Notes under the pieces: generated by a model
The model's input: the letters and a program-made list of their open reading frames with translations, nothing else
Databases searched by the model: none
What the model was told of the DNA's origin: nothing
Assembly: GCA_964435035.1 (NCBI GenBank)
Contig: CAYSXR010000001.1
Span: 212,622-276,621 of the forward strand
Direction of reading: 5' to 3'
Origin: an uncultured Gammaproteobacteria bacterium
Lineage (GTDB): Bacteria > Patescibacteriota > Patescibacteriia > Magasanikbacterales > UBA922
Length of the DNA: 64,000 nucleotides
Shown here: piece by piece, positions 1 to 64,000 of the stretch
How the letters are laid out: each line of letters opens with the position of its first letter
Numbering within the stretch: the first letter of the stretch is position 1
Translations under genes and position numbers: made by a program

Positions 1-1
1 A

Positions 2-367
2 GAGAGTTTCAGTGGACTCATATACACGATTGCACGCACATCTCTCATAGATTTTTTTAGAAGCCGTGCGAGACGAAAAGAATGCACCATTGAAGTCTTG
101 GAAGCGGTAGCTCATGATGGAAATATTGAAGAATCAACTACGCGCGAACAGGAAGTAGAAGTAGTATTGAAAAATTTAAAAATGATGAAACGTGAGTATC
201 AAGAAATTATTGTACTCAAATATATTGAGGAGTTATCGACCAGTGAAATCTCTCATATATTAGACAAGAGTGCTGTATCAATTCGGGTGACCCTTCATCG
301 AGCATTGAAAATTTTGAAAAAAATGATCGAAGAAAAAAAGCCCCTCTCTCGCGGAAAGAAAAAATAA
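2..367 (+). CDS. RNA polymerase sigma factor, ECF (sigma-70 family), 5' partial; gene continues upstream of the window
   Basis: Open frame from position 2 with no stops. It translates to FSGLIYTIARTSLIDFFRSRARRKE...ELSTSEISHILDKSAVSIRVTLHRALKILK, i.e. sigma-70 regions 2 and 4 with a C-terminal HTH. The listed ORF begins at a TTG, so the true start is off-window. Confidence 0.7.
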   Translation, partial: ESFSGLIYTIARTSLIDFFRSRARRKECTIEVLEAVAHDGNIEESTTREQEVEVVLKNLKMMKREYQEIIVLKYIEELSTSEISHILDKSAVSIRVTLHRALKILKKMIEEKKPLSRGKKK

Positions 368-1599
368 TGGTGGAAACGATAATTAAAACCGGGGTAGATA
401 TGAAAGAGCTTAAATCACAACTGAAAAGAATGAAAGACCTCGAAACTCGGATCAATCCAGATCGCGAGTGGATTTTGCGTAATCGTACACGGATGATGAC
501 TCAGATCGGGCACACCTCGCTTCAGTCAGTTGCTCATCGTGTGGAGGGAACAAAAGTGGCACACACGGTAAGTACCTGGACCAAAATTTTTGTACCTCAA
601 ACATTAGTTCGTTCTCTGAAACCTATTACCTCAGTTGCGTTTGCACTGATGATTACAACGGTCGGGTGGATCGCGAGTGCGTATGCAGAACCAGGGGATG
701 TATTGTGGGGAGCAAAAAGTGCGTTTAATTCGGTAGTTGAAAATAGTCGCTTAGCCCTTGCTCCAGAATCAGAACAAGCTTCACTCAAACTTTCGTATGC
801 TTCAAAACAGGCTCATGTACTAAAACAGGTGGTTGAAACTACCAATGTAGAAGGTGAAGAAAAAACAAAATTAGTAGAAAAGACAGCTGATAGTTTGCAG
901 AAAAAACTTGATTCTGCTCAAGAGAGTATTAAAACAGTCGCCCTCACTGACTCAGAAGATTTGGTAAAAAAAGTATCGCTTTCAACACAAGATATTTCGC
1001 AGACACTGAAAGAGACGTTGGAGAATGCAGAGGTTGGTGGAATTTCCGAAAAAATTGAGAAAACTGCAGCTGAGACTACCAAACAAAGTCTGGAAATGGT
1101 AGGGGATGCATTTCAGAAAAAGGCTGACGCAAATATCGAAATTTCCAGTGAAGAAAAAGAAATTGTAAAAGATCATATTGATGCTGCCGTAGAATCTATC
1201 ATCGCTGAAGTTTCCAAAGCTCAGAATAAATTAAATGAACAATCAGCCTCAAGTACACTATTACTAACTACCTCAACACTTGCGACAAATCTATTAACCT
1301 CATCGAGTCCTCTTACTCTCACCACTTCTACAGGATCGACCAGTATCATGGACGCACTTACAACAGTGAAAACGATTGATGAACAGAAGAAGACGGTTGA
1401 TTCGCTCAAAGAAACCAATCTGGTCGAAGCCTTGAACACAACCAAAGCGTTGGCAGAGCGAGTGACAACAGTGATTGAACAAATAACGACACAGAGTGGA
1501 AGTACTACGGTGAATACTCCAGTCACCACTCCAACTTCAACAATAGTTCCTACCACAAGCACTGTTACTACAATCAAGACCGTAAGTTCTACTCAATAA
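367..1599 (+). CDS. Membrane-anchored protein, candidate anti-sigma factor; single TM helix, long Thr/Ser-rich coiled-coil extracytoplasmic region
   Basis: ATG overlaps the sigma stop (TAATG). One hydrophobic helix (ITSVAFALMITTVGWIASAYA) is followed by a low-complexity E/K/T/S-rich region. The position right after an ECF sigma gene fits an anti-sigma factor. Confidence 0.4.
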   Translation: MVETIIKTGVDMKELKSQLKRMKDLETRINPDREWILRNRTRMMTQIGHTSLQSVAHRVEGTKVAHTVSTWTKIFVPQTLVRSLKPITSVAFALMITTVGWIASAYAEPGDVLWGAKSAFNSVVENSRLALAPESEQASLKLSYASKQAHVLKQVVETTNVEGEEKTKLVEKTADSLQKKLDSAQESIKTVALTDSEDLVKKVSLSTQDISQTLKETLENAEVGGISEKIEKTAAETTKQSLEMVGDAFQKKADANIEISSEEKEIVKDHIDAAVESIIAEVSKAQNKLNEQSASSTLLLTTSTLATNLLTSSSPLTLTTSTGSTSIMDALTTVKTIDEQKKTVDSLKETNLVEALNTTKALAERVTTVIEQITTQSGSTTVNTPVTTPTSTIVPTTSTVTTIKTVSSTQ

Positions 1600-1729
1600 T
1601 ATTTGGGACAAAGTGGAAGGGAGGGTATACTAATTTCTCTACCACTTTGCCTCGAATATACAAAAGTAGAAGCAAAGTACGCACGTTTCTTTACACTGTA
1701 ATGTTCCGCCGTAGTCTCTAGAACAGTAT

Positions 1730-1776
1730 GGCAATTATGGAGGCTGAGAACATATGCTCTCGGCTCTATGATTGCC
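1730..1776. promoter_or_regulatory. 47-nt imperfect inverted repeat/RNA hairpin (GGCAATTATGGAGGCTGAGAAC-ATAT-GCTCTCGGCTCTATGATTGCC) in the leader region upstream of the surface-protein gene
   Basis: Arm pairing done by hand: about 19 bp including 3 G-U wobbles and one bulge, with a central ATAT. It lies about 200 nt upstream of the ATG at 1977. Confidence 0.3.
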
Positions 1777-1976
1777 ATACAGTGCCATGGATGAAAATCT
1801 GTGGTTTAGGGGCAAAAAAACGCTCGGGTTTGGCCCTCGAGCTTGTCGCACCACTCATAGAAAAGTCGATCCTGACTCAGTTGGGAATGTAGTGGATTAA
1901 TTAAAAAAATGCCTATCGCAGTGACAGAAGCTTTAGCTTCTCGCGCACAGTTATAGGTAAAAGGTTAAAAATAGTT

Positions 1977-4900
1977 ATGAATGATGTAATTAAATTCGGC
2001 AAGAAGCTCTTTTCAGCTTCTGTAGTTGGAGTAACAATCGCTTGGAGCATGGGCCTTGCAGCCTTCGTTCCAGTAGCTGCTCAAGCTGCAACCTGTCCAG
2101 AACTCGAAGCCGGAGATTTGTTTAAAGCGACCGGTGCCTCAGCTGTATATTATCTTACCGCTGGCATGGAACGCGCATACTTCCCACATGTGGACGTATT
2201 CAACAGTTGGAACCTTAGTTTCAACGATGTAGTAACCGTATCTGGTGAATGTCTTTTTGCTTATCCAGCAGCAACCGTAGCCGGTATCAACTACCGACCT
2301 GGTTCACGATTGGTGAAGCTCTCAGATGCATCACCTGTATTCGCTGTTACCCCTGGTAACAAGCTCGTACAAGTTACGGGAGAATCAGCTGCAGCTCTCT
2401 ATGGAACAAACTGGACATCAGTTTTACGTGATGTTAGTCCATTCCACTGGGCAAGTTACACTGACACTCGAACCACCTGGAGCGAATCAAAGCCTCATGA
2501 TGGTCAGTTTGTAAAGAAGACTGGCGAAACAACTGTATACTTTGTAAAAGAAGGCAAACTCCATCAGGTTGATGGATCAAGTGTGCCTGACGTTCGCACA
2601 GTATCAGCTGCAACATTTGCAGCTCTTCCAATGGGAACGGGTTCAGTAACCGTAAGTTCTGCATACGCTAACCCAACTCAGGTTGATGGTAGCGCACCAG
2701 CGCCTACGACTGGAGCTCTCACGGTAAGTGTGGCTTCAAATACTTCAGCTTCAAAAGTTGTTCCAGGTGGAGCACAAGGAGTTGAGTATCTTGCTTTCAC
2801 CGTTCGAGCTGGCTCTTCAGCTGGTACCCTTGAACAGGTTACCTTGAAGCGCGCTGGAATCGGAAGTCGAAATGACTTTAGCAAAGTATACCTCTATCAC
2901 AATGGTATTCGCCTTGACAACGGTCGTTCACTTAGTACTGATGATGAAGTTACCTTCAATGTTAACAAATCTATTGCAGCAAACTCAACTGAAACATTTT
3001 GGGTAAAGGCTGACATGGACACATTGGTTGGTGATAGCACAGATGCAACTTCTGGAGATCAGAACTACTTTGAAATCAGAACTGCGTCTGATGTGAAAGC
3101 TACTGGTTCAGTAGGTGGATCATTCCCAGTTCGTGGTAATTCAATTTCGATTGGTGCACAAGATATTAGTACCATTACATTGCTTGGACAGGGTACTGGT
3201 TCTACTGCAAAAATCGGTGAAAATGGTGTAGTAGTAAGTGAATTTGATGCTACTGCTGCATCTACCGATGATGTAGAATTAACTTCTATCACTTTGAAGC
3301 AAAGAGGAACCGCTCCTGCAACTGTTCTCACTAATGTGAAATTGATGCAGGGTGGAACCACTGTTGCTATGGGTGTAGTAAGTGGAGACTGGGTAAAATT
3401 TGATTTCACCCAGAAAGTTACGATCGAAGCTGGCGACACCAAGAGATTCAAGGTGTATGCTGACCTCGGAATTGCTGACACTTCAGACACTATCGAACTC
3501 GTACTTGACGAGGCAGCTGATGTGATGGCATACAGTACTGATTTCCCAGGAAGTCTTGCTGGAGTAACTAATACGTACACCACCACACAGTCACTCTCAG
3601 TGACAATTGAAGGTGGAAAGATCAATGTTGATCTTGAAGGAACCAATGAAGATGTACGTGTAGACCAGAACGATGTGGTATTCGGTACATTCTCTGTTCT
3701 TGCAACTGCTGAAGATATTGACGTAGACGAAATGAAATTCGTTGTTATGCGTTCAAACTCAGCTGTATGTCTTGAAGATCTCCGCTTGCGCGACAAGAAC
3801 GGCAAAGGAAGTTACTCTCTTGACTACGATGCAACGTGTTCTACAGGAACTGATAATGCTACTACCACTGCAGAAAACATGATTCTTACCAAGGGAGTTA
3901 CCTATGAATTCGAAATCGTGGGTGATATTGCAAGTACTGCGGTAGATGCAGATGCATATTACGTTACATGGGCAGCTGCTAATGTAACTGCAGATGGTGT
4001 TTCTTCTGACAACACGGTTTCAGCAAATGACTTCTCATCAGCGTCCCTCACCGGTCCTACGATGACAGTTAGCCCTTCAAAACTCACTATTCGTCAGAGT
4101 GCTCTCAGTAACGAGACTGTAGTAAACGGAACCAAGAGTGTTCTTGTATACCGTGGTACTCTCGAAGCTGGAGCAACTTCTGATGTTACGGTGACTTCTC
4201 TTACTGTTGCTGCTACCTCTACCGCTCAAACTTGGGATGGTGTAGTTGATGGTTTGAAACTCTTCATCGACGGTGTACAGGTGTCAAATGACAATACTGT
4301 AACCAGCGAAGAAGCTCTCTTCACCAGCTTCAGTAAAGTTGTAAAAGCAGGATCATCAAACAAAGTAACCTTCGAAGTGTATGCTGACTTGACCGACGGC
4401 TCTACTGTCGAGATGGTACAGCTACAAGTAGAAGATGCTGACGCTACTGACGAGGATGACGACACTGTCACTGCAGTTAGCGCAACTAACGCTACTGTTT
4501 CTGATTCAAACCCAGTTGTAGGAAGTCGTATCCTTACCATTTCTGGTACTGGTACTCTTACTGCAGTATTGGATTCAAACTACACAGGTCTTCGCAATGA
4601 CTTCTACGCAATTGCAGGCACACAGAAACAGCTTGCAGGACGCGTACAGCTCAAAGCACTCTACGAAGATGTAGAGCTTGAGGATCTTGTAGTAACCGTA
4701 AGTTCATCATGGTCAAACACTTCAACTGTTGAAGCGACCTTTGACACATTGAACGTCTATTCAGACGCGGCAATGACTGACCTTCTCGGTACTGCTGACG
4801 TAACTCGTGGAACCGTGACTATCGAAAATGTAAACTTCGTTGTACCTGCTGACACTACCAAGTATCTTTATCTTGGTCTCAACCTCAACAGTGTTGGAAC

Positions 4901-5603
4901 TGGTGACAATGGAACCGCTACACCAAGTACTTCGATCTTCTTGGCCCTCTTGGATGCTGGAACTACAGCTCAGGGTGTATCATCAAATGATGATGTTGAC
5001 CCAACTGTAACTGAAACCGTTGGTAACGATATTATCGTTGCTGGTTCGACTGTATCGAATCTTGCTACCAGTTTTGCAGGTGGAAACCTTGCAGGTGGTG
5101 AACAAGTATTCTTTACCTTCGCAGTTACTGCTAACTCTGGTGTAAACACTGACAACAGTGGAGATGCCCTTGATCTTTACTTGACTCAGTTGAAACTATC
5201 ACTCTCAAGTGATGTAACGAGTGTTACAAGCACAAAACTTTGTCGTGTAAGTACTGGTAACTGTGTAAACATTTATCAGACCACTCCTATCACTTCAAGT
5301 ACAAACAACACAACCTTCTACACTCCAGGTGAATCAGGATACGTTGACGTAACTGAATTTACCAACAGTGATGATGAACGTGTTGACAATGGACAGACTG
5401 CACTCTATGAGCTCCGTGGTACATTCTCAGGAGTTACAGATAAGTATGCACAAGGAAGTATCCAGGACGTTAACGCTGGTGGTATCGTATGGGGCTATGA
5501 CCTCGGCGATGACGGCGTTCTCGACTATGTACATGCAAACTTGTTGCAATTGGAACCTCGATCATCTGGATACCCAGATATCACAGGTGCAGCATTGAAC
5601 TAA
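1977..5603 (+). CDS. Large secreted surface protein (1208 aa), Ser/Thr/Val/Ala-rich with repeated beta-rich modules; S-layer/adhesin-like
   Basis: N-terminal signal peptide (KKLFSASVVGVTIAWSMGLAAFVPVAAQAATCP). Composition is strongly T/S/V/A/G/D-biased with few charged residues. A long 377-bp leader precedes it and a strong terminator follows. Confidence 0.6.
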   Translation: MNDVIKFGKKLFSASVVGVTIAWSMGLAAFVPVAAQAATCPELEAGDLFKATGASAVYYLTAGMERAYFPHVDVFNSWNLSFNDVVTVSGECLFAYPAATVAGINYRPGSRLVKLSDASPVFAVTPGNKLVQVTGESAAALYGTNWTSVLRDVSPFHWASYTDTRTTWSESKPHDGQFVKKTGETTVYFVKEGKLHQVDGSSVPDVRTVSAATFAALPMGTGSVTVSSAYANPTQVDGSAPAPTTGALTVSVASNTSASKVVPGGAQGVEYLAFTVRAGSSAGTLEQVTLKRAGIGSRNDFSKVYLYHNGIRLDNGRSLSTDDEVTFNVNKSIAANSTETFWVKADMDTLVGDSTDATSGDQNYFEIRTASDVKATGSVGGSFPVRGNSISIGAQDISTITLLGQGTGSTAKIGENGVVVSEFDATAASTDDVELTSITLKQRGTAPATVLTNVKLMQGGTTVAMGVVSGDWVKFDFTQKVTIEAGDTKRFKVYADLGIADTSDTIELVLDEAADVMAYSTDFPGSLAGVTNTYTTTQSLSVTIEGGKINVDLEGTNEDVRVDQNDVVFGTFSVLATAEDIDVDEMKFVVMRSNSAVCLEDLRLRDKNGKGSYSLDYDATCSTGTDNATTTAENMILTKGVTYEFEIVGDIASTAVDADAYYVTWAAANVTADGVSSDNTVSANDFSSASLTGPTMTVSPSKLTIRQSALSNETVVNGTKSVLVYRGTLEAGATSDVTVTSLTVAATSTAQTWDGVVDGLKLFIDGVQVSNDNTVTSEEALFTSFSKVVKAGSSNKVTFEVYADLTDGSTVEMVQLQVEDADATDEDDDTVTAVSATNATVSDSNPVVGSRILTISGTGTLTAVLDSNYTGLRNDFYAIAGTQKQLAGRVQLKALYEDVELEDLVVTVSSSWSNTSTVEATFDTLNVYSDAAMTDLLGTADVTRGTVTIENVNFVVPADTTKYLYLGLNLNSVGTGDNGTATPSTSIFLALLDAGTTAQGVSSNDDVDPTVTETVGNDIIVAGSTVSNLATSFAGGNLAGGEQVFFTFAVTANSGVNTDNSGDALDLYLTQLKLSLSSDVTSVTSTKLCRVSTGNCVNIYQTTPITSSTNNTTFYTPGESGYVDVTEFTNSDDERVDNGQTALYELRGTFSGVTDKYAQGSIQDVNAGGIVWGYDLGDDGVLDYVHANLLQLEPRSSGYPDITGAALN

Positions 5604-5648
5604 CCTTAGTTCAATCGATCCATATTCTGTAGTAATACAGAAAAAACA

Positions 5649-5682
5649 CCCCGCCCTTCGAGAAGGGCGGGGTTGTTTTTTG
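5649..5682 (+). terminator. Rho-independent terminator after the surface-protein gene
   Basis: Perfect 10-bp GC-rich stem CCCCGCCCTT / AAGGGCGGGG with a 4-nt loop, followed by TTGTTTTTT. Confidence 0.85.
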
Positions 5683-5783
5683 TCCAGTCCAGGTGTGTAG
5701 AAGACTTGCTTGTATAGGTTGCATATTACGATTGTTTAGGCTATGATACGTTTACTTTTTCTATAATTTTATTAGGTTCTTAT

Positions 5784-7880
5784 ATGGTTACGAAAATCAG
5801 AAAGTTAGTCCCATATCTTGTTGCAGCAACTTTTGTAGTACCCCTGATTCTCCTCAATAACTATATTTTCCCTTTTATTGTTCCTAAGATAGTTTTTTTT
5901 AGATCGCTAGTGCTCGTCATTGCGGGTTGTTATGCACTTTTGTTGGTTTCAAATTTTTCAAAATATCGACCACGTCTTTCATTTCTCACCATAAGTATTC
6001 TATTATTCTGGCTGAGTTTTGCGATCTCTACGTTTACAGGCGTCGATTGGTATCGTAGTTTTTGGGATAATCATGAGCGAATGCTTGGGTTGTTCACCAT
6101 TACTCACTACACCATATTATATCTCGTTGCGTCTTCGGTTCTTGAATCAGATCGTGAGTGGAATACGGTGTTTCGCTCAGCGCTTATTCTTGGATCTCTC
6201 GTGATGCTTATCGGCGTATGGCAGAAGTTTGTGAATCCACAGGCCCTTCTCAATAACGGTTCATGGCGTGTATCTGCAACATTAGGTAATTCTATTTATT
6301 ATAGTGGATACGGACTCTTTTTGATGTTTTTGGGTGGGCTACAATTTTTCAGGGAACAGAGTAAGAATTGGAAATATATTGCTCTCAGTGTAGGGTTGTT
6401 AGGTTTTTTGGGTATATTTTTTGGAGGAACGAGAGGTACAATTCTTGGAATGCTTGCGGGTTTTGTTACACTGGCGTTTTGTTATATTGTATTAGAGAAA
6501 GAAAAAAGTAAAACACGAAGCATAATTACATACCTTGCAGCGGCAGGAGTCGTCGTTTTTGCTCTATTGTTCATGTTTAGGCAAACGGCATTTGTCTCAG
6601 AAATTCCTGGGTTGGGACGACTTCTAAACACGTCATTTTCACTCAATTCGACTGAGAGTACTCGTCCAATGGCGTGGAGCACTGCGGTTGATGCATGGAA
6701 GGAAAAACCATTATTTGGGTGGGGACCTAATAATTTCTATTATGCGTTCAACGAGCACTACAACCCTCAATTTTTGAAATTTGGGTGGAATGAAACCTGG
6801 TTTGATAACGCACATAGTGTTATTTTTAACACGCTCACGGTCCAGGGAATTGTAGGTATTGCGACGTATCTACTCATCTATATCGCTGCCTGTACGCTTA
6901 TTTTAGTAGGTGTGCGAAGGGGTATAATCAGGAGTCAGGTGGGATATATTTCTGCATCATTTTTAGTGGCACATTTTGTAGGATTGGTGACGGTATTTGA
7001 AAATCCAACGTCCTATCTGTACTTTTTTGTCTTTGTAGCTTTTGTAGCTTTTTCTACCCGCGGTGTCGCATTGCGTAAAAAAAAGGATGTTGAAGAAAAA
7101 GAAGAAGCTGTAGTAGTGAAAAAAAATAGTATCACCGAACATGGTGCGAAAGTTTCCGCAGGTCTCGTGGTGACCGTCGGTGTCGTAGTTTTTTTGTTGG
7201 TGTATATTACTGATATTGCTCCTGCGCGAGCAAACAAGGCAACTATTGCAGCCATTCAAAAAATTTATGCAGGAACTGCAGATGAGAAGTTGTATGATGA
7301 TGCGTTGGAGTTTTCAAGTCCTCACATCGATGATATTAGAAATGATATTTCGCGTACAGTATTAGGTGTGTTGCCACAGTTGGTACAGCAGGGGAAGGGT
7401 GAACAGGCACTCATATTGTTTAATGAAACTGTTGAAGAATTGAAGAAGAATCAATTGCTCCATCCACTTGATGTACGTGTGTATTTTGTACTTTCACAAC
7501 TGTATGAATTTGGCTATCAAGCTACACAGAATACAGAGTTTTTGGCTCAAAGTGAGAATTCTCTTCGTCAGGCTGTGTATTTTTCTCCCAAGCGGCAGCA
7601 ATTCCTCTATGCTCTTTCTCAAAATTTGATCCAACAGGGTAAATTGTCTGAAGCAGAGGATATATTGAAAAGATCAATTAACGATTTTGAAAATATCGGT
7701 GAAGGATGGGTACGACTTGCCCTGATTTATGCGGCACAAAATAAAACAACAGAAGCAAGAGAAACTGCAGAAAAAGTGTTAGAATGGTTTGATAATCCAA
7801 CTTCTTCAGTTTATCAATTGAACCTCGACTGGAAACCAGTATTGGAGCAAATAAGAGGGGTAACGTCGACGAGTAACTAA
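5784..7880 (+). CDS. O-antigen ligase family (Wzy_C domain) polytopic membrane protein with C-terminal TPR repeats
   Basis: About 12 TM helices. The Wzy_C hallmark WFDNAHSVIFNTLTVQGIVGIATYLLIY (AHN..L..G..G) is present. The C-terminal about 250 aa contain TPR-like helical repeats (LALIYAAQNKTTEARETAEKVLE). Confidence 0.6.
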   Translation: MVTKIRKLVPYLVAATFVVPLILLNNYIFPFIVPKIVFFRSLVLVIAGCYALLLVSNFSKYRPRLSFLTISILLFWLSFAISTFTGVDWYRSFWDNHERMLGLFTITHYTILYLVASSVLESDREWNTVFRSALILGSLVMLIGVWQKFVNPQALLNNGSWRVSATLGNSIYYSGYGLFLMFLGGLQFFREQSKNWKYIALSVGLLGFLGIFFGGTRGTILGMLAGFVTLAFCYIVLEKEKSKTRSIITYLAAAGVVVFALLFMFRQTAFVSEIPGLGRLLNTSFSLNSTESTRPMAWSTAVDAWKEKPLFGWGPNNFYYAFNEHYNPQFLKFGWNETWFDNAHSVIFNTLTVQGIVGIATYLLIYIAACTLILVGVRRGIIRSQVGYISASFLVAHFVGLVTVFENPTSYLYFFVFVAFVAFSTRGVALRKKKDVEEKEEAVVVKKNSITEHGAKVSAGLVVTVGVVVFLLVYITDIAPARANKATIAAIQKIYAGTADEKLYDDALEFSSPHIDDIRNDISRTVLGVLPQLVQQGKGEQALILFNETVEELKKNQLLHPLDVRVYFVLSQLYEFGYQATQNTEFLAQSENSLRQAVYFSPKRQQFLYALSQNLIQQGKLSEAEDILKRSINDFENIGEGWVRLALIYAAQNKTTEARETAEKVLEWFDNPTSSVYQLNLDWKPVLEQIRGVTSTSN

Positions 7881-7902
7881 TTATATTTTAAACTGTAGTG
7901 TT

Positions 7903-8691
7903 ATGAAAACAGTAATTTTATGTGGCGGAACAGGAACGCGCATGAAAGAAGAAACAGAGTTCAAGCCTAAGCCGCTTGTGTTGGTTGGGGGTAAGCCGAT
8001 TTTGTGGCATATCATGAAAATTTATGCACATTATGGCTATAATGAATTCATTCTTGCATTGGGGTACAAGGGTGATATGATCAAACAGCACTTTCTCAAT
8101 TGGAGAACGTTACTCAATGATTTTACGCTTGATACCAAAAATCATGAATTCACCTTCCATAATAATGAATGTGATGACTTTAAAATTACCTTTGCAGAAA
8201 CTGGTCCAGATAGTTTGACTGGTGAGCGTGTACGGAGAATTAGAAAATATATCGGAGATGATCCAGAGTTCATGGTAACGTATGGTGATGGTGTTGCTGA
8301 TATTAATATTGCCGAACTCCTTGATTTCCACAAAAAACAAAACACGCCCGTAACAATTACTGGTGTTCGTCCTACGCATCGATTTGGACTCCTTGATATC
8401 GATCACACGTCAGAAAAAATTAAGGGTTTTTATCAGAAACACGTGACCAACGACACTGATAAAATTTCGAGTGATTATATTAATGGAGGATTTATGGTCT
8501 TGAACTCAAATGTCTTTGATCAGATTGAAGAAAATTCAATGATTGAGTCAATTTTTGAACCACTAGCTCGTAAAGATCAATTGTCAGTGTATAGACATAA
8601 GGGAATGTGGAAATGCATGGATACCTATAAAGAAGTTGAAGAATTAAATAAACAGTGGCACGCCGATCCTTTTTGGAAAGTGTGGGCATAA
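7903..8691 (+). CDS. rfbF: Glucose-1-phosphate cytidylyltransferase
   Basis: The N-terminus MKTVILCGGTGTRMKEETEFKPKPLVLVGGKPILWHIMKIYAHYGYNEF matches the RfbF/DdhA nucleotidyltransferase signature (GGxGTR, KPKP, ILWHIMK). Length is 262 aa. Confidence 0.85.
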   Translation: MKTVILCGGTGTRMKEETEFKPKPLVLVGGKPILWHIMKIYAHYGYNEFILALGYKGDMIKQHFLNWRTLLNDFTLDTKNHEFTFHNNECDDFKITFAETGPDSLTGERVRRIRKYIGDDPEFMVTYGDGVADINIAELLDFHKKQNTPVTITGVRPTHRFGLLDIDHTSEKIKGFYQKHVTNDTDKISSDYINGGFMVLNSNVFDQIEENSMIESIFEPLARKDQLSVYRHKGMWKCMDTYKEVEELNKQWHADPFWKVWA

Positions 8692-8706
8692 GTAGGTCTT
8701 AAAACT

Positions 8707-9681
8707 ATGAGTAGTTTGATACATCAAAATATACTAGTAACAGGGGGTGAGGGATTAGTTGGTTCGCATCTGGTAGAGGCTCTACTTCTAAAAAAACCAG
8801 GGAAATTAGTAGTGCTTTCTCGTGATCGGGACCCCCAATCATATTTTGCAGGATCTGGGCTTGAAAACAAAGTTATATGTGCATATGGTGATCTGAAAGA
8901 TAAGGAGCGGATATGTGATATCGTGACTGCGTATGAAATTAATTATATTTTTCATATTGGTGCGCAAGCTATTGTGCATACGGCATTTGTAAATCCATAT
9001 GAAACGCTGGCAAGTAATATTATGGGTACAATTCATGTGCTTGAAGCTGCTCGCCTATCTCCACAGGTAAAAGGTGTCGTGGTCGCATCAAGTGATAAAG
9101 CGTATGGAAAAGACTGTGTAGATGCAGTAGAAGATCATGAATTACGAGGTGATCATCCATACGATGTATCAAAATCATGCACCGATTTGATTGCACAGAC
9201 ATATGCCTCGACTTATGGAGTACCTGTCACGATTAGTAGGTGTGGAAATATTTTTGGTCCAGGAGATTTGCATTTCAATCGGATTATTCCCGGATCCATG
9301 AAGGCGTTCATTGAGAATGAAACGTTGGAGATACGCAGTAATGGTGAATTTGTGAGAGATTATGTATATGTCAAAGATGTGGTTGCAGGGTATGTACTTT
9401 TAGCTGAACAGATTGAACGCACCAAAGGCGAAGCATTTAATTTTAGTACGGGGTATAATTACAGTGTGATTAATCTGATAAAAAAAATATCAGAAGTTCT
9501 CGGATCTGAAATCAAATATACAATTGTAAATAATCAAAAAAATGAAATTCCAGAGCAGAGTCTGAATTATGAAAAAGCAGTACAGGTATTAGGCTGGAAA
9601 TCCACGGTCTCTCTTGAACAATCACTACAGGAAACCTATAAGTGGTATTGTTCATATTTTAAAAAATATGAATCCCGCTGA
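8707..9681 (+). CDS. rfbG: CDP-glucose 4,6-dehydratase
   Basis: Extended SDR fold: VTGGEGLVGSHL Rossmann motif and SSDKAYG...YDVSK catalytic Tyr/Lys. Length (324 aa) and position right after rfbF fit. Confidence 0.8.
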   Translation: MSSLIHQNILVTGGEGLVGSHLVEALLLKKPGKLVVLSRDRDPQSYFAGSGLENKVICAYGDLKDKERICDIVTAYEINYIFHIGAQAIVHTAFVNPYETLASNIMGTIHVLEAARLSPQVKGVVVASSDKAYGKDCVDAVEDHELRGDHPYDVSKSCTDLIAQTYASTYGVPVTISRCGNIFGPGDLHFNRIIPGSMKAFIENETLEIRSNGEFVRDYVYVKDVVAGYVLLAEQIERTKGEAFNFSTGYNYSVINLIKKISEVLGSEIKYTIVNNQKNEIPEQSLNYEKAVQVLGWKSTVSLEQSLQETYKWYCSYFKKYESR

Positions 9682-10477
9682 ATTAAAAAAAGAAGCCCGT
9701 GAAATAAGAAAAAAGATTTTGAAGATGATTACCAAATCAAAAAGCTCCCATATCGGATCATGTTTTAGTATTGTTGATATAGTGACCGTACTCTATAATG
9801 AAACGCTTTCTATTTCATCGCATGACGATCCGGACCGTGATATATTTATTTTAAGTAAAGGTCACGCGGCTGCAGCACTGTATGCCACGCTCGCACAACG
9901 TAATTTTTTTTCTTCTGAAATTCTCGATTCGTATTCGGAAGATGGGTCGCTGTTGGCAGGGCATGTGATAAAGGGCTGTGTACCAGGATTAGAGGCAACT
10001 GTAGGTTCACTGGGGCACGGATTCCCGATGGTGGGCGGTTTTGCGCTTGCAAATAAAGGGAATACCAGGAAGTTCTACTGTTTGGTAGGGGATGGTGAGT
10101 GTAATGAGGGATCTATCTGGGAGGCAGCAAACTTTTGTAGTCAATTCAAACTGAATAATCTCACCGTCATTATTGATTGCAATAAACAACAGGGTATGGG
10201 GTATACCACGGATATTATGAATATGGATAATATGAAAGAGCGCTGGAGCGCATGTGGGTGGGAAACCATAGAGGTTGATGGGCATAATTTTGATGAACTA
10301 AAAAAAGTTTTTGCGTATTCCTGTAGCCGGACGAGTAATCAGCCATTGGCAATAATTGCGCACACCATAAAAGGAAAAGGAATTTCATGGATGGAAGATA
10401 GGATCGAATGGCATTATCGGCCACCAACGGATGAGGAATTAAAAAAAGCATTACTAGAAATTGAGGAAATTGTATGA
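9668..10477 (+). CDS. Transketolase, N-terminal (ThDP/pyrophosphate-binding) subunit
   Basis: SKGHAAAALYATLA, GSLGHG and the ThDP motif GDGECNEGSIWEA are present. The start is moved to the ATG at 9668 (MNPAELKK), overlapping the rfbG stop by 14 nt. Confidence 0.8.
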   Translation: MNPAELKKEAREIRKKILKMITKSKSSHIGSCFSIVDIVTVLYNETLSISSHDDPDRDIFILSKGHAAAALYATLAQRNFFSSEILDSYSEDGSLLAGHVIKGCVPGLEATVGSLGHGFPMVGGFALANKGNTRKFYCLVGDGECNEGSIWEAANFCSQFKLNNLTVIIDCNKQQGMGYTTDIMNMDNMKERWSACGWETIEVDGHNFDELKKVFAYSCSRTSNQPLAIIAHTIKGKGISWMEDRIEWHYRPPTDEELKKALLEIEEIV

Positions 10478-11397
10478 GAAATACGGTTATTAATGCAATT
10501 CATGAAGCAGCGAAGTTGGATGCAAACATAGTATTCATTACTGGAGACTTGGGTTATTCAGTGATTGAAAAATTTCAAGCTGAATTGCCTGATCAGGTTA
10601 TCAATACCGGAATCGCCGAACAAAACATGATGGGAGTTGCTGCGGGGATGGCTCTTGCAGGCAAAAAAGTGTTTGTATATAGCATCGTGCCATTTGCCAC
10701 CATGCGATGTTTTGAACAAATAAGAGTAGATGTGTGCTACCAGAATCTTGATGTGACAATTATTGGTGTGGGGGGTGGATTTGCTTATGGAACACTAGGG
10801 ACAACGCATTTTGGAAGTGAGGATCTTTCACTCATGCGCTCACTACCAAATATGAAAGTGGTTGCTCCTGCTGATCCAAAAGAAGCAGAGATTTTGTCTA
10901 AACAGATACTGAACGAACGAGGTCCCTGGTACATTCGTCTTAATCGAGGAGGTGAAAAGCAGCTTACTCATGAAGACATTGGTAATACTAAGATTGGTGT
11001 AGGATCAGTCATGAGAAGTGGAACAGAGGTCACTTTATTTTCAATCGGCGCAATTACTGATATTGCTCTCCAGGCGAGTGAGGTGTTAGGAAAAGAGGGA
11101 ATTAGTGCAGAAGTAGTCCATCTACACACCTTAAAACCCTTGGATACAGAAATAATTGTATCAAGAAGTCAGTCACGCAAAGCTCTCGTCACTATAGAAG
11201 AGCATTCTATTATTGGGGGTTTAGGTTCGGCAGTATCAGAAGTGCTTGCAGAGAAAGGAAACGCTGTGCCATTCGAGCGGATTGGGATGAGAGATATATA
11301 TCTCGATTGTATAGGGAAACAGGATTTTTTGAGAATGAAAGCGGGGATATCGGTTGAAGTGATTGTATCAACGGTAAAAAAACTATGCCAAAAATAA
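10474..11397 (+). CDS. Transketolase, C-terminal (pyrimidine-binding) subunit
   Basis: ITGDLGYS, GIAEQNMMGVAAGMALAGK and the FGSEDLSLMRSLPNMKVVAPADPKEAE motifs are present. Its ATG overlaps the stop of the N-terminal subunit (ATGA). Confidence 0.8.
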   Translation: MRNTVINAIHEAAKLDANIVFITGDLGYSVIEKFQAELPDQVINTGIAEQNMMGVAAGMALAGKKVFVYSIVPFATMRCFEQIRVDVCYQNLDVTIIGVGGGFAYGTLGTTHFGSEDLSLMRSLPNMKVVAPADPKEAEILSKQILNERGPWYIRLNRGGEKQLTHEDIGNTKIGVGSVMRSGTEVTLFSIGAITDIALQASEVLGKEGISAEVVHLHTLKPLDTEIIVSRSQSRKALVTIEEHSIIGGLGSAVSEVLAEKGNAVPFERIGMRDIYLDCIGKQDFLRMKAGISVEVIVSTVKKLCQK

Positions 11398-12269
11398 AAC
11401 TATTGTTGACTGGTGGCACGGGCTTTATTGGTAAAAATATCCAAGAACAGCTGTGGAATAAGTATGATATTATTGCGCCGACACACGAAGAACTTGATTT
11501 TACTGATGCTATCGCTGTAGGTGAGTATTTGAAAAAAAATCCAGTGGACATTGTCATTAATGCTGCTGCAGCAGGAGTAAGTCGGGGAGCATCTACGGCA
11601 GAAGCCGGACTTACTAATCTAAAAATTTTTTATAGTCTGGTACGTGCCAAACCATATTTTCGTAGATGTATCATGCTAGGCTCTGGTGCTGAATATGATA
11701 AGCGAAAATCTTTGGTGCAAGTCGCTGAGTCCGCGTTTGAAGATTCAATGCCAGCCGATGAATACGGTTTTTCAAAATACGTATGCGCCAAATATGCAGA
11801 GCAGGTTTCATACATCACGCATCTCCGATTGTTTGCGGTATTTGGTAAATACGAAGATTATACCAAACGATTTATTTCAAACGTGATTTGCATGGCGCTA
11901 TTTGATCTGCCAATTACCATGAAGAAAAATGTACGTTTCGATTATTTGTTTATCGATGATTTTGTGCAGATTCTTGATCAATGCATTGAAAAAGAACCGA
12001 CCGAAAAGATTTTTAATATTGGAAGTGGTACGCCGATAGATCTATACACGCTTGCAGAAAAAATCAGGATAGCGACTGGTAAAAATATGCCAATCATGGT
12101 ACAAGAAGAAGGGTTTGGGAATGAATATACCCCGGATATAAACCTTATGAAGAATGTGTTTGGTAATAGAGTATTCACCCCGATTGATGATGCAATTGAA
12201 AAAATGGTTGCATACTATAGAGAAATATTGCCAACGCTCACTAAACAAACATTTGAAACTGATCCGTAA
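11385..12269 (+). CDS. NAD(P)-dependent SDR epimerase/reductase, CDP-paratose/abequose-synthase-like (4-reductase) candidate
   Basis: GGTGFIGKNI Rossmann motif and YGFSKYVCAKY catalytic YxxxK. About 294 aa in a CDP-sugar context. The assignment is by family resemblance only. Confidence 0.5.
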   Translation: MPKIKLLLTGGTGFIGKNIQEQLWNKYDIIAPTHEELDFTDAIAVGEYLKKNPVDIVINAAAAGVSRGASTAEAGLTNLKIFYSLVRAKPYFRRCIMLGSGAEYDKRKSLVQVAESAFEDSMPADEYGFSKYVCAKYAEQVSYITHLRLFAVFGKYEDYTKRFISNVICMALFDLPITMKKNVRFDYLFIDDFVQILDQCIEKEPTEKIFNIGSGTPIDLYTLAEKIRIATGKNMPIMVQEEGFGNEYTPDINLMKNVFGNRVFTPIDDAIEKMVAYYREILPTLTKQTFETDP

Positions 12270-12271
12270 GT

Positions 12272-13213
12272 ATGGAAAATCAAAAAAAACTTATCAGTAT
12301 CGTGACGCCTACCTACAATGAAGAAATGAATGTGGAAGAGTTGTACGTCCAAGTAAAAAATGTAATGGGAACATTACCAGACTATGCATATGAACATATT
12401 TTTATTGACAATGCGTCTCCTGATACGACGGTCGCAGTCTTGAAACGACTTGCAACAACAGACCCTCGTGTAAAAATAATTGTGAATATTCGAAATTTCG
12501 GACATCTTCGTTCACCGTATTATGGACTCCAGCAGGCGTATGGGGACGCGGTCATACTACTCGTGGCAGACTTGCAGGATCCGCCGGCTCTGATAAAGGA
12601 TTTAATACAGAAATGGGAGGAAGGAAAAAAGATTGTGATTGGGGTGAAGAATAAAAGTGAGGAAGGTGCTGCAATGTTTGCGATTCGAAAATTGTATTAC
12701 CATTTGATACAGAAATTTTCTGATGTTGATCAGGTGAAAAATTTTACTGGTTTTGGGCTCTATGATCAGAAATTTATCGAAGTGTTAAGAAAACTCAATG
12801 ATCCGTACCCATATTTTCGTGGACTCATTGCAGAATTTGGATTTGAAAAAGCAGAAATTGAATACGTGCAGCCCGTAAGAAAAAAAGGCAAGACCAAGAA
12901 TAATTTCTTTACGCTCTATGATCTCGCCATGCTTGGATTTGTCAGTCATTCCAAGGTGCCGCTACGTCTCGCGAGTTTGGTTGGTTTTTGTATGTCACTT
13001 ATTAGTTTGGTTGTCGCGACAATATATTTTGTCTACAAGCTATTATTTTGGGATAGATTTGAAGCAGGGCTTGCACCGGTGATTATCGGACTCTTTTTCT
13101 TCGGTTCAATTCAATTATTCTTTATCGGCATCATTGGTGAATATGTAGGGGCAATCCACACGCAAGTCAAAAATCGTCCGCTCGTTATTGAAAAAGAACG
13201 TATTAATTTTTAA
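12272..13213 (+). CDS. GT2 polyprenyl-phosphate glycosyltransferase (GtrB/ArnC/DPM1-like) with C-terminal TM helices
   Basis: ISIVTPTYNEE...FIDNASPDTT and LVADLQDP (DxD-like) motifs, plus two C-terminal TM helices typical of GtrB/ArnC. Confidence 0.7.
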   Translation: MENQKKLISIVTPTYNEEMNVEELYVQVKNVMGTLPDYAYEHIFIDNASPDTTVAVLKRLATTDPRVKIIVNIRNFGHLRSPYYGLQQAYGDAVILLVADLQDPPALIKDLIQKWEEGKKIVIGVKNKSEEGAAMFAIRKLYYHLIQKFSDVDQVKNFTGFGLYDQKFIEVLRKLNDPYPYFRGLIAEFGFEKAEIEYVQPVRKKGKTKNNFFTLYDLAMLGFVSHSKVPLRLASLVGFCMSLISLVVATIYFVYKLLFWDRFEAGLAPVIIGLFFFGSIQLFFIGIIGEYVGAIHTQVKNRPLVIEKERINF

Positions 13214-13233
13214 CATCGAGTGCTATAGGTAAT

Positions 13234-14352
13234 ATGGAGGATTTAGTGAAAATAGAAGAAAAACATAAAATAAAATTTTTAGATACAGTGAGAGCGGGAG
13301 CAACAGTCGCTGTATTTTTATTTCATATGGGTTATCTTTTTATTACAGGATATCCTGATACAATAATACAATGGCAACGAATGGTATATTTTGGGGGTAC
13401 GGTAGGAGTAAGTGTTTTTTTTGTCTTAAGTGGATTTTTACTTTTCTATCAACTGTATAAAAACGAAGAGCCACTTACGAAAGAGAGGTTGCAGGAATAT
13501 ATACAGAAAAGACTACTTCGAATTTTACCACTATATTATCTTTCTTTGTTATGTATCGCACTGGTATTGAAGTATGATATTTTTTGGAGTACAGAAGGAT
13601 TCAAATCTATCGTGTATAACCTTCTATTTCTGCGTGAGATAAAAAGTGGTGGAAGCCAGGGGATTATACCGATCAATCCCGTATATTGGTCCCTGGTAGT
13701 AGAGATGCATTTTTATATTCTCCTCCCTATTTTTTATTCCATTTTTTACAAATATAAAAAAGCTATTTTATTCCTGCTACCAATTCTACTGGGACTGCTC
13801 TACAGAGTAATTTTAGTTTTTGTGGTGAAAGATCCGAGTATGCAATTTCTTCGATTTACACCCGCAAATTTTGATTTTTTTGCATTAGGTATGTTTGGTG
13901 CATACATATATGTAAAGAGAAAAGATCTGGTACAAAAATTAGGTGATTACAAATTACAAATTTTGTTTGTAATACTCTTTTTGGCGTGTGTTCGTTTTTA
14001 TGACTTTGAATTCTCACCAACATTCGCATATATTGCCGCTCCCATTATACTTGGCATCCTTACTGTAGTGTCGATACTTTCATTTTTGGGGAACGATCGA
14101 ACTTTGCTATCGCGTGCGCTTACGGTGACTCCTGTTATGTTTATTGCTAAAATTAGTTTTAGTATTTATGTATGGCATCCCGTGGTTTTTGAATATGTTG
14201 AAAAAATGTCCATAGTACAATCAAACTCTTCAAAAATTATACTGAATACGATTATAACACTTATTATTTCAACGATAACCTACTACGCAATTGAGGCTCC
14301 TTTTCTTAGATTGAAAAGAAAGAAAGCAGAATACGTGCAAGAACTACCCTAA
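13234..14352 (+). CDS. Acyltransferase family 3 (OafA-like) integral membrane O-acyltransferase
   Basis: About 10 TM helices with the conserved VYWSLVVEMHFYILLP motif of the acyltransferase_3 family. Confidence 0.7.
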   Translation: MEDLVKIEEKHKIKFLDTVRAGATVAVFLFHMGYLFITGYPDTIIQWQRMVYFGGTVGVSVFFVLSGFLLFYQLYKNEEPLTKERLQEYIQKRLLRILPLYYLSLLCIALVLKYDIFWSTEGFKSIVYNLLFLREIKSGGSQGIIPINPVYWSLVVEMHFYILLPIFYSIFYKYKKAILFLLPILLGLLYRVILVFVVKDPSMQFLRFTPANFDFFALGMFGAYIYVKRKDLVQKLGDYKLQILFVILFLACVRFYDFEFSPTFAYIAAPIILGILTVVSILSFLGNDRTLLSRALTVTPVMFIAKISFSIYVWHPVVFEYVEKMSIVQSNSSKIILNTIITLIISTITYYAIEAPFLRLKRKKAEYVQELP

Positions 14353-14372
14353 TACGAGGCAAAAAAAGACGA

Positions 14373-14405
14373 AGGCACCTAGAATTACTAGGTGCCTGTG
14401 TTGTT
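14373..14405. terminator. Bidirectional rho-independent terminator between convergent genes
   Basis: Stem AGGCACCTAG / CTAGGTGCCT with loop AATTA (14373–14397), flanked by AAAAAAAG upstream and GTGTTGTTT downstream. Confidence 0.6.
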
Positions 14406-14432
14406 TCGGCGTACAGTGACCTCGGAGAAGTA

Positions 14433-15047
14433 TTACTTCAGTCCGATTTCGATCAGTTGACGCTCGAAGTTCGGGGCATCGGTGAACACCTCGGCTCTGA
14501 TGCCGAAATCACGTGCCGCTTCGACCAGTCGAGGAAGGTCATCGAAGAAGACAGTCTCCTGCGGGAGAACTCCGGCGAGGTCGACGGCTGCCTGGAAGAA
14601 CGCAGGCTCAGGTTTGTAGAGCCGGTACTCGTGGGACAGCAGGTGGTGGTCGAACTTCTGGAGGAGTAGGATCCGGGGGTAGATCCATTCCCAAGCGATA
14701 CCATTCACGTTCGAGAGCAGGAGAAGCTTCACGCGTCCGACGAGTGAGTCGATCAGGGGAAGTACTGCGTCGTGGATCGTGAAGTGACAGGTCCAGAGAT
14801 CGATGAATTCGTCCATGGTGAGAGTGATTCCGTACTCCTTGCAGAATGCTTCGCGGATGGCGTCACCCTCGAGGTCGCCGCGATTCACACCTTGCCAGAA
14901 GGCGCTATCCTTGCTCGTGACGAAGTGTCGAATGCGATCAATCGAGACACCCGTCTTCTCGGCCATTGCTGGGAAGAGCTTGCCCTCATCGTCGTGGAAG
15001 ATGAGTACATTGCCGAGGTCGAAGATTACGGCTTTTGGAGGATTCAT
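14433..15047 (-). CDS. HAD-superfamily hydrolase (subfamily IA-like phosphatase)
   Basis: HAD motif I AVIFDLGNVL, a motif II SN and a motif IV FFDDLPRLVEAARDFG are present. Length is 204 aa and GC is high. Confidence 0.7.
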   Translation of the reverse strand: MNPPKAVIFDLGNVLIFHDDEGKLFPAMAEKTGVSIDRIRHFVTSKDSAFWQGVNRGDLEGDAIREAFCKEYGITLTMDEFIDLWTCHFTIHDAVLPLIDSLVGRVKLLLLSNVNGIAWEWIYPRILLLQKFDHHLLSHEYRLYKPEPAFFQAAVDLAGVLPQETVFFDDLPRLVEAARDFGIRAEVFTDAPNFERQLIEIGLK

Positions 15048-15223
15048 AGGTATCCTTTGGTGAGTTATGGCGTTATATGACCAAACACTTTACTTAAACT
15101 ACCACATAAATAATAGGAGGGTCAAATATTGACGTTTTTGGTAGTTTATGATAAGTTGCTCTATCTTTTCAAACCGCAGTGGGTGGAAGGATAGACAAGT
15201 CTAAGATAAGGAGGAGTACCCCC

Positions 15224-15808
15224 ATGGGTGCAAAGAATCCACTGACCCGTGAAGAATGGCTCATCCTGTGTGAGCAGATGAAGGACGTCGATCTGACGAA
15301 TCTCGGTCGCGAGGGTCGGGCGCTCATCGCGCAGGTCGTGAACGTGGTTCCGGACGACGAGCCCTTCGGCCAGTCGCTCTTCGATGCACTGACCTATGTC
15401 GCGGGCTGTTCGCCGGCTTTCGAAGGCGGACTCGCTCGCAAGAAGGATGGGCGTGTGCAGATCTATCTGCGTCAGCGTTCGATGAACGAGTCGGCCTATC
15501 CGGGCGAGTGGCATCTGCCTGGCACCTTCTTCCGTAAGGGAGAGCAGCCTATCGCGGTCGCGCGTCGGCTCTGCAAGTCCGAGTTCGAGGGGGTCGTGGT
15601 CAAGAGCATCCTGCACCTCGAAGACTTCTTCGTTGACGAGGCTCGCGGGAACATCGAGTCCAAGCTCTACGCGATCGAGGTCGAAGGTGACCCGACCGGG
15701 AAGAGCGGGAAGTGGTTCGACCTCGAGGACGTGCCGTCGCCATTGGTCGATCACCACGCCGAGAAGCTCATCCCACGGCTCCTCAAGTACATGGGCGAGG
15801 TGCGCTAA
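15224..15808 (+). CDS. Nudix-fold protein with degenerate Nudix box (high-GC copy)
   Basis: WHLPGTFFRKGEQPIAVARRLCKSEFEG aligns to the Nudix box (WxFPGGxxExGExxxxAxxRELxEExG), but REL is RRL and EE is SE. It is clearly homologous to the adjacent low-GC ORF at 15927. The start is set at the ATG at 15224, which has a strong AAGGAGG SD, rather than the listed 15179. Confidence 0.5.
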   Translation: MGAKNPLTREEWLILCEQMKDVDLTNLGREGRALIAQVVNVVPDDEPFGQSLFDALTYVAGCSPAFEGGLARKKDGRVQIYLRQRSMNESAYPGEWHLPGTFFRKGEQPIAVARRLCKSEFEGVVVKSILHLEDFFVDEARGNIESKLYAIEVEGDPTGKSGKWFDLEDVPSPLVDHHAEKLIPRLLKYMGEVR

Positions 15809-15889
15809 TACAAAGCGCCTCACACTCACGACAATGTTCCGTCCATCATCTCCTAAAGGGGGTGGTGGACGGGACTCATAAATTAACTA

Positions 15890-15911
15890 GGCAACAGAAT
15901 TGCCTTTTTTT
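15890..15911 (+). terminator. Rho-independent terminator after the high-GC Nudix-fold gene
   Basis: GGCAA-CAGAA-TTGCC hairpin followed by TTTTTTT. A second imperfect stem (CCATCATCTCC...GGGGGTGGTGG) lies just upstream. Confidence 0.55.
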
Positions 15912-15926
15912 GTTTGAAATGATAGG

Positions 15927-16550
15927 ATGAGAGCATATTTTAGCCAAATTGTTATGCCAAAAACATCCTCAAAAAAGGCAAAGATGCAGAGTACAATTTC
16001 TGAGAAATTAGAACATTTTGGTATTACACCTCATGAAGTGATTGAGCTTTTTGAGAGTCTTGTAGAAAACACATGGAAAGAAAAGGATAAAGAGCTTATA
16101 CATCCGGGTAATTCTCTTGATAAGAGATTATTTGAAGCAATTGCAAAATTAGGCATCTCAGTAGCACTCGAAGCAGTACTTTTTCGTACCAAAGGAGAAA
16201 AGGTAGAAGTTTTTATGACGAAGCGAGGAAAAGATGAAAGTTTTCCCGGGGAGTGGCATTGTCCAGGCAGTGTGTTTCGTCCAGGAGAGTTTCCTCATAA
16301 TGTCCTAGCGCGGCTTGCAAAACAAGAATTTAAAACAAAAGTTGTTCTCGAAAGTGATTGTGTAGCTGATGTGTTTGTCAAAGAAATGCGAGGATGGTTT
16401 TTGTCACGAGTGTATCTGGTAAAGGTTGTAGGAAAGCCGACTTCAAAAGGAAAATGGTTTTCAGTTACCAAATTGCCAAAAGATACGGTGGCACATCATA
16501 AAAATTTTGTAATTCCAAAAGCACTGAAGGAATATAAAAAAATAAAATAA
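15927..16550 (+). CDS. Nudix-fold protein with degenerate Nudix box (low-GC native paralog of 15224–15808)
   Basis: FPGEWHCPGSVFRPGEFPHNVLARLAKQEFKTKV aligns with the high-GC copy over about 110 aa (GEWH.PG..FR.GE, KGKWF, VP, HH). The real start may be the internal ATG at 15984. Confidence 0.5.
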   Translation: MRAYFSQIVMPKTSSKKAKMQSTISEKLEHFGITPHEVIELFESLVENTWKEKDKELIHPGNSLDKRLFEAIAKLGISVALEAVLFRTKGEKVEVFMTKRGKDESFPGEWHCPGSVFRPGEFPHNVLARLAKQEFKTKVVLESDCVADVFVKEMRGWFLSRVYLVKVVGKPTSKGKWFSVTKLPKDTVAHHKNFVIPKALKEYKKIK

Positions 16551-16553
16551 GCT

Positions 16554-17864
16554 ATGGATGACAAATTAAAACAACTATTGATTGAAGATTATAATGCCAG
16601 ATTCTTAGCTAAGGAATTTGTCCCGGGTGTATCAGCTGTTCCTGTATCGGGGAAAGTTTTTGATTCTGAAGAGATCATTAATGCAACCGAAGCAGTTCTC
16701 GAGGGTTGGTGGACTGATGGAAAATATACTGCCATGTTTGAGCATCGTATGGCGCAGTGGCTTGGTGTGAAGTATGGATGTTTTGTAAATTCAGGCTCAT
16801 CTGCAAATCTGATTGCAGTAACAGCACTTACCTCGATGAAGTTGCAGGACAAAAGATTGAAACCCGGTGATGAGGTCATTACTGTTGCAGCAGGATTTCC
16901 AAGCACCGTAAATCCGATTGTGCAGAATGGATTGGTGCCTGTGTTTGTTGATGTGGATCTCGGTACATACAATGCAAATATTGAGGCGATTCAAAAGGCA
17001 ATTTCTCCAAAGACTCGAGCAATCATGATTGCTCACACTCTTGGTAATCCGTTTGATCTGGGAGCAATCAAAGAATTGTGTGAGAAACATGATTTCTGGC
17101 TTATTGAAGATAACTGTGATGCTCTGGGAGCTACGTTTAATGGTAAAAAAACAGGCACATTTGGACATATTGCTACCTGTAGTTTTTATCCCGCACATCA
17201 TATTACGACTGCAGAAGGAGGAATGGTATTTACGAATAACTCAAGACTGTACAAAATAATTGAATCAATCAGAGATTGGGGACGTGATTGCTGGTGCGAG
17301 ACAGGTAAGGATAACACCTGTCAAAAACGTTTTTGTTGGCAGCTTGGTGAATTGCCCTATGGATATGATCATAAATATATTTATTCAGAAATGGGCTATA
17401 ACCTGAAAGCTACTGATATCCAGGCGGCGCTTGGGCTTGCACAATTTGCAAAACTCGATTCTTTTGTTGAAAAAAGAAGAGAGAACTTTAACACACTGTA
17501 CGAAGGATTAAAAAAATTCGAAGAATATTTTATATTACCTTCCTGGCAAAAGGAAGCAAATCCAAGTTCGTTTGGGTTCCTTCTAACGGTCAAAGATACC
17601 GCGCCTTTTACACGTGATGAGATTGTACAGCACTTGCAAGAGAAAAAAATAGGTACCAGATTTTTGTTTGCAGGAAATATTTTAAGACAGCCCTATTTTG
17701 TTGATAGGAAAATTGAATATCGTGTGGTAGGGGAATTAAAAAATGCTGATACAATTGTAAAAAATACCTTCTGGATCGGTGTATATCCAGGGCTTACGGG
17801 TGAAATGCTTGAGTATATTATTAAGATGTTTGAAGAGTTTATTGCTACACGTCGAGCTATATGA
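16554..17864 (+). CDS. rfbH: CDP-4-keto-6-deoxy-D-glucose 3-dehydrase (E1; PMP-dependent, [2Fe-2S]) of the 3,6-dideoxyhexose pathway
   Basis: DegT/DnrJ-family fold, but the PLP-lysine position is His (SFYPAHHITTAEGG). The Cys-rich DWGRDCWCETGKDNTCQKRFCWQLGELPYGYDHKY segment is characteristic of E1/RfbH. Length is 436 aa. Confidence 0.75.
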   Translation: MDDKLKQLLIEDYNARFLAKEFVPGVSAVPVSGKVFDSEEIINATEAVLEGWWTDGKYTAMFEHRMAQWLGVKYGCFVNSGSSANLIAVTALTSMKLQDKRLKPGDEVITVAAGFPSTVNPIVQNGLVPVFVDVDLGTYNANIEAIQKAISPKTRAIMIAHTLGNPFDLGAIKELCEKHDFWLIEDNCDALGATFNGKKTGTFGHIATCSFYPAHHITTAEGGMVFTNNSRLYKIIESIRDWGRDCWCETGKDNTCQKRFCWQLGELPYGYDHKYIYSEMGYNLKATDIQAALGLAQFAKLDSFVEKRRENFNTLYEGLKKFEEYFILPSWQKEANPSSFGFLLTVKDTAPFTRDEIVQHLQEKKIGTRFLFAGNILRQPYFVDRKIEYRVVGELKNADTIVKNTFWIGVYPGLTGEMLEYIIKMFEEFIATRRAI

Positions 17865-20128
17865 TTGCTACTATACTATATATAGTCGCGTGGATGGTAC
17901 TCGGTGGATTTTCCATGACTGCGTATTCATCAATCTTTGCAAAAAATTGTTTTTTTCAATCAAGCACATTATTGTGTCCGGCAACATTAACACTCGGGCA
18001 GAAAATACTGAGCTTTTCGGCGGTCATATTCATGATTATCGCATTTCTTTTTTTTGGACGCATTATATGGAAATGGTTTAAAGAACAGAATGTTCCTTCA
18101 AAATGGAAGTATGGTCTCGGGTTTGGAATTATAGCGATCGCTCTATTGGTAGTGCCTTTTGGGTCAAGTGACATGAGTTATTATTTTGCTGCAGGCAGAG
18201 CACAGGTTGATGGACTGAATATCTATACCGAGGCCTGGCAAATGGAAAAAGATTTTGTCTATCCAGTGCCTCACGATACAATTATAGGATTTTCATATGG
18301 TCCTATAATTGCGCACATATTCAGAATGTTATATCAGGTATCAGGCGGGGAGATTGTGTGGTTCATGTTGTACTGGAAAATGTTCATGTTTAGTTGTATT
18401 GTTGTAGCTGTTCTTTTAATAAAAAAGTTGATACATATACTTGGTTCATTAATAGATAAGAAAGCTCTGTATGCTGTATTTCTACTGCAACCATTAGTAC
18501 TATTTGAAGTTCTGGTTAATGGGCATTTTGATGTATTGTGGATACTCGCAGTGCTTGCGGCAATTATCTATGCTCACAAAAAAAGATGGTCACTGGTTAT
18601 CCCATTGTTGATTGTGGGTGTTTGGATCAAATTTGTTCCAGCACTCATCGCACCTTTTTTTCTTTTATGGTGGTGGCAATCATTCACCAAAGAAAATTGG
18701 AAAATACAGATGTATGAAACAGTAGTAGGCGTGTCTCTTGGTGCTTTAGTAACTGTTGCTGCATGGTACTCGTATTGGGAGGGCTTCTCAGTGTTCAAAT
18801 CAGTCGTTATACAATCCAAGTGGGCTGTCCTAACTCTGTTTGCATCATTTTATTTTTCACTCAAGCCATTGTTTGTTAGTTGGTTTCAGGATGATGCACA
18901 CTGGGTACTTACTCGACTAGTGCACGGATTAGTATTTGCTATATTTGCATACTTCCTTTGGCCATATGTGAAAAAAGTTATTGCGATTACGCAAAAAAAA
19001 ATAACCTGGAGTACTGGTGAATATATAACTGCAATGTTTGTATTCTTATTAGTATATTTGTTGGTATGGCAAAAGTCATTTTTACCATGGTATGGGTTGT
19101 GGTTTTTACCATTTGGCTTGATATTGTACAGCATTTATAAGAATATTTTGGTGTTTCGAATTACGAGATGGCTTATGATTGCACCGTTTGTATACTATTT
19201 GTTATGGCTCATTGACTGGTATCTCACGAGAACTGACGCAGCAGCTGAGATATGGTTTTGTTGGTCAATAGTCGCAATCGTATTTCTGTATCCACTCCAC
19301 AATCTACTTGTGTGGAGGAAAAATTCTTTTGAAATTAAAGAATCTACCGCAGAACATCAGTTTTCAAAGGGCGAAAGTCCGATTAGTTTTGTGTTTCGTC
19401 AGATATATAAAATAGTTTTTGCTTATCCATTTAGTACATTTGTCGCAGGTATTTTTCTTTTTAAAAAATCATCAAACAAAGAAAAGAAAGAATATACGCA
19501 TTGTTTTATTATCACCTCAGTTATTTATCCAAAAAATACAGCATTGAGTTATGCGTCCACTCGGTCAGTCTATTCTCCAGAGAAAAGATATGAGCAGACT
19601 ATTGCTACTATTAATTCAATACGTACCAGAGTGCCTGATGCATATATTATTTGTATTGAGGCAGGGCTTGAATCAGATCCATTTGATTTGAAACATAGTG
19701 TTGATACCTATATATATGGGGGCAGTAATAGATGGGTGCGCCATGCATGCGACAGCAGTCTCAAAAGTTTGGGTGAAGCGGTGATGCTTTTATTCGCCTA
19801 TAAGAAGTTGCCTATAGCAGAGAGATATTTCAAAATAAGTGGGAGATATTGCCTAACAAATGATTTTAGTCTAGAGGATTGGGAGAAAAGTGAAATAGTA
19901 TATCACTATATTCGTCCTGATTTTATTTCAACAAGACTGTATGGCTTTGCTGCGACCATGAAGCAAGAATGGTATAAGGCACTTATTGCAGGTGTTCCAT
20001 ATCTATTCCTCGATTATCCGATAGAGTATACGCTTGCACGTTTTACTAAGAGAGAAAAAATTTCAAAAATTGAAAAAGTAGGTATCGAAGGCACTGACGC
20101 CACTAATGGGAAAAAGGTAAGAGAATAA
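17861..20128 (+). CDS. Polytopic membrane protein (about 14 TM, GT-C/DUF2029-like) fused to a C-terminal about 250-aa soluble domain of unknown function
   Basis: Hydrophobic N-terminal 500 aa with a long loop rich in aromatic residues. The C-terminal domain (SPEKRYEQTIATINSIRTRVPDAYIICIEAGL...YGFAATMKQEWYKAL) gave no family match by inspection. Confidence 0.45.
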   Translation: MIATILYIVAWMVLGGFSMTAYSSIFAKNCFFQSSTLLCPATLTLGQKILSFSAVIFMIIAFLFFGRIIWKWFKEQNVPSKWKYGLGFGIIAIALLVVPFGSSDMSYYFAAGRAQVDGLNIYTEAWQMEKDFVYPVPHDTIIGFSYGPIIAHIFRMLYQVSGGEIVWFMLYWKMFMFSCIVVAVLLIKKLIHILGSLIDKKALYAVFLLQPLVLFEVLVNGHFDVLWILAVLAAIIYAHKKRWSLVIPLLIVGVWIKFVPALIAPFFLLWWWQSFTKENWKIQMYETVVGVSLGALVTVAAWYSYWEGFSVFKSVVIQSKWAVLTLFASFYFSLKPLFVSWFQDDAHWVLTRLVHGLVFAIFAYFLWPYVKKVIAITQKKITWSTGEYITAMFVFLLVYLLVWQKSFLPWYGLWFLPFGLILYSIYKNILVFRITRWLMIAPFVYYLLWLIDWYLTRTDAAAEIWFCWSIVAIVFLYPLHNLLVWRKNSFEIKESTAEHQFSKGESPISFVFRQIYKIVFAYPFSTFVAGIFLFKKSSNKEKKEYTHCFIITSVIYPKNTALSYASTRSVYSPEKRYEQTIATINSIRTRVPDAYIICIEAGLESDPFDLKHSVDTYIYGGSNRWVRHACDSSLKSLGEAVMLLFAYKKLPIAERYFKISGRYCLTNDFSLEDWEKSEIVYHYIRPDFISTRLYGFAATMKQEWYKALIAGVPYLFLDYPIEYTLARFTKREKISKIEKVGIEGTDATNGKKVRE

Positions 20129-20132
20129 TTGT

Positions 20133-21434
20133 ATGAATATAGTCACCCTAGTCAAGGAACTCAAGGATAAAAAATTTGTACGTGATACGACGTATTTATA
20201 TGTGAGTGCTGTTCTGAATGGTTTGTCATTATTTTTGGTGAGTGTATTGCTTGGTCGTAATTTCGAAAAAGAATGGTTTGCAATTTTCTCACTTTCAATT
20301 CTTGCGCTGAGTACTGTCGCAGAAATGTCTGATCTGGGGCTCAATGGGGGATTGCTTCGATTTGCCCCATTCTATATTGCTCATCAAGAATTCGATAAAT
20401 TAAAACAGTTAGTAAAAACAGTTGCGAAGTGGAGACTGATTATGGCAACATTAGTCACAGTACTCGGTATATTGTTGTCTTATCCAATAGCTCATTTCAT
20501 CTTGAAACAAGAAGAGATGGTTGGATACCTTGCATTTTCGTTTATGGGTATTGGTGGTGTAATCTTTTTAGGATTTATTTCGACCTATCTACAATCTGCA
20601 CAAAGATTTTTTTATCATGCAGGATTGCAGACGCTCAAAGGGGTGTTACGGCTTGGTCTCATTGGATTGTTAATTTTATTAGGCGTTACCAATATCTATT
20701 ATTATCTCGGAGTATACATTTGTGTACCATGGGTATTATTCATTGTTAATTTTCATGTATTGCCACGTGGATTTGTACGGGTAATAATTGATGATGAGGT
20801 GCGAAAAAAAATGCATACCCAATTAGCAAAATTTAGTGCGTGGCTTACGATCTGGTCATTATTTTCGATTGTTGCGAGTAGGATTGATCAGGTAATAATT
20901 AGTCGGTATCTTGGCCTCGAAGAGGTCGCAATCTATGCGGTTGCGTACCAACTGATACAATTTTATCCCTACATTGCACAATCGATAACTGCAGTTCTTG
21001 CTCCAAAAATAAACGGGCTACATTCTGCAGAAGAAATTCAAGCTTTTTTAAAGCGTTCGTTGAAGTGGATTGTATTGATAATAATTGGAGTTGGTATAGT
21101 GGTTTACCCCTCACAATATGTAATCACTTTGTTATTTGGTACTGAGTATGTGGGGGCACTGCCAGTATATCTGGTATTGGCGTACAGTCTGGTATTGAAT
21201 TTACTGAGTGTACCATTTTCTCTGGTTATTACCGCGTACAACCGAACGTACCTGATGGCTTTTTCAGGAGTAGTACAGTTGGTCATTAATATTATTGGCA
21301 CCATTCTCCTTATTCCACGTTTTGGAATTATGGGAGCAGGGTATACATTTTTGCTTGGTATTGTGGTATCGGTAGTATATAATATGATCTGCTCATATTA
21401 CTTACTTACGTATAAAAAAATTATTGTTGAATGA
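20133..21434 (+). CDS. wzx: Polysaccharide flippase (Wzx / MOP-superfamily O-unit exporter)
   Basis: 433 aa with about 12 TM helices and the typical Wzx architecture. It sits in a polysaccharide locus next to GT genes. Confidence 0.65.
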   Translation: MNIVTLVKELKDKKFVRDTTYLYVSAVLNGLSLFLVSVLLGRNFEKEWFAIFSLSILALSTVAEMSDLGLNGGLLRFAPFYIAHQEFDKLKQLVKTVAKWRLIMATLVTVLGILLSYPIAHFILKQEEMVGYLAFSFMGIGGVIFLGFISTYLQSAQRFFYHAGLQTLKGVLRLGLIGLLILLGVTNIYYYLGVYICVPWVLFIVNFHVLPRGFVRVIIDDEVRKKMHTQLAKFSAWLTIWSLFSIVASRIDQVIISRYLGLEEVAIYAVAYQLIQFYPYIAQSITAVLAPKINGLHSAEEIQAFLKRSLKWIVLIIIGVGIVVYPSQYVITLLFGTEYVGALPVYLVLAYSLVLNLLSVPFSLVITAYNRTYLMAFSGVVQLVINIIGTILLIPRFGIMGAGYTFLLGIVVSVVYNMICSYYLLTYKKIIVE

Positions 21435-21435
21435 T

Positions 21436-22233
21436 ATGAGTCTCACTGCTCACTGTCTGATTAAGAATGAGGAAAATTTTATTGAGTATGCAGTTCTTTC
21501 TGTAATTGATTTTGTTGATCAAATTTTGATTTTTGATACAGGTTCTACGGATAAGACTGTTCACATTCTTAAAAGAATTCAAAAACAATTTCCTGATAAG
21601 GTTATTTTTGAAGAAAAAGGAGAATGCGATAAAATAAAACACACTCAATTGCGCCAGGAAATGTTAGATCGAACAAATACTGAATGGTTTATGGTGTTGG
21701 ATGGAGATGAAGTGTGGACACGTAGAGCTATGGAAGAGGCTGTAAACTTAATTAAAAAAAATAAAGAAATAAAGTGCATTATTACACCTTTTTATCTGTG
21801 TGTAGGAGATGTCTTTCATGCATACCCGGTAAGAAAGAATTTTAGCATGCTCGGGAAAAAGGGATTTTTTACAGTTCGCTTTTTTCAAAAATCTCATGTA
21901 AGATGGGTCGGGGAGTATGGGGTAGATACTCTTGTTGATAGTTCAAACTCACTAGCATTCAATAATAGTAATTCTCTTTTTTTAAAGGAAAAATTTTGGC
22001 ATTTAACTCATTTAGAAAGATCATCATTACAAGACGATATTTTTTCTTCAGGAGGTTATCGAACGTTAAAATTAAGAGAAACTTATTTTTTGATTGGTAG
22101 AAAAATACAAGAGGATATACCTGAAGTGTTTGATAGTATTTTTATAAAAAAAAATAAATTATTTTTTTTAAAATCTTTAATTAATTTTATTATATGGAGT
22201 ATAAGGAGACTTATGAAAAGTTTTGGAAATTAG
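21436..22233 (+). CDS. GT2-like glycosyltransferase domain protein
   Basis: HCLIKNEENFIEYAVLSVIDFVDQILIFDTGSTDKT and VLDGDEVW (DxD) motifs are present. The start is set at the ATG at 21436, just after the wzx stop. Confidence 0.5.
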   Translation: MSLTAHCLIKNEENFIEYAVLSVIDFVDQILIFDTGSTDKTVHILKRIQKQFPDKVIFEEKGECDKIKHTQLRQEMLDRTNTEWFMVLDGDEVWTRRAMEEAVNLIKKNKEIKCIITPFYLCVGDVFHAYPVRKNFSMLGKKGFFTVRFFQKSHVRWVGEYGVDTLVDSSNSLAFNNSNSLFLKEKFWHLTHLERSSLQDDIFSSGGYRTLKLRETYFLIGRKIQEDIPEVFDSIFIKKNKLFFLKSLINFIIWSIRRLMKSFGN

Positions 22234-22871
22234 CTATTAATAATAAATTTGAGGATTACGAACGCAATCTCATTCTTGAAAGTTTTTTTCCAAAAACGAA
22301 CAATAAAGAAAAAGTGGCAGATATTGCCGGGGGTTCAGGCATTGTATCAGAGTGGATGGAAAAACAAGGATATGAGGTAACCTTGATAGAATTTAGTGAT
22401 AATGCTGTTGCGCAGGCTAAGATAAGAGGAATAAAAAATATTTATCAAGGAATGGTTGAGAAGAGAGGAAGTCTGCCTTTTTCAGATGATTCTTTTGATA
22501 TAGTTTTTTTTGGCGATATCATTGAGCATTTGTTTGATCCTGAATCAGCGCTGTTAGAGATGAGTAGAATCTTAAAACCAGGAGGTAAACTGATTATCTC
22601 TTGTCCTAATGTTGCTTATTGGAGATTTAGAACTTATTATCTTGTAGATGGAGATTTTCATCGTGTTGATGTTGCAAAACAAAAGCCATGGGAACAGGAA
22701 CACATTCGTTTTTTTAATATAAAAATTTTAAAAGAATTTTTACAAAAACTTAGATTTAGTTTTTTACGCTATGAAGGTGTGAACAATATTTGGCACTCCC
22801 GTTTCCTTGCTAGCTATTTCCCCAATTTATTTGCTCACACTATTGTTTCAGAATTTATAAATAAAAAATAA
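22194..22871 (+). CDS. Class I SAM-dependent methyltransferase (type 11)
   Basis: ADIAGGSGIVS (motif I) and the FSDDSFDIVFFGDIIEHLFDP, LKPGGKLIIS motifs are present. Confidence 0.65.
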   Translation: MEYKETYEKFWKLAINNKFEDYERNLILESFFPKTNNKEKVADIAGGSGIVSEWMEKQGYEVTLIEFSDNAVAQAKIRGIKNIYQGMVEKRGSLPFSDDSFDIVFFGDIIEHLFDPESALLEMSRILKPGGKLIISCPNVAYWRFRTYYLVDGDFHRVDVAKQKPWEQEHIRFFNIKILKEFLQKLRFSFLRYEGVNNIWHSRFLASYFPNLFAHTIVSEFINKK

Positions 22872-22881
22872 TTTATTACAT

Positions 22882-23559
22882 TTGAAACATTGTATGAAAA
22901 GAAACTATAGGTATGATCCAAATCCAGTCAATACACACATGCTTTTGTTAAATGAAATAGCCGAGAATACTCGAGTTCTTGAAGTGGGTACTGCGAGCGG
23001 TTACTTGGGTGAATACCTGATACACGAGAAGAAGTGTGAAGTATGGGGAGTAGAGCCTATGCGTGAATTATATCTCGACGCAGAGAGTATTGGATATACA
23101 AAACTGTTCAATAAAACAGCTGAGGAGTGTATTCGAGATAATGATCTGAAGGATCAAAAATTTGATTATATATTATTGGGAGATGTGCTTGAACACATGA
23201 CCAATCCTCATGCAGTGATGAAAAGCTTGCGGGAGTACTTGAAGCCAGAAGGTAAATGTGTGATTTCACTCCCGAATGTTGCACATTACTCAATACGCTG
23301 GGCATTGCTCAGAGGTAAATGGGATATGACTGATTCAGGAATTATGGATCGGACTCATTTTGTATTTTTTACCAGGAAAACAATGCGTGAGATGATCGAG
23401 CAAAGCGGATATGAGATTGTACTCGACCGCCCATCAGCTGGGTATATTGAGAGATTTTTGCGTCGAGCTGCACATGTGGGTAGACGAGTGCTCTTTATGT
23501 TTCCCGAATTGTGCGCAGTGCAATTTATACTTACAGCAAAACCAAAGAAAGATATATGA
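22882..23559 (+). CDS. Class I SAM-dependent methyltransferase (tandem paralog of 22194)
   Basis: EVGTASGYLG, FDYILLGDVLEHMTNP and LKPEGKCVISLPNVAHY motifs. Domain order is the same as in the upstream methyltransferase. Confidence 0.65.
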   Translation: MKHCMKRNYRYDPNPVNTHMLLLNEIAENTRVLEVGTASGYLGEYLIHEKKCEVWGVEPMRELYLDAESIGYTKLFNKTAEECIRDNDLKDQKFDYILLGDVLEHMTNPHAVMKSLREYLKPEGKCVISLPNVAHYSIRWALLRGKWDMTDSGIMDRTHFVFFTRKTMREMIEQSGYEIVLDRPSAGYIERFLRRAAHVGRRVLFMFPELCAVQFILTAKPKKDI

Positions 23560-24260
23560 TTCGAGTAGAGATTGCAATCCTCTCATACAATGAGTCAAAA
23601 AATATACCCGTATTGATGGAGTTTCTTTCGGTTGTGCGCGGACAGTTACGTGAAGTTGATCTGCATATGGTAATTATTAATAATGGGTCGACTGATGATA
23701 CTGAAGAGGTGATTCGACAGATTGAATCAAAATATTCGTTTGTTCGTCATTATACAATTCCTGTAAACAAAGGGTATGGGTATGGTGTGCGTACTGGTCT
23801 CAACAACTTGAATGGGGATATTGTAGGCTTCATGTGGGGGGATAATCAATTCGACGTAGCAATCCTACTCCCAATGATTAATGCGTTTGTTGAAAATACT
23901 ACTATTAAAATAGTGAAAACATATCGAGTGGCACGGCATGATGGTAAGCTCAGACTATGGGTGAGTAAAATGTATCAATTATTATTCCGTTTGTTGTACG
24001 GCATCTACACTCATGACATTAATTCTGGTCCAAAATTATTTCGGTCTAGTTTTTTGAACAAATTAGGAACCCTGGTTTCAGATGATTGGTTTATTGATGC
24101 TGAAATAATGATAAAAGCAACGAGACTTATTCAATCTAATGAGGTCAGAGAATTTCCAATTACTTTTTTTCCACGCAAATTTGGAAAATCAAATGTACGA
24201 TTGAGTACCTGTTTTCAGTTTTTGTGGAACCTGATTAAATACAAGTTTATAAAACTCTGA
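23556..24260 (+). CDS. GT2 glycosyltransferase (polyprenyl-phosphate sugar synthase-like)
   Basis: EIAILSYNESKNIPVL...IINNGSTDDT and a GDNQFD motif are present. The start is moved to the ATG at 23556 (MIRVEI). Confidence 0.7.
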   Translation: MIRVEIAILSYNESKNIPVLMEFLSVVRGQLREVDLHMVIINNGSTDDTEEVIRQIESKYSFVRHYTIPVNKGYGYGVRTGLNNLNGDIVGFMWGDNQFDVAILLPMINAFVENTTIKIVKTYRVARHDGKLRLWVSKMYQLLFRLLYGIYTHDINSGPKLFRSSFLNKLGTLVSDDWFIDAEIMIKATRLIQSNEVREFPITFFPRKFGKSNVRLSTCFQFLWNLIKYKFIKL

Positions 24261-24264
24261 TCGT

Positions 24265-25149
24265 ATGAAAAAAAAGATGGTTTTTATAACAGGTGCGACA
24301 GGTTTTTTGGGACAACATCTGGTACCCCATTTGATGAAGCAGGGTTTTCGGGTTGCGGCATTAGTAAGAAACAAGAAAAAGATTACTATCTTTGGGCAGA
24401 ATGCTTCAAAAATCATATGGTGCACCAAAGAGAGTGAGATAGATCGGGTGTTCAATCAAGGGGTTGATTGTGTAATACATTGCGCGACAAGCTATGGGCG
24501 AGAAAAAGATACTTTTGCAGATGTGGTTGAGGCGAATGTTCTATTGCCTGTGAACATTCTCGAAAAAGCATGTATGTACGGCTGTCCATTATTTATTAAT
24601 ACGGATACATTCTTTCATGAAAAATTAGGACTTAAATCAAAAGAAAAAAGTTATATCACTACCAAAAAATTATTTCTTGAGCTTGCTCGGAGTATTATTC
24701 AGGGAAGTGACATGTGTTTTGTAAACATGCGTTTGGAGCAGATGTACGGCCCTTTTGATAGTCGTGATAAATTTGTTATGAGCATTATTCAACAGTTACG
24801 TGCCGGAATACCACAAATCAAATTAACTGAAGGAAAACAAAAAAGAGATATGGTGTTTGTTGGTGACGTTGCGCGTGCATATACTTCTGTCATTGCGCAT
24901 GCTGATACCCTGAAACAATGGGAAGAATTTGGTATAGGGACGGGCTCTTCGGTGTCAATAAAAAATATCATAACGTTTCTAAAAAAAGAGACAAAGTCTG
25001 ATTCGCATCTGTTGTGGGGGCAAATACCCTATCGAGAGCATGAGATAATGGACTCAAAAGCGCAAGTGAAAAATAATAAAAAGATAGAGTGGAAAGCAGG
25101 GGTGGGTTGGAAGCAGGGTTTACAGAAGACGATAGAAAGTCTGTTATGA
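24265..25149 (+). CDS. NAD-dependent epimerase/dehydratase (SDR)
   Basis: Rossmann motif ITGATGFLGQHL. About 294 aa. Confidence 0.6.
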   Translation: MKKKMVFITGATGFLGQHLVPHLMKQGFRVAALVRNKKKITIFGQNASKIIWCTKESEIDRVFNQGVDCVIHCATSYGREKDTFADVVEANVLLPVNILEKACMYGCPLFINTDTFFHEKLGLKSKEKSYITTKKLFLELARSIIQGSDMCFVNMRLEQMYGPFDSRDKFVMSIIQQLRAGIPQIKLTEGKQKRDMVFVGDVARAYTSVIAHADTLKQWEEFGIGTGSSVSIKNIITFLKKETKSDSHLLWGQIPYREHEIMDSKAQVKNNKKIEWKAGVGWKQGLQKTIESLL

Positions 25150-26972
25150 TTTATTGGCTGGTACAATCCATTGCAGTTTTTGTGGTAGGCGTGCTGCAGC
25201 TAATCCCATTTTCTGATGCGGTAAGCGCTCTTGCGGAAGGCGTTTTTTCACTCACTTCAACTACCGGGTACTCAATGGCGCGGAGTATTCTTTCGTATGG
25301 GATATACTTTGGTATCATCGCCGTTGGTGTGTGTATATACCTTTTTCGTAGAAAAAGTATACATACTGAGAAAACTGTAGAATTGCAGATAGTAAAGAGT
25401 TCTATCCCTAGAAAAGAGTGGTATATTGTTTTTGCAACAATCATCTTATTCGGATTTTTAGTCGTTCTCTTTAGGGAAAGAGTTTTTGATGCGCGCGTGA
25501 TATACAGTGAAGAGTTTTATAATTTGTCAGCACTGATCGAATTCCAGGGCAAAAGTTTCGATATTATATATCCATATTCAATTGGAAATTTGATCATGTT
25601 ACAAGTATTTGGCTGGTTGGGTATAAGCTCTTTTGTGTTCAAAATTATCTTAAACTCGCTTGCATTGATATTTCTCTATTGGGCAATTAGCACACTTGTT
25701 TCAAAAATAAAAACCAGAATGTTTGCTTTTTTTTGGGTGATTATATTTTTTGTACAACCTCTGATTTCGCCTTCGATGCATCGAAATCTGTTTAGGTTTT
25801 TATTACCCGCACTCATTCCAATTGTATTAGAATACATTGCACGTCGCACGTATTCAAAATCTTATACCAAAATATTGTTATTAATACTGTTCAATAGTGC
25901 GCTATTATTTTTTGGATCTGCTGATATTCTTGCACTAGGGTATATTATTTACGGACTTCACGTAGTTGGTTTATGGTTTGAAAAGAGAAGTATAAGAGAG
26001 ACTGTACTGTTTCTATATACCCCCTTTATAGGAGTGCTTGGCATGCTCAGTATTACGAACTTTACATATATCGAAATATTGAAGAATCAATTATCTTCAA
26101 TTGTGTACTATTCTGGATATGCGAATACAACACCGTATCTTAGTCTATTTCAGATTTTTTCCAGTGAAAGTATAACGTCTCTTATAAAACAACTCATTTC
26201 TGCGCCAATTTATTATCTGCCCATACTTGTGATGGGAAGTACTGTAGTATTCATTATTCTGTCGTACAGAAAATATGGACTTAATGCGGGATATTTTAGA
26301 TTACTCTTTTTATTGGTAGTATCATATATACTCTATTTCAGACAAAATTTAGGAGACGCAGGAATTGGGAGAATTGGTATTGCAAGTTCTGTCTTGATAT
26401 TTATTGTGCTTACACTCACTCATTTTCGTGAGCGGGCAGCAAAAAGTATCATACAATGGAGTGTGGTATTTTTTATCCTAATTACCTTAGTAAGTGCATA
26501 CTCTTTTTATTATTCAGCACTCGATTTGAAAAATAACTATTTTAAACAGCAAAATCATGGCGGAATGATGCCTTGTAAAGATTCATTTATAGGTGAAAAG
26601 TTGCGTTTTGCAGGGTTTGAATGGTGTGATGCGGGTGTGATTGCTGATTTTGCTGTACTCAGAGAAAAAGTTGGTGATAATTCTATATACGTATATGACG
26701 ACACATTTGCTCTATACTATATACTGGGAAAGCGGCCTGTAGCCTTGATTCCTGCGTATTACATGGCGTATAGTAGGCAGGATATACTTCTTGAGAAGAT
26801 GGATAATGATAACATTGAAATATTGGTATATCCGAAAGACCTTCATTTTTTTGGAGTACCAAGTGAGTATCTGTCTGATTTTAGATTGATGAGTAGGGTT
26901 AATGCATATCGGGATGAGTATTTTGGAGAGCCTATTGATACTCCTCTCTACACTCTTTACGAAAAAAAATAA
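25146..26972 (+). CDS. Polytopic membrane protein with C-terminal soluble domain (possible O-antigen polymerase or GT-C transferase)
   Basis: About 14 TM helices followed by an about 140-aa hydrophilic tail. The start ATG at 25146 overlaps the previous stop (ATGA). No family motif could be confirmed by eye. Confidence 0.4.
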   Translation: MIYWLVQSIAVFVVGVLQLIPFSDAVSALAEGVFSLTSTTGYSMARSILSYGIYFGIIAVGVCIYLFRRKSIHTEKTVELQIVKSSIPRKEWYIVFATIILFGFLVVLFRERVFDARVIYSEEFYNLSALIEFQGKSFDIIYPYSIGNLIMLQVFGWLGISSFVFKIILNSLALIFLYWAISTLVSKIKTRMFAFFWVIIFFVQPLISPSMHRNLFRFLLPALIPIVLEYIARRTYSKSYTKILLLILFNSALLFFGSADILALGYIIYGLHVVGLWFEKRSIRETVLFLYTPFIGVLGMLSITNFTYIEILKNQLSSIVYYSGYANTTPYLSLFQIFSSESITSLIKQLISAPIYYLPILVMGSTVVFIILSYRKYGLNAGYFRLLFLLVVSYILYFRQNLGDAGIGRIGIASSVLIFIVLTLTHFRERAAKSIIQWSVVFFILITLVSAYSFYYSALDLKNNYFKQQNHGGMMPCKDSFIGEKLRFAGFEWCDAGVIADFAVLREKVGDNSIYVYDDTFALYYILGKRPVALIPAYYMAYSRQDILLEKMDNDNIEILVYPKDLHFFGVPSEYLSDFRLMSRVNAYRDEYFGEPIDTPLYTLYEKK

Positions 26973-26973
26973 T

Positions 26974-28854
26974 ATGTGCGGAATTGTCGGAGTAATACAT
27001 AAAAACTACGATATCAAGGAAAAATTGTTCCATGATATGGTTGCAGAGGTAAGTCATCGTGGCCCTGAACATCAAGGTCTCTGGTTTGCTTCGAATAAAA
27101 AAGTTGCACTCGGACATCGAAGACTTGCTATTATTGATGTATCAGCCGCAGGAAATCAACCCATGCAGATAGCAAATGGGCGCTACACAATTACATTCAA
27201 TGGTGAAATTTATAATTACCGTGAACTGAAGAGTGAGCTTGAAAAAAAGGGGTACCAATTCAAATCATTAAGCGACACCGAAGTATTATTGAATGCATAT
27301 GCAGAATGGGGTCATGAGTGTGTAAAAAAACTAAATGGCATGTTTGCGTTTGGTATTTGGGATGAAGAGAAAAAAGAATTGTTTGTAGCGCGAGATCATG
27401 TAGGGGAAAAGCCACTCAAATATTATGTTAGTGAAGAAAAGTTTATTTTTGCTTCTGAAATTAAAGCAATTTTAAAAGATGATAGTGTTACACGTGAGAT
27501 TGATTGGCCGGCTATTGATCTCGCGTTAAGTTTCCGCTATGTGCCTTCTCCATACACTGGATTTAAAGCGATAAAAAAATTACCCGCAGGACATTATCTG
27601 ATATGGAAGAATGGTAAAATTGAAATTACCAAATATTGGTTTCCAGAAACGATACAAGTACACAAAGGAAAAAGTGTAGATGGGTGGAAGACTGAATTAT
27701 GGGCTCTCTTCGCTGACTCTGTAAAAAAACGTTTAATGAGTGATGTGCCTCTGGGGGCATTACTGAGTGGTGGACTTGATTCAACATCAGTTGTTGCGGC
27801 AGCACATGAAGTATCGCTAGAAAAACTTAATACCTTTGTCATCAGTATTGGTGGAACAAGTAAGGACGTTGAATACGCAGAAATCGCAGCAAAATATTTC
27901 AATACCAATCACCACTCAATTGTTTTAGAAGATATTGATTTTTCTTCTGCATTATCTCGTTTAGGTAAGCAATATGACGAGCCATTTTTTGACCAAGCAG
28001 CACTTCCGACCATGCTTATAAGCGAGGCAATGAAAAAAGAGGTGACCGTAGTCTTGTCTGGAGATGGGGGAGACGAATTGTTTGGTGGCTACTCATCATA
28101 TGCACAAGTGCCATTTTTCAGGAAAATAAGCAGTAGCCCGAAGTTTTTGAGAGTATTATTGAGTCATATACTTAGAGTAAATAACAAGCGCTCATATCAG
28201 GCAGAAGTACTCTCACGATCGTTTGCAGAAATATATACTGAATATTATAGCCTCTGGAAAACATCGCTTCCGATAAGTCAGAGATATATTACCAAAGATG
28301 ATCTCTATCTTCCCGAGACCCGAAAGAAAATCCTTTCAGCAAATGCTTCTAATCTTATGCAAGAGTGGTTTTTCGGTAAGAGTACTGATGTGGTGAATAA
28401 CGTGATGCTCGCAGACATTAGAGGTCGTTTGCCAGATGGGTATTTGGCAAAAGTAGATTTTAGCGCTATGGTCCATGCGATTGAGACAAGACCCCCGTTC
28501 CTTGATCCACGTCTCGTTGAATTATCACTCTCAATTCCAAGTACATTAAAGATACAGAATGGTGTAGGAAAACATATCTGGAAAGAAACCGTAAAAGAAA
28601 AAATTCCTGCAACTATTATGAATCGCGCCAAAGCTGGATTTGGTATCCCACTTCATTCTCTGATGGTTGATGAAATGAAGGGTTTGGTTGAAGATAAAAT
28701 TATTCAGAGTGGATCGGGTATTCACCGGTATTTTTCAAAAAAAACAATAGAAAAACTATGGCATGATCACAAAGAAGGCAAAGTCGATTACAGTAATCAC
28801 CTCTGGTCACTACTTATGCTCGAACTATGGCTCAACGAATACCGCGCACAATAA
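26974..28854 (+). CDS. asnB: Asparagine synthetase B-type glutamine amidotransferase (WbpS/WbqG-like glycan amidotransferase candidate)
   Basis: MCGIVGV N-terminal nucleophile motif, the ATP-PPase loop SGGLDSTSV and an overall length of about 627 aa. Confidence 0.8.
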   Translation: MCGIVGVIHKNYDIKEKLFHDMVAEVSHRGPEHQGLWFASNKKVALGHRRLAIIDVSAAGNQPMQIANGRYTITFNGEIYNYRELKSELEKKGYQFKSLSDTEVLLNAYAEWGHECVKKLNGMFAFGIWDEEKKELFVARDHVGEKPLKYYVSEEKFIFASEIKAILKDDSVTREIDWPAIDLALSFRYVPSPYTGFKAIKKLPAGHYLIWKNGKIEITKYWFPETIQVHKGKSVDGWKTELWALFADSVKKRLMSDVPLGALLSGGLDSTSVVAAAHEVSLEKLNTFVISIGGTSKDVEYAEIAAKYFNTNHHSIVLEDIDFSSALSRLGKQYDEPFFDQAALPTMLISEAMKKEVTVVLSGDGGDELFGGYSSYAQVPFFRKISSSPKFLRVLLSHILRVNNKRSYQAEVLSRSFAEIYTEYYSLWKTSLPISQRYITKDDLYLPETRKKILSANASNLMQEWFFGKSTDVVNNVMLADIRGRLPDGYLAKVDFSAMVHAIETRPPFLDPRLVELSLSIPSTLKIQNGVGKHIWKETVKEKIPATIMNRAKAGFGIPLHSLMVDEMKGLVEDKIIQSGSGIHRYFSKKTIEKLWHDHKEGKVDYSNHLWSLLMLELWLNEYRAQ

Positions 28855-28865
28855 ACATTCTTGAA

Positions 28866-30167
28866 ATGAATGCAAACCTCGCATATGCTGGCGGACAGCG
28901 TAATATGGTTACGTTTGCAAAATATCTGCACAAGGATATGTTTTCAGTGACGGTATGTGCATATCACGGTGGAGGACCACTTGAGAGTGTTATTACATCG
29001 TTAGGAATTCCTTGTGTTGTTGCTGACGGTGATGTAGAAAAAATAGTTAGTATTATCAAGGAAAAAAATATTGATATTATCCATATCCATCGGTCAGGCG
29101 GGTATGTTGCAATTGAGACAAAAATATTACAAAGAGCAAAAGAGATCAATCCGAATATTATAATTATTGAAAAAAATGTGTTTGGTAAATTTGATCCAAC
29201 CGTTGACAGTATTATTGATTGCTCGCTCTTCCAGAGCATGATGCATATTCATGAGCGATATATACCAAAATCACATAAAGAATTTAATTTTGAAAAACAA
29301 AAGGTTTTGTATAACATGGTCGACCGGGAGGAGTTCGAGAGTTATCGAGTTTCAAAAGAGGAGATACAAAACTATCGAGAAAAAATTGGGGTTAAATCGG
29401 GTGAATATGTTATTGGTAAAATTGCTCGTCCAGCACTCGAAAAATGGAGTGATTTGTTAATTGATATGGTGCCTTATCTTGCGCGTGAGCTACAAGATTT
29501 TAAAGTAGTAATTATAGGGTGTCCTCCATCTCGGATACAAAGAATTAACAAAAGTCGGTATAAAAAATTCTTTATTCTACTTCCTGAAACAAGTGATCAG
29601 AAAGAAATTCATTTATTTTATCAATCCATTGATGTACTTGCACATAGTTCAAAAATTGGTGAATGTAATGGAAACACGATCAATGAAGCAATGTTTTGGA
29701 AAAAGCCCGTTCTTGTTAACTCTACCCCACGCAAAGATAATGGGCAGCTCGAGCAAGTAATTCATATGCAGAATGGAATTATTGCGAATACTCCTATGAC
29801 GTTTGCGCGTGCATTAGCATATCTCGGAACAAATGATGATGAGAGTAAGAAGATGGGTGAAGCTGGGTATGCACAAATACGGGCAGTGTATGATCCGGTA
29901 GTCGTAACCAAAAGGTTGGAAAAATTGTTTTTTGAAAAAATAGGTGCTAAAGATTTTTTAGCACCTGAAGAATATGTAAATATTGAATATTATCCAACTG
30001 AGCAGGAAATCAGAGACTACAAACAAGAATACAATATTCGTCTACAATGGGAATTTGGGAAACTTTCTACAGGAGATCGATTGCACCTCGTAGTATCTCT
30101 TCCGAGAAAATTTTATTTCAAAGTAAGGGATTTTGTTGAACATAAATGGAAATCATATGCAAAATAA
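28866..30167 (+). CDS. GT4-family (GT-B) glycosyltransferase
   Basis: GT-B architecture with a C-terminal EX7E-like region (GECNGNTINEAMFWKKPVLV). The start is chosen at the ATG at 28866. The listed ORF start at 28827 is also possible. Confidence 0.55.
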   Translation: MNANLAYAGGQRNMVTFAKYLHKDMFSVTVCAYHGGGPLESVITSLGIPCVVADGDVEKIVSIIKEKNIDIIHIHRSGGYVAIETKILQRAKEINPNIIIIEKNVFGKFDPTVDSIIDCSLFQSMMHIHERYIPKSHKEFNFEKQKVLYNMVDREEFESYRVSKEEIQNYREKIGVKSGEYVIGKIARPALEKWSDLLIDMVPYLARELQDFKVVIIGCPPSRIQRINKSRYKKFFILLPETSDQKEIHLFYQSIDVLAHSSKIGECNGNTINEAMFWKKPVLVNSTPRKDNGQLEQVIHMQNGIIANTPMTFARALAYLGTNDDESKKMGEAGYAQIRAVYDPVVVTKRLEKLFFEKIGAKDFLAPEEYVNIEYYPTEQEIRDYKQEYNIRLQWEFGKLSTGDRLHLVVSLPRKFYFKVRDFVEHKWKSYAK

Positions 30168-30975
30168 AAAAATTTCAGCGTGCTTAGTTGTGTATCATGA
30201 AGAGAAAGTTATTGAAAGATGTCTCAAAAGCATTCAAGGTTTGGTAGATGAGGTTATTGTCGTGCATGATGGACCGTGTACAGATCAAACAATTGAGATT
30301 GCTAAAAAGTATACTGATAAAATATTTATACGCGATCATGTGGGTATCATGGAAGCGCACTTAGTATTTGCATTTGAACAAGCACAAGGGGAATGGATCT
30401 TCCGAATTGATGCAGATGAATATGTAGATACTGCAGATTTTCAGAAAATTAAGGATAGAATTGAAGATAAAGAAGTAGACGCATTGATATTGAAATGGGA
30501 ATTGTGGAATGGGAAAAAGGTAATCACTTTTCCAGGATTACAAAAAATGTGCCTGGTTAGACGAGAGCATTTTCATTACCGCGGAATTCCACATGAAAAT
30601 GGATCAGTTGATGGAAGAATAGAAAAGCTCGATATTTTTCTCCATCATAGACCAGTATACAATAATATTGCATGGAAAAATTTCATGAGAAAAACCAGAC
30701 AGTGGGTACCTGTTCATGCGAGTTACTTTTTCCCTGAAGAAAGAAGTTTTTCATGTTTTAATGCAACACCTGACGCATGGCTCCAGCATACAGAAAAAGT
30801 AAGGAGATATATATGGTATTACGTGCTTATTGAGCCTATAAAGATGTCTTTGGGGCAGCTGAAAAATGGTTTATGGAGGAGTAGGTATGGGTGGCAGGTG
30901 GTATTGGAGAGGTCAGTCTATTATGGTATGCTGTACGGGCAAATTAAGAGACGAATGAATTCAAAAAAAGCCTAA
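30157..30975 (+). CDS. GT2 glycosyltransferase
   Basis: CLVVYHEEKVIERCLKSI...VVHDGPCTDQT and an IDADEY (DxD) motif are present. ATG at 30157. Confidence 0.6.
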   Translation: MQNKKISACLVVYHEEKVIERCLKSIQGLVDEVIVVHDGPCTDQTIEIAKKYTDKIFIRDHVGIMEAHLVFAFEQAQGEWIFRIDADEYVDTADFQKIKDRIEDKEVDALILKWELWNGKKVITFPGLQKMCLVRREHFHYRGIPHENGSVDGRIEKLDIFLHHRPVYNNIAWKNFMRKTRQWVPVHASYFFPEERSFSCFNATPDAWLQHTEKVRRYIWYYVLIEPIKMSLGQLKNGLWRSRYGWQVVLERSVYYGMLYGQIKRRMNSKKA

Positions 30976-30977
30976 AT

Positions 30978-32144
30978 ATGGATAAACATAGCACTCGGAT
31001 AGCCCTTGTTAGAGGAAACGGCATGAATTCGTGGGAGGGGATGATGTGGAATGATATGGGTGACCAGTTCACGGTCACTGGTTTTTGTTCACAAAAAAAC
31101 CTATTTCCTGTTGATGATCTTACATTTCCTATAGTTCGTCTCAAAACTAACACAGATATACCCGTGTACAATAAAATTTCTCTCCTTTTGTCGGGTGTAT
31201 TTCAGAAGATGTATGGACTTGAATCAGAGTTAAAAAATTATGCGATTGCGCATACCGTTGAATTGTATAATTATTATACCTATCAGGCCGTTCTAGCAAA
31301 GAAGATTCATAGAAATCTCAAAGTCGTGACGACTGTGTGGGATAACAGTTTTGGGCGTTTTGAGTATGAATACGCACTGTCTATGCGTCCGCCTGCATTT
31401 TGGAGAAAAAAGATGCAAAAAATTATTGATACAAATATTCAAGGTGTTGATAGATTTGTTGCGGTTAGTGAATATAGTAAAGAATTGCTCAAAGATTATG
31501 GAGTACCTGAAGAAAAAATAAGAGTAGTAATTCCTGGTCTGGTAGATATATCTGAAGAGAAAACATCATTAATCGAAAAATATAATCTAGCTGGTACGCA
31601 GTTTTTTCTCATGGTGAATAGACTAAAAAAAGAGAAAGGTGTGTATGATGTGCTCTATGCATGGAAAATGTATGTAAAGAATACTATACAGGAAAATCCA
31701 CTGCTCGTGATAGTTGGCGATGGTCCTGAGCGGGATAGTATGCTCAGGCTCATAAAAGAATGGGGGATCGAGAAAACAGTACGCTATATCAGACAATTAC
31801 CAAATCAAGAAATTCGAAATCTATATCATGATGCACGTGCCTTGATTTTGGGAAGTATTCCGACACCGTTGTGGCAAGAACAATTTGGATACGTGCTTGC
31901 TGAAGCATTGTCTTGTGGATGCCCAGTAATATCTACCTTGTCTGGTTCGATTCCCGAGGTAGTGAATGATGCTGGAATTTTGTGCCCTCCAGGCAGTCCG
32001 GTAGCTCTCGTAGAAGCAATGAGAAAATTGGAGGATCCATCAGTTATGACAGACTATCGACGCAAAGCGGCGCAATCAAAAGTGCGATTTGCACAAAGTC
32101 GTTTTCAAAAAGAAATGAGTGATATCTATTCTGAATTAGTATGA
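30978..32144 (+). CDS. GT4-family glycosyltransferase
   Basis: C-terminal [29 protein letters not shown] motif (EX7E region) of retaining GT-B enzymes. Confidence 0.7.
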
Positions 32145-32836
32145 AAGTTTCGATTGTGATCCCGGTGTATAATGAAAAAAAAACCATTGAAGCACTTCTC
32201 TCAAAAGTAGCATCTGTTGTAGTACCTGGCTGGGAGAAAGAAATAATTGTAGTTGAGGATTGTTCAGTTGATGGAACCAATGAAATTCTCAAAAGATTGG
32301 ATGCTAGCCTATATCGGGTTATTTTTCATACTGAAAATCAGGGTAAAGGAGGTGCGTTGCATACAGGCTTTGCAGCAGCGACAGGGGATTATATTTTGGT
32401 ACAAGATGCAGACCTTGAATATGATCCAGAAGAATATCAGAAATTACTAGAGCCAGTTACTAAGTATGGTGCAGATGTGGTATATGGATCACGATTTATG
32501 GGAGGTGGGGCGCATCGGGTGGTATATTTTTGGCATTACGTGGGCAATAGATTTTTGACGTTGTTGTCGAATATGTTTACAAATCTGAATCTCACAGACA
32601 TGGAAACGTGCTATAAATTATTTAGACGAGACATATTACAAAAAATAACACTTGAGCAAAAACGTTTTGGGTTTGATCCAGAAGTAACTGCAAAAGTAGC
32701 CCGAATAAAGCCGATCAAAATATTTGAGGTAGGTATATCATACAACGGAAGAACATATGCTGAAGGAAAAAAAATCACCTGGAAAGACGGGTTTAGAGTA
32801 ATATATTGTATTATCAAATATGGATTATTTAAGTAA
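32141..32836 (+). CDS. GT2 polyprenyl-phosphate sugar synthase (Dpm1-like)
   Basis: [14 protein letters not shown]...[10 protein letters not shown] and [13 protein letters not shown] are typical of DPM1/GtrB-type GT2 enzymes. Length is 231 aa. Confidence 0.7.
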
Positions 32837-34016
32837 TTTATTTAGGAATTCAAATAAAGTAGTAGTTTTATTTTTTTTAGTGGTTTTGAATTTAATTGTA
32901 TTTAGTAGCATTTTTGGTTTCCATGCAACAAGTGACACTGATAGCTTTGTCCTTGCAATTGATTTTTTTAAAGGAAGTGGCGACATCATTTACCCAAATC
33001 GCTATCTGAATCCTTTCTACCCAGTAGTTGCTTCCACACTACTTCCTTTTTTGTCAGCGGCACAGAGTATCGTAGTCATAAATATATTTTTTTATTTTGG
33101 AATTGTATTTCTTACCTACGGACTTGTACGTAGAGTTTTCAAAAACAATGTTACGGGATTTATTGCTGCGCTAATGATTATGACCGCGTATCCCATGCTT
33201 CGATATGGACTATTGCAGGTTCAGGACATTGGAGGTTATTTCTGGTTTCTCGCTACGATCTATACCTCGTGGAGATGGTATGAAGACAAGGATTGGAGAT
33301 GGCTTGCATTGGGGAGTATCTCGGTTGCGTTTGGTGTCTTGACCAAAGAGAGCGGATGTATGGGCGCATTATTTACCGGGCTTTTGATTCTTGGTACTCG
33401 TGGTTTTTCATGGAAAAAGAAAGTAATGCTCATTGTAGGTTTTGCCTTGCTCCCACTTATCACTATTATCATTAATGCCGTAAGAGGAAATGATGTTGGG
33501 TATAGTTCAGCACAATGGTTTATTGATAATTGGCATGTGTACGCACCTGGAAATTACACGATAGTAAAATGGCTCGGAGTAAACCTTACGACATATAACA
33601 TGTTGTGGATTTTTATTGCGTATGGTTCTTATATCCTAATAAAAAATCGAAAGACGCTTGATCCGCAAATCATGAAGTATTTATTATTCATGATTCCCTC
33701 AAGCGCGTCATACTTTGCGTGGCCCATGTTTATCGGAAGAACTGTTCTTATTTCAGCTTGGTTTTTTATTCCAGTAGCAGCTTTTGCACTATCCTATATC
33801 ATAAGCCGTGGAGGGAAGTATCGATTGCTAGGTATTGGATTAGTGATCGTATGTGTTATTACACCGTATATTTTGCAATATATTATCGCCTATGCGCCAC
33901 TATTTTCTATTTTGGAAATTTGTCATTACAATCCGGTTTGTAGTGTTCAGTATTTTGTAGAGCATTGGTATGAATTTAGTCGAACTGGTGTCTATTCAGC
34001 TCCATTGGTGAATTAA
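32820..34016 (+). CDS. Polytopic membrane protein, putative GT-C-type glycosyltransferase
   Basis: About 11 TM helices with Trp/Tyr-rich loops. It lies between two Dpm1-like GT2 genes. Confidence 0.4.
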
Positions 34017-34021
34017 TGTAT

Positions 34022-34714
34022 ATGCTGCACGTATCACTTATTATCCCTACATATAATGAAGCAAAAAATCTACCCTTATTGGTCAAAGAAGTTTTTGATG
34101 CTATAGATCGGTCACAGATTGATTTGGAGCTTATTATTGTTGATGATAATTCTCCTGATGGTACGGGCGCTGTTGCTGAAGAATTGGGTAAGGCCTACCC
34201 GGTAAGAACTGTACATCGGTCAGGGAAATTGGGTTTAGGAAGCGCAGTTCGTGCAGGATTTGATGAGTCGAAGCGTGACTACCTGGGAGTTATGGATGCT
34301 GATTTGAGTCATGATCCGAGTGTGCTCAATTTTATGATTATGTCTTTGACTGAGTATGATATTGTACTCGGAAGCAGATTTGAAAAGGGGAGTGTTGTGG
34401 AACAATGGAAATGGTGGCGCGCATTGATTTCAAAAGTGGGGGTTGCATTGACCTATGTATTAACAGGAGTCCGGGATCCTTTGAGCGGGTATTTCTTTTT
34501 ACGTAGATCGGTAATTAATAACACTACTCTCGATACTACGGGATATAAAATATTACTTGAAATTCTTATTAAGGGGTCATATAAAAAAGTTAAGGAAGTA
34601 CCCTTTAGATTTCGAATCAGAAAATTCAGTACATCAAAACTTGATGGTAAGGAGCATTTGCTATTTTTAAAACAAGTTATCGCGTATACTTGGTATAAGA
34701 TTTGTAAAAAATAA
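34022..34714 (+). CDS. GT2 polyprenyl-phosphate mannose/glucose synthase (Dpm1-like)
   Basis: VSLIIPTYNEAKNL...IIVDDNSPDGT and VMDADLSHDP motifs. Confidence 0.7.
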   Translation: MLHVSLIIPTYNEAKNLPLLVKEVFDAIDRSQIDLELIIVDDNSPDGTGAVAEELGKAYPVRTVHRSGKLGLGSAVRAGFDESKRDYLGVMDADLSHDPSVLNFMIMSLTEYDIVLGSRFEKGSVVEQWKWWRALISKVGVALTYVLTGVRDPLSGYFFLRRSVINNTTLDTTGYKILLEILIKGSYKKVKEVPFRFRIRKFSTSKLDGKEHLLFLKQVIAYTWYKICKK

Positions 34715-34715
34715 C

Positions 34716-36269
34716 ATGTTGGTACGCATTAAAAACTGGATAAAAAACAACTTACCGCTAGTTCTCATACTTAGTTTATCTATATTTTTATTGTTATTTA
34801 GAATAAATTATCGGACATTCTGGATGGATGAAACCATGATCTTGAATTATTTCCATCAAGGAATTTTTGAGTTTATTGCCGAATATATACGGTTTCCAGA
34901 TAATCATCCCCCTTTGTACTATTTTTTGGCTCTGATGGTGAGTAAAGTGTTACCATGGTCAGAATTGACCGTGAGGCTTATCTCAATACTCTCTGGCTTC
35001 GGTATCGTATTACTCACATATCGGTTCACCTATCGCGTTACGAATGCCAAAAAGACGGCACTACTTACAGCTTTTTTTACTGCATTCTCTTCATACTTTA
35101 TTTTGATTTCACAGATGGCTCGATACCATAGCTTTGCAGGGCTAAGCGCATTATTAGCAATGTATTACTTCTATCGTTTATATGTAGAAGGGTATGAAAA
35201 GAAATTGTGGGTCTATTATCTGGGTGCGCTTATATTAACAGGATATGTTGACTATCCTCATTTTATTTATGCAGTGCTTATTACGAATGCGTTTATTCTA
35301 TATCGCACAATTCGTACACAAGCAATTGTCACCTTTAAAAATTGGTTTCTTGGAAATCTGTTAGTTGCTGTAGCGTGCACACCACTTGCTTGGATGCTCT
35401 ATCATAGGATTTTTATTCAAGGAGATGGTGGATGGGAAAATGTAAATTTACTAGGTAATTCACTGGTAAATATCTTCGCTGGTATTTTGTTCCATATATA
35501 TGTATTTTTCTTTGGAGAAAATATATTTCCGTGGAACTATGTTATTTTTACCATAGGATGTCTGGCACTCGGGGGAATGCTTGTGGGGTTAGTTAAACTT
35601 ATACAAAAACGACAGGTTAGTCGTCCTGGGATATTCGTTGTCATGTTGTTTCTAGTTAGTATTATGGTAAACACGGTATTCATGAACGTCATGAATCCTA
35701 GATACAATTTTACCGTATATCCAAAATTTGGTTTTGTAGCCTATGCATTAGGTGTTATGGTTTTTGTATTGTGTATCTCAAGTGTAACATCAAAAAAAAT
35801 ACAAAATACTTTGTTTATAGCATGGTTGTTGGTTGCTTCTGCAGGATTGTATCATTTTTATACAGCGAATAATTATCTTAATCCAAGCTATTTCCGTACG
35901 TTTGAATCTTTTGAATATGTACGTGACGCATCTCAAGAGGGGGATTATCTTGCAATTACCCCTGATGCGAGTGAAGGATTGTATCTTTTTTATAAAGAGA
36001 GTTATCTAGAAAACGTGACTCCTTTAGATTGGAAAAATTTTCAATCATCAACCATGCTAGTGTCATCTCGTGTATGGTTCTTCTCAACCGGAGAAGATGG
36101 TGAGGGAGAAAGTGTAACTACTGAAAAAAAAGTTCCCGAAGGGTATAAAATTATTGAGCGTTTTGATAGTGTACCGCTTGATCCAGTGTTCAAAGAACTA
36201 AAAGAGAAATTTTTACATAGACCAAGTTATACATATAAATATACCGTATTTTTACTTGAAAAAATATGA
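34716..36269 (+). CDS. GT-C glycosyltransferase of the PMT/ArnT (GT39/GT83) type
   Basis: The N-terminus LLLFRINYRTFWMDETMILNYF...DNHPPLYYFLALMV resembles the first-loop DE motif region of PMT/ArnT enzymes. About 12 TM helices are followed by a C-terminal soluble domain. Confidence 0.55.
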   Translation: MLVRIKNWIKNNLPLVLILSLSIFLLLFRINYRTFWMDETMILNYFHQGIFEFIAEYIRFPDNHPPLYYFLALMVSKVLPWSELTVRLISILSGFGIVLLTYRFTYRVTNAKKTALLTAFFTAFSSYFILISQMARYHSFAGLSALLAMYYFYRLYVEGYEKKLWVYYLGALILTGYVDYPHFIYAVLITNAFILYRTIRTQAIVTFKNWFLGNLLVAVACTPLAWMLYHRIFIQGDGGWENVNLLGNSLVNIFAGILFHIYVFFFGENIFPWNYVIFTIGCLALGGMLVGLVKLIQKRQVSRPGIFVVMLFLVSIMVNTVFMNVMNPRYNFTVYPKFGFVAYALGVMVFVLCISSVTSKKIQNTLFIAWLLVASAGLYHFYTANNYLNPSYFRTFESFEYVRDASQEGDYLAITPDASEGLYLFYKESYLENVTPLDWKNFQSSTMLVSSRVWFFSTGEDGEGESVTTEKKVPEGYKIIERFDSVPLDPVFKELKEKFLHRPSYTYKYTVFLLEKI

Positions 36270-37123
36270 ACTGTATCAATTGCAAAAATCAGATGACGTA
36301 TTACTTTACCAAAAAAGGTTTTAAAATTTTCAAATGCACTCACTGCAAGCTGCTTGCCGTAGAAAATGTGCCCGAAGACTTGGCGCCTTTTTATTCAGAA
36401 GGATATTTTACTGGTGATGTGACGCTTGATGGGTACATGGACTATGAGCTCGATAAAGAAGTTACTAAAAGCACATACGTGTATTACCTAGATAAAATTC
36501 AGGAGCAATTACAAGGCAAAAAAAATCCAAAACTTTTTGAAGTGGGTTGTGCAACTGGATTTTTTTTACAGCTTGCAAAAGATCGTGGATGGGAAGTGAG
36601 TGGGATAGATGTGTCAGAATATGCGATAAAAAAAGGACAAGAAAAAGGGCTTGATGTTGTGGTCGCTGCTATTGAAGATATTACCAGCGAAGTAAAAAAA
36701 GATGTGGTCGCAATGTATGACCTTATCGAACATGTAAAAGATCCACTGGGTGTATTACAAAGAACAAGAGAAATGCTTGTACCAGGTGGAATGATCGTGC
36801 TGACTACGCCTGATGCAGGGAGTCTGTGGGCACGTGCATGGGGTAGTAAGTGGCATGCGTTTGTGCCCCCACAACATCTGTTTTATTTCTCAGATAAAAA
36901 TTTGTGCGATATTTTAGTTGTACATGGATTTGAAGTGGTTACGGTTGCACACCATGGAAAACGTTTTGCAATTCCGTATATTATCCGGTTATTGTATAGC
37001 TGGACTGGATTAAAATTATTTTCAAAGCTTGCAGAATGGTCGTCTCATTCATTTTTGAAGAACATTGCTATTCCGATTAATCTACGGGACACAGCGTTTA
37101 TTATTGCTCGAAAGAAAAGTTAA
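36266..37123 (+). CDS. Class I SAM-dependent methyltransferase with N-terminal Cys4 zinc-ribbon
   Basis: CINCKN...CTHCK zinc ribbon, then VGCATGFFL (motif I) and LVPGGMIVLTTPD. Confidence 0.6.
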   Translation: MNCINCKNQMTYYFTKKGFKIFKCTHCKLLAVENVPEDLAPFYSEGYFTGDVTLDGYMDYELDKEVTKSTYVYYLDKIQEQLQGKKNPKLFEVGCATGFFLQLAKDRGWEVSGIDVSEYAIKKGQEKGLDVVVAAIEDITSEVKKDVVAMYDLIEHVKDPLGVLQRTREMLVPGGMIVLTTPDAGSLWARAWGSKWHAFVPPQHLFYFSDKNLCDILVVHGFEVVTVAHHGKRFAIPYIIRLLYSWTGLKLFSKLAEWSSHSFLKNIAIPINLRDTAFIIARKKS

Positions 37124-37124
37124 T

Positions 37125-38087
37125 ATGGTTTCACTGATTATTACGGTAAAAAATGAAAGTGCAAATATCAGAGACTGGTTTCAGAGTCTTAAAGTTCAGA
37201 CAAGATTTCCTGATGAGATCGTGATTGTTGATGGCGGGTCAACTGATGGAACCTGGGAATATCTTCAGAGTATTGCTTCAGACGTGGTTAGAGTATTTCA
37301 AGAAAAAGGCAATATCGCTCATGGGAGGAATTTTGCAATCAGTCATGCTGTGGGAGATATTATTGTAGCGACTGACGCGGGGTGCATATATGTAAACGAT
37401 TGGCTCGAGCGCATTCTCGTGCCATTGGAGACCGGAGAAGTGCAAAGTGCTGCCACGGCTTTCAAACCATGGTTAAAAGCGGATGATAGTCTGGTGGTTG
37501 CACTGATTGCTTCAGCAACAACTCCGATACAAAGAGAGTTTAGTAAAAAATGGTTTCCTTCAAGTAGGTCGTGTGCATTTTTTAAAAGCGTGTGGAGCGA
37601 AGTGGGTGGGTATCCAGAATGGATTCCCTATTGTGAGGATGTGATTTTTGATATACAAATAGAGAAAAAGGGGAATGAGATACTTTTAATCAATGATTTA
37701 TTGGTAGCGTGGAGGCCTCGACTGACAACCAGTGAGTATTGCAGACAATTGTACAATTACACGAGAAGTGATGCGCATGGAAAATTATTTTATGGTAGAC
37801 AATTTATACGGTTTGCTACATATGCGGCTTTGACTGCTTTAATAACTTTGGTCATTACATATTCATTGTGGATTGTTTTAGTGATTGCGTTGCTCGGGTC
37901 AATCTATATGATGAAGTTTTGGAACCGTTTTTTTGAGTTTTCAAAAACAAAAAAAATACCTAGTCGAATACTAGGATTTTTGTTATTACCATTTATTGTT
38001 TTGATTGGGGATGGTGCAAAGATGTGTGGCTGGATTGTGGGATTATTCGAACGATGGAGTGGGAAAATACAATACCAATCTTATTGA
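37125..38087 (+). CDS. GT2 glycosyltransferase with C-terminal TM helices
   Basis: VSLIITVKNESANI...IVDGGSTDGT and an ATDAGC motif. TM helices near the C-terminus. ATG at 37125. Confidence 0.6.
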   Translation: MVSLIITVKNESANIRDWFQSLKVQTRFPDEIVIVDGGSTDGTWEYLQSIASDVVRVFQEKGNIAHGRNFAISHAVGDIIVATDAGCIYVNDWLERILVPLETGEVQSAATAFKPWLKADDSLVVALIASATTPIQREFSKKWFPSSRSCAFFKSVWSEVGGYPEWIPYCEDVIFDIQIEKKGNEILLINDLLVAWRPRLTTSEYCRQLYNYTRSDAHGKLFYGRQFIRFATYAALTALITLVITYSLWIVLVIALLGSIYMMKFWNRFFEFSKTKKIPSRILGFLLLPFIVLIGDGAKMCGWIVGLFERWSGKIQYQSY

Positions 38088-39217
38088 GACAAAGTTTTTT
38101 CTATAGATTCCCATAATTTTTTTGCAGTGCTATCCCAGGAAAATTGTATTCGTTGTTTTTTACCATGTTCGATTAACTGTTTTCTGAGTTTCTCGTCGGA
38201 ATACAAAGTACACATGGCATTTTTTATTTCTTCTACATTAAACGGATCAAAGTACAGTGCAGCACTCCCTGCAATTTCTGGTAATGAAGTAACGCGTGAA
38301 GAAATTATGGGAACTTCTGAATTCATTGCTTCGATCAGTGGCACACCAAACCCTTCAAAATAAGGTGGGTAGACGAGACAAAAAGCAGATCCGAGTAAGG
38401 TTTGTAGTTCATGATCATCTATTCGACCAGTAAAAATAACGTCTTTTGTGTAGGTAAGTTTCTGTAATGTTTTTTGAATTTTTGATTTTCCCCAGAACAT
38501 TCGCCCAGAAATAACTAATTTCATATCACTACCGCTCTCTTTCTTGAACAAATCAAATGCTTGAAGCAGCCTCACAATATTTTTTCTCGGATGTACGGAT
38601 CCAATAAAAATAAAATATTCTTTTCCATCAGTATATTTTATGCGTGTTACTATCTTTGAGTCTTCATTAAGTGGTTTGAAGCGTGGATCAACGCCATTGT
38701 ACACCACATCAATCTTAGAAGGGTTTAGATTATACTGTTTTACTAAATCAGCTTTGCTGTAATTGGAAACAGTGGCTATCCGTGTAGCTTCGCGTGCATA
38801 TCGTGGAAAAAAGAGGTTGTAGAATGTTGAAGTCAAAAATTTTAAATCTTTTGGGTAATGTATAAAATTGATATCATGAATGACTGATAATATCTTTGTA
38901 TTACTGCCAAGTGGTATGATTCCCTCAGGAGATACAAATAGGTCTGGTTTGATTTTTTGTAGGGTAGATTTGAGACGTACATGATACCAAAGGTAGGTAA
39001 ACAAAGGATTGGTGGTGGCAGGTGGTATTATTATTGGTGTGATATTTTGTGAAAAAATAAAAGATGGGTCATGTGGCCGATCGAATAAGAAAAAGAACTG
39101 CACTTCAGGGTGTGCTGCTGTAATTTTCTGGAGTGTGTGAAACGTGAAATAACCAATACCATCAAGACGGTCTTTCTGGAGCATTCGCGTGTTTACTGCA
39201 ATTTTGATCTGGTTCAT
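38081..39217 (-). CDS. GT4-family glycosyltransferase
   Basis: GT-B fold with a C-terminal YFEGFGVPLIEAMNSEVPIISSRVTSLPEIAG (EX7E) motif. It converges on the upstream gene with a 7-bp overlap. Confidence 0.65.
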   Translation of the reverse strand: MNQIKIAVNTRMLQKDRLDGIGYFTFHTLQKITAAHPEVQFFFLFDRPHDPSFIFSQNITPIIIPPATTNPLFTYLWYHVRLKSTLQKIKPDLFVSPEGIIPLGSNTKILSVIHDINFIHYPKDLKFLTSTFYNLFFPRYAREATRIATVSNYSKADLVKQYNLNPSKIDVVYNGVDPRFKPLNEDSKIVTRIKYTDGKEYFIFIGSVHPRKNIVRLLQAFDLFKKESGSDMKLVISGRMFWGKSKIQKTLQKLTYTKDVIFTGRIDDHELQTLLGSAFCLVYPPYFEGFGVPLIEAMNSEVPIISSRVTSLPEIAGSAALYFDPFNVEEIKNAMCTLYSDEKLRKQLIEHGKKQRIQFSWDSTAKKLWESIEKTLSQ

Positions 39218-39277
39218 AGAGTAATAAGGCTTGTGATAGAACTATAATATCGTATAAAACATATTTCTTCCAGTAGC

Positions 39278-39306
39278 TTGCAAATTGGCGTATTTTACGA
39301 TATTAT
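39278..39306 (+). promoter_or_regulatory. Sigma-70-type promoter TTGCAA-N17-TATTAT immediately upstream of the 39316 methyltransferase; near-leaderless transcript
   Basis: Hexamers read directly from the sequence, with a 17-nt spacer. The -10 element ends only 9 nt before the ATG. Confidence 0.4.
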
Positions 39307-39315
39307 CTAGCAAGT

Positions 39316-39867
39316 ATGGAAACAAAAAAATTGAATCTAGGATGTGGCACTAATATACAAAAAGGTTGGGTAAATCTTGATATTTCATCATTGCCAGGAG
39401 TAGATGTGGTGCATGATGTGGAGAAGTTGCCACTTCCGTTTAGTGAAAACGAGTTTAGTGAAATTCTCTGTCAGGATATTCTTGAGCACGTTGAATATAT
39501 CCCTATTTTAAAAGAACTCCACCGGATAACGGCACCTGGTGGCGAGGTTTCAATACGGGTACCGCACTTCACTTCCAAACACAATTTTATTGACCCAACG
39601 CACAAAAAAATGTTTTCAATCAATACCTTTGATTTTTTTGTAAAAAATTCTTTTCAACAACATGGTCGTGGGTATTATTTCGACTTCGCATTTAGCTCAT
39701 GCTCAAGTGCAAAAATAACATTTGAACGAGGCTCGATCCTCTTCTTCTTGCATCCGCTTATCGAGCGATGGGTCAATATAAGTCCTCGTATGCAGAAAAT
39801 TTATGAGTCGACATTCCTCTCCCGTTTATTTCCAGCAGCTAATATCCTCATTTCGCTGGTGAAGTAA
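39316..39867 (+). CDS. Class I SAM-dependent methyltransferase (type 11)
   Basis: LNLGCGTN (motif I) and the LPLPFSENEFSEILCQDILEHV, APGGEVSIRVPH motifs. Confidence 0.6.
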   Translation: METKKLNLGCGTNIQKGWVNLDISSLPGVDVVHDVEKLPLPFSENEFSEILCQDILEHVEYIPILKELHRITAPGGEVSIRVPHFTSKHNFIDPTHKKMFSINTFDFFVKNSFQQHGRGYYFDFAFSSCSSAKITFERGSILFFLHPLIERWVNISPRMQKIYESTFLSRLFPAANILISLVK

Positions 39868-39885
39868 TGGTCTTACATTGGTGAT

Positions 39886-40740
39886 ATGAAACTTTCAATT
39901 ATTGTAGTGAACTGGAATACGTGTGACCTTACAAGACAAGCGCTCACTGCTGTTTTTGCTGAGACTCATGGATTTGAATATGAAGTAATAGTTATTGATA
40001 ATAATTCTTCTGATGCAAGCGTTCAGATGATTGCTGATAAATTTCCTCAGGTAACCGTAATTAAAAATACAGAAAATTTCGGCTTTGGGAAAGCAAATAA
40101 TCAAGGAATGAAAATTGCTCAAGGTGAATACATATTTTTATTGAATAGCGATACAGTTGTACTCGATCATGCAATTAATGTGCTTGTTGCGTATTTGGAC
40201 GAACACAAAGATGTTATGTGCGTGGGCCCGAAACTGCTTAATGGAGATATGACATTTCAGCATGCATGTCGGAGGAACTTACCGAATCCAAAAAATGCTT
40301 TTTTTCATCTCTTTGGGTTTGTAAAAATGTTTAAGCAGAGCAAATACATTACTTCATATAAAAGATTTAGTGACAATCCGGACATAACTGAACCTGTTGA
40401 AGCGATATCAGGTGCTGCTATGATGTTTCGAAAAGAGGTATTTGAAACCATTGGTGGCTTTGATGAAAATTTTTTCTTTTATGGGGAAGATTTAGATCTC
40501 TGCAAAAGAATATATGATAAAAATTGGAAAATTATGTATGTACACAATGCACGTATTGTACATTTTGGAGGGAGTAGTAGTAAAAAACGAAAACAAAGTG
40601 CATTGATTAATTTTTACGACTCGATGTGGGTATATTATAAGAAACATTTTAAATACAATTTTTTATTTGATTTTTTTATTTTTGCTGGTATAAAAATTAA
40701 AATGCTTATAGTGCTCTGTGTTAATTTTTTTAAAAAATGA
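39886..40740 (+). CDS. GT2 glycosyltransferase (WbbL/rhamnosyltransferase-like)
   Basis: LSIIVVNWNTCDLTRQAL...VIDNNSSDAS and LLNSDTVV motifs. Confidence 0.7.
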   Translation: MKLSIIVVNWNTCDLTRQALTAVFAETHGFEYEVIVIDNNSSDASVQMIADKFPQVTVIKNTENFGFGKANNQGMKIAQGEYIFLLNSDTVVLDHAINVLVAYLDEHKDVMCVGPKLLNGDMTFQHACRRNLPNPKNAFFHLFGFVKMFKQSKYITSYKRFSDNPDITEPVEAISGAAMMFRKEVFETIGGFDENFFFYGEDLDLCKRIYDKNWKIMYVHNARIVHFGGSSSKKRKQSALINFYDSMWVYYKKHFKYNFLFDFFIFAGIKIKMLIVLCVNFFKK

Positions 40741-40744
40741 ATAT

Positions 40745-41683
40745 ATGAAAACAATATTGGTCACTGGTGCTGCAGGGTTTATTGGCTCACATCTGGTGGA
40801 GAGATTGTTGAGAGAAGAAAATCGGGTAATTGGACTCGATAATTTATTTACTGGCTCAAAGAAAAATTTAAAGGACGCTCTTAAACATCAAAATTTTAAG
40901 TTTATTAAACATGATATTGTTACGCCATTTTTTATTAAAGAAAAAGTAGACCAGGTATATAATCTCGCTTGTCCTGCATCTCCAGTTCATTATCAATCGA
41001 ATCAAGTTCATACAACCAAGGCATGTACGATTGGTGTTATCAATGTGCTTGGTTTTGCACGAAAACACAAAGCACGAGCACTTCAAGCATCAACGTCAGA
41101 AGTCTACGGGGATCCAGAGCAGCATCCACAGTCCGAAGAGTATCAAGGAAATGTAAATCCGGTCGGTCCACGAGCATGTTATGACGAGGGGAAACGAGCT
41201 GCAGAGACTCTTTTCTTTGACTATTACCGCATGCACGGGATGGAGATAAAAGTAGCACGAATATTTAATACGTATGGTCCTCGCATGTCAAAAGAAGATG
41301 GTAGAGTAGTTTCAAATTTTATTGTCCAGGCACTTCAGGAAAAATCAATTACACTGTACGGTGAAGGTACTCAGACACGTAGCTTTTGCTATGTGAGTGA
41401 TCTGGTAGATGGTCTGATTAAATTAATGAATTCATCAAAGAAGTTACAAGGTCCAATCAATTTAGGAAATCCTACAGAACAGACTGTAAAAGATTTGGCA
41501 ATTATGATACAGAGGATTATTGGATCTAATAGTAAAATATCCTACAAAAAGCTTCCTGTTGATGATCCACGACGACGATGTCCGGACATTACCAAGGCGC
41601 ACAAGCTCTTGCGTTGGTCGCCAAAAGTTGATATAAACAAAGGATTGCAAGAAACTATTGAATACTTTAGAACAGTACTATGA
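40745..41683 (+). CDS. uxs: UDP-glucuronate decarboxylase (UDP-xylose synthase)
   Basis: Colinear with UXS1: VTGAAGFIGSHLV, ASTSEVYGDP, CYDEGKR (YxxxK) and FNTYGPRM are all present. Length about 313 aa. Confidence 0.8.
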   Translation: MKTILVTGAAGFIGSHLVERLLREENRVIGLDNLFTGSKKNLKDALKHQNFKFIKHDIVTPFFIKEKVDQVYNLACPASPVHYQSNQVHTTKACTIGVINVLGFARKHKARALQASTSEVYGDPEQHPQSEEYQGNVNPVGPRACYDEGKRAAETLFFDYYRMHGMEIKVARIFNTYGPRMSKEDGRVVSNFIVQALQEKSITLYGEGTQTRSFCYVSDLVDGLIKLMNSSKKLQGPINLGNPTEQTVKDLAIMIQRIIGSNSKISYKKLPVDDPRRRCPDITKAHKLLRWSPKVDINKGLQETIEYFRTVL

Positions 41684-43083
41684 ACATTTTGTATATCGGT
41701 GCGGGGTTTGTTGGTACATGCTCAGCTGCGGTGTCGGCTGATTCAGGACATACAACGCTCGTGTATGATATTGATGCTACAAGAATACAAAAACTCTCGA
41801 GTAATGATCGAGATACGATTCAGTCATGTCTTCATGAGGAAGGTCTTCCTGAACTTTTGATTAGAAATAAAAACCGTATCACCTTTACTGATACACTTTT
41901 AGTGGTTGAAAAATTTATTGATGAGGTTGATGCGGTATTTATGTGCCTTCCAACTCCTGAAAAGCAGGGCGCGACAGGAGAGACTGATCTTTCGTTTTAC
42001 GAACAGTCGGTCGAGGAATTAGGTCCATTATTATCCAAAAGAAATGGAGGAGCACAAAAAAAGCGATTGGTGATTGTAAACAAAAGCACGGTTCCAATTA
42101 AGATGATTGACTATACGGAAAAGTTGTTCACCGAACAAGGCGTACAAAATTTTGGTATTGTTTCAAATCCAGAATTTCTTGTTGAAGGAAAGGCGATCAA
42201 AGATTCTATACATCCTGACCGAGTGGTAGTTGGTGCTCATACTGCTGAAGATTTTCAGATTATGCGTGAGCTCTATCAGCGTTTTTGTGATTCAAGTACC
42301 GTTACATATATTGAAGTAAATCCATACGAAGCAGCATGCGGTAAATTGATTGCGAATTTTTTGCTTTTTAACAAAGTAGTTACCGCGTATGATGTAGTTG
42401 GAAGAACATGCGAATATTTTGATAATGTAAATTATGAATCAGTAAGAAAAATCTTGATTGCCGATCCGCGTATCGGATCGTGGGGACTGTATAATAGTCT
42501 CTATGCAGGTGGAAGTTGTTTTATCAAAGATGCTGCATCTCTGGCAAATCAGCTTGAGCAGGCGGGATCACATGCACACCTTATTCGAGAAACCCTCGAA
42601 GCAAATACGTTCCAGTGCAATCATTTTTTTAGTCGTGCAAAGACCAATGCGAATATAGAGTGGACTGGTAAAAGAGTGGGTATACTCGGTGTGGCGTTCA
42701 AACAATCAACTAATGATATTAGAAATTCAGGTGCAATTAATATCATTCATGAATTACTAGGAGCTGGTGTTGAGGAAATCAAAGTGTACGATCCTGCGGC
42801 ACTCGGGGAAGCTCGGAAATATTTTAACCCAGAAAAGAATGAATTGTATCAAAAGATCATGTATGCCGATAATGAAAGCGAGGCAATAGAAGATATTGAT
42901 GTATGTATTATTGCTACTGATTGGCCGCAGTTTAGAGGAGTCGGTGACCAATTACTCGCTTTGAAAAATCGTCCGCTCATTATGGATGGTCGACGAATCC
43001 TCCAGCATCAGTACAAAGATTTGATGGCTGCAGGTTTTTCTGTAATTGCAGTAGGTTCCCCATTTCTTTCTCGGTCTAACTAA
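41680..43083 (+). CDS. ugd: UDP-glucose 6-dehydrogenase family protein
   Basis: N-terminal NAD-binding IGAGFVGT, the GGSCFIKD catalytic-Cys motif and a C-terminal UDP-binding domain. Length 467 aa. Confidence 0.8.
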   Translation: MNILYIGAGFVGTCSAAVSADSGHTTLVYDIDATRIQKLSSNDRDTIQSCLHEEGLPELLIRNKNRITFTDTLLVVEKFIDEVDAVFMCLPTPEKQGATGETDLSFYEQSVEELGPLLSKRNGGAQKKRLVIVNKSTVPIKMIDYTEKLFTEQGVQNFGIVSNPEFLVEGKAIKDSIHPDRVVVGAHTAEDFQIMRELYQRFCDSSTVTYIEVNPYEAACGKLIANFLLFNKVVTAYDVVGRTCEYFDNVNYESVRKILIADPRIGSWGLYNSLYAGGSCFIKDAASLANQLEQAGSHAHLIRETLEANTFQCNHFFSRAKTNANIEWTGKRVGILGVAFKQSTNDIRNSGAINIIHELLGAGVEEIKVYDPAALGEARKYFNPEKNELYQKIMYADNESEAIEDIDVCIIATDWPQFRGVGDQLLALKNRPLIMDGRRILQHQYKDLMAAGFSVIAVGSPFLSRSN

Positions 43084-43104
43084 ACAACATTAATCCTAAA
43101 AAAT

Positions 43105-44025
43105 ATGGCGAATTACCTGGTGACTGGTGGTGCCGGATTTATCGGAACTAATTTGGTAATTGAATTAAAAAAAGCTGGACACTCAGTCAAAGTGATTGAT
43201 AATTTTTCAGGTGGACGAAAAGAAAATAGAATCCAAAAGGATGTTACATATATAGAAGGAGATATACGTGATTTAGATTTGTTGGTACGAGAAATGCAAG
43301 GTGTGGATGGTGTGTTTCATCTGGCAGCGCTTCCTCGGGTAATTTATTCTATTGAACATCCTCAAGAAACGCATGATGTAAATGTAAATGGCACACTCAA
43401 CGTGCTTCTCGCAGCAAGAGATGCAGGGGTTAAGCGCGTAGTATTTTCTTCATCTTCTTCTACCTATGGCGATCAGCCACGAGAAGTATTTCCCATAAAA
43501 GAAGATGGGATAATCAAAAAACCACTAGCCCCATACGCACTTCATAAGTTTATCGGAGAAGAATATTGCAGACTCTTTGCAGAACTCTACAACCTAGAAA
43601 CCGTTTCGTTGGTATACTACAATGTATATGGATCATTTTCTGATCCAGAGGGTGCATATGCATTGGTGATTGGTAAATTTTTGAAGCTTCGAAAAGAGGG
43701 AAAACCACTCACGATACGCGGTGATGGTGAGTATTATCGAGATTATACACATGTGAGAGATGTTGTGAGGGCAAATTTCCTGGCAATGACGAAAGATACC
43801 GTAGGAAAGGGAGAAGTAATTAACGTTGGAAACAATAATCCATATTCGGTGAATCAGCTCGCAGAGCTTATTGGTGGGGAAACAACGCTAGTAGAATCGT
43901 TTCCTGGTGAAATGCGCTATACTAATGCAGATATAACCAAAGCAAAACAAATGCTTGGCTGGGAGCCCACGATTACTCTCGAAGAAGGAATTGCTGAGCT
44001 CAAAAAAGAATGGGGAATTGAATAG
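43105..44025 (+). CDS. NAD-dependent nucleotide-sugar 4-epimerase (UDP-hexose or UDP-pentose 4-epimerase-like)
   Basis: VTGGAGFIGTNLV, SSSSSTYGD and YALHKFIGE (YxxxK) motifs. Length 306 aa. Confidence 0.65.
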   Translation: MANYLVTGGAGFIGTNLVIELKKAGHSVKVIDNFSGGRKENRIQKDVTYIEGDIRDLDLLVREMQGVDGVFHLAALPRVIYSIEHPQETHDVNVNGTLNVLLAARDAGVKRVVFSSSSSTYGDQPREVFPIKEDGIIKKPLAPYALHKFIGEEYCRLFAELYNLETVSLVYYNVYGSFSDPEGAYALVIGKFLKLRKEGKPLTIRGDGEYYRDYTHVRDVVRANFLAMTKDTVGKGEVINVGNNNPYSVNQLAELIGGETTLVESFPGEMRYTNADITKAKQMLGWEPTITLEEGIAELKKEWGIE

Positions 44026-44027
44026 AG

Positions 44028-44098
44028 TCTGAAAGTCGAAAGTCTATAAAGTAAATGCAAAATATGACTTTAGGACTTTTTGACTTGTAGACTTTTGA
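44028..44098. terminator. Imperfect long inverted repeat between convergent genes (putative bidirectional terminator)
   Basis: AGTCTGAAAGTCGAAAGTCT ... GACTTTAGGACTTTTTGACTTGTAGACTTTTGACT. The left and right halves are approximate reverse complements. Confidence 0.35.
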
Positions 44099-44101
44099 CT
44101 C

Positions 44102-45526
44102 CTACTGTCCCATCCCCCTGAGTACTACATTCACCGTCCGAAGGATGATCGAGAGGTCAAGAAGTGCTGATTTATTTTTTATGTAGTACAAGTCGTATTG
44201 TAATTTCTTGAGAGATGATTCTAAGTCTTCAGTATAATGTTGTTGAATTGCCGCCCAACCTGTAATACCGGGTTTGATAATATGGCGAAGCGGATAATAC
44301 GGCATGAGTTCGGTAAGCTTCTCAACAATCTCTGGTCGCTCAGGTCGAGGTCCTACAAGTGTCACTTCTCCCTTGAGTAGATTAAAAGCTTGAGGAAGCT
44401 CATCAAGTCTGGTTTTTCGTAAAAATTTACCGATAGGAGTGATGCGTTCATCATTTTTTTTGGCAAATTCATATCCATGAGTTTCTGCACTTCCATCTTC
44501 TGCAAGTACATACATCGTACGTAATTTGTACATCCAGAATATTTTTCCACCTTCACCCACCATTCGATTGGTTTCTTTTTCACCTCGTTGTTGTTTGAAG
44601 AATATTGGTCCAGGTGAAGATAGTTTGATTGCAATCGCAAGAAAGGGAAAGAGTACTATGAAAATAAGTCCAAATAAAAGTCCAAATACGATGTCGGTTC
44701 CACGTTTTGCTTTCGCATAGACCGGATGTTCAGCGGTTTGTAAGTTACTGAGGAACCAACTTTCAGAAAAAGTGCTGGGCGGGATTCGACCGGTCACTGT
44801 TTCATAAAATGAAGTCATGTCTAGAATTTGTACTTGCCAGAAAAGTAGTTCATATAATTCTCTTCGTACCTCTTCTCTATCACTCATATTTGGCGCTACA
44901 ACAACAGTATGAATATGCTGGGTATCAATAGCGGGACGTAGTGTGTGTAGTGTGTGGTATACTTCTACATCATTATGTGAGGGTTTTTCAAAATGAGCAT
45001 CAGGGTCGATGACTGTCGAAACATGGTATCCAAGGTTTGGTTGATTTTCAATAATTGAAATAAGTTCTTTTACTTCATCAGTCACACCAAGGAATAAAAT
45101 TCGTGTTTTGAGTTTGTGAGTACCAATGTAGGTAAGGTAGAGTGTGCGAAAAAGAGCAGCTAAGCTAAAACCAATAACCGTGGTGAGAAAAAGTATGGTC
45201 TTCGGAGTGATATCATCACTAGGTTTGAGGTAGAAAAAAATCATTCCGAGGATAAAGGCTACTACTGCAGATTCAATTGTCCTGCGTGTGTTACTACTCA
45301 GCGTCATGAGGCGAAGGTCATATAAACCGGTGATATAGTTTGCTATGATCCATAGACAAAAAACCACCGTGAAGGGGCTGAGGTGGTGGACAATCTGATC
45401 AATCGTAGGCATTGATAGTGTGCGTAGTCCTAACGCAAGAATAAATCCTGCATAATAGGAAGTAAAATCGCCTAGAAGAAGCAGTATTTGCCTCATCCTG
45501 TAACTAAAAGTAATGTTTGCGAACAC
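44102..45526 (-). CDS. Undecaprenyl-phosphate sugar phosphotransferase (WbaP/CpsE-like initiating transferase)
   Basis: The C-terminal bacterial sugar-transferase domain is present (LRTMYV, PRPERP, KPGITGWAAI...DLYYIKNKSALLDLSIIL). About 5 N-terminal TM helices. Confidence 0.75.
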   Translation of the reverse strand: MFANITFSYRMRQILLLLGDFTSYYAGFILALGLRTLSMPTIDQIVHHLSPFTVVFCLWIIANYITGLYDLRLMTLSSNTRRTIESAVVAFILGMIFFYLKPSDDITPKTILFLTTVIGFSLAALFRTLYLTYIGTHKLKTRILFLGVTDEVKELISIIENQPNLGYHVSTVIDPDAHFEKPSHNDVEVYHTLHTLRPAIDTQHIHTVVVAPNMSDREEVRRELYELLFWQVQILDMTSFYETVTGRIPPSTFSESWFLSNLQTAEHPVYAKAKRGTDIVFGLLFGLIFIVLFPFLAIAIKLSSPGPIFFKQQRGEKETNRMVGEGGKIFWMYKLRTMYVLAEDGSAETHGYEFAKKNDERITPIGKFLRKTRLDELPQAFNLLKGEVTLVGPRPERPEIVEKLTELMPYYPLRHIIKPGITGWAAIQQHYTEDLESSLKKLQYDLYYIKNKSALLDLSIILRTVNVVLRGMGQ

Positions 45527-45596
45527 AGGTTTGGTATGTTATACTTATAAACATAATTTAGCAGAGTTTTCAAAAAAAAACAAGTGCTTTTCGGGT

Positions 45597-47594
45597 ATGT
45601 TCAACTTCAAAAATACGCTTTTATACCTAGCCATTATACTGACTTTTACACCTGTTACATCACATCAGGTGTATGCAGAATTTCCGAATGATCCAGGTGC
45701 ACGTCAGTGGTCCTACGCAACTGCAGAGGTATATCGTGCATGGGAACAGGCTTCAGGTTCATCACAAGTGATTGTAGCAATTATTGATAATGGTTTCGAT
45801 GAAACGCATCCTGATTTAGTTGGGGCGAGGTGGACTAATGAAGATGAAATACCGGATAATGGTCATGATGATGATTCAAATGGATATATCGACGATATTC
45901 ATGGATGGAATTTTGTGAGCAAAGGCCAGGAATTGGATCAGGAATCAAATGAAGACTACGCTGATAATGAACATTCTGTCGTAAATCATGCAACGGTTGT
46001 CGCTGGAATTATTGGGGCAGTAGGAAATAATGGTAAGTATGGGGTAGGGATAGCATATGGTGTGCGATTGATGAATTTGCAAGTCGTAGATGATTATGGA
46101 GTAGGTGCTCCTGAAGCATTAGTCGAAGCAATTTATTATGCGGTGAATAATGGTGCAAGTGTAATCAATATCAGCATGGTGGGAAAAGGTTCGGTCCCTG
46201 AAGTACGGTCCGCAATTAATTATGCATATCAAAAAGGTGTGATTATTGTTGGCGCTGCAGGAAATGACAGAGAAAATCTCAATGAAACTCCATGGTTTCC
46301 AATTTGTAACGACATGTATGATCCATATACACAGGTCATTGGAGTAAGTGCCGTTGATTCCACTCGTAGACTAGCAAGTTTTTCAAATACGGGCGCGTCT
46401 TGTATTGATCTGACAGCTCCTGGAGTAGATATCGCAGGTCCTATTCGAGCTTCCAATAGTGAATTGTATGTGAATGGTTGGAATGGTACCTCATTTGCTA
46501 CTCCATTTGTTAGTGCAGCGGCAGCATTAGTAAGAAGTGTACAGCCTACCTGGCATATCGATCAGATTGTACGAACTCTTAAATCTACGGTGCGTCATAC
46601 GCCGAGTCCGGATGAAGAAGTTTATGCTGAGGCATATGGAAAAGGACTGGTACAAATTGGTACTGCAGTCGAAAGCGCAAAAATTGGAGTAGTGCTTGCA
46701 CCAAAATTATTTATTGACGGAGAGATCGATTCATCGTTTACTGCACCTCGAAGATTATTGATAACTTCTGAAGGGAAAAATGGCTTTGCAGATTTATTGC
46801 AAGGGAATAAAATTGATGTGATCGCAGATCCGCTCAAAGATGCAGTGACTATGACTACGTTTCGAGAAGTGAATGGTACACCTCTGTATGCGGTAGTAAA
46901 GAAAAATGGACAAGTGTCTACTGTCCATATATACACAACATCCTGGATTGAAAAATATCGTTGGTCGATTAGCAGCACACCGTCACAAATATTGATAGCA
47001 GATATTGATGGGGATTCGGATAAAGAAGTGGTGATTGTTGGTGAAAGTGGAAACTTGAGCGTGTTTAGTCTTAATGGAATCAAACGTGGCACTATACAGA
47101 GTATTGAGGGGCAGGCTAAAGGATTTGGAGTTGTTCGCCATAATTTTGAAACAGGGAAGGATGAAATTATATATGCATCAATGATTTCAAACTCGCATAC
47201 CGTGTTTACCAAAATTATTTCGATAACTGATGTGCCAGAAAAATTATTTGAAGTTGTACTTAAGTCATTGGGCAGTATCGCATATATCAATGACCTTGAA
47301 GATAGTATTGTGGTTGGTTCAGAAATTGGTACGGGATCACTAGTAACAGTCTTTTCGCTGACTGGTGAGGAAAAAAATTCATTCAGCCCATACAATTTAG
47401 GATTTCGGGGAGGGGTACAGGTTTCAGGGGTGCTCTATGGTGAAGAAGGATTGGAACGCATTGCGGTAACTCCAAAACGTGGAGTAGAATCACTTCGTAT
47501 TTTTGATAGCACAGGAAACATGCTTCTTGATAAATCTGTTGATACGGTACTTTCTCCTGAAAAAAAAGTTTTAACCGCTCTTGCTTCATTTTAA
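45597..47594 (+). CDS. Secreted subtilisin-like serine protease (S8) with C-terminal FG-GAP/VCBS-like repeat region
   Basis: Signal peptide. Catalytic Asp (VAIIDNGFD), His (HATVVAGIIG) and Ser (GTSFATPFVSAAAAL) motifs. The C-terminal half has DIDGDSDKEVVIVG repeats. Confidence 0.8.
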   Translation: MFNFKNTLLYLAIILTFTPVTSHQVYAEFPNDPGARQWSYATAEVYRAWEQASGSSQVIVAIIDNGFDETHPDLVGARWTNEDEIPDNGHDDDSNGYIDDIHGWNFVSKGQELDQESNEDYADNEHSVVNHATVVAGIIGAVGNNGKYGVGIAYGVRLMNLQVVDDYGVGAPEALVEAIYYAVNNGASVINISMVGKGSVPEVRSAINYAYQKGVIIVGAAGNDRENLNETPWFPICNDMYDPYTQVIGVSAVDSTRRLASFSNTGASCIDLTAPGVDIAGPIRASNSELYVNGWNGTSFATPFVSAAAALVRSVQPTWHIDQIVRTLKSTVRHTPSPDEEVYAEAYGKGLVQIGTAVESAKIGVVLAPKLFIDGEIDSSFTAPRRLLITSEGKNGFADLLQGNKIDVIADPLKDAVTMTTFREVNGTPLYAVVKKNGQVSTVHIYTTSWIEKYRWSISSTPSQILIADIDGDSDKEVVIVGESGNLSVFSLNGIKRGTIQSIEGQAKGFGVVRHNFETGKDEIIYASMISNSHTVFTKIISITDVPEKLFEVVLKSLGSIAYINDLEDSIVVGSEIGTGSLVTVFSLTGEEKNSFSPYNLGFRGGVQVSGVLYGEEGLERIAVTPKRGVESLRIFDSTGNMLLDKSVDTVLSPEKKVLTALASF

Positions 47595-47602
47595 TAACCT
47601 CT

Positions 47603-48631
47603 ATGATAAAAGAAACTCCCATCTTTGAAAAAAAGAATGTCCTCATCACCGGTGGTGCAGGCTTCATCGGGTCGCATATGTGCGAGCGTATGCTCAAAGA
47701 AGCACATGTTATTTGCATGGATGATTTGTCTAATTCGAGTATCACAAATATTGAGCACTTACTTCAGTATCCTGATTTTGAATTTATTAAATATGATGTG
47801 ACACAGCCAATTGATCTCATGCAATTTCCTGAGCTTGAAAAGTTTCGAGTTCGATTTCAAGGGGTGCAGGAAATTTATCATTTTGCATGTCCAACGAGCC
47901 CTAAAAATTTTGAAGATTTAAAAATTCAATCACTGTGGGCAAATTCTCGAGCAATATTAAATACACTCGATCTAGCAGTAAAATATCGAGCAAAATATCT
48001 TTTTGGATCAAGCTCTGTGGTGTATGGGGAGCCTACAACTGAAGATCATGTGTTTGGTGAAGATGAAGAAGGAATTGTACATCATCTTTCTCCACGAGGA
48101 TGCTACGATGAGGGAAAAAGGTTTGCTGAAACTTGTATTCAGACCTACATACAGGTATATGGACTAGATGCAAAAATCGCACGTATTTTTACGACCTATG
48201 GACCTCGTATGAAACTTCGGGATGGGTTACTTATTCCAGATTTTATTTTGAGTGCTCTAAGCGGGGAAGATTTGGTGATTTATGGTGATAGCACCCTTCA
48301 TCAGTCTCTCTGTTATATTTCTGATATGGTCGATGGGCTTGTCCGACTCATGAATACTGGTCCTGAACTATCGCTCGTAAATTTGGGTCATGATGAACCT
48401 CATCGAATGGGGGATGTGGCACAAAAGATTATTGGAATGACTCGATCAACGTCTTCAATACGCTACGAAAATCCATTGGTATTTTTGACAAAAAAAGGAA
48501 TTCCAGACCTTCGTCGAGCAAAAGAAAATCTTGATTGGATTCCATTGGTGAGACTTGAAGATGGTTTGAAGCGAACTATTGATTATACACTCGCACACAA
48601 AGAATCTCTTGATTTTAATTCAATTGGCTGA
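47603..48631 (+). CDS. UDP-glucuronate decarboxylase-like SDR (divergent UXS paralog)
   Basis: ITGGAGFIGSHM, GSSSVVYGEP, CYDEGKR and FTTYGPRM motifs. There is an insertion (GEDEEGIVHHLSP) relative to the copy at 40745. Confidence 0.6.
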   Translation: MIKETPIFEKKNVLITGGAGFIGSHMCERMLKEAHVICMDDLSNSSITNIEHLLQYPDFEFIKYDVTQPIDLMQFPELEKFRVRFQGVQEIYHFACPTSPKNFEDLKIQSLWANSRAILNTLDLAVKYRAKYLFGSSSVVYGEPTTEDHVFGEDEEGIVHHLSPRGCYDEGKRFAETCIQTYIQVYGLDAKIARIFTTYGPRMKLRDGLLIPDFILSALSGEDLVIYGDSTLHQSLCYISDMVDGLVRLMNTGPELSLVNLGHDEPHRMGDVAQKIIGMTRSTSSIRYENPLVFLTKKGIPDLRRAKENLDWIPLVRLEDGLKRTIDYTLAHKESLDFNSIG

Positions 48632-48637
48632 GTATGT

Positions 48638-49294
48638 ATGTTGATTGCGATTGTACCGGCTTACAATGAGTCGAGCATGATTAGAGGTGTTGTCAAAAGT
48701 TTATTACCTCATGTAGACAAGGTGGTGGTTGTTGATGATGCGTCAACCGATGATACGGCAATGCATGCTCGAGCTGTGGGAGCAATGGTGCTTACCCATC
48801 CAATTAATTTAGGTCAAGGAGCTGCACTTGAAACAGGTCAGTCTTATGCGCGTATGATACATGCGGATAGTGTGCTTCATTTTGATGGTGATGGTCAGTT
48901 TGATACAGCAGATATTGTTCAGGCAAAAAAAATACTTGAGGAAGGGGTAGATGTAGTGCTTGGTTCACGATTTCTTGGAGTTTCTTCACACATACCATGG
49001 TTTAAAAGAAAAATTATTTTACCCATTGCTCGCTTGGTGAATTATCTATTTACGGGCATCAAATTGACGGATGCTCACAATGGGTTTAGAATGCTTGGTC
49101 GAAGAGGTCTGGAGCATATTAAAATTACACACAATCGCATGTCGCATGCGACGGAAATTTTGTCACTTCTCAAAAAAAACAACCTTATATACAAAGAGAT
49201 CCCTGTTAGGGTAACCTACCATGAATACGGGCAAAAAGTGTCAGGAGGGCTTACCATTATTAAAGATTTGATTATTGGAAAAATTATAAAATAA
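48638..49294 (+). CDS. GT2 polyprenyl-phosphate glycosyltransferase (GtrB-like, soluble)
   Basis: IAIVPAYNESSMI...VVDDASTDDT and HFDGDGQFD motifs. Confidence 0.7.
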   Translation: MLIAIVPAYNESSMIRGVVKSLLPHVDKVVVVDDASTDDTAMHARAVGAMVLTHPINLGQGAALETGQSYARMIHADSVLHFDGDGQFDTADIVQAKKILEEGVDVVLGSRFLGVSSHIPWFKRKIILPIARLVNYLFTGIKLTDAHNGFRMLGRRGLEHIKITHNRMSHATEILSLLKKNNLIYKEIPVRVTYHEYGQKVSGGLTIIKDLIIGKIIK

Positions 49295-49300
49295 ATTGCT

Positions 49301-49642
49301 ATGCGAATTATATTTCAACTTGCGATCGCTTTTTTGTCACTTGCTGCAATTATCAGCGTTCTTCGTAGAAAAAAAGAACATTTATTAGGTCCGCTTGGAG
49401 CTTTATTTTGGATTATTTTCTGGATTGCATTGATAAGTATTGTATCACTTCCTACCTCAGTTCTGGATCGATTTTCTCAGTTTATCGGTATTGGACGTGG
49501 TGTTGATTTGGTGATGTATGTATCAATCGCGATTTTATTTTTTGTAGTATTCAAGCTCTACATAAGAATTGAAAGCATGAGGCGAGATATGACTGAGATT
49601 GCACGAAAAAAAACCATAGATTCTATAAGTGAACATACATAA
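49301..49642 (+). CDS. Small 4-TM membrane protein (DUF2304-like, commonly paired with GtrB-like GT2)
   Basis: 113 aa with hydrophobic helices and a basic C-terminus, directly downstream of the GT2 gene. Confidence 0.45.
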   Translation: MRIIFQLAIAFLSLAAIISVLRRKKEHLLGPLGALFWIIFWIALISIVSLPTSVLDRFSQFIGIGRGVDLVMYVSIAILFFVVFKLYIRIESMRRDMTEIARKKTIDSISEHT

Positions 49643-49653
49643 GGATCCTACAT

Positions 49654-50820
49654 ATGAAAATTGCCCATATTGTATCCACGTATCCGCCCTATTACGGGGG
49701 TATGGGTAATGTAGTGTTTGAAACTGCAAGTAGATTGTCAGGTCGTGGGCATACGATCGAAGTATTCACTCCCGAATACAAAAGAGATGGTCAAAGTGAT
49801 GAAGAAAAAAGCGCGATAGAAGATCGGGAAGATTTTGGTAGAAGGCTTAAGTCTCCGATTGCCTATGGTAATGCTGCGTATCTTCCTGAATTGCGACAAG
49901 AACTTGATTCATTTGATCTGGTACATTTACATTATCCTTTTTTTGGATCGGCTGGCTTAGTTTCTCGTTGGAAAAAAAGAAATCCACATAAACCATTGGT
50001 TGTGACGTATCACATGGATACACGGGCGAGTGGACTAAAAGGATTATTTTTCAAATTATATGCTGAATGGTTTATGCCAAGCATTCTCACTTCGGCTGAT
50101 GCTTTGATTGCAAGCTCATTTGACTATGTGAAAGTAAGTGATGCACGAGACATCTATACTAAGCATCATGAAAAATGGATTGAACTTCCCTTTGGTGTTG
50201 ATACCAAGAGATTCCAGCCGCGGGAAAAACCACTTTTTTTGTTTGATCGGTATAATGTGGATCCTACATTGCCGACAGTTATTTTTGTAGGAGGTATGGA
50301 CAGAGCTCACTATTTCAAGGGTGTCCCGGTGCTTCTACGTGCGCTTGCACTGTGTAGGAGTCAAAATATACCTCTACAGGCAGTGCTAGTTGGGGAAGGG
50401 GATGTTCGTCATGAGTATGAATTAATTGCTCGCTCGCTTGGATTATTAGAGTCAGTACGCTTTGTGGGGAAAGTAAGTCATGAGGAGCTACCACTTCACT
50501 ATGCTATGGGGGATGTATGTGTACTCCCTTCTACAACGGTTGGCGAAGCTTTTGGTATGGTACTACTTGAAGCAATGGCAACAGGCATTCCTGTACTTGC
50601 GAGTGATTTGCCAGGGGTGAGAAAAATAGCACTTGATGGAGGCGAGGTGTGCGTGCCCGGGAGCGCTCATGATCTTTCTGAAATGCTTAGTAATTTCTTT
50701 TCTTCTGAAACTGATAGAGTGGGTATGGGTAAAAAGGCGCGACAGGTTGTTGAGGAAAAATATGACTGGGAAACAGTGATCGAAACTCTGGAAAAAGAGT
50801 ATCAGAAGCTTGTTGCATAG
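49654..50820 (+). CDS. GT4-family glycosyltransferase
   Basis: GT-B fold. The EX7E region is GEAFGMVLLEAMATGIPVLASDLPGV. Confidence 0.7.
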   Translation: MKIAHIVSTYPPYYGGMGNVVFETASRLSGRGHTIEVFTPEYKRDGQSDEEKSAIEDREDFGRRLKSPIAYGNAAYLPELRQELDSFDLVHLHYPFFGSAGLVSRWKKRNPHKPLVVTYHMDTRASGLKGLFFKLYAEWFMPSILTSADALIASSFDYVKVSDARDIYTKHHEKWIELPFGVDTKRFQPREKPLFLFDRYNVDPTLPTVIFVGGMDRAHYFKGVPVLLRALALCRSQNIPLQAVLVGEGDVRHEYELIARSLGLLESVRFVGKVSHEELPLHYAMGDVCVLPSTTVGEAFGMVLLEAMATGIPVLASDLPGVRKIALDGGEVCVPGSAHDLSEMLSNFFSSETDRVGMGKKARQVVEEKYDWETVIETLEKEYQKLVA

Positions 50821-50881
50821 AGAATAATTTGTATGGTATACTGCTGGCATACCCCTTTGTTTGGGTTAACGAATATATCAT

Positions 50882-51190
50882 ATGGGAACATTTAAAAAAG
50901 GATTATTTTTTGGTGGACTTTTGGGTGCTGGAATCATGTGGTTGAATACTACTAAAAAAGGTAAGGAACTGAGAGACAGTGTCCTTGACTATGCTGCTGA
51001 TGTGTTTGAAGAAGTAAAGAAAAAAATCACTTCTTCAAAACAATGGGAGAAACTAACAAAAAATGAATATGTTAGAACTGTGGAAGAAGTGGTAAATAAT
51101 TATGCAGTCGAACATGATCTTTCAGATAAAGTAAGGGATGTGGTGGAAAAAGTAGTGAAAGCACAATGGAAAAAAATAAAAGATGTGTAA
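50882..51190 (+). CDS. YtxH-like small membrane-anchored protein
   Basis: N-terminal Gly-rich TM (GLFFGGLLGAGIMW) followed by a charged helical region. Confidence 0.35.
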   Translation: MGTFKKGLFFGGLLGAGIMWLNTTKKGKELRDSVLDYAADVFEEVKKKITSSKQWEKLTKNEYVRTVEEVVNNYAVEHDLSDKVRDVVEKVVKAQWKKIKDV

Positions 51191-51220
51191 TTTAATATTT
51201 ATTTAGTTTGTTTGTAGACT

Positions 51221-51655
51221 ATGATGAAAAGAAACATTATTATCGTGTTAGTAACTTTATTATTTCTTGCTTCGTCTGGAACAGGAGTATATTTTTATAT
51301 GCAATGGAAAAAGGCAATTACCGTGCCTTCTGCAGCAGAAGAAATAAAAGAGGTAACTTCAGTGCTAGCTGGTTTCATGGAACTTCCGGAGGGTGAAGAG
51401 CCAACCATTGCAACTGTGGTTGATCGGGAAAAATTGCAGGATCAACCCTTTTTCATTAATGCACAGAATGGTGATAAAGTAATCATTTATACCAATGCTA
51501 GAAAAGCAATTCTGTACAGACCGGAAACCAAAAAAGTAGTCGAAGTTGCTCCTATATTTTTTGATGAGAAAACAACACCGACCGAAGAAACCGCTCCTGC
51601 ACCTGCTCCAGTTATTACCCCAACTCCTTCTGAAACAGTCCCTGTAGTTCAATAA
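51221..51655 (+). CDS. Membrane-anchored protein with Pro/Thr-rich C-terminus (tandem paralog 1)
   Basis: N-terminal TM. The central region (ELPEGEEPTIATVVDREKLQDQPFF...GDKVIIY...KAILYRPETKKVVEVAPIFF) is about 60% identical to the next ORF. Confidence 0.45.
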   Translation: MMKRNIIIVLVTLLFLASSGTGVYFYMQWKKAITVPSAAEEIKEVTSVLAGFMELPEGEEPTIATVVDREKLQDQPFFINAQNGDKVIIYTNARKAILYRPETKKVVEVAPIFFDEKTTPTEETAPAPAPVITPTPSETVPVVQ

Positions 51656-51664
51656 GATGATTAT

Positions 51665-52351
51665 ATGTTGAGACGATCAGTGGTGACAGTCATTTTGAGT
51701 ATTCTTTTGATCGGTTCTCTTGGTGCATCCGGGTATTTTTATATGAAATGGAAAAACGCTACAATGGTGGTTGTTCCAAATCCTGAAGAAGAACTCGAGG
51801 AAGTGAGGGAAATTACTACGGTAGTCAGTATGTTTATGGAACTTCCGAAAGATGAAGAGCCAACTCTTGCAACCGTGGTTGATCGAGAAAAACTTAGAAA
51901 TCAGTCATTTTTCAATAATGCGGAAAATGGCGATAAAGTGTTGATTTATTCCATTGCCCAAAAAGCAATTTTATATCGACCATCTACTAAAAAAGTCATT
52001 GAAATAGCACCAATTTACTTTAATAAAGAGCAGCTTGAACAAGTACAGGCTCCCACAGCACCCATACCTGAAGAAATTCGCATAGTAAAAATTGCCTATT
52101 ATAATGGTGGTGGAATTACGGGGCGAGCGGGTGCAACAGAGATCAAAATAAAACAAGGCTTCACTAATACAGAAACAGTTACGATTGCTAATGCAAAAGG
52201 AAAGTATAAGAGCACTATTGTCGTTGATATCAATGGAAATATGGCAGTAGAAGCCGACGGTATTGCTAAGTTACTTGGGGGTCAGGTACAAGTACTCCCT
52301 CCAGGTGAAGAGAAGCCTGATGCTGATCTATTGATCATCGTAGGTGAGTAG
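51665..52351 (+). CDS. Membrane-anchored protein with C-terminal LytR_C-like domain (tandem paralog 2)
   Basis: Same N-terminal module as 51221. In addition it has a C-terminal IRIVKIAYYNGGGITGRAGATE...IVVDINGNMAVEADGIAKLLGGQVQVL segment resembling LytR_C. Confidence 0.45.
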   Translation: MLRRSVVTVILSILLIGSLGASGYFYMKWKNATMVVVPNPEEELEEVREITTVVSMFMELPKDEEPTLATVVDREKLRNQSFFNNAENGDKVLIYSIAQKAILYRPSTKKVIEIAPIYFNKEQLEQVQAPTAPIPEEIRIVKIAYYNGGGITGRAGATEIKIKQGFTNTETVTIANAKGKYKSTIVVDINGNMAVEADGIAKLLGGQVQVLPPGEEKPDADLLIIVGE

Positions 52352-52378
52352 AGGTACACGAGGTTGAAATAATAAAAT

Positions 52379-52406
52379 AATCCCGACTCAGTCGGGATTA
52401 TTTTTT
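52379..52406 (+). terminator. Rho-independent terminator
   Basis: AATCCCGAC-TCA-GTCGGGATT hairpin followed by ATTTTTTAT. Confidence 0.7.
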
Positions 52407-52486
52407 ATGTTTTATTAGTAACATATGTATCAGTCGATATTGAGAAAGTTATTAGAGTATGTCTATTTCTAGGTTTTGGGCTAGAT

Positions 52487-52496
52487 GTGGTAAAAT
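52487..52496 (+). promoter_or_regulatory. Candidate extended -10 promoter (TGG-TAAAAT) for pilT
   Basis: TGgTAAAAT lies about 30 nt upstream of the pilT ATG. No good -35 element was found. Confidence 0.3.
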
Positions 52497-52526
52497 ACAT
52501 CCAATCGTTACTATTATACACACCGT

Positions 52527-53561
52527 ATGAAACCTCTAAGTTATTATTTTGACCATGCAATCAAACAAGGAGCCTCAGACCTTCATCTTGTTGCACACGA
52601 AAGACCAGTAATTAGAGTACAGGGAGAGCTTGTGTCTATTGCTGATGTGGTACTCGGAGAAAAAGAGCTTGAAACAGCGGTATTAGCGATTCTTGATTCT
52701 TCAGAAAAGAAACGATTTGATGTAGAACATGATTTGGATTTTGGTTATACCTATAAGCAGGTGCGTTTTCGTATCAATATTCATCGACAGGAAGAATCAA
52801 TGGGACTTTCTGCACGTCTCGTTCCAACAGATATCCCGACAGCAGAAACCTTGCGGTTTGAAGAGCCTGTGTATGAGGCAACGAAATTGATTGATGGATT
52901 AGTTTTGGTGGTTGGTCCTACGGGAAACGGAAAATCAACAACGATTGCTCGAATGGTTGAAGAAATCAATACGTCGCGTAATGCACATATTATCACGATC
53001 GAAGATCCAATTGAATTTGTATTTGAAAGTAAAAAAAGTCTTATCGAGCAGCGAGAATTGGGAGGGGATACGCCATCTTTTGCTTCTGCTTTGAAACATG
53101 TCTTGCGTCAGGATCCTAATATTATTATGGTAGGTGAAATGCGCGATCCAGAAACTATTGCGACAGCACTCACTGCTGCAGAAACAGGGCACGTGGTGTT
53201 TTCCACACTTCACACGTCGAGTGCTGCAGAAGCAATTGAACGTATTGTTGATGTATTTGAAGGACCAAAACAAAAACAGGTATTAATCCAGCTTTCAAGC
53301 GTGCTTCGCTTTGTTATTGCACAACAATTGCTTCCAGGTGTAAATAATGCACGCATTGTGGCGAGAGAAATTTTGGTAAATACTCCTGCTGTTGCTAATT
53401 TGATTCGAGAGAATAATATTGCACAGATGGCAAGTGCAATTCAGACTGGTGCAAAAAATGGAATGATTACTATGGAACAGTCAGTAAAATTGTTGTATAA
53501 AGAAGGGTTAATCAGTGAAGAGACTGCGAGCAATCGTATGGGAAGAGATAGGCGTATTTAA
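52527..53561 (+). CDS. pilT: Type IV pilus retraction ATPase PilT
   Basis: Walker A GPTGNGKST, Walker B/Asp box IIMVGEMRD and the conserved His box TLHT. Length 344 aa. Confidence 0.85.
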   Translation: MKPLSYYFDHAIKQGASDLHLVAHERPVIRVQGELVSIADVVLGEKELETAVLAILDSSEKKRFDVEHDLDFGYTYKQVRFRINIHRQEESMGLSARLVPTDIPTAETLRFEEPVYEATKLIDGLVLVVGPTGNGKSTTIARMVEEINTSRNAHIITIEDPIEFVFESKKSLIEQRELGGDTPSFASALKHVLRQDPNIIMVGEMRDPETIATALTAAETGHVVFSTLHTSSAAEAIERIVDVFEGPKQKQVLIQLSSVLRFVIAQQLLPGVNNARIVAREILVNTPAVANLIRENNIAQMASAIQTGAKNGMITMEQSVKLLYKEGLISEETASNRMGRDRRI

Positions 53562-53575
53562 AAGAATTAACCCAT

Positions 53576-55402
53576 TTGTTAGTTTTTAAAGTTAATCGTA
53601 GCTTCATGCCACGTACTCACCGTGTGCGTCGAGTAGCACGCCATGATGTGCGCTCTCCGCATATCGACAATGAAGATTCAGAAAAATATCGCATACGGAT
53701 AGTTAAGCTTATTTTTTTGTTTTTAACTTCTATCGTGAGTGTGCGGCTTTTCATGATTATGATTATGCAGCATGGATTATATACAGCGCTTGCATCTAAT
53801 TCTCATGAGGTGTTTGCTGAACTTACACCTGAACGTGGACTGCTCTATCTGGAAAATAAAGATGGAAAGTTAACACCTCTTGCACTCAATCGAGATAAAT
53901 TTATTGTTTTTGCAGACACGAGAGGTTACGCTGATCCTAAAACATCGCTAGAGGTGGCAGAGGAGCTCGCATTGTTTTTTGGCTATGAGGATGAGCGAAA
54001 ATTTGAGGTATTAGAGCAGCTTCAAAAACCAAATGATGGATATGAGCAAATAGAAAAAAATATTGATGAAGACTTAAAAGCTCGACTTGAAGAACTAAAA
54101 CTACCTGGAATTCATTTTACTCGTTTTCGGGAACGTTACTACCCCGAAGGAGTACTTGCGGCATCGGTGGTGGGATTTGTAGGAAAAAATGAAAAGGGTG
54201 AGTCTGTGGGGAGATATGGAATTGAAGGGTATTGGGATGAGGTGATAGGAGGTGCCGGAGGAGTACTTGAGGGAATCAGAAGTGCGACAGGGGCATGGAT
54301 TCCGCTTGCAGGTAGGTCTTTTGAACAAGCTGTTGATGGGGCTAATCTGGTACTTACTCTTGATCGAACTGTCCAGTACGAAGTCTGTGAACGTCTGAGA
54401 GAGGCAGTTGCTACATATGGGGCTCAGTCTGGGTCGATCGTTATTATGGATCCAATGACAGGTTCTCTCACTGCCGTGTGTTCGGTACCTGATTTTAATC
54501 CCAATGAGTATGGTAAAGTGGAGAATATTTCAGTGTATAATAATCTTTCAATTTTTGAAGCATATGAGCCTGGATCGGTGTTCAAGCCAATCACTATGGC
54601 AGCAGCATTGGATACGGGAGATGTACAGCCAGATGATTATTTTTATGATTCAGGGAGTGTTGATGCTAATTGTACTAAGCCAATTCAGAATGCGGATAAT
54701 CGAAGTTATAAAGATCAAGATATGTCTGGAATTCTTGAACATTCGATTAATACCGGTGTAGTGTATATTGTAAAAAAAATAGGTAAAGAAGATTTTAGAA
54801 ATTATGTAGAAAAATTTGGATTTGGTACCAAAACAGGGATCGAGCTTGATACTGAGGTGGCAGGGACAATTGCGGCGTTATCAAAAAACAAAGGAGACTC
54901 GATCGACTGCTATACAGCGACCGCCTCATTTGGACAAGGAATCACGGTGACTCCATTGCAAATGGTAACTGCATTTTCAGCGCTTGCAAATGGTGGAAAA
55001 CTAATGAAGCCCTACATTGTGAAGCGTATTGAATATGCAAACGGAAAAGTAGATGAAGTTCATCCTATCGAAGTGAGGCAAGTAATAAATAAACATACTG
55101 CTGATACGGTGGCAGCGATGATGGTACGAGTGGTAGATTTTAGTGAAGGTAAGCGTGGACAAGTGCCGGGGTATTATATCGCAGGTAAAACAGGTACAGC
55201 ACAAATTGCAGGTCCCGGAGGATATAGTGCAGAGACGAATCACTCATTTATTGGATTTGGCCCCGTAGACAATCCTAGGTTTGTAACGTTGATAAGACTG
55301 GAAAAACCACAGCGTTCATACGCAAATATTACGGCTGCACCACTGTTTGCTGAGATCACGAAATTTCTCATGTCCTACTATCATATTCCGCCTGAACGAT
55401 AG
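53576..55402 (+). CDS. Penicillin-binding protein 2 / FtsI-type peptidoglycan transpeptidase
   Basis: N-terminal TM anchor, dimerisation domain, and transpeptidase motifs SVFK (SxxK), SIN (SxN) and KTGTA (KTG). Confidence 0.8.
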   Translation: MLVFKVNRSFMPRTHRVRRVARHDVRSPHIDNEDSEKYRIRIVKLIFLFLTSIVSVRLFMIMIMQHGLYTALASNSHEVFAELTPERGLLYLENKDGKLTPLALNRDKFIVFADTRGYADPKTSLEVAEELALFFGYEDERKFEVLEQLQKPNDGYEQIEKNIDEDLKARLEELKLPGIHFTRFRERYYPEGVLAASVVGFVGKNEKGESVGRYGIEGYWDEVIGGAGGVLEGIRSATGAWIPLAGRSFEQAVDGANLVLTLDRTVQYEVCERLREAVATYGAQSGSIVIMDPMTGSLTAVCSVPDFNPNEYGKVENISVYNNLSIFEAYEPGSVFKPITMAAALDTGDVQPDDYFYDSGSVDANCTKPIQNADNRSYKDQDMSGILEHSINTGVVYIVKKIGKEDFRNYVEKFGFGTKTGIELDTEVAGTIAALSKNKGDSIDCYTATASFGQGITVTPLQMVTAFSALANGGKLMKPYIVKRIEYANGKVDEVHPIEVRQVINKHTADTVAAMMVRVVDFSEGKRGQVPGYYIAGKTGTAQIAGPGGYSAETNHSFIGFGPVDNPRFVTLIRLEKPQRSYANITAAPLFAEITKFLMSYYHIPPER

Positions 55403-55411
55403 GAATTTTAC

Positions 55412-55440
55412 GTTGACAAAGAAGGGGGGATTGGGTATAG
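55412..55440 (+). promoter_or_regulatory. Consensus sigma-70 promoter TTGACA-N17-TATAGT upstream of tRNA-Glu
   Basis: Hexamers read from the sequence. Spacer is 17 nt. It lies 130 nt upstream of the tRNA. Confidence 0.5.
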
Positions 55441-55487
55441 TATGGCTCGTTCTTGAAGGCGGAAAAGGCTTGAAATGCCTAAAAGGC

Positions 55488-55523
55488 TAAATTAGAATAA
55501 TTAGGTTAATTAGAGTAATTAGA
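55488..55523. repeat. Four tandem 9-bp repeats TAATTAGNN (AATTAG at 55489, 55498, 55507 and 55516)
   Basis: Exact 9-bp periodicity, read directly from the sequence. Located between the promoter and the tRNA. Confidence 0.5.
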
Positions 55524-55570
55524 AATTTGTATTATTGCTTTTTTGTTCCTTGTCACTTGTTAGTTAATAT

Positions 55571-55643
55571 GGCCCGTTCGTCTAGTGGCTAGGACGCTAG
55601 GTTCTCATCCTAGTAACAGGGGTCCGATTCCCCTACGGGCTAC
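55571..55643 (+). tRNA. tRNA-Glu (anticodon CUC)
   Basis: Hand-folded cloverleaf. Acceptor stem GGCCCGT/ACGGGCT, D-arm GTCT/GGAC, anticodon stem CTAGG/CCTAG with loop TTCTCAT (anticodon CTC), T-arm AGGGG-TCCGATT-CCCCT, discriminator A. A 3' CCA is not encoded (the sequence reads CCCA). Confidence 0.75.
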
Positions 55644-57120
55644 CCAAGGGGAAATTTTCTCGCGACAGCACGATGCTGAACCACTTTTTCGGCTCGGTTG
55701 ACACGAGTTTCCCGATTGCAGAAATGTCCGAATATAGGGATTTGAGGAGTGTCCGACGCTTCTCTTTTTCGTATTTCGGGTACTGATCAGCCAATAGATC
55801 AAAGACCTTCACGATTCGCGCACGGGTCGGCGTCTGCGACGCGATGTCATCGGTCTGAAGTTGTTGCTCGAGCTTTCTCGTTCCGAGCATCAGCTCGGTC
55901 TTCATCTTCGTGTAGAGCTGTTCCTCAATGATGCCGCCGATGAATGACCGAGTGAGGCGCTCCAGCGCCTCGTTCTTCTCGTTGAGTTCAAGGCGGGCAC
56001 GGGCGCGACCGCGCTCAACGTCGCGCTCTTCATCGCCGTACATGCGTTCGACGACATCGAGCACGAGGTCGCGCTCCTCCGACGAGAGGATCATGCGCTT
56101 GAGGTCGCGTTCAATCACCGCGTCGAGCAGCTCTTCGCGGATGCAGACGGTCGGGTGCCCTCGTGTGTGACAGCGGTAGTAGACGACCTTTCGCTTGTGC
56201 TCGCCGATGAGGAAGCGCTTGCAGTGACCGCATCGAGACATCCGCTGGTACAGGTACTTTGGCTCCGCGATGAAGAGGTGCGGGTGTTTCCGCCGTTGAC
56301 GGATTTGCCTGACGACCTCGAAGATCCCGGCCGGTACGATCGCCTCGTGTTGGCCGGCGAAGAGCTCACCGCGGTAGGGGATGAAGCCTGCGTAGAACGG
56401 GTTGTCGAGCATCTTCGCGATCCTCGACCGGGTTTTGAACGCGCCGCCCTTGCTCTTCAACCCAAGCTCGCGGCCGACCTCGGTCAGCTGGTCGAGGGTA
56501 TAGGCACCGGTCGCGTAGCGCTCGAAGAGCTCCAGGATGCTCGGGGCGCGCTCCGGGTCCGGGATCTTCCTGCCGCGTTCGCCCTTCGGCGTTTCTGGCG
56601 GCGGGTTCAAGTACCCGAAGGGGGCGTTTCTCGGCCAGTATCCTTGTCTCATCCGTCCGAGGTTGCCCTTCAGGATCTCGCTCCTGAGGTTCCGGATGAA
56701 GTGAACCGCAACCGCGGCGAGCATGTCCATGGTGAGACGGCCGCCCGAGTCGGCACTGTCGAGACCTTCGGACGCGAAGGCGATGTAGTGCCCGGCGTCC
56801 ATGAGTTCCGAGATCGTCACCCAATCCCGGAGGTTCCGACTCGACCGGTCAACTTTGTGGAACACGACGCCGTCGGCGTCGCCCTTACCGAGTCGCTTCA
56901 CGAGGTCGACGAAACCCGTTCGACCTGCCTTGGCTGCGGACTCGACGTCTTCGATGACGTCTTTGACGACAAGGCCACGACGGGCGCAGAACTCCTGGAT
57001 GATGCGGCGCTGCTCAAAGAGCGAGGCGCCATGCACCTGGTCGTCGGAGGAAACCCGGACGTAGCAGAACACGGTTGAGGGCGCTGCACGACGGGTGCCA
57101 AATGTTGAAAAATGTGGCAT
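55633..57120 (-). CDS. Large serine recombinase (resolvase-type catalytic domain plus recombinase domain, zinc ribbon and coiled coil)
   Basis: Catalytic domain VFCYVRVSSDDQ (Ser nucleophile) ... VFHKVDRSSRNLRDW. Recombinase domain GYWPRNAPFGY. Zinc ribbon CGHCKRF...YYRCHTRGHPTVC. The start is set at the ATG (MPHFSTF) at 57120, giving about 495 aa. Confidence 0.8.
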   Translation of the reverse strand: MPHFSTFGTRRAAPSTVFCYVRVSSDDQVHGASLFEQRRIIQEFCARRGLVVKDVIEDVESAAKAGRTGFVDLVKRLGKGDADGVVFHKVDRSSRNLRDWVTISELMDAGHYIAFASEGLDSADSGGRLTMDMLAAVAVHFIRNLRSEILKGNLGRMRQGYWPRNAPFGYLNPPPETPKGERGRKIPDPERAPSILELFERYATGAYTLDQLTEVGRELGLKSKGGAFKTRSRIAKMLDNPFYAGFIPYRGELFAGQHEAIVPAGIFEVVRQIRQRRKHPHLFIAEPKYLYQRMSRCGHCKRFLIGEHKRKVVYYRCHTRGHPTVCIREELLDAVIERDLKRMILSSEERDLVLDVVERMYGDEERDVERGRARARLELNEKNEALERLTRSFIGGIIEEQLYTKMKTELMLGTRKLEQQLQTDDIASQTPTRARIVKVFDLLADQYPKYEKEKRRTLLKSLYSDISAIGKLVSTEPKKWFSIVLSRENFPLGSP

Positions 57121-57331
57121 AATATCTGAATTACAGAATGACAGAGGGTCCTTCGAGCTTATCGTGTCCGCTCGATTCGTAACACCGGCACAAGCGCCCC
57201 CCTCGTTCGCGAGTTGCGGTGTTTTTTTGTTTGAGATATCCACATGCTGTGCGCTCGGGCGAGAAACTTGACCCGGGCATTTGTGCCCCTGACAGTATCG
57301 CGCCCTCTTGCAGTACGATTTCCACACGCCT

Positions 57332-57544
57332 ATGCGACATCTCCAATTTGACGACGAGCAACTCGCCAAGAAACTTGCAGCCGCCTATCCGACACTTTCG
57401 GCGGATGAACGGACCGCAGTCTTGGTCGAGCTCATGCTCTTCGTGCGCGCACTCGCCGGCCTGGTCGAGCGGGATACCTCCCGCGGTCCGGGCGAGGACG
57501 CCGAATTCCCTTCCAAGTCGGAGCCTGCCGCACCCGGCACTTAA
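57332..57544 (+). CDS. Small hypothetical protein (70 aa), divergent from the recombinase; speculative recombination directionality factor
   Basis: MRHLQFDDEQLAKKLAAAYPTLSADERTAVLVELMLFVRALAGLVE has a protein-like amphipathic composition, unlike the surrounding Arg-rich frames. No family was assigned. Confidence 0.2.
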   Translation: MRHLQFDDEQLAKKLAAAYPTLSADERTAVLVELMLFVRALAGLVERDTSRGPGEDAEFPSKSEPAAPGT

Positions 57545-58593
57545 GTCACGTAAACATTGCATGTGCATCGTCTATGAGGTCTCGCCGGGGCGGCCGCGTA
57601 CCACGCGGCCGAAGGATTCCATATCCAAATCAGTGGCGTGTCATCCGCCGTCTTCGAGGGTTCACGCAACGCGATGTTGCGCGGTTCCTTGGTCATCTCG
57701 ACACGTGTCAGTGAGGGTCAGGAAGCGCTGTAGGACGGCGAGTAGCGCGTAACGCCGAGTTTGTGGCCGGCGAGTTGAGACAGGCGTAGCCGGGAGGTCT
57801 CGAAGTCGGGGAGCTGGCGCGCTAACGCCGGCCCCCCTGGACGGGGCGACTACAGTCGTCGCCTCGTCCACGCGGAGGATGCCGCAAGCCGCGCAGGACG
57901 GCCAGGGCTTCGAGACGGAGGCCGCTGGACACCGCCCGTCGCTACTCCTGCCGCGCCTGCGGAAGACACGTCACGATCTGCCCGCGCTGCGATCGGGGCA
58001 ACATCTACTGCCTCGGCTGCGCCCCGAAGCGCCGGACGGAGAGGCTGCGGCGCGCTCGGAGGACGTATCGCCGCACGCCCGAAGGTCGTCGCGAACATCG
58101 TGACGCCGAGCGGCGCAGGCGCAGGCGAAAGGCGGCTCCGCACGCAATCGTGGGGGATCTGGGTTCCGCGGTCGCGTCGTCGGTCGCAGGCTCGGACCTG
58201 CCCTCGACCTCCAACCCGGTCGAGGCAGAGGTGACCGATGTATCGATGGAAGATCGCCGTGGAACCGACGGCCACGAACACGAAGCTGCTGATGACGGAC
58301 CCGGACGGCAACGAGCTCCTCAAGGCGGCGCTGCCGTCGACGGCCAACCACCCACGCGCTCTCTTGACCCTGCTCGAGGGCCTGGCGCTGTGGGCCGGCC
58401 AGCCTCTCACCGCTGCGATCTCTGCGGGGCCGTCGTTGCCGAGGCACGTCGACTCGGCCCTCTTCGGAGCGGATCTCTTTCCGTGCGACAGCGTGCTCGT
58501 GCACTACGAAGTGGTCGAGGGCCGCCGACGTCGCCGGACTCTGCGCGGCGTGGGTGACTTCCGGCAGCTGCGCCTCGTGCAGCGGAGGTGGGC

Positions 58594-60093
58594 ATGATCT
58601 CCGACGAGCTGAAATCGAAGATCCGCCGCCTCTACCATGCCGAGCAGTGGCCGATCGGCACGATCGCGAGGGAGCTCACCCTGCACCACAGCACGGTGCG
58701 GCGCGCGCTGCTCGGCGATGGGGTGCCGCTCGCGTCGCTGCCGACGCGCAAGTCGAAACTCGATCCGTACCTGCCGTTCGTCATCGACGTGCTGGACAAG
58801 TACCCGGAGGTCACGGCGAGCCGGGTCTACGACATGGTGCGGGAGCGCGGCTACACGGGCGCGCGCGACCACTTCCGCGCGCTGGTCGCTCGCCACCGCA
58901 AGCCCAAGGCGGCCGAGGCTTTCCTGCGCCTGTCGACCGTTCGGGGCGAAGAGGCCCAGGTCGACTGGGGCCACTTCGGCCACATCATGATCGGCGGCGC
59001 GCGCCGGCCGCTCGTGGCGTTCGTGATGGTGCTGTCGTGGTCGCGCTGGGCGTGGCTGCGCTTCGGCGCGGACATGCGCATGGGCAGCTTCCTCGAGCAC
59101 CACGAGGCGGCATTTCGGGCCTGGGGCGGCGTGCCGCGCGTGATCCTCTACGACAACCTGAAGTCGGCGGTGACCCAGCGCATCGGCGACGCGATCGTGT
59201 TCAACGCGGACCTGTCGGCGTTCGCGAGCCACTACGGCTATGACGCGCGCCCGGTCGCGCCCTATCGCGGCAACGAGAAGGGGCGGGTGGAGCGGACCAT
59301 TCGTGATGTGCGCACCTCGTTCTTCGCTGCGCGCACCTGGGCCGATCTCGCAGACCTGAACGCGCAGGCCGAGCGATGGTGTCGTGAGGTGCGTGGGCTC
59401 CGCACGCATCCCGACGACCGCACGCTCACGGTGGGTGCCGCGTTCGCCGAGGAGCGGGAGGTGCTTCGCGCGCTCCCCGCCGACGTGTTCCCGGTCGCCG
59501 ACCGCGTCGAGGTGAAGGCCGGCAAGACGCCGTACGTGCGCTTCGACGGCAACGACTACAGCGTCCCGCACGATCGTGTTCGGCGGTCGCTGACCGTCAT
59601 GGCGACGAGCGACACGGTGCGCGTCATGGATGGCCAGGACGTCATCGCCATGCACACGCGCTCGTGGGACAAAGGCGCGCAGATCGAGGACGCAGCGCAC
59701 ATCGCGGCTCTCGTCGAGCGCAAGCGCGAGGCCCGCAACGCGCGTGGGCTCAATCGTGTGTTCGTGGCGGTGCCGGTCGCTCAGGAGTTCGTGCGGCGGC
59801 TCGCCGAGCGCGGCGGCAACATCGGCAATGCCGTCGTTCGCCTGGGGGAGATCCTCGACGCCTTCGGTGCCGAGGAGCTCGCGATGTCCGTCGATGAAGC
59901 GATCGCGATGGACGCGCCGCACATCGCGGCGGTTCGTCAGATCCTCGACCGGCGTCGGCGGGACGTGGGGCTCCCGGCGCCGATCGCCGTGGCCCTGCCC
60001 GATGACCCGCGCATTCGAAACATGGTCGTGCGGCGGCCCTCGCTCGAAGCCTACGATGCGCTGAAGGAACCCACGGAGGACTGTCATGAGTGA
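58594..60093 (+). CDS. istA: IS21-family transposase IstA
   Basis: N-terminal HTH (IGTIARELTLHHSTVRRAL). Integrase-core DDE region (AQVDWGHF...LSWSRWAWLRF...VILYDNLKSAV...YRGNEKGRVER). About 500 aa. Confidence 0.85.
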   Translation: MISDELKSKIRRLYHAEQWPIGTIARELTLHHSTVRRALLGDGVPLASLPTRKSKLDPYLPFVIDVLDKYPEVTASRVYDMVRERGYTGARDHFRALVARHRKPKAAEAFLRLSTVRGEEAQVDWGHFGHIMIGGARRPLVAFVMVLSWSRWAWLRFGADMRMGSFLEHHEAAFRAWGGVPRVILYDNLKSAVTQRIGDAIVFNADLSAFASHYGYDARPVAPYRGNEKGRVERTIRDVRTSFFAARTWADLADLNAQAERWCREVRGLRTHPDDRTLTVGAAFAEEREVLRALPADVFPVADRVEVKAGKTPYVRFDGNDYSVPHDRVRRSLTVMATSDTVRVMDGQDVIAMHTRSWDKGAQIEDAAHIAALVERKREARNARGLNRVFVAVPVAQEFVRRLAERGGNIGNAVVRLGEILDAFGAEELAMSVDEAIAMDAPHIAAVRQILDRRRRDVGLPAPIAVALPDDPRIRNMVVRRPSLEAYDALKEPTEDCHE

Positions 60094-60829
60094 CGAACTC
60101 GAGCGGCGTCTCCGCGCCATAGGCCTCATCGGGCTGGCTGCGAGATGTGACGAAATCTGCAACGAGCCGTGGCTCGAGCGAGTGATCGCCATCGAGACCG
60201 AAGAGCGTCGACGTCGCGGCCTCGATAGCCGCCTCAAGAGCAGCAAGCTCGGACGCTTCAAACCGATGGCCGACTACGACTGGAGCTGGCCGCGCGCCAT
60301 CGATCGTCAGGCCATCGACGAGCTGTTCACGCTGCGCTTCCACGCCGAGGGAGCCAACATCATCCTCGTCGGGCCCAGCGGGGTCGGCAAGACGATGATC
60401 GCCAAGAACCTCGCACATGCCGTCATTCGTGCAGGCAGAACCGCGCGCTTCACGACCGCGAGTGCGATGCTCAACGAGCTCGCCGGCCAAGACAGCCTGA
60501 CGGCGCTATCCCGCGCGTATCGACGCTACACGAGCCCCGCGGCCCTGGTCATCGACGAGCTCGGGTACATCGCCTACGGCAACCGCCATGCAGACGTCCT
60601 CTACGAAGTCGTCGACCGCAGGCACGAGCTCGCGCGCAGCGTCATCGTGACCACCAATCGAGCCTTCAAAGAGTGGGGCGACCTCTTCCCGAACGCCACT
60701 TGCGTCGTACCGCTCGTCGACCGTCTCGTCCACAAGAGCGACATCATCGAGATCGACGGCGACTCTTACCGCCTGAAAGAAGCCCAGGCACGAGCCCGTA
60801 GCCGCAAGGCCGGTCCGACCACGGCGTGA
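60086..60829 (+). CDS. istB: IS21-family helper ATPase IstB
   Basis: Walker A GPSGVGKTM, Walker B LVIDELGY and the sensor VVTTNRAFKEWGDLF. It overlaps the istA stop (ATGA-type coupling). Confidence 0.85.
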   Translation: MSDELERRLRAIGLIGLAARCDEICNEPWLERVIAIETEERRRRGLDSRLKSSKLGRFKPMADYDWSWPRAIDRQAIDELFTLRFHAEGANIILVGPSGVGKTMIAKNLAHAVIRAGRTARFTTASAMLNELAGQDSLTALSRAYRRYTSPAALVIDELGYIAYGNRHADVLYEVVDRRHELARSVIVTTNRAFKEWGDLFPNATCVVPLVDRLVHKSDIIEIDGDSYRLKEAQARARSRKAGPTTA

Positions 60830-61080
60830 GCAACGGGACTGCAGCTCGCCGCCGTCAACAGCGGCGTCGAGCGCTACTCGCCGTTTTCACGCGCTCTTCG
60901 ACCACCGCCTACAACACGGACTCGTACTACGACATCGAGCGGGGAACGCGGTTCCCGCGAGCCCGCAACCTCATGTTGCTGCTCCGACTGTTCGGGGTCA
61001 CGCTCGAGCAGGTCTATCCTGACCTTGCTTGGGGAGCGGATCGCGACATCGACGCGCTCCGACATCGCCTTACCCGATGA
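60826..61080 (+). pseudogene. Possible truncated XRE-type HTH gene fragment immediately downstream of IS21
   Basis: YDIERGTRFPRARNLMLLLRLFGVTLEQVY resembles the third helix and C-terminal part of an XRE HTH. The N-terminal part is not HTH-like. Confidence 0.2.
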
Positions 61081-61319
61081 CACGTACCCTCAACCCTATG
61101 AAACGAAACCCTACGGGTCGCCTGAAGCACGAGCTGCTGCACTCCATCCTCCGCGATGAGCGCTGGCATTCGACCAGTGAACTTGTCCGCCGCGTCGGCC
61201 ACACCTTCGCCGGCGCCAAGTGGAAGCTCACTGGTTACGGCTACTCGATCGAGAAGCGACGTCACCCGACGAAGCCGCGCCAGTGGCAGTACCGCCTCAC
61301 CGATCAGGCGGCGGGCTAG
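61077..61319 (+). CDS. Small basic hypothetical protein (80 aa), possible winged-helix DNA-binding protein
   Basis: MTRTLNPMKRNPTGRLKHELLHSILRDERWHSTSELVRRVGHTF... No family assigned. Confidence 0.2.
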   Translation: MTRTLNPMKRNPTGRLKHELLHSILRDERWHSTSELVRRVGHTFAGAKWKLTGYGYSIEKRRHPTKPRQWQYRLTDQAAG

Positions 61320-61922
61320 CGCTCGCCGGCGTCGACGGTGAAATGCGCGGCGCACTCCCAAGTTCCTTCACCGTTCGACTTCACCGCCTCGACCCGGTTC
61401 GCTCTATCCAGCGAACCCCTGCCCCACCCGACGGGCGACAACAATGGCTACAACAACGGGTTAAATGAGCGCGCCCGTCGGGGGCCGTGCCCCCGACTAC
61501 TCGTCGCCACTGCACAACACCTAACCGACCCTGACCAGGCAGAGTCGAGGTGATGGCGCGCGCCGAGTAGTCGGGCGCCCCGTGCCGGGTCACCCCGACG
61601 GGACGCGCGCGGGCTACCCCGACGCTATCGCGATCGGGAACCCGCAACTCCGAACGTCGAACGCGTTGAGCTGACCATCCTGCTGTCACCCTTCATCGCC
61701 TGACATCACCGACCGCCACGACACCTACCGGGTCGGGCCGCGGAACGGCTACCTCGGACTCACGCGTGCGAGGAGGGGAAACGAGGCGAAGACAGCCGAC
61801 ATCGCGGAACATCGCGGCGCGCGTTCTGATGACCATCGTCACCGTGAACGCACGTCGCCAACTCGATGATGGTCATCGCCGACCACGCTCGAGCTTTGTC
61901 AACCGCGCAACGACCCCTACTC

Positions 61923-62801
61923 ATGATCATCCAATCCCGCGACACCCAAATCCTCCGCTCGATCTTCCGGCATCGGTTCCTCACCACCGAGCATCTCCAC
62001 GCACTTCATTTTGTGGACCGCTCTGTTCGGGCGGCGCAGGCCCGCTTGAAGGAGCTCCATGACGACAACTACCTCGACCGGACCTACGTCCTGCCGCCCG
62101 TTGACGGTCTCCGGAGGCGAGTGCGGCCCGTCTACTCAATGGCACGCGCCGGCGCCGAGGTTCTCGCAGCCGTGCTTGGCATTCCGCCCCGTGCGATTCC
62201 GCACACCAAGAAGGCGACGCAGGTCGGCTACCATCACATGTTGCACGAGCTCGTGGTCGCCGACCTGCTCGTCTCCGGTGAGGCGTCACTCGGTCGCGCG
62301 CCAGACGTTCGCTCGGTCGCGACGCTCCGCGATCATGACCTTCGGTCACTGCTGGCCGTCGCGCGCTTACATCAGCATGCTGCCACCGGCGTTGTTCCAG
62401 ACGGTGCGTTCATCGTCGACGCGGTGGGCTTGCCTGCCCCGACCACCATCTACGTCGAGGTCGTGCACGCTGGCGTCAAAGGCGGGAACGCGCGCCTGGT
62501 CGAGAAGCTCGAGCGCTATCTGCAGCTCCTCCGCACGGGGTTCTTCACCTCGGTTTTCAACCACCGGCGTGTCCGCGCGCTCGCGGTCGTCTCGCCATCG
62601 GACGAACGAGTCGAGAACCTCCGCGTGCTCGCAGAGCGCAGACTCCGTCACGGTCGAAGGTTCGTGTGGTTCGCGGTAGCGCCCAGACATTCAGCGCGCA
62701 CATACCCGCCCACGACCTTCACCGTCGAGAGTCTCGCCCAAACCGAGTTCGTCGACATCGAGGGCACACGCCATCACCTCGACGTCAACGCACTTCGCTA
62801 A
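61923..62801 (+). CDS. Replication-relaxation (Replic_Relax) family protein
   Basis: The N-terminal winged helix QILRSIFRHRFLTTEHLHALHF...RAAQARLKELHDDNYLDR matches the Replic_Relax signature. C-terminal PDGAFIVDAVGL...YVEVVHAG is present. ATG at 61923. Confidence 0.55.
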   Translation: MIIQSRDTQILRSIFRHRFLTTEHLHALHFVDRSVRAAQARLKELHDDNYLDRTYVLPPVDGLRRRVRPVYSMARAGAEVLAAVLGIPPRAIPHTKKATQVGYHHMLHELVVADLLVSGEASLGRAPDVRSVATLRDHDLRSLLAVARLHQHAATGVVPDGAFIVDAVGLPAPTTIYVEVVHAGVKGGNARLVEKLERYLQLLRTGFFTSVFNHRRVRALAVVSPSDERVENLRVLAERRLRHGRRFVWFAVAPRHSARTYPPTTFTVESLAQTEFVDIEGTRHHLDVNALR

Positions 62802-62821
62802 TTAGTCATAATCTCTATCGA

Positions 62822-64000
62822 ATGTATGCCCATCACCGTCAACATCCAAATCAGCGATCATCGAGAAGACAAGCTCCACGTTCGGCCAGCTTGGCCGCCT
62901 ACGACGCTTCCGGTCGCGCCCTTATCATTCTCGGCGAGGCCCTCTACCGGCGGACCGCGACGCGCTTTGGGTTACTCCCCGAGGACCGACTGCGCCATGC
63001 CTGGATCGTTGGGAAAACCGGGACCGGGAAGTCGACCCTGGTTCGCTCGATGGTGGCGCAAGACCTTCAAAGCGACGTGGGGCTTGCGATTATTGACCCC
63101 CACGGGTCGCTCGCTGCCGAGGTCGACGAGCTCGCGACGGCGTCCAGGCGTGAACGCATCATCCGCATCTCACCTGGCATCGCGGAGAAGACACCACCCT
63201 TCAACGTGTTCCGACGAGGCACGCAACCTGTGACCGAGTCTGGGCTTCTCGCCTCAGAGCTGATCTCGGTGTTCAAGCACCGGTGGGCCGACTCGTGGGG
63301 CCCGCGCCTCGAACACTACCTCAGGTTCGGTATCCTCGCAGTCGCCGCGCATCCGCGCGCAAGCCTGGGTATGCTTCATCGCTTCTATCTCGACGACGAC
63401 GTTCGAGCTCGCGTCGTCGACCACGTCCGTGACCCGTACGTGCGGGACGTCTGGACCCGCGAGTTTGCCGCCCTTCCACCGCGTCTCCGAGCCGAAGCCC
63501 TTGCCCCGATCATGAACAAACTTGGCAGCTTGGTTGCGCATCCGATTGCCGGACCGATGCTCCGCGGAGAACGTTCACGGCTCGATTTCGACCACTACCT
63601 TGAGAAGCGGGTCGTCCTCATCGTCGACCTCGCCGTCGGCCGTCTCGGCGAGGACATGGCGGCGATGATCGGTTCCCTCATACTGTCGTCTCTCTACCTC
63701 GCCTCCATGCGCCGCGGCAGAAGCTCGCCACCGTTCTTCTGTTACCTCGACGAGTTCCAGCACTTTGTGTCGGGCTCGATCCCGACGGTCCTCTCTGAAT
63801 CCCGCAAGTACGGCTTTGGTCTGGTGCTTTCGCACCAGTACCTGGGGCAGCTCGGAGAAAGTATCCGCGAGGCCGTGCTCGGGAACGTCGGAAGCCGAAT
63901 GTACTTCAGGGTGGGAGCCGAGGATGCCCGTGTGCTCGGGCCAACTGTTGAGCCAATCTACACGGCCGCCGACCTCATGACGCTTCCCGCGTACCACGCG
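62822..64000 (+). CDS. TraD/TraG/VirD4-like type IV coupling ATPase, 3' partial
   Basis: The ATG-62822 frame was translated by hand and is open to the window end. Walker A IVGKTGTGKST, Walker B-like VVLIVDLA...CYLDEFQHF and the TraG-D_C-like LVLSHQYLGQL...NVGSRMYFRVGAEDARVLG are present. It is absent from the supplied ORF track because it has no in-window stop. Confidence 0.6.
   Translation, partial: MYAHHRQHPNQRSSRRQAPRSASLAAYDASGRALIILGEALYRRTATRFGLLPEDRLRHAWIVGKTGTGKSTLVRSMVAQDLQSDVGLAIIDPHGSLAAEVDELATASRRERIIRISPGIAEKTPPFNVFRRGTQPVTESGLLASELISVFKHRWADSWGPRLEHYLRFGILAVAAHPRASLGMLHRFYLDDDVRARVVDHVRDPYVRDVWTREFAALPPRLRAEALAPIMNKLGSLVAHPIAGPMLRGERSRLDFDHYLEKRVVLIVDLAVGRLGEDMAAMIGSLILSSLYLASMRRGRSSPPFFCYLDEFQHFVSGSIPTVLSESRKYGFGLVLSHQYLGQLGESIREAVLGNVGSRMYFRVGAEDARVLGPTVEPIYTAADLMTLPAYHA

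Follow-up and report, generated by a model that had tools for sequence, protein, structure and literature searches.

At one end of the window analysed here, a 64,000-nt stretch of DNA, a low-GC CPR genome gives way at a tRNA-Glu gene to GC-rich sequence, which raises the question of whether a mobile element has integrated there, and of what kind, or whether two sequences were wrongly joined during assembly. We find it very probable that a GC-rich, probably mobilizable integrative element is truly integrated at the 3' end of tRNA-Glu(CTC) in a Magasanikbacteria chromosome. In 500-bp windows, the GC content is 0.390 ± 0.043 in the left arm (1–55500) and 0.651 in the right arm (56000–64000), and third-codon GC is 0.74–0.89 in right-arm genes versus 0.28–0.31 in host genes; without its IS21 insertion the element has 62% GC, the host 39%. 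The tetranucleotide comparison recommended by the initial annotation shows the arms to be clearly unlike, with a correlation of −0.48 between them, against 0.98 for one half of the left arm compared with the other. The GC jump described there is real but does not fall exactly at the end of the tRNA, as had been stated, since the first ~300 bp beyond it, the 3' end of the large serine recombinase (LSR) gene, are intermediate (45–55% GC), with 60% or more reached from near 55950.

Table 1. Features at the tRNA-Glu locus and in the GC-rich arm (window coordinates).
Feature	Position	Strand	Evidence
tRNA-Glu(CTC), integration target	55570-55646	+	ARAGORN; Rfam 57.6 bits
Left junction (attL)	55621..55665	.	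Alignment of window, L002, L003 and L008 at tRNA end
Large serine recombinase, 495 aa	55633-57120	-	Pfam Resolvase 1.4e-22, Recombinase 8.5e-8, Zn_ribbon_recom 1.6e-4; NCBIfam XisF/CcrB-like
Xre-type HTH regulator, N-terminal fragment	57574..57705	+	tblastn
IS21-family insertion sequence, 3,208 bp, 68% GC, ends TGTCAG...CCTACA	57706..60913	+	Repeats, duplication, restored target
IstA transposase	58588-60093	+	NCBIfam transpos_IS21 258 bits; Pfam Mu-transpos_C_2, rve
IstB helper ATPase	60086-60829	+	Pfam IstB_IS21 (PF01695) 9.5e-52
Xre-type HTH regulator, C-terminal fragment	60914..61080	+	tblastn; weak HTH_3 match
Small conserved ORF of module, 80 aa	61077..61319	+	53% identity to 74-aa ORF of L036; called gene on Logan contig L035
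Replic_Relax (PF13814), putative MobC-class relaxase or replication initiator	61866-62801	+	Pfam 3.4e-19
TraD/TrwB-like P-loop ATPase, off window edge	62822..64000	+	Pfam DUF87, TrwB_AAD_bind, TraG-D_C

Profile matches bear out all four genes or elements previously listed for the GC-rich arm, namely the LSR, the IS21 element, Replic_Relax and the TraD-like ATPase. The LSR shares with the large serine integrases phiC31, Bxb1, A118, TP901-1, SPbeta, CcrAB and XisF the Resolvase-Recombinase-zinc ribbon order and a coiled-coil region. Its PF00239 match (1.4e-22) corresponds to the N-terminal resolvase domain with the serine nucleophile, PF07508 scores 32.8 bits, above the cut-off, and PF13408 22.4 bits, slightly below the cut-off of 25.3; both the catalytic motif YVRVSSDDQ and the zinc-ribbon cysteines (CxxC...YYRCH) are preserved in alignment A1, the latter invariantly. 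Exact-protein look-ups of the LSR with two alternative start codons returned no match, an IMG/VR scan gave nothing closer than 34%, and a scan of JGI metagenomes found one close match, on a 2-kb contig. Following P0124 led to a different and larger element, which has another LSR, lacks a tRNA junction and was uninformative on attR. The gene call for the LSR on the Logan contig is wrong, giving a fragment of 153 aa and an ORF on the opposite strand.

The genes beyond the LSR belong to a module whose order, LSR, Xre regulator, Replic_Relax, apparently soluble TrwB-like ATPase and DnaG-like primase, is common to L036, L037 and L039–41. Replic_Relax homologues occur in the same gene order in L042 (58%) and in L036 and L039 (32–35%), and the ATPase is 77% identical to that of L042 and 51% to those of L036 and L039. 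PF13814 proteins are MobC-class relaxases by family (PMC5357655), and it is on this family assignment that the putative relaxase role of the window protein rests. The full-length ATPase, completed from Logan contig L034 (131 bp beyond 64000), has 414 aa and ends at 64066; it carries the Walker A motif GKTGTGKST, its coupling-protein profile scores (TrwB_AAD_bind, TraG-D_C, DUF87) are low, and no N-terminal membrane segment or anchor is evident in its sequence. The term conjugative used in the initial annotation is not upheld, as mating-pore and VirB4 genes are absent from the visible 8.4 kb (55647–64000) and from the related loci fetched, including ~20 kb around the L036 and L039 modules; the window element itself continues past 64000.

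The element is best read as a putative integrative mobilizable element (IME), and not as an actinomycete ICE, because the related loci fetched lack mating-pore genes; across the visible sequence and these related modules we find an integration module and a candidate relaxase of the element's own and no mating pore. In Firmicutes, IMEs carry an integrase of the serine or the tyrosine type and encode both a coupling protein of their own and a relaxase that is non-canonical or of the MobC class (PF13814; Coluzzi et al. 2017, PMC5357655). Like these, the window element is small and inserted site-specifically, has its integrase gene at one edge, encodes a coupling-type ATPase of its own as well as a candidate relaxase of the Replic_Relax/MobC class, and shows no mating-pore genes in what is visible. 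Unlike them, it resides in a CPR host and lies 25 GC points above it, its ATPase is apparently soluble, 412–438 aa in size and TrwB/DUF87-like rather than TcpA, its module includes a DnaG-like primase, and its serine recombinase targets a tRNA 3' end.

The arm had been described as actinobacterial-type, which would make it an actinomycete ICE (AICE) recently gained from an actinobacterial host of an episymbiont, a reading that we consider very unlikely. AICEs such as pSAM2 are high-GC elements of roughly 9–24 kb, often found in tRNA genes, that combine an integrase with a replication function and just one ATPase for DNA translocation; this enzyme, TraB, is of the FtsK/SpoIIIE type and anchored in the membrane, and Spd and RepSA/RepAM/prim-pol genes are further components. 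The window element is superficially similar in size, high GC, tRNA site and content (integrase, replication/relaxase protein, single ATPase), its ATPase has weak matches, ~28% at most, in Streptomyces, Embleya and Rhodococcus replicons, and Replic_Relax has been described mainly from Firmicutes and Actinobacteria (PMC3424549). However, the ATPase is TrwB/TraD-like, scoring best with DUF87, TrwB_AAD_bind and TraG-D_C and giving only 17.6 bits with FtsK_SpoIIIE, under the 24-bit cut-off, its N-terminal sequence has no evident membrane segment, and no Spd, RepSA, RepAM or prim-pol genes were found. The taxonomic-affinity check likewise gave no actinobacterial best match for the LSR, IS21, Replic_Relax or ATPase proteins, and the nearest relatives of the whole module lie in CPR MAGs and metagenome contigs. 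The closest LSR relatives come from these same sources, with the named ones from Alphaproteobacteria; the best plasmid match of both LSR and ATPase is a Sulfitobacter plasmid (34–35%), Replic_Relax has no match among plasmids, and named IstA relatives are from Myxococcota and Planctomycetota (58–71%). Composition and relatives together point to an element pool that probably also lives in GC-rich bacteria, with a donor that is not identifiably actinobacterial.

To judge from its closest sequence relatives, the host belongs to Candidatus Magasanikbacteria (CPR): the product of the PBP2 gene, which lies 170 bp upstream, is up to 94% identical (aa) to relatives in Magasanikbacteria MAGs, and the window is 84% identical to one of them (L002) at the nucleotide level across 11.9 kb, up to the tRNA. 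Two relatives, L002 (PBP 94%) and L008 (PBP 77%), provide empty sites, in which the same tRNA (100% identity over 74–75 nt) is followed directly by an AT-rich hairpin terminator. The alignment of the window with L002, L003 and L008 shows that the match to the empty sites ends after ...CGGGCTAC at the discriminator base (55643). L003, from another Magasanikbacteria MAG (PBP 87%), is occupied, and there the same tRNA gives way at the identical nucleotide to a diverged copy of the LSR (identity 69% in aa and 72% in nt; regional GC 0.56–0.62). A Falkowbacteria MAG contig (L038) carries a 46% identical LSR that overlaps tRNA-Leu by 22 nt, with a GC of 0.58–0.64 in the element versus 0.39–0.52 in the host, and distant LSRs (31%) overlap tRNA-Arg (L046, 62 nt) and tRNA-Pro (L047, 22 nt).

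These loci bear directly on the possibility, raised by the initial annotation, that a GC-rich contig was joined to a CPR contig via a k-mer shared in tRNA-Glu. Such an assembly chimera has some circumstantial appeal, as chimeras classically arise at tRNA genes, the shift in composition is extreme, Logan contigs break repeatedly within the GC-rich arm, and the L002 and L003 contigs stop within a few kb of the locus. Nevertheless, the same junction is found in L003 in another pair of genome and element, both sides of which have diverged by 22–28%, the junction type recurs at another tRNA in another CPR lineage (L038), the tRNA is the same as in the empty-site relatives up to the discriminator base, and at all such loci inspected the LSR frame extends into the tRNA, which marks site-specific integration rather than a random join. 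Logan contig L001, which equals window positions 53111–59397 at 100% and runs through the tRNA junction as well as the left IS junction, comes from an independent k=31 unitig-type assembly without a branch at the tRNA, built from run SRR12762285, which may contain the same reads as the source assembly. The right IS junction is spanned by Logan contig L035, and NCBI lists an identical Replic_Relax protein on a contig of 276,756 bp. We regard a chimera as highly improbable in view of the recurrent junction, the empty sites and the Logan contig, and the evidence favours the other outcome that had been proposed, a foreign GC-rich integrative element at tRNA-Glu in a low-GC CPR genome. Least credible of all is a prophage or phage-plasmid remnant, for although large serine recombinases are typical phage integrases, an Xre-type regulator beside int is phage-like and the distant relative L053 lies in an IMG/VR contig, capsid, terminase, tail and lysis genes are absent from the window arm and related loci, the genes found in their place encode a relaxase-family protein and a coupling-type ATPase, and IMG/VR yielded just four weak matches.

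With true integration as the preferred reading, the similar divergence of host DNA (73–78% nt identity) and element (72% nt) between the window and L003 led us to consider vertical inheritance since the two split, alongside independent acquisition; we prefer neither. Long residence sits oddly with a GC excess of 25 points that has not ameliorated, yet the divergences of host and element from L003 are alike.

The window contains the left part of the element, as its right arm, and stops before the element's right end (attR) is reached. A search for a second copy of the 22-nt tRNA 3' end found none within the window; such a direct-repeat test for attR fits tyrosine integrases and need not apply to a serine recombinase. 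The sites observed are attL and two empty attB; neither attR nor the excised form (attP) was seen, and element size, exact crossover and the ability to excise are inferred. At the left junction an inverted repeat pairs TTCCCCT in the tRNA T-stem with AGGGGAA in the element, and the final LSR codons (GSP) and the stop codon lie inside tRNA-Glu. Since the LSR frame ends inside the tRNA in all such loci inspected, the attachment site probably overlaps the LSR 3' end, and the last LSR residues and stop codon are therefore tRNA sequence. Comparison of the tRNA with the DNA at the GxP codons of L043, L036 and L039 gave as its sole similarity a 7-nt GTAGCCC (L039), which is not decisive. PDB sequence matches to the LSR cover the catalytic domain alone and are therefore uninformative on the C-terminal tail. 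The phiC31/Bxb1-type integrases have the same catalytic serine motif and a gene adjoining the att site, but mostly target protein-coding genes, whereas in the window element the LSR ORF itself runs across the junction and into a tRNA. A 2020 survey counted tRNA genes as targets of 14 of 297 serine integrases, calling this not previously reported and in need of proof (PMC7192596).

We tentatively suggest, as an idea more likely to fail than to hold, that GC-rich mobilizable elements of one family travel between GC-rich bacteria and ultra-small CPR cells that may be their physical partners, by means of an LSR clade that targets tRNA 3' ends, and that attP lies within the LSR frame, such that integration would swap a C-terminal tail of 44–89 residues (PxRxxxRT...) for a few tRNA-encoded residues, a built-in switch between integrating and resident enzyme. 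In the integration-dependent immunity of mycobacteriophages, as reportedly described by Broussard and colleagues in 2013, attP is said to lie inside the repressor gene. The two arrangements would share an att site within a coding sequence at a tRNA target and a C-terminus changeable by integration; the mycobacteriophages use a tyrosine integrase and remodel the repressor, whereas here the serine recombinase itself would be remodelled.

The element was itself invaded at a later time, when IS21 transposed into its Xre regulator gene and split it. The insertion sequence has imperfect 54-nt terminal inverted repeats (57724–57777 and 60842–60895), both ends begin with TGT, and a 5-bp target duplication, ACACG, occupies 57701–57705 and 60914–60918; taking it out restores GHLDTDSYYDIERG, matching relatives. 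Its istA and istB overlap by 8 nt, with a DDE transposase followed by an AAA+ helper as the IS21 family requires. By tblastn, residues 14–41 of the HTH proteins of L036, L039 and L038 match 57619–57702, and HTH protein residues 41–90 match 60913–61062. Because the regulator is disrupted, this copy of the element may be deregulated or dead.

In our working model, the element would have been inserted by the LSR at its edge, whose gene reads into the tRNA. As synteny shows, the remaining module comprises a divergently transcribed Xre regulator, the small ORF, Replic_Relax as a putative relaxase (MobC-class, PD-(D/E)XK) and the apparently soluble TrwB/TraD-like ATPase, with a DnaG-like primase next in relatives. 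After excision, relaxase and ATPase may process the DNA and deliver it via a pore that, because none is seen in the element, would be supplied by something else; the 3.2-kb IS21 jumped into the Xre gene later.

For users of this assembly, there is no need to break the contig as a chimera, and the last 8.4 kb of the window are unsuitable for taxonomic or metabolic inference on the CPR host. The locus adds a coherent clade of tRNA-using serine recombinases; enzymes of this kind, site-specific and with targets that are small and conserved, have practical appeal as tools for integration. Little has been documented about the mobile elements of CPR/Patescibacteria, and narrow keyword searches of the literature returned no integrative mobilizable or conjugative element described in CPR. 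A foreign element 25 GC points above its host, with a mapped site and empty-site controls, speaks directly for a recent flow of DNA between phyla into these reduced genomes.

The initial annotation placed a break in base composition at tRNA-Glu, and this break is confirmed and pronounced. GC, taken in 500-bp windows, is 0.390 ± 0.043 across the left 55.5 kb and 0.651 across the last 8 kb, third-codon GC is 0.28–0.31 in three host genes versus 0.74–0.89 in genes of the right arm, and the correlation of tetranucleotide frequencies is 0.98 when the left arm is split into halves and −0.48 for left arm versus right arm. The first ~300 bp 3' of the tRNA are at 45–55% GC, and 60% is exceeded near 55950. 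Inside the AT-rich arm, GC rises locally to 0.49–0.52 at 14000–16000, over a HAD-hydrolase gene (minus strand) and a NUDIX-domain ORF; this may be a second small foreign patch or merely locally biased genes.

A low-GC, CPR-like (candidate phyla radiation) host had been proposed, and the PBP2 gene lying 170 bp upstream of the tRNA bears this out: its relatives (94%, 87%, 77%, 59% and below) are found in MAGs named Candidatus Magasanikbacteria or Magasanikiibacteriota, and remoter matches are other CPR lineages. Several third-party re-assemblies carry the label 'uncultured Gammaproteobacteria'; given that named Magasanikbacteria MAGs share this protein family and synteny, we do not regard the label as reliable. 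The left arm is CPR-typical, with O-antigen-ligase-like ORFs, a PilT-like ATPase, PBP2 and many large unannotatable ORFs; for three large ORFs (1977-5603, 1208 aa; 17861-20128, 755 aa; 25089-26972, 627 aa), Pfam gave no match at 1e-4.

The case for genuine integration of the GC-rich arm rests on five lines of evidence. First, Logan contig L001 (run SRR12762285) matches window 53111-59397 at 100% and reads through the tRNA junction as well as the left boundary of the IS, whose right boundary is spanned by contig L035. Second, two relatives, L002 (84% nt identity to the window across 11.9 kb) and the remoter L008, carry the identical tRNA and, directly after it, the AT-rich hairpin of a terminator, AAAATAAATAATCC...GGATTATTTATTTT; judged by sequence, these are empty sites, which set the element boundary at the discriminator base, 55643. 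Third, another Magasanikbacteria MAG (L003; 73–78% nt identity in the host flank) has a divergent version of the window's large serine recombinase (LSR) gene (69% aa, 72% nt), in a region at GC 0.56–0.62, that adjoins the same tRNA at the identical nucleotide. Fourth, in a Candidatus Falkowbacteria contig (L038) a 46%-identical LSR and tRNA-Leu(TAG) share 22 nt at their 3' ends, with GC of 0.58–0.64 on the LSR side versus 0.39–0.52 beyond. Fifth, distant LSRs (31%) end within tRNA-Arg (L046, 62-nt overlap) and tRNA-Pro (L047, 22-nt overlap), and another (L048, Ga0172379_10001955; 31%) ends in tRNA-like antisense sequence, residues AGNRTRV, where ARAGORN finds no tRNA. The chimeric contig that the initial annotation set against integration, a mis-join via a k-mer shared in the tRNA, would need repeating in different genome/element pairs and at different tRNAs, always with the same geometry, and we consider it highly improbable; the spanned junction, the empty sites and the recurrent tRNA/LSR geometry strongly favor integration. 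On L048 (10001-13675) the contrast is reversed, with 10 kb on the recombinase side at 36–44% GC and 57–61% beyond the LSR 3' end. The target tRNA itself has an unusual T-arm, common to the window, L002, L003 and L008: the sequence at window 55615-55635, AGGGG-TCCGATT-CCCCT, would place C at T-loop position 55, which is near-universally U (pseudouridine 55).

A conserved RExF..G.P motif lies at or just before the end of five LSRs, those of the window, L003 (P0001) and L038 (P0003) together with P0004 and P0010, and their final residues are antisense-translated tRNA (GSP*, GGREGI*, GPWRSRTADLRVANAALYQLS, GPMGI*). LSRs without an adjoining tRNA (L036, L039) and several others have 44–89 further residues with a PxRxxxRT-type motif, and the L046, L047 and L048 group shows the same pattern past an ANRPK motif. 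None of the tRNA-adjacent loci inspected has a stop codon within the element-encoded stretch of the ORF ahead of the junction, an arrangement that two models would account for. In one, attP would lie within the LSR ORF, and integration would exchange the C-terminal tail for a few tRNA-encoded residues; in the other, the element would carry a copy of the tRNA 3' end overlapping the end of the ORF, and the protein would be identical in both states. Tail exchange cannot be general, because full-length family members are also found on Mb-size chromosomal contigs; for the subclade of the window's LSR, we give it slightly less than an even chance.

The four gene calls of the initial annotation on the GC-rich arm (recombinase, IS21, Replic_Relax and TraD-like ATPase) all hold. 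On L001 (2523-3968, equivalent to window 55633-57078) the LSR is mis-called as a 153-aa fragment and an opposite-strand 303-aa ORF.

Features at the tRNA-Glu junction and in the GC-rich arm
Feature	Position	Strand	Remarks
PBP2 gene	53606-55402		
tRNA-Glu(CTC)	55570-55646	+	sole tRNA of the window
LSR	55633-57120	-	Resolvase, Recombinase and zinc-ribbon domains; start set at ATG, 57120
IS21 insert	57706-60913		3,208 bp, 68% GC; both ends begin TGT; 54-nt imperfect inverted repeats
IS21 istA	58588-60093		
IS21 istB	60086-60829		
Replic_Relax protein	61866-62801		
TraD/TrwB-like P-loop ATPase	from 62822, off window end		414 aa, stops 66 nt beyond the window per Logan contig

The nearest LSR relatives (44–51%) sit in a conserved module at five loci (L036, L037, L039-41), which runs from the LSR through a divergently oriented set (62–68-aa ORF, Xre-type HTH protein of 91–119 aa, 74-aa ORF) and an oppositely oriented 131–191-aa ORF to Replic_Relax and a 412–438-aa TrwB/DUF87 ATPase; a small ORF comes next, then a primase of DnaG-like type that has a Toprim domain and a CHC2 zinc finger. 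The window matches this order up to its end, and the GC profile of L039 gives a rough estimate of ~8–9 kb for the module. No VirB4 or mating-pore genes are seen in these related loci, and the description of the element as conjugative is not supported by them. For the window ATPase, the DUF87 and TrwB_AAD_bind matches exceed their Pfam cut-offs, TraG-D_C falls just short of its own and FtsK_SpoIIIE stays below; an N-terminal membrane segment is not evident in the ATPase sequence. Replic_Relax (PF13814) has been placed in the PD-(D/E)XK superfamily (PMC3424549), and is a MobC-class relaxase superfamily in a streptococcal survey of integrative mobilizable elements (IMEs; PMC5357655). IME is the best label for this putative mobile element, because of the module synteny, the absence of pore genes from the related loci, the Replic_Relax family and the ATPase Pfam profile. 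Translocase type and taxonomy both speak against membership of the actinomycete integrative and conjugative elements.

The sample that yielded the junction contig also holds a related element, L042 (Logan SRR12762285_197390, 1-2943; Replic_Relax 58%, ATPase 77% identity to the window). P0126, the cluster-mate of its LSR, shares at least 90% identity with the recombinase of L003 and lies on a 38,118-bp NCBI contig together with P0123. A Replic_Relax protein identical to the window's (P0121) is recorded on an NCBI contig of 276,756 bp. On L036 (4400-4500) the module primase gene is truncated (155 aa) and followed by a further Resolvase-domain gene (293 aa), and the otherwise 100%-identical L037 (1-311) diverges at the primase, where its ORF is longer; the break in L036 is probably a second recombinase-borne insertion within the element. 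A larger related element, L058 (35% Replic_Relax), has a second Replic_Relax gene plus one tyrosine and one serine recombinase, and gene calling divides its TrwB-like ATPase (10950-12278) between two ORFs (191 and 235 aa), pointing to a frameshift or pseudogene.

The IS21 splits the element's Xre gene: residues 14–41 of the relatives match 57619-57702, and residues 41–90 match 60913-61062. The insert is bordered by ACACG at each side, and deleting it with one ACACG copy gives back GHLDTDSYYDIERG, which lines up in register with HLNxxxYxDIExG of the relatives. The IS21 is a clean transposition, later than the element, with predicted inactivation of the putative regulator. IstA relatives at 87–93% lie on 2–4-kb contigs; a 71% relative is 'Planctomycetes' at NCBI and 'Myxococcales' in nr, other named relatives are Myxococcota (61–66%) and Planctomycetaceae (58%), and proteobacterial plasmids reach up to 55%.

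The named organisms among the LSR matches are Falkowbacteria (46%) and, at 36–37%, Litorimonas and Rhizobiales. One Sulfitobacter plasmid is the best plasmid match for both LSR (34%) and ATPase (35%), with the two homologs 1.5 kb apart and no Replic_Relax gene; no plasmid matches the window's Replic_Relax at 1e-5, and the ATPase reaches up to ~28% with actinobacterial matches. The initial annotation had called the element actinobacterial and proposed BLAST of taxonomic affinity; none of LSR, ATPase, Replic_Relax and IstA has an actinobacterial best match, and nothing in these sequences points to an actinobacterial donor. Composition and IS21 affinities suggest that the element spent time in GC-rich bacteria, any donor itself being putative.

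tRNA genes are rare targets of serine integrases, at 14 of 297 in one survey that called them previously unreported (PMC7192596); here a coherent LSR clade has tRNA genes as its predicted targets in at least five loci. In Firmicutes, IMEs are already known that pair a MobC-class relaxase with a coupling protein of their own (PMC5357655), and ours resembles them in its relaxase family and in having its own coupling-type ATPase. Unlike them, the module combines an apparently soluble TrwB-like ATPase, a DnaG-like primase and a tRNA-targeting LSR, and the element has CPR hosts and a 25-point GC excess over its host.

Follow-up and report, generated by a model that had tools for sequence, protein, structure and literature searches.

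Gene content of the tRNA-Glu locus

The window, that is, the whole 64,000-nt stretch of DNA analysed here, carries a host tRNA-Glu(CUC) gene, for which ARAGORN gives an extent of 55570-55646 (Table 1). The host has a small genome of the Magasanikbacteria type (candidate phyla) with 39.0% GC, and its genes for a PilT protein and a PBP2-type transpeptidase serve as synteny anchors. The tRNA has a G1.U72 pair; its discriminator, A, is at position 55642, and the next two bases (55643-55644) are CC. According to the composition profile, the GC content switches from 39.0% to 64.6% exactly at the tRNA-Glu end, a jump that is the most striking feature of the locus and went unremarked in the initial annotation.

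The sole long ORF adjoining the tRNA-Glu gene encodes a large serine recombinase (LSR). The protein begins MPHFST and has the features of the LSR (serine integrase) class, including a resolvase-type catalytic domain (PF00239, Resolvase; 9.4e-23, 81.4 bits against a cutoff of 23.3), a Recombinase domain (PF07508; 6.3e-08, 33.2 bits against a cutoff of 21.1), and zinc-ribbon cysteines (PF13408, Zn_ribbon_recom; 7e-05, 23.6 bits, slightly under the cutoff of 25.3). In the family alignment, the catalytic motif YVRVSSDDQ is nearly invariant, and C297, C300, and C317-H318 are invariant. Matches by sequence to solved structures (PDB 3guv, TP901-1 integrase) cover the catalytic domain only. The gene adjoining the tRNA is a serine recombinase gene, not one for a tyrosine integrase, and no ORF tested in the interval of 55.6-64 kb has a Phage_integrase domain. 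The closest relative of the recombinase is P0001 (69% identical), and its best match in the plasmid database is 35% identical (Sulfitobacter). Scans of metagenome and viral collections with the family alignment returned 10 and 4 loci, respectively, mostly distant relatives.

A GC-rich mobilisable or conjugative-type element occupies the sequence from about 55645 to past 64000. One end of it, 8.4 kb, is visible, and its far junction (attR) lies beyond the window. Its genes run in the order LSR, small ORF, IS21-family insertion, Replic_Relax (replication-relaxation) protein, and TrwB-like coupling ATPase. For the small ORF, a Pfam search gave no match. IstA of the insertion is at most 56% identical to plasmid (proteobacterial) IS21 copies. 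The Pfam matches of the coupling ATPase (DUF87, TrwB_AAD_bind, and TraG-D_C) are all weak. The gene module and its order are common to the relatives L003, L029, and L032, in which the Replic_Relax gene adjoins the recombinase gene. An LSR, a Replic_Relax protein, and a TrwB/TraG-like ATPase form a set of the IME/ICE/AICE type, and no genes for a mating pore (T4SS) or an FtsK/TraB-type translocase were seen in the visible 8.4 kb. The element DNA has no match in the plasmid database, and no donor was found.

Table 1. Features of the window around the tRNA-Glu gene and the adjoining element
Feature	Position	Strand	Basis or remark
Host PilT gene, second synteny anchor	52527-53561
Host PBP2-type transpeptidase gene, synteny anchor	53576-55402	+	Pfam
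Host tRNA-Glu(CUC)	55571-55642	+	Rfam RF00005, 57.6 bits
Predicted attL	55619-55662		Dyad symmetry 9/14 at one centre only
attL B arm (tRNA T-arm 3' side and acceptor 3' strand)	55619-55639
Likeliest crossover dinucleotide CT (tRNA positions 71-72)	55640-55641		Inferred placement
attL P' arm (last recombinase codons R-E-N-F-P-L-G)	55642-55662
Large serine recombinase gene, 495 aa	55633-57120	-	Pfam domains
GC-rich integrated element, 64.6% GC	55645-64000		Composition profile; continues past window end
Small ORF divergent from recombinase (MRHLQFDDEQL...)	57332-57544	+	Same place in L001
IS21-family insertion sequence within element, 68.5% GC	57724-60895	+	Pfam rve, Mu-transpos_C_2, IstB_IS21
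IS21-family inverted repeats, 54 nt, imperfect	57724-57777 and 60842-60895
istA of IS21-family insertion	58588-60093	+
istB of IS21-family insertion	60086-60829	+
Replic_Relax protein gene	61866-62801	+	Pfam PF13814, 3.4e-19
TrwB/VirD4-like coupling ATPase gene, Walker A GKTGTGKS	62822-64000	+	Translation; cut by window end

The junction at the tRNA 3' end

The initial annotation held that the recombinase ORF ends inside the tRNA and that the element junction lies in the tRNA 3' end, formed by an LSR instead of a tyrosine integrase. Both statements are borne out. The stop codon TAG, which reads as CTA at 55633-55635 on the forward strand, falls inside tRNA-Glu with an overlap of 10 nt, and the final recombinase codons, G-S-P-stop, are antisense to the acceptor 3' strand.

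The same arrangement recurs outside the window. At L001, which derives from another MAG, an LSR 69% identical to that of the window shows the same overlap within the same synteny (PilT-PBP-tRNA-Glu-recombinase), and at L042 an LSR at least 90% identical to that of L001 lies in tRNA-Glu(UUC) with a 43% GC flank. At least 13 relatives abut tRNAs in the same register, with eight tRNA species represented, and the register holds across relatives that are 25-69% identical. The ORF runs antisense into tRNA-Leu in L002, tRNA-Ala in L028 and L034, tRNA-Arg in L021, tRNA-Pro in L022 and L024, and tRNA-Gln in L025, and in every tRNA-abutting relative the Gly codon is the reverse complement of the discriminator plus CC. 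With 13 or more independent relatives and eight tRNA species sharing this register, the overlap between ORF and tRNA is not a product of chance; it is a property of a whole little-known recombinase clade, not a one-off oddity. Contigs of relatives repeatedly stop inside the element, which fits population heterogeneity and also assembly trouble.

Empty sites, which the initial annotation had suggested looking for in related genomes, were found in 11 Magasanikbacteria genomes that lack the element, and their tRNA 3' end is the same as that of the window (...ACGGGCTAC). In all 11, tRNA-Glu ends ...CCCCTACGGGCTAC, with G1.U72, a discriminator A, and then C, and most of these genomes do not encode CCA either. 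Among Magasanikbacteria MAGs, 12 carry a tRNA-Glu gene with an identical 3' end. Since the empty sites share this end and most lack an encoded CCA, the 3' end of the window tRNA is native in sequence, with nothing unusual visible in it. The initial annotation had taken the ending ...GGGCTACCCA, not CCA, as a sign that the tRNA end had been rebuilt. This candidate (CCCA in place of CCA) was rejected, as the identical end occurs in 11/11 empty-site genomes. The terminal bases A73, C74, and C75 are probably element-derived. The element would supply its own copies of these three bases, identical to the native ones, and thereby leave the tRNA unchanged. Of the two observations that the initial annotation had set against its own reading, an identical 3' sequence does occur in element-free relatives, and the recombinase stop codon stays inside the tRNA and not outside it. 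With an element abutting the 3' part of an intact tRNA gene, 11 empty sites, and two further occupied sites, the locus agrees in this respect with tRNA-gene genomic islands of the Islander/Williams type, though not in the integrase beside the tRNA, which is a serine and not a tyrosine enzyme.

Empty sites are identical to occupied ones up to and including 55643; beyond this base their match to the window stops, and they continue with unrelated low-GC sequence. The window junction shows a dyad with 9/14 matches against 3.5/14 expected by chance, centred on 55640-55641. The same centre is found in L001 (8/14), L042 (9/14), L028 (11/14), and L034 (9/14), and in these five junctions it lies 2 nt ahead of the discriminator, whereas the 11 empty sites score 3-4/14 and their native B' arm has no symmetry. 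The element arm covaries with the tRNA species (L028, L034), and no dyad peak is present in the more distant relatives L021-L025. Alignment to the tRNA-Glu genes of relatives had been proposed as a way of defining the crossover core; the comparison of occupied with empty sites, taken with the pair P0054/P0126 described below, bounds the crossover to 55639-55644, most likely within the last ~5 nt of tRNA-Glu. The best guess for the crossover itself is the dinucleotide CT, because the dyad is centred on it and because the sequences of P0054 and P0126 part one base away from the equivalent dinucleotide, on its tRNA side.

Given the GC jump at the tRNA end, the shared register of L001 and L042, and the mirrored arms, the window site is a true integration junction (attL), not an assembly chimera. 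However, resident elements very rarely exceed their host by as much as 25 GC points, which speaks against integration. Searches with 14-mers of the tRNA 3' end (at most one mismatch) gave no convincing copy in the window or the retrieved related loci, and nothing convincing was found in the retrieved loci among orphan coding remnants of the motif G-x-P-x-R-x-x-x-R-T, which are predicted at attR. As attR is absent from the window and from the related contigs retrieved, integration rests on one junction.

Long-tailed recombinases and alternative explanations

In recombinases without an adjoining tRNA, the ORF runs on into the motif G-x-P-x-R-x-x-x-R-T and a variable tail (30-80 aa). The motif is strict in 43 of the 126 family proteins examined and loose in a further 21. 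In the DNA of these long forms, the Gly codon stays GGT and that of the last Arg stays CGA, although GGC and CGC are the most frequent codons for these residues in the genes concerned. The DNA thus carries an 8-nt core like that of a tRNA end, e.g., GGTCCACC, which matches the tRNA-Ala 3' end. Their P and P' arms are weakly symmetric, with the GGT and CGA positions common to both, and the outer TCGA lies 6 nt farther from the centre than in the tRNA arm. The tails are poorly conserved in sequence, and in the tree the short-tailed forms are polyphyletic, interleaved among long-tailed ones. Hidden tRNAs were rejected as an explanation of the long tails, as ARAGORN with relaxed thresholds detected no tRNA behind long-tailed ORFs. 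An exact copy of the tRNA 3' half in the P arm was likewise rejected, given the more distant TCGA and the absence of a T-stem.

The relatives P0054 and P0126 are ~99% identical and diverge exactly after ...AGD, from which point P0054 continues with antisense-tRNA coding (PTGIRTP...) and P0126 with a long tail. Alternative 3' parts at the att core are therefore seen in these relatives, and the element of the window is not itself the example. Because copies without a tRNA run into the motif and tail, and because this pair diverges at that codon, the most likely place of attP is within the recombinase ORF, with integration replacing the C-terminal tail. Before recombination, the ORF would continue through attP into G-x-P-x-R-x-x-x-R-T and the variable tail; integration would then swap this tail for antisense-tRNA coding, which in the window would amount to S-P-stop. 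The overlap of ORF and tRNA would arise because the attachment site of the element is located within the recombinase ORF. The tailed form would carry a functional attP, and tail loss may affect recombinase activity. P0126 is chromosomal and lies beside a tyrosine integrase gene. A long tail therefore cannot be taken as the mark of an excised circle, and some insertions might be the work of a second integrase. We are fairly confident in the joint reading of the locus as an LSR-integrated element with attL in tRNA-Glu, attP within the ORF, and a replaced tail.

Three other explanations bear on this reading. An assembly chimera, in which a low-GC Magasanikbacteria contig and a foreign high-GC contig were joined at a tRNA-like k-mer, would accord with the abrupt switch from 39% to 65% GC, with contigs of relatives that stop 0.3-1.5 kb past the recombinase, and with three P0010 contigs that break in the tRNA T-loop; in addition, the window proteins are not in the public protein collection, which leaves no second copy of the exact junction. 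It is nevertheless extremely improbable, as junctions in the same register occur in independent assemblies with diverged elements (L001, 69% aa identity; L042, in another tRNA-Glu), the tRNA is fully of the host type through C74, and the element arm mirrors the arm of the very tRNA it adjoins and changes with that tRNA in L028 and L034, a pattern not expected of a chimera. Very little weight also falls on a real integration performed by another integrase, e.g., a tyrosine integrase encoded past the window, with the LSR as a resolvase or invertase at the edge of the element. The exact codon register between LSR and tRNA end across eight tRNA species and relatives 25-69% identical argues against it, as do the dyad centred in the 8-nt core, as in serine integrase sites, the divergence of P0054 and P0126 inside the recombinase ORF, and the failure to find a repeat of the tRNA 3' segment in the window or the retrieved related loci. 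What speaks for such an enzyme is that the long-tailed relatives L003, L029, L032, and L040 often have a tyrosine integrase within a few kb, that tRNA 3' ends are typical targets of tyrosine integrases, and that the far part of the element lies beyond the window.

The remaining explanation accepts integration by the LSR and places the crossover just past C74/C75, so that no tRNA base is exchanged, the ORF merely reads into the tRNA up to the first stop codon, and the tails are an unrelated difference between lineages. The identity of occupied and empty sites through 55643 would hide any exchange inside the tRNA, attR and attP of the window element lie outside the visible sequence, and the poor conservation of the tails is also compatible with this view. 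However, the dyad centre lies ahead of the discriminator in all five junctions, and the long forms have the tRNA-end-like 8-nt core at the same codons, along with constrained GGT and CGA codons. Moreover, the point at which P0054 and P0126 part is on the tRNA side of the discriminator plus CC, and short tails are polyphyletic. A crossover downstream of the tRNA is thus unlikely, and an exchange within the last bases of tRNA-Glu, at an attP inside the recombinase ORF, is the preferred reading.

Wider reading and comparison with known systems

The usual view assigns protein-coding targets to serine integrases and tRNA genes to tyrosine integrases. The LSR clade described here may use as its attB what tRNA 3' halves universally have in common, namely the T-loop TTCGA and the acceptor end plus ACC. 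The P arm of attP within the recombinase coding sequence may be a stretched mimic of these features, in which case G-x-P-x-R-x-x-x-R-T may for the most part be translated attachment-site sequence. The re-tailing that accompanies each integration might serve as an inherent switch for directionality or 'lock-in'. GC-rich conjugative-type elements may colonise low-GC candidate-phyla bacteria and shuttle to and from high-GC hosts. The reading that joins a tRNA-derived attB, a mimic attP in the ORF, a re-tailing switch, and shuttling between episymbionts and high-GC hosts is tentative, and we consider it possible rather than probable.

A fixed register at tRNA 3' ends across a whole clade would broaden the known range of site recognition by serine integrases, as would an att site inside the enzyme's own ORF, which raises the question of whether tail loss changes integration or excision. 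As tRNA ends are conserved natural landing sites, the enzymes of this clade are of interest as integration tools. The locus also documents a mobile element in candidate-phyla bacteria, whose mobilome is poorly known, and an element 25 GC points above its host bears on gene flow between episymbionts and other bacteria.

Serine recombinases that act on tRNA genes have been described in a few systems. In Mycobacterium AICEs, they integrate into a tRNA-Leu gene, and such cases are described as rare (Ghinet et al. 2011, PMC3218068). As in the window, an LSR puts a conjugative-type element into a tRNA gene. Compared by description with those AICEs, the window differs in pairing a candidate-phyla host of 39% GC with an element of 65% GC and in a transfer module that consists of Replic_Relax and a TrwB-like ATPase, and the available parts of the AICE account make no mention of an attachment site within the ORF or of a tail swap. 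The serine recombinase of phage phiRSM1, as cited in PMC3218068, integrates at the tRNA-Ser 3' end and in this respect resembles the window enzyme. However, as described there, phiRSM is a filamentous phage with a small resolvase-like enzyme, whereas the window encodes a 495-aa LSR with Recombinase and Zn-ribbon regions on a plasmid-like element. Among the Tycheposons of Prochlorococcus, a minority (27 of 937) have a large serine instead of a tyrosine recombinase (bioRxiv 10.1101/2020.12.28.424599). Like the window element, Tycheposons are integrative elements that sit next to tRNA genes and carry replication genes, but, compared by description, they differ from it in host, gene content, and GC relation.

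A recombination site inside a serine integrase gene has been reported for the streptococcal IME_Spy2096_SNF2 (Coluzzi et al. 2017, PMC5357655). The window clade shares this location of the site within the integrase gene. However, IME_Spy2096_SNF2 is a single reported case with a protein-coding target (snf2), whereas in the window clade the arrangement is clade-wide, directed at tRNA targets, and in a fixed register. The SSV-type 'suicidal' tyrosine integrases of archaea also have an att site inside the integrase ORF (Badel et al. 2020, PMC7253208). They resemble the window clade in the in-ORF att site, in an integration that alters the integrase gene, and in tRNA targets. In contrast, the SSV-type enzymes belong to the tyrosine family and are archaeal, whereas the window clade comprises bacterial serine recombinases, and SSV integration splits the gene into two large parts, whereas the window clade exchanges only a tail past the conserved domains.

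The att-site architecture of canonical large serine integrases has been described for the LI/A118, Bxb1, and phiC31 integrases (Rutherford et al. 2013, PMC3783163). The window LSR agrees with these enzymes in domain order and, in its predicted sites, probably also in short dyad symmetry around a 2-bp crossover, although its matches by sequence to solved structures are limited to the catalytic domain. In the canonical sites, as in the window clade, the inner positions are common to attB-type and attP-type arms, and an outer motif, TCGA in the window clade, is placed farther out in the P and P' arms than in the tRNA arm, by 6 nt in the window clade compared with 5 bp in the LI model. However, the window clade departs from the canonical large serine integrases in its tRNA targets instead of protein-coding ones, in an attP located within the recombinase ORF, and in an asymmetric native B' arm.

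A tRNA-Glu gene joined to a GC-rich element

The sole tRNA gene within the window, a tRNA-Glu(CUC), borders a GC-rich element that carries a predicted large serine recombinase (LSR) gene at its edge. At the tRNA end, GC content steps up from 39.0% (1-55570) to 64.6% (55645-64000), a change missed by the initial annotation. The LSR stop codon (TAG) lies opposite CTA at 55633-55635, and the final codons, GGT AGC CCG TAG (G-S-P-stop), lie antisense to ACGGGCTACC. The tRNA and domain searches and the position of the stop agree with the coordinates and the 10-nt overlap first reported, which are correct.

Features of the window on both sides of the junction
Feature	Coordinates	Strand	Side	Basis and remarks
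Two ORFs (HAD-family hydrolase, unknown protein)	14433-15829	minus		patch of 49-52% GC
PilT and PBP2-type transpeptidase			low-GC (host)	Pfam
tRNA-Glu(CUC)	55570-55646			ARAGORN
tRNA-Glu(CUC)	55571-55642			Rfam, 57.6 bits
LSR	55633-57120	minus	high-GC, edge at tRNA end	495 aa from MPHFST; Pfam Resolvase, Recombinase, Zn_ribbon_recom
Small ORF			high-GC	divergent from LSR
IS21-family insertion sequence	57724-60895			Pfam; 54-nt imperfect terminal inverted repeats; 68.5% GC; lies inside the high-GC element
istA	58588-60093			~860 nt of extra sequence ahead of it
istB	60086-60829
Replic_Relax protein (high-GC side)	61866-62801			Pfam
TrwB/VirD4-like ATPase			high-GC	extends past window end

Homology to other tRNA-Glu genes gives an acceptor stem of GGCCCGT/ACGGGCT, in which G1 pairs with U72, and makes the A at 55642 the discriminator, followed by CCCA. 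When species-representative genomes were scanned for exact matches to the first 64 nt of this tRNA, 13 loci were retrieved, six in records labelled Candidatus Magasanikbacteria or Magasanikiibacteriota and seven in binned MAGs labelled "uncultured Gammaproteobacteria", which were taken as mislabelled. Twelve loci come from separate genomes, 11 without the element and one occupied (L015, on the same contig as L001, the locus of the closest related LSR). The tRNA ends ...CCCCTACGGGCTAC in all 11 element-free genomes, and the window tRNA end is therefore native; the argument that "CCCA, not CCA" betrays a rebuilt end fails. Judged from these sequences, the G1.U72 pair, the discriminator A and C74 are family traits of these tRNA-Glu genes, most of which lack an encoded CCA. 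A C directly follows the discriminator at 11/11 empty sites, and full CCA is encoded at only three (among loci L005-L017). Downstream, the empty sites have unrelated low-GC sequence, a terminator hairpin or the next tRNA, and identity between occupied and empty sites stops after 55643.

The junction could in principle be a chimera made by one assembler, but this is strongly argued against by three junctions whose element sequences are homologous yet diverged. The closest protein, P0001 (69% identical to the window LSR), lies on a 92-kb Magasanikiibacteriota contig with the gene order PilT, PBP, tRNA-Glu(CUC), LSR and the same ORF/tRNA overlap as in the window, and with GC climbing from ~42% to ~60%. 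P0121, a second member of its 90% cluster, is inserted at tRNA-Glu(UUC) on L042, with a host flank of 43% GC and an element side of 60% GC. Nearly identical LSRs at two tRNA-Glu genes indicate, at the sequence level, recent activity, and suggest that recognition may rely on the common T-arm (GGTCCGATTCCCC) and the ...G-CT-AC end of both genes.

A mobile element is usually richer in AT than its host. Relatives of this element have 55-65% GC regardless of host, and host GC is 39-50% (Magasanikbacteria, Falkowbacteria and the L042 host flank), an excess that runs against this tendency. The IstA protein shares no more than 56% identity with copies from proteobacterial plasmids. On the host side, the minus-strand ORF pair at 14433-15829 forms a small compositional outlier in otherwise plus-strand surroundings of ~38% GC.

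A common register at tRNA genes

Other relatives adjoin other tRNAs, always convergently, with the ORF running antisense into the tRNA: P0003 (Falkowbacteria, 46% identity to the window LSR) at tRNA-Leu(UAG); P0004 (45%) at tRNA-Ala(UGC), reading through nearly the whole tRNA; P0010 (43%, three samples) at tRNA-Ala; and the recombinases of L021, L022, L024 and L025 (25-31%) at tRNA-Arg, Pro, Pro and Gln, respectively. The C-termini of P0054, P0117 and P0039 are typical antisense T-arm peptides (e.g. GIRTP, WIRT, NRT). In every relative with DNA examined, one Gly codon is the reverse complement of the discriminator plus CC, and the two codons after it are antisense to the acceptor 3' strand; the codon at the Gly position is GGT or GGC, with AGT in L001 and L042 and AGC in L021. 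Because this register is fixed over 25-69% identity and eight tRNA species, it is not due to chance. The overlap first noticed in the window is real and more general than claimed, extending clade-wide, although one argument made for it was wrong.

Of the three P0010 contigs, two from different samples (L033, L035) share one break point, a single base in the tRNA-Ala T-loop, and L034 extends 28 nt beyond it but also ends within the tRNA; these breaks fit either a fork of the assembly graph at the recombination site or close to it, or a T-loop k-mer that recurs. L021 holds tandem recombinase genes, 84-764 (truncated) and 745-2241 (running into tRNA-Arg); inside the second, the stretch 1377-1394 matches the tRNA-Arg 3' end at 16/18 positions, perhaps by chance, perhaps as a relic of a previous event. 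The C-terminus of P0100 (...ACLLYTSRCV) is presumably a translated Nextera sequencing adapter, suggesting adapter contamination at the end of a public contig.

Alternative C-termini and the probable crossover position

Conservation in the recombinase alignment extends through ...EPRKW....RExFxxGxP. Beyond this point, tRNA-adjoining copies stop within a few codons or read through the antisense tRNA (short forms), and copies without a nearby tRNA (L003, L018, L029, L032) continue into x-R-x-x-x-R-T followed by 30-80 aa of variable tail (long forms). The motif G-x-P-x-R-x-x-x-R-[TS] occurs strictly in 43 of the 126 wider-family proteins examined and loosely in a further 21. The two forms are interleaved in the distance tree, short P0004, for instance, being sister to long P0008 at 65% identity. 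Of six distinct long-form sequences, four use GGT for the motif Gly (the others have TGT and AGT) and four use CGA for the last Arg, whereas the commonest Gly and Arg codons of these genes are GGC and CGC.

Read antisense, the long forms give ...TCGA-N18-GGnnCACC, with an 8-nt core resembling a tRNA acceptor end plus CC. The core of L019/L020 and L036 (GGTCCACC) is identical to the tRNA-Ala end of L028 and L034, that of L029 (GGGCTACA) is close to the Magasanikbacteria tRNA-Glu end, and that of L003 and L032 (GGTGCACC) is a perfect palindrome. GGT beside the centre and CGA at positions 19-21 occur in both the P and P' arms; the T-loop CGA of real tRNA arms lies at positions 13-15, 6 nt nearer the centre. 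In some long forms (L003 11440-11510, L029 11430-11500), the putative attP arms hold a direct repeat, CGAGAAAAGTTC ... CGAGAAAAGGTTC, visible at both the DNA and protein level (REKF ... REKV).

The pair P0054 (495 aa) and P0126 (530 aa), from one 90% cluster, offers direct sequence evidence for a swap, with alternative tails on one gene. They differ by two residues through ...KNRKTVTAGD and diverge completely thereafter, P0054 into PTGIRTPIYAVRGRCPSH, which is antisense tRNA, and P0126 into NGRPAMRMPIEH..., a long tail in which CGA falls at the expected codons. P0126 (L040/L041) adjoins a tyrosine integrase in a 5-kb islet of the chromosome, bordered by tRNA-Gly and tRNA-Trp; the long form thus represents the unrecombined state, which need not be a free circle. 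The L040 islet is located upstream of secE-nusG. Long-tailed copies (L003, L029, L032, L040/L041) frequently lie no more than a few kb from a tyrosine integrase, and their elements may carry two integration systems.

When complementarity of 14-nt arms was scored around every possible centre, one register stood out, with the centre dinucleotide beginning 2 nt ahead of the discriminator. Matches number 9/14 in the window, L042 and L034, 8/14 in L001 and 11/14 in L028 (chance mean 3.5/14; binomial tail probabilities 2e-3, 1e-2 and 4e-5 for 9, 8 and 11); the same scoring found no clear peak in L002 or distant relatives. The mirrored words are ATTCCCCTACGGG and TTTCCCCTTGGGT for tRNA-Glu and ACTCCGCCACGGT and ACTCCGCGGCGGT for tRNA-Ala; since they vary with the tRNA, the element arm co-varies with the target. 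Scores at the 11 empty sites are only 3-4/14, so the symmetry is brought by the element.

The occupied and empty sites place the crossover at or before 55643-55644, and the P0054/P0126 divergence, within the G-x-P codons and one base tRNA-side of the predicted centre, places it at or after 55639 when carried over in register. The dyad centre is CT at 55640-55641 (tRNA positions 71-72); with this centre, the discriminator and next CC would be element-derived yet identical to the native bases. The proposal that the junction falls inside the tRNA end is probably right, although no visible trace is left in the tRNA.

Proposed mechanism and known systems

Relatives have empty sites, the clade keeps one register, and the element arms mirror the tRNA arm. 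We propose that the LSR would recombine the tRNA 3' end (attB) with a ~44-bp attP inside its own 3' coding region. Integration would swap the LSR tail while the tRNA stays intact, and the conserved tail motif may be largely a translation of the P arm.

By sequence, the window LSR matches solved structures in the catalytic domain only, and its plasmid relatives are at most 35% identical. Within the literature covered, which is incomplete and leaves absence unproven, we found no LSR clade described as having both tRNA targets and an in-ORF attP, and no account of such elements from candidate-phyla bacteria. Serine-recombinase elements integrating into tRNA genes are described as rare, with phage phiRSM1 at tRNA-Ser and eight Mycobacterium AICEs at tRNA-Leu as precedents (PMC3218068), and an LSR occurs in 27 of 937 Prochlorococcus tycheposons (bioRxiv 10.1101/2020.12.28.424599). 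A recombination site within the serine integrase gene is known from one streptococcal IME (PMC5357655), and SSV-type archaeal tyrosine integrases have an attP in their ORF and are disrupted by integration (PMC7253208). In the LI integrase model, the attB zinc-ribbon motif lies 5 bp nearer the centre than in attP (PMC3783163), to which the 6-nt shift of CGA in the tRNA arm of this clade is a suggestive, though not exact, parallel.
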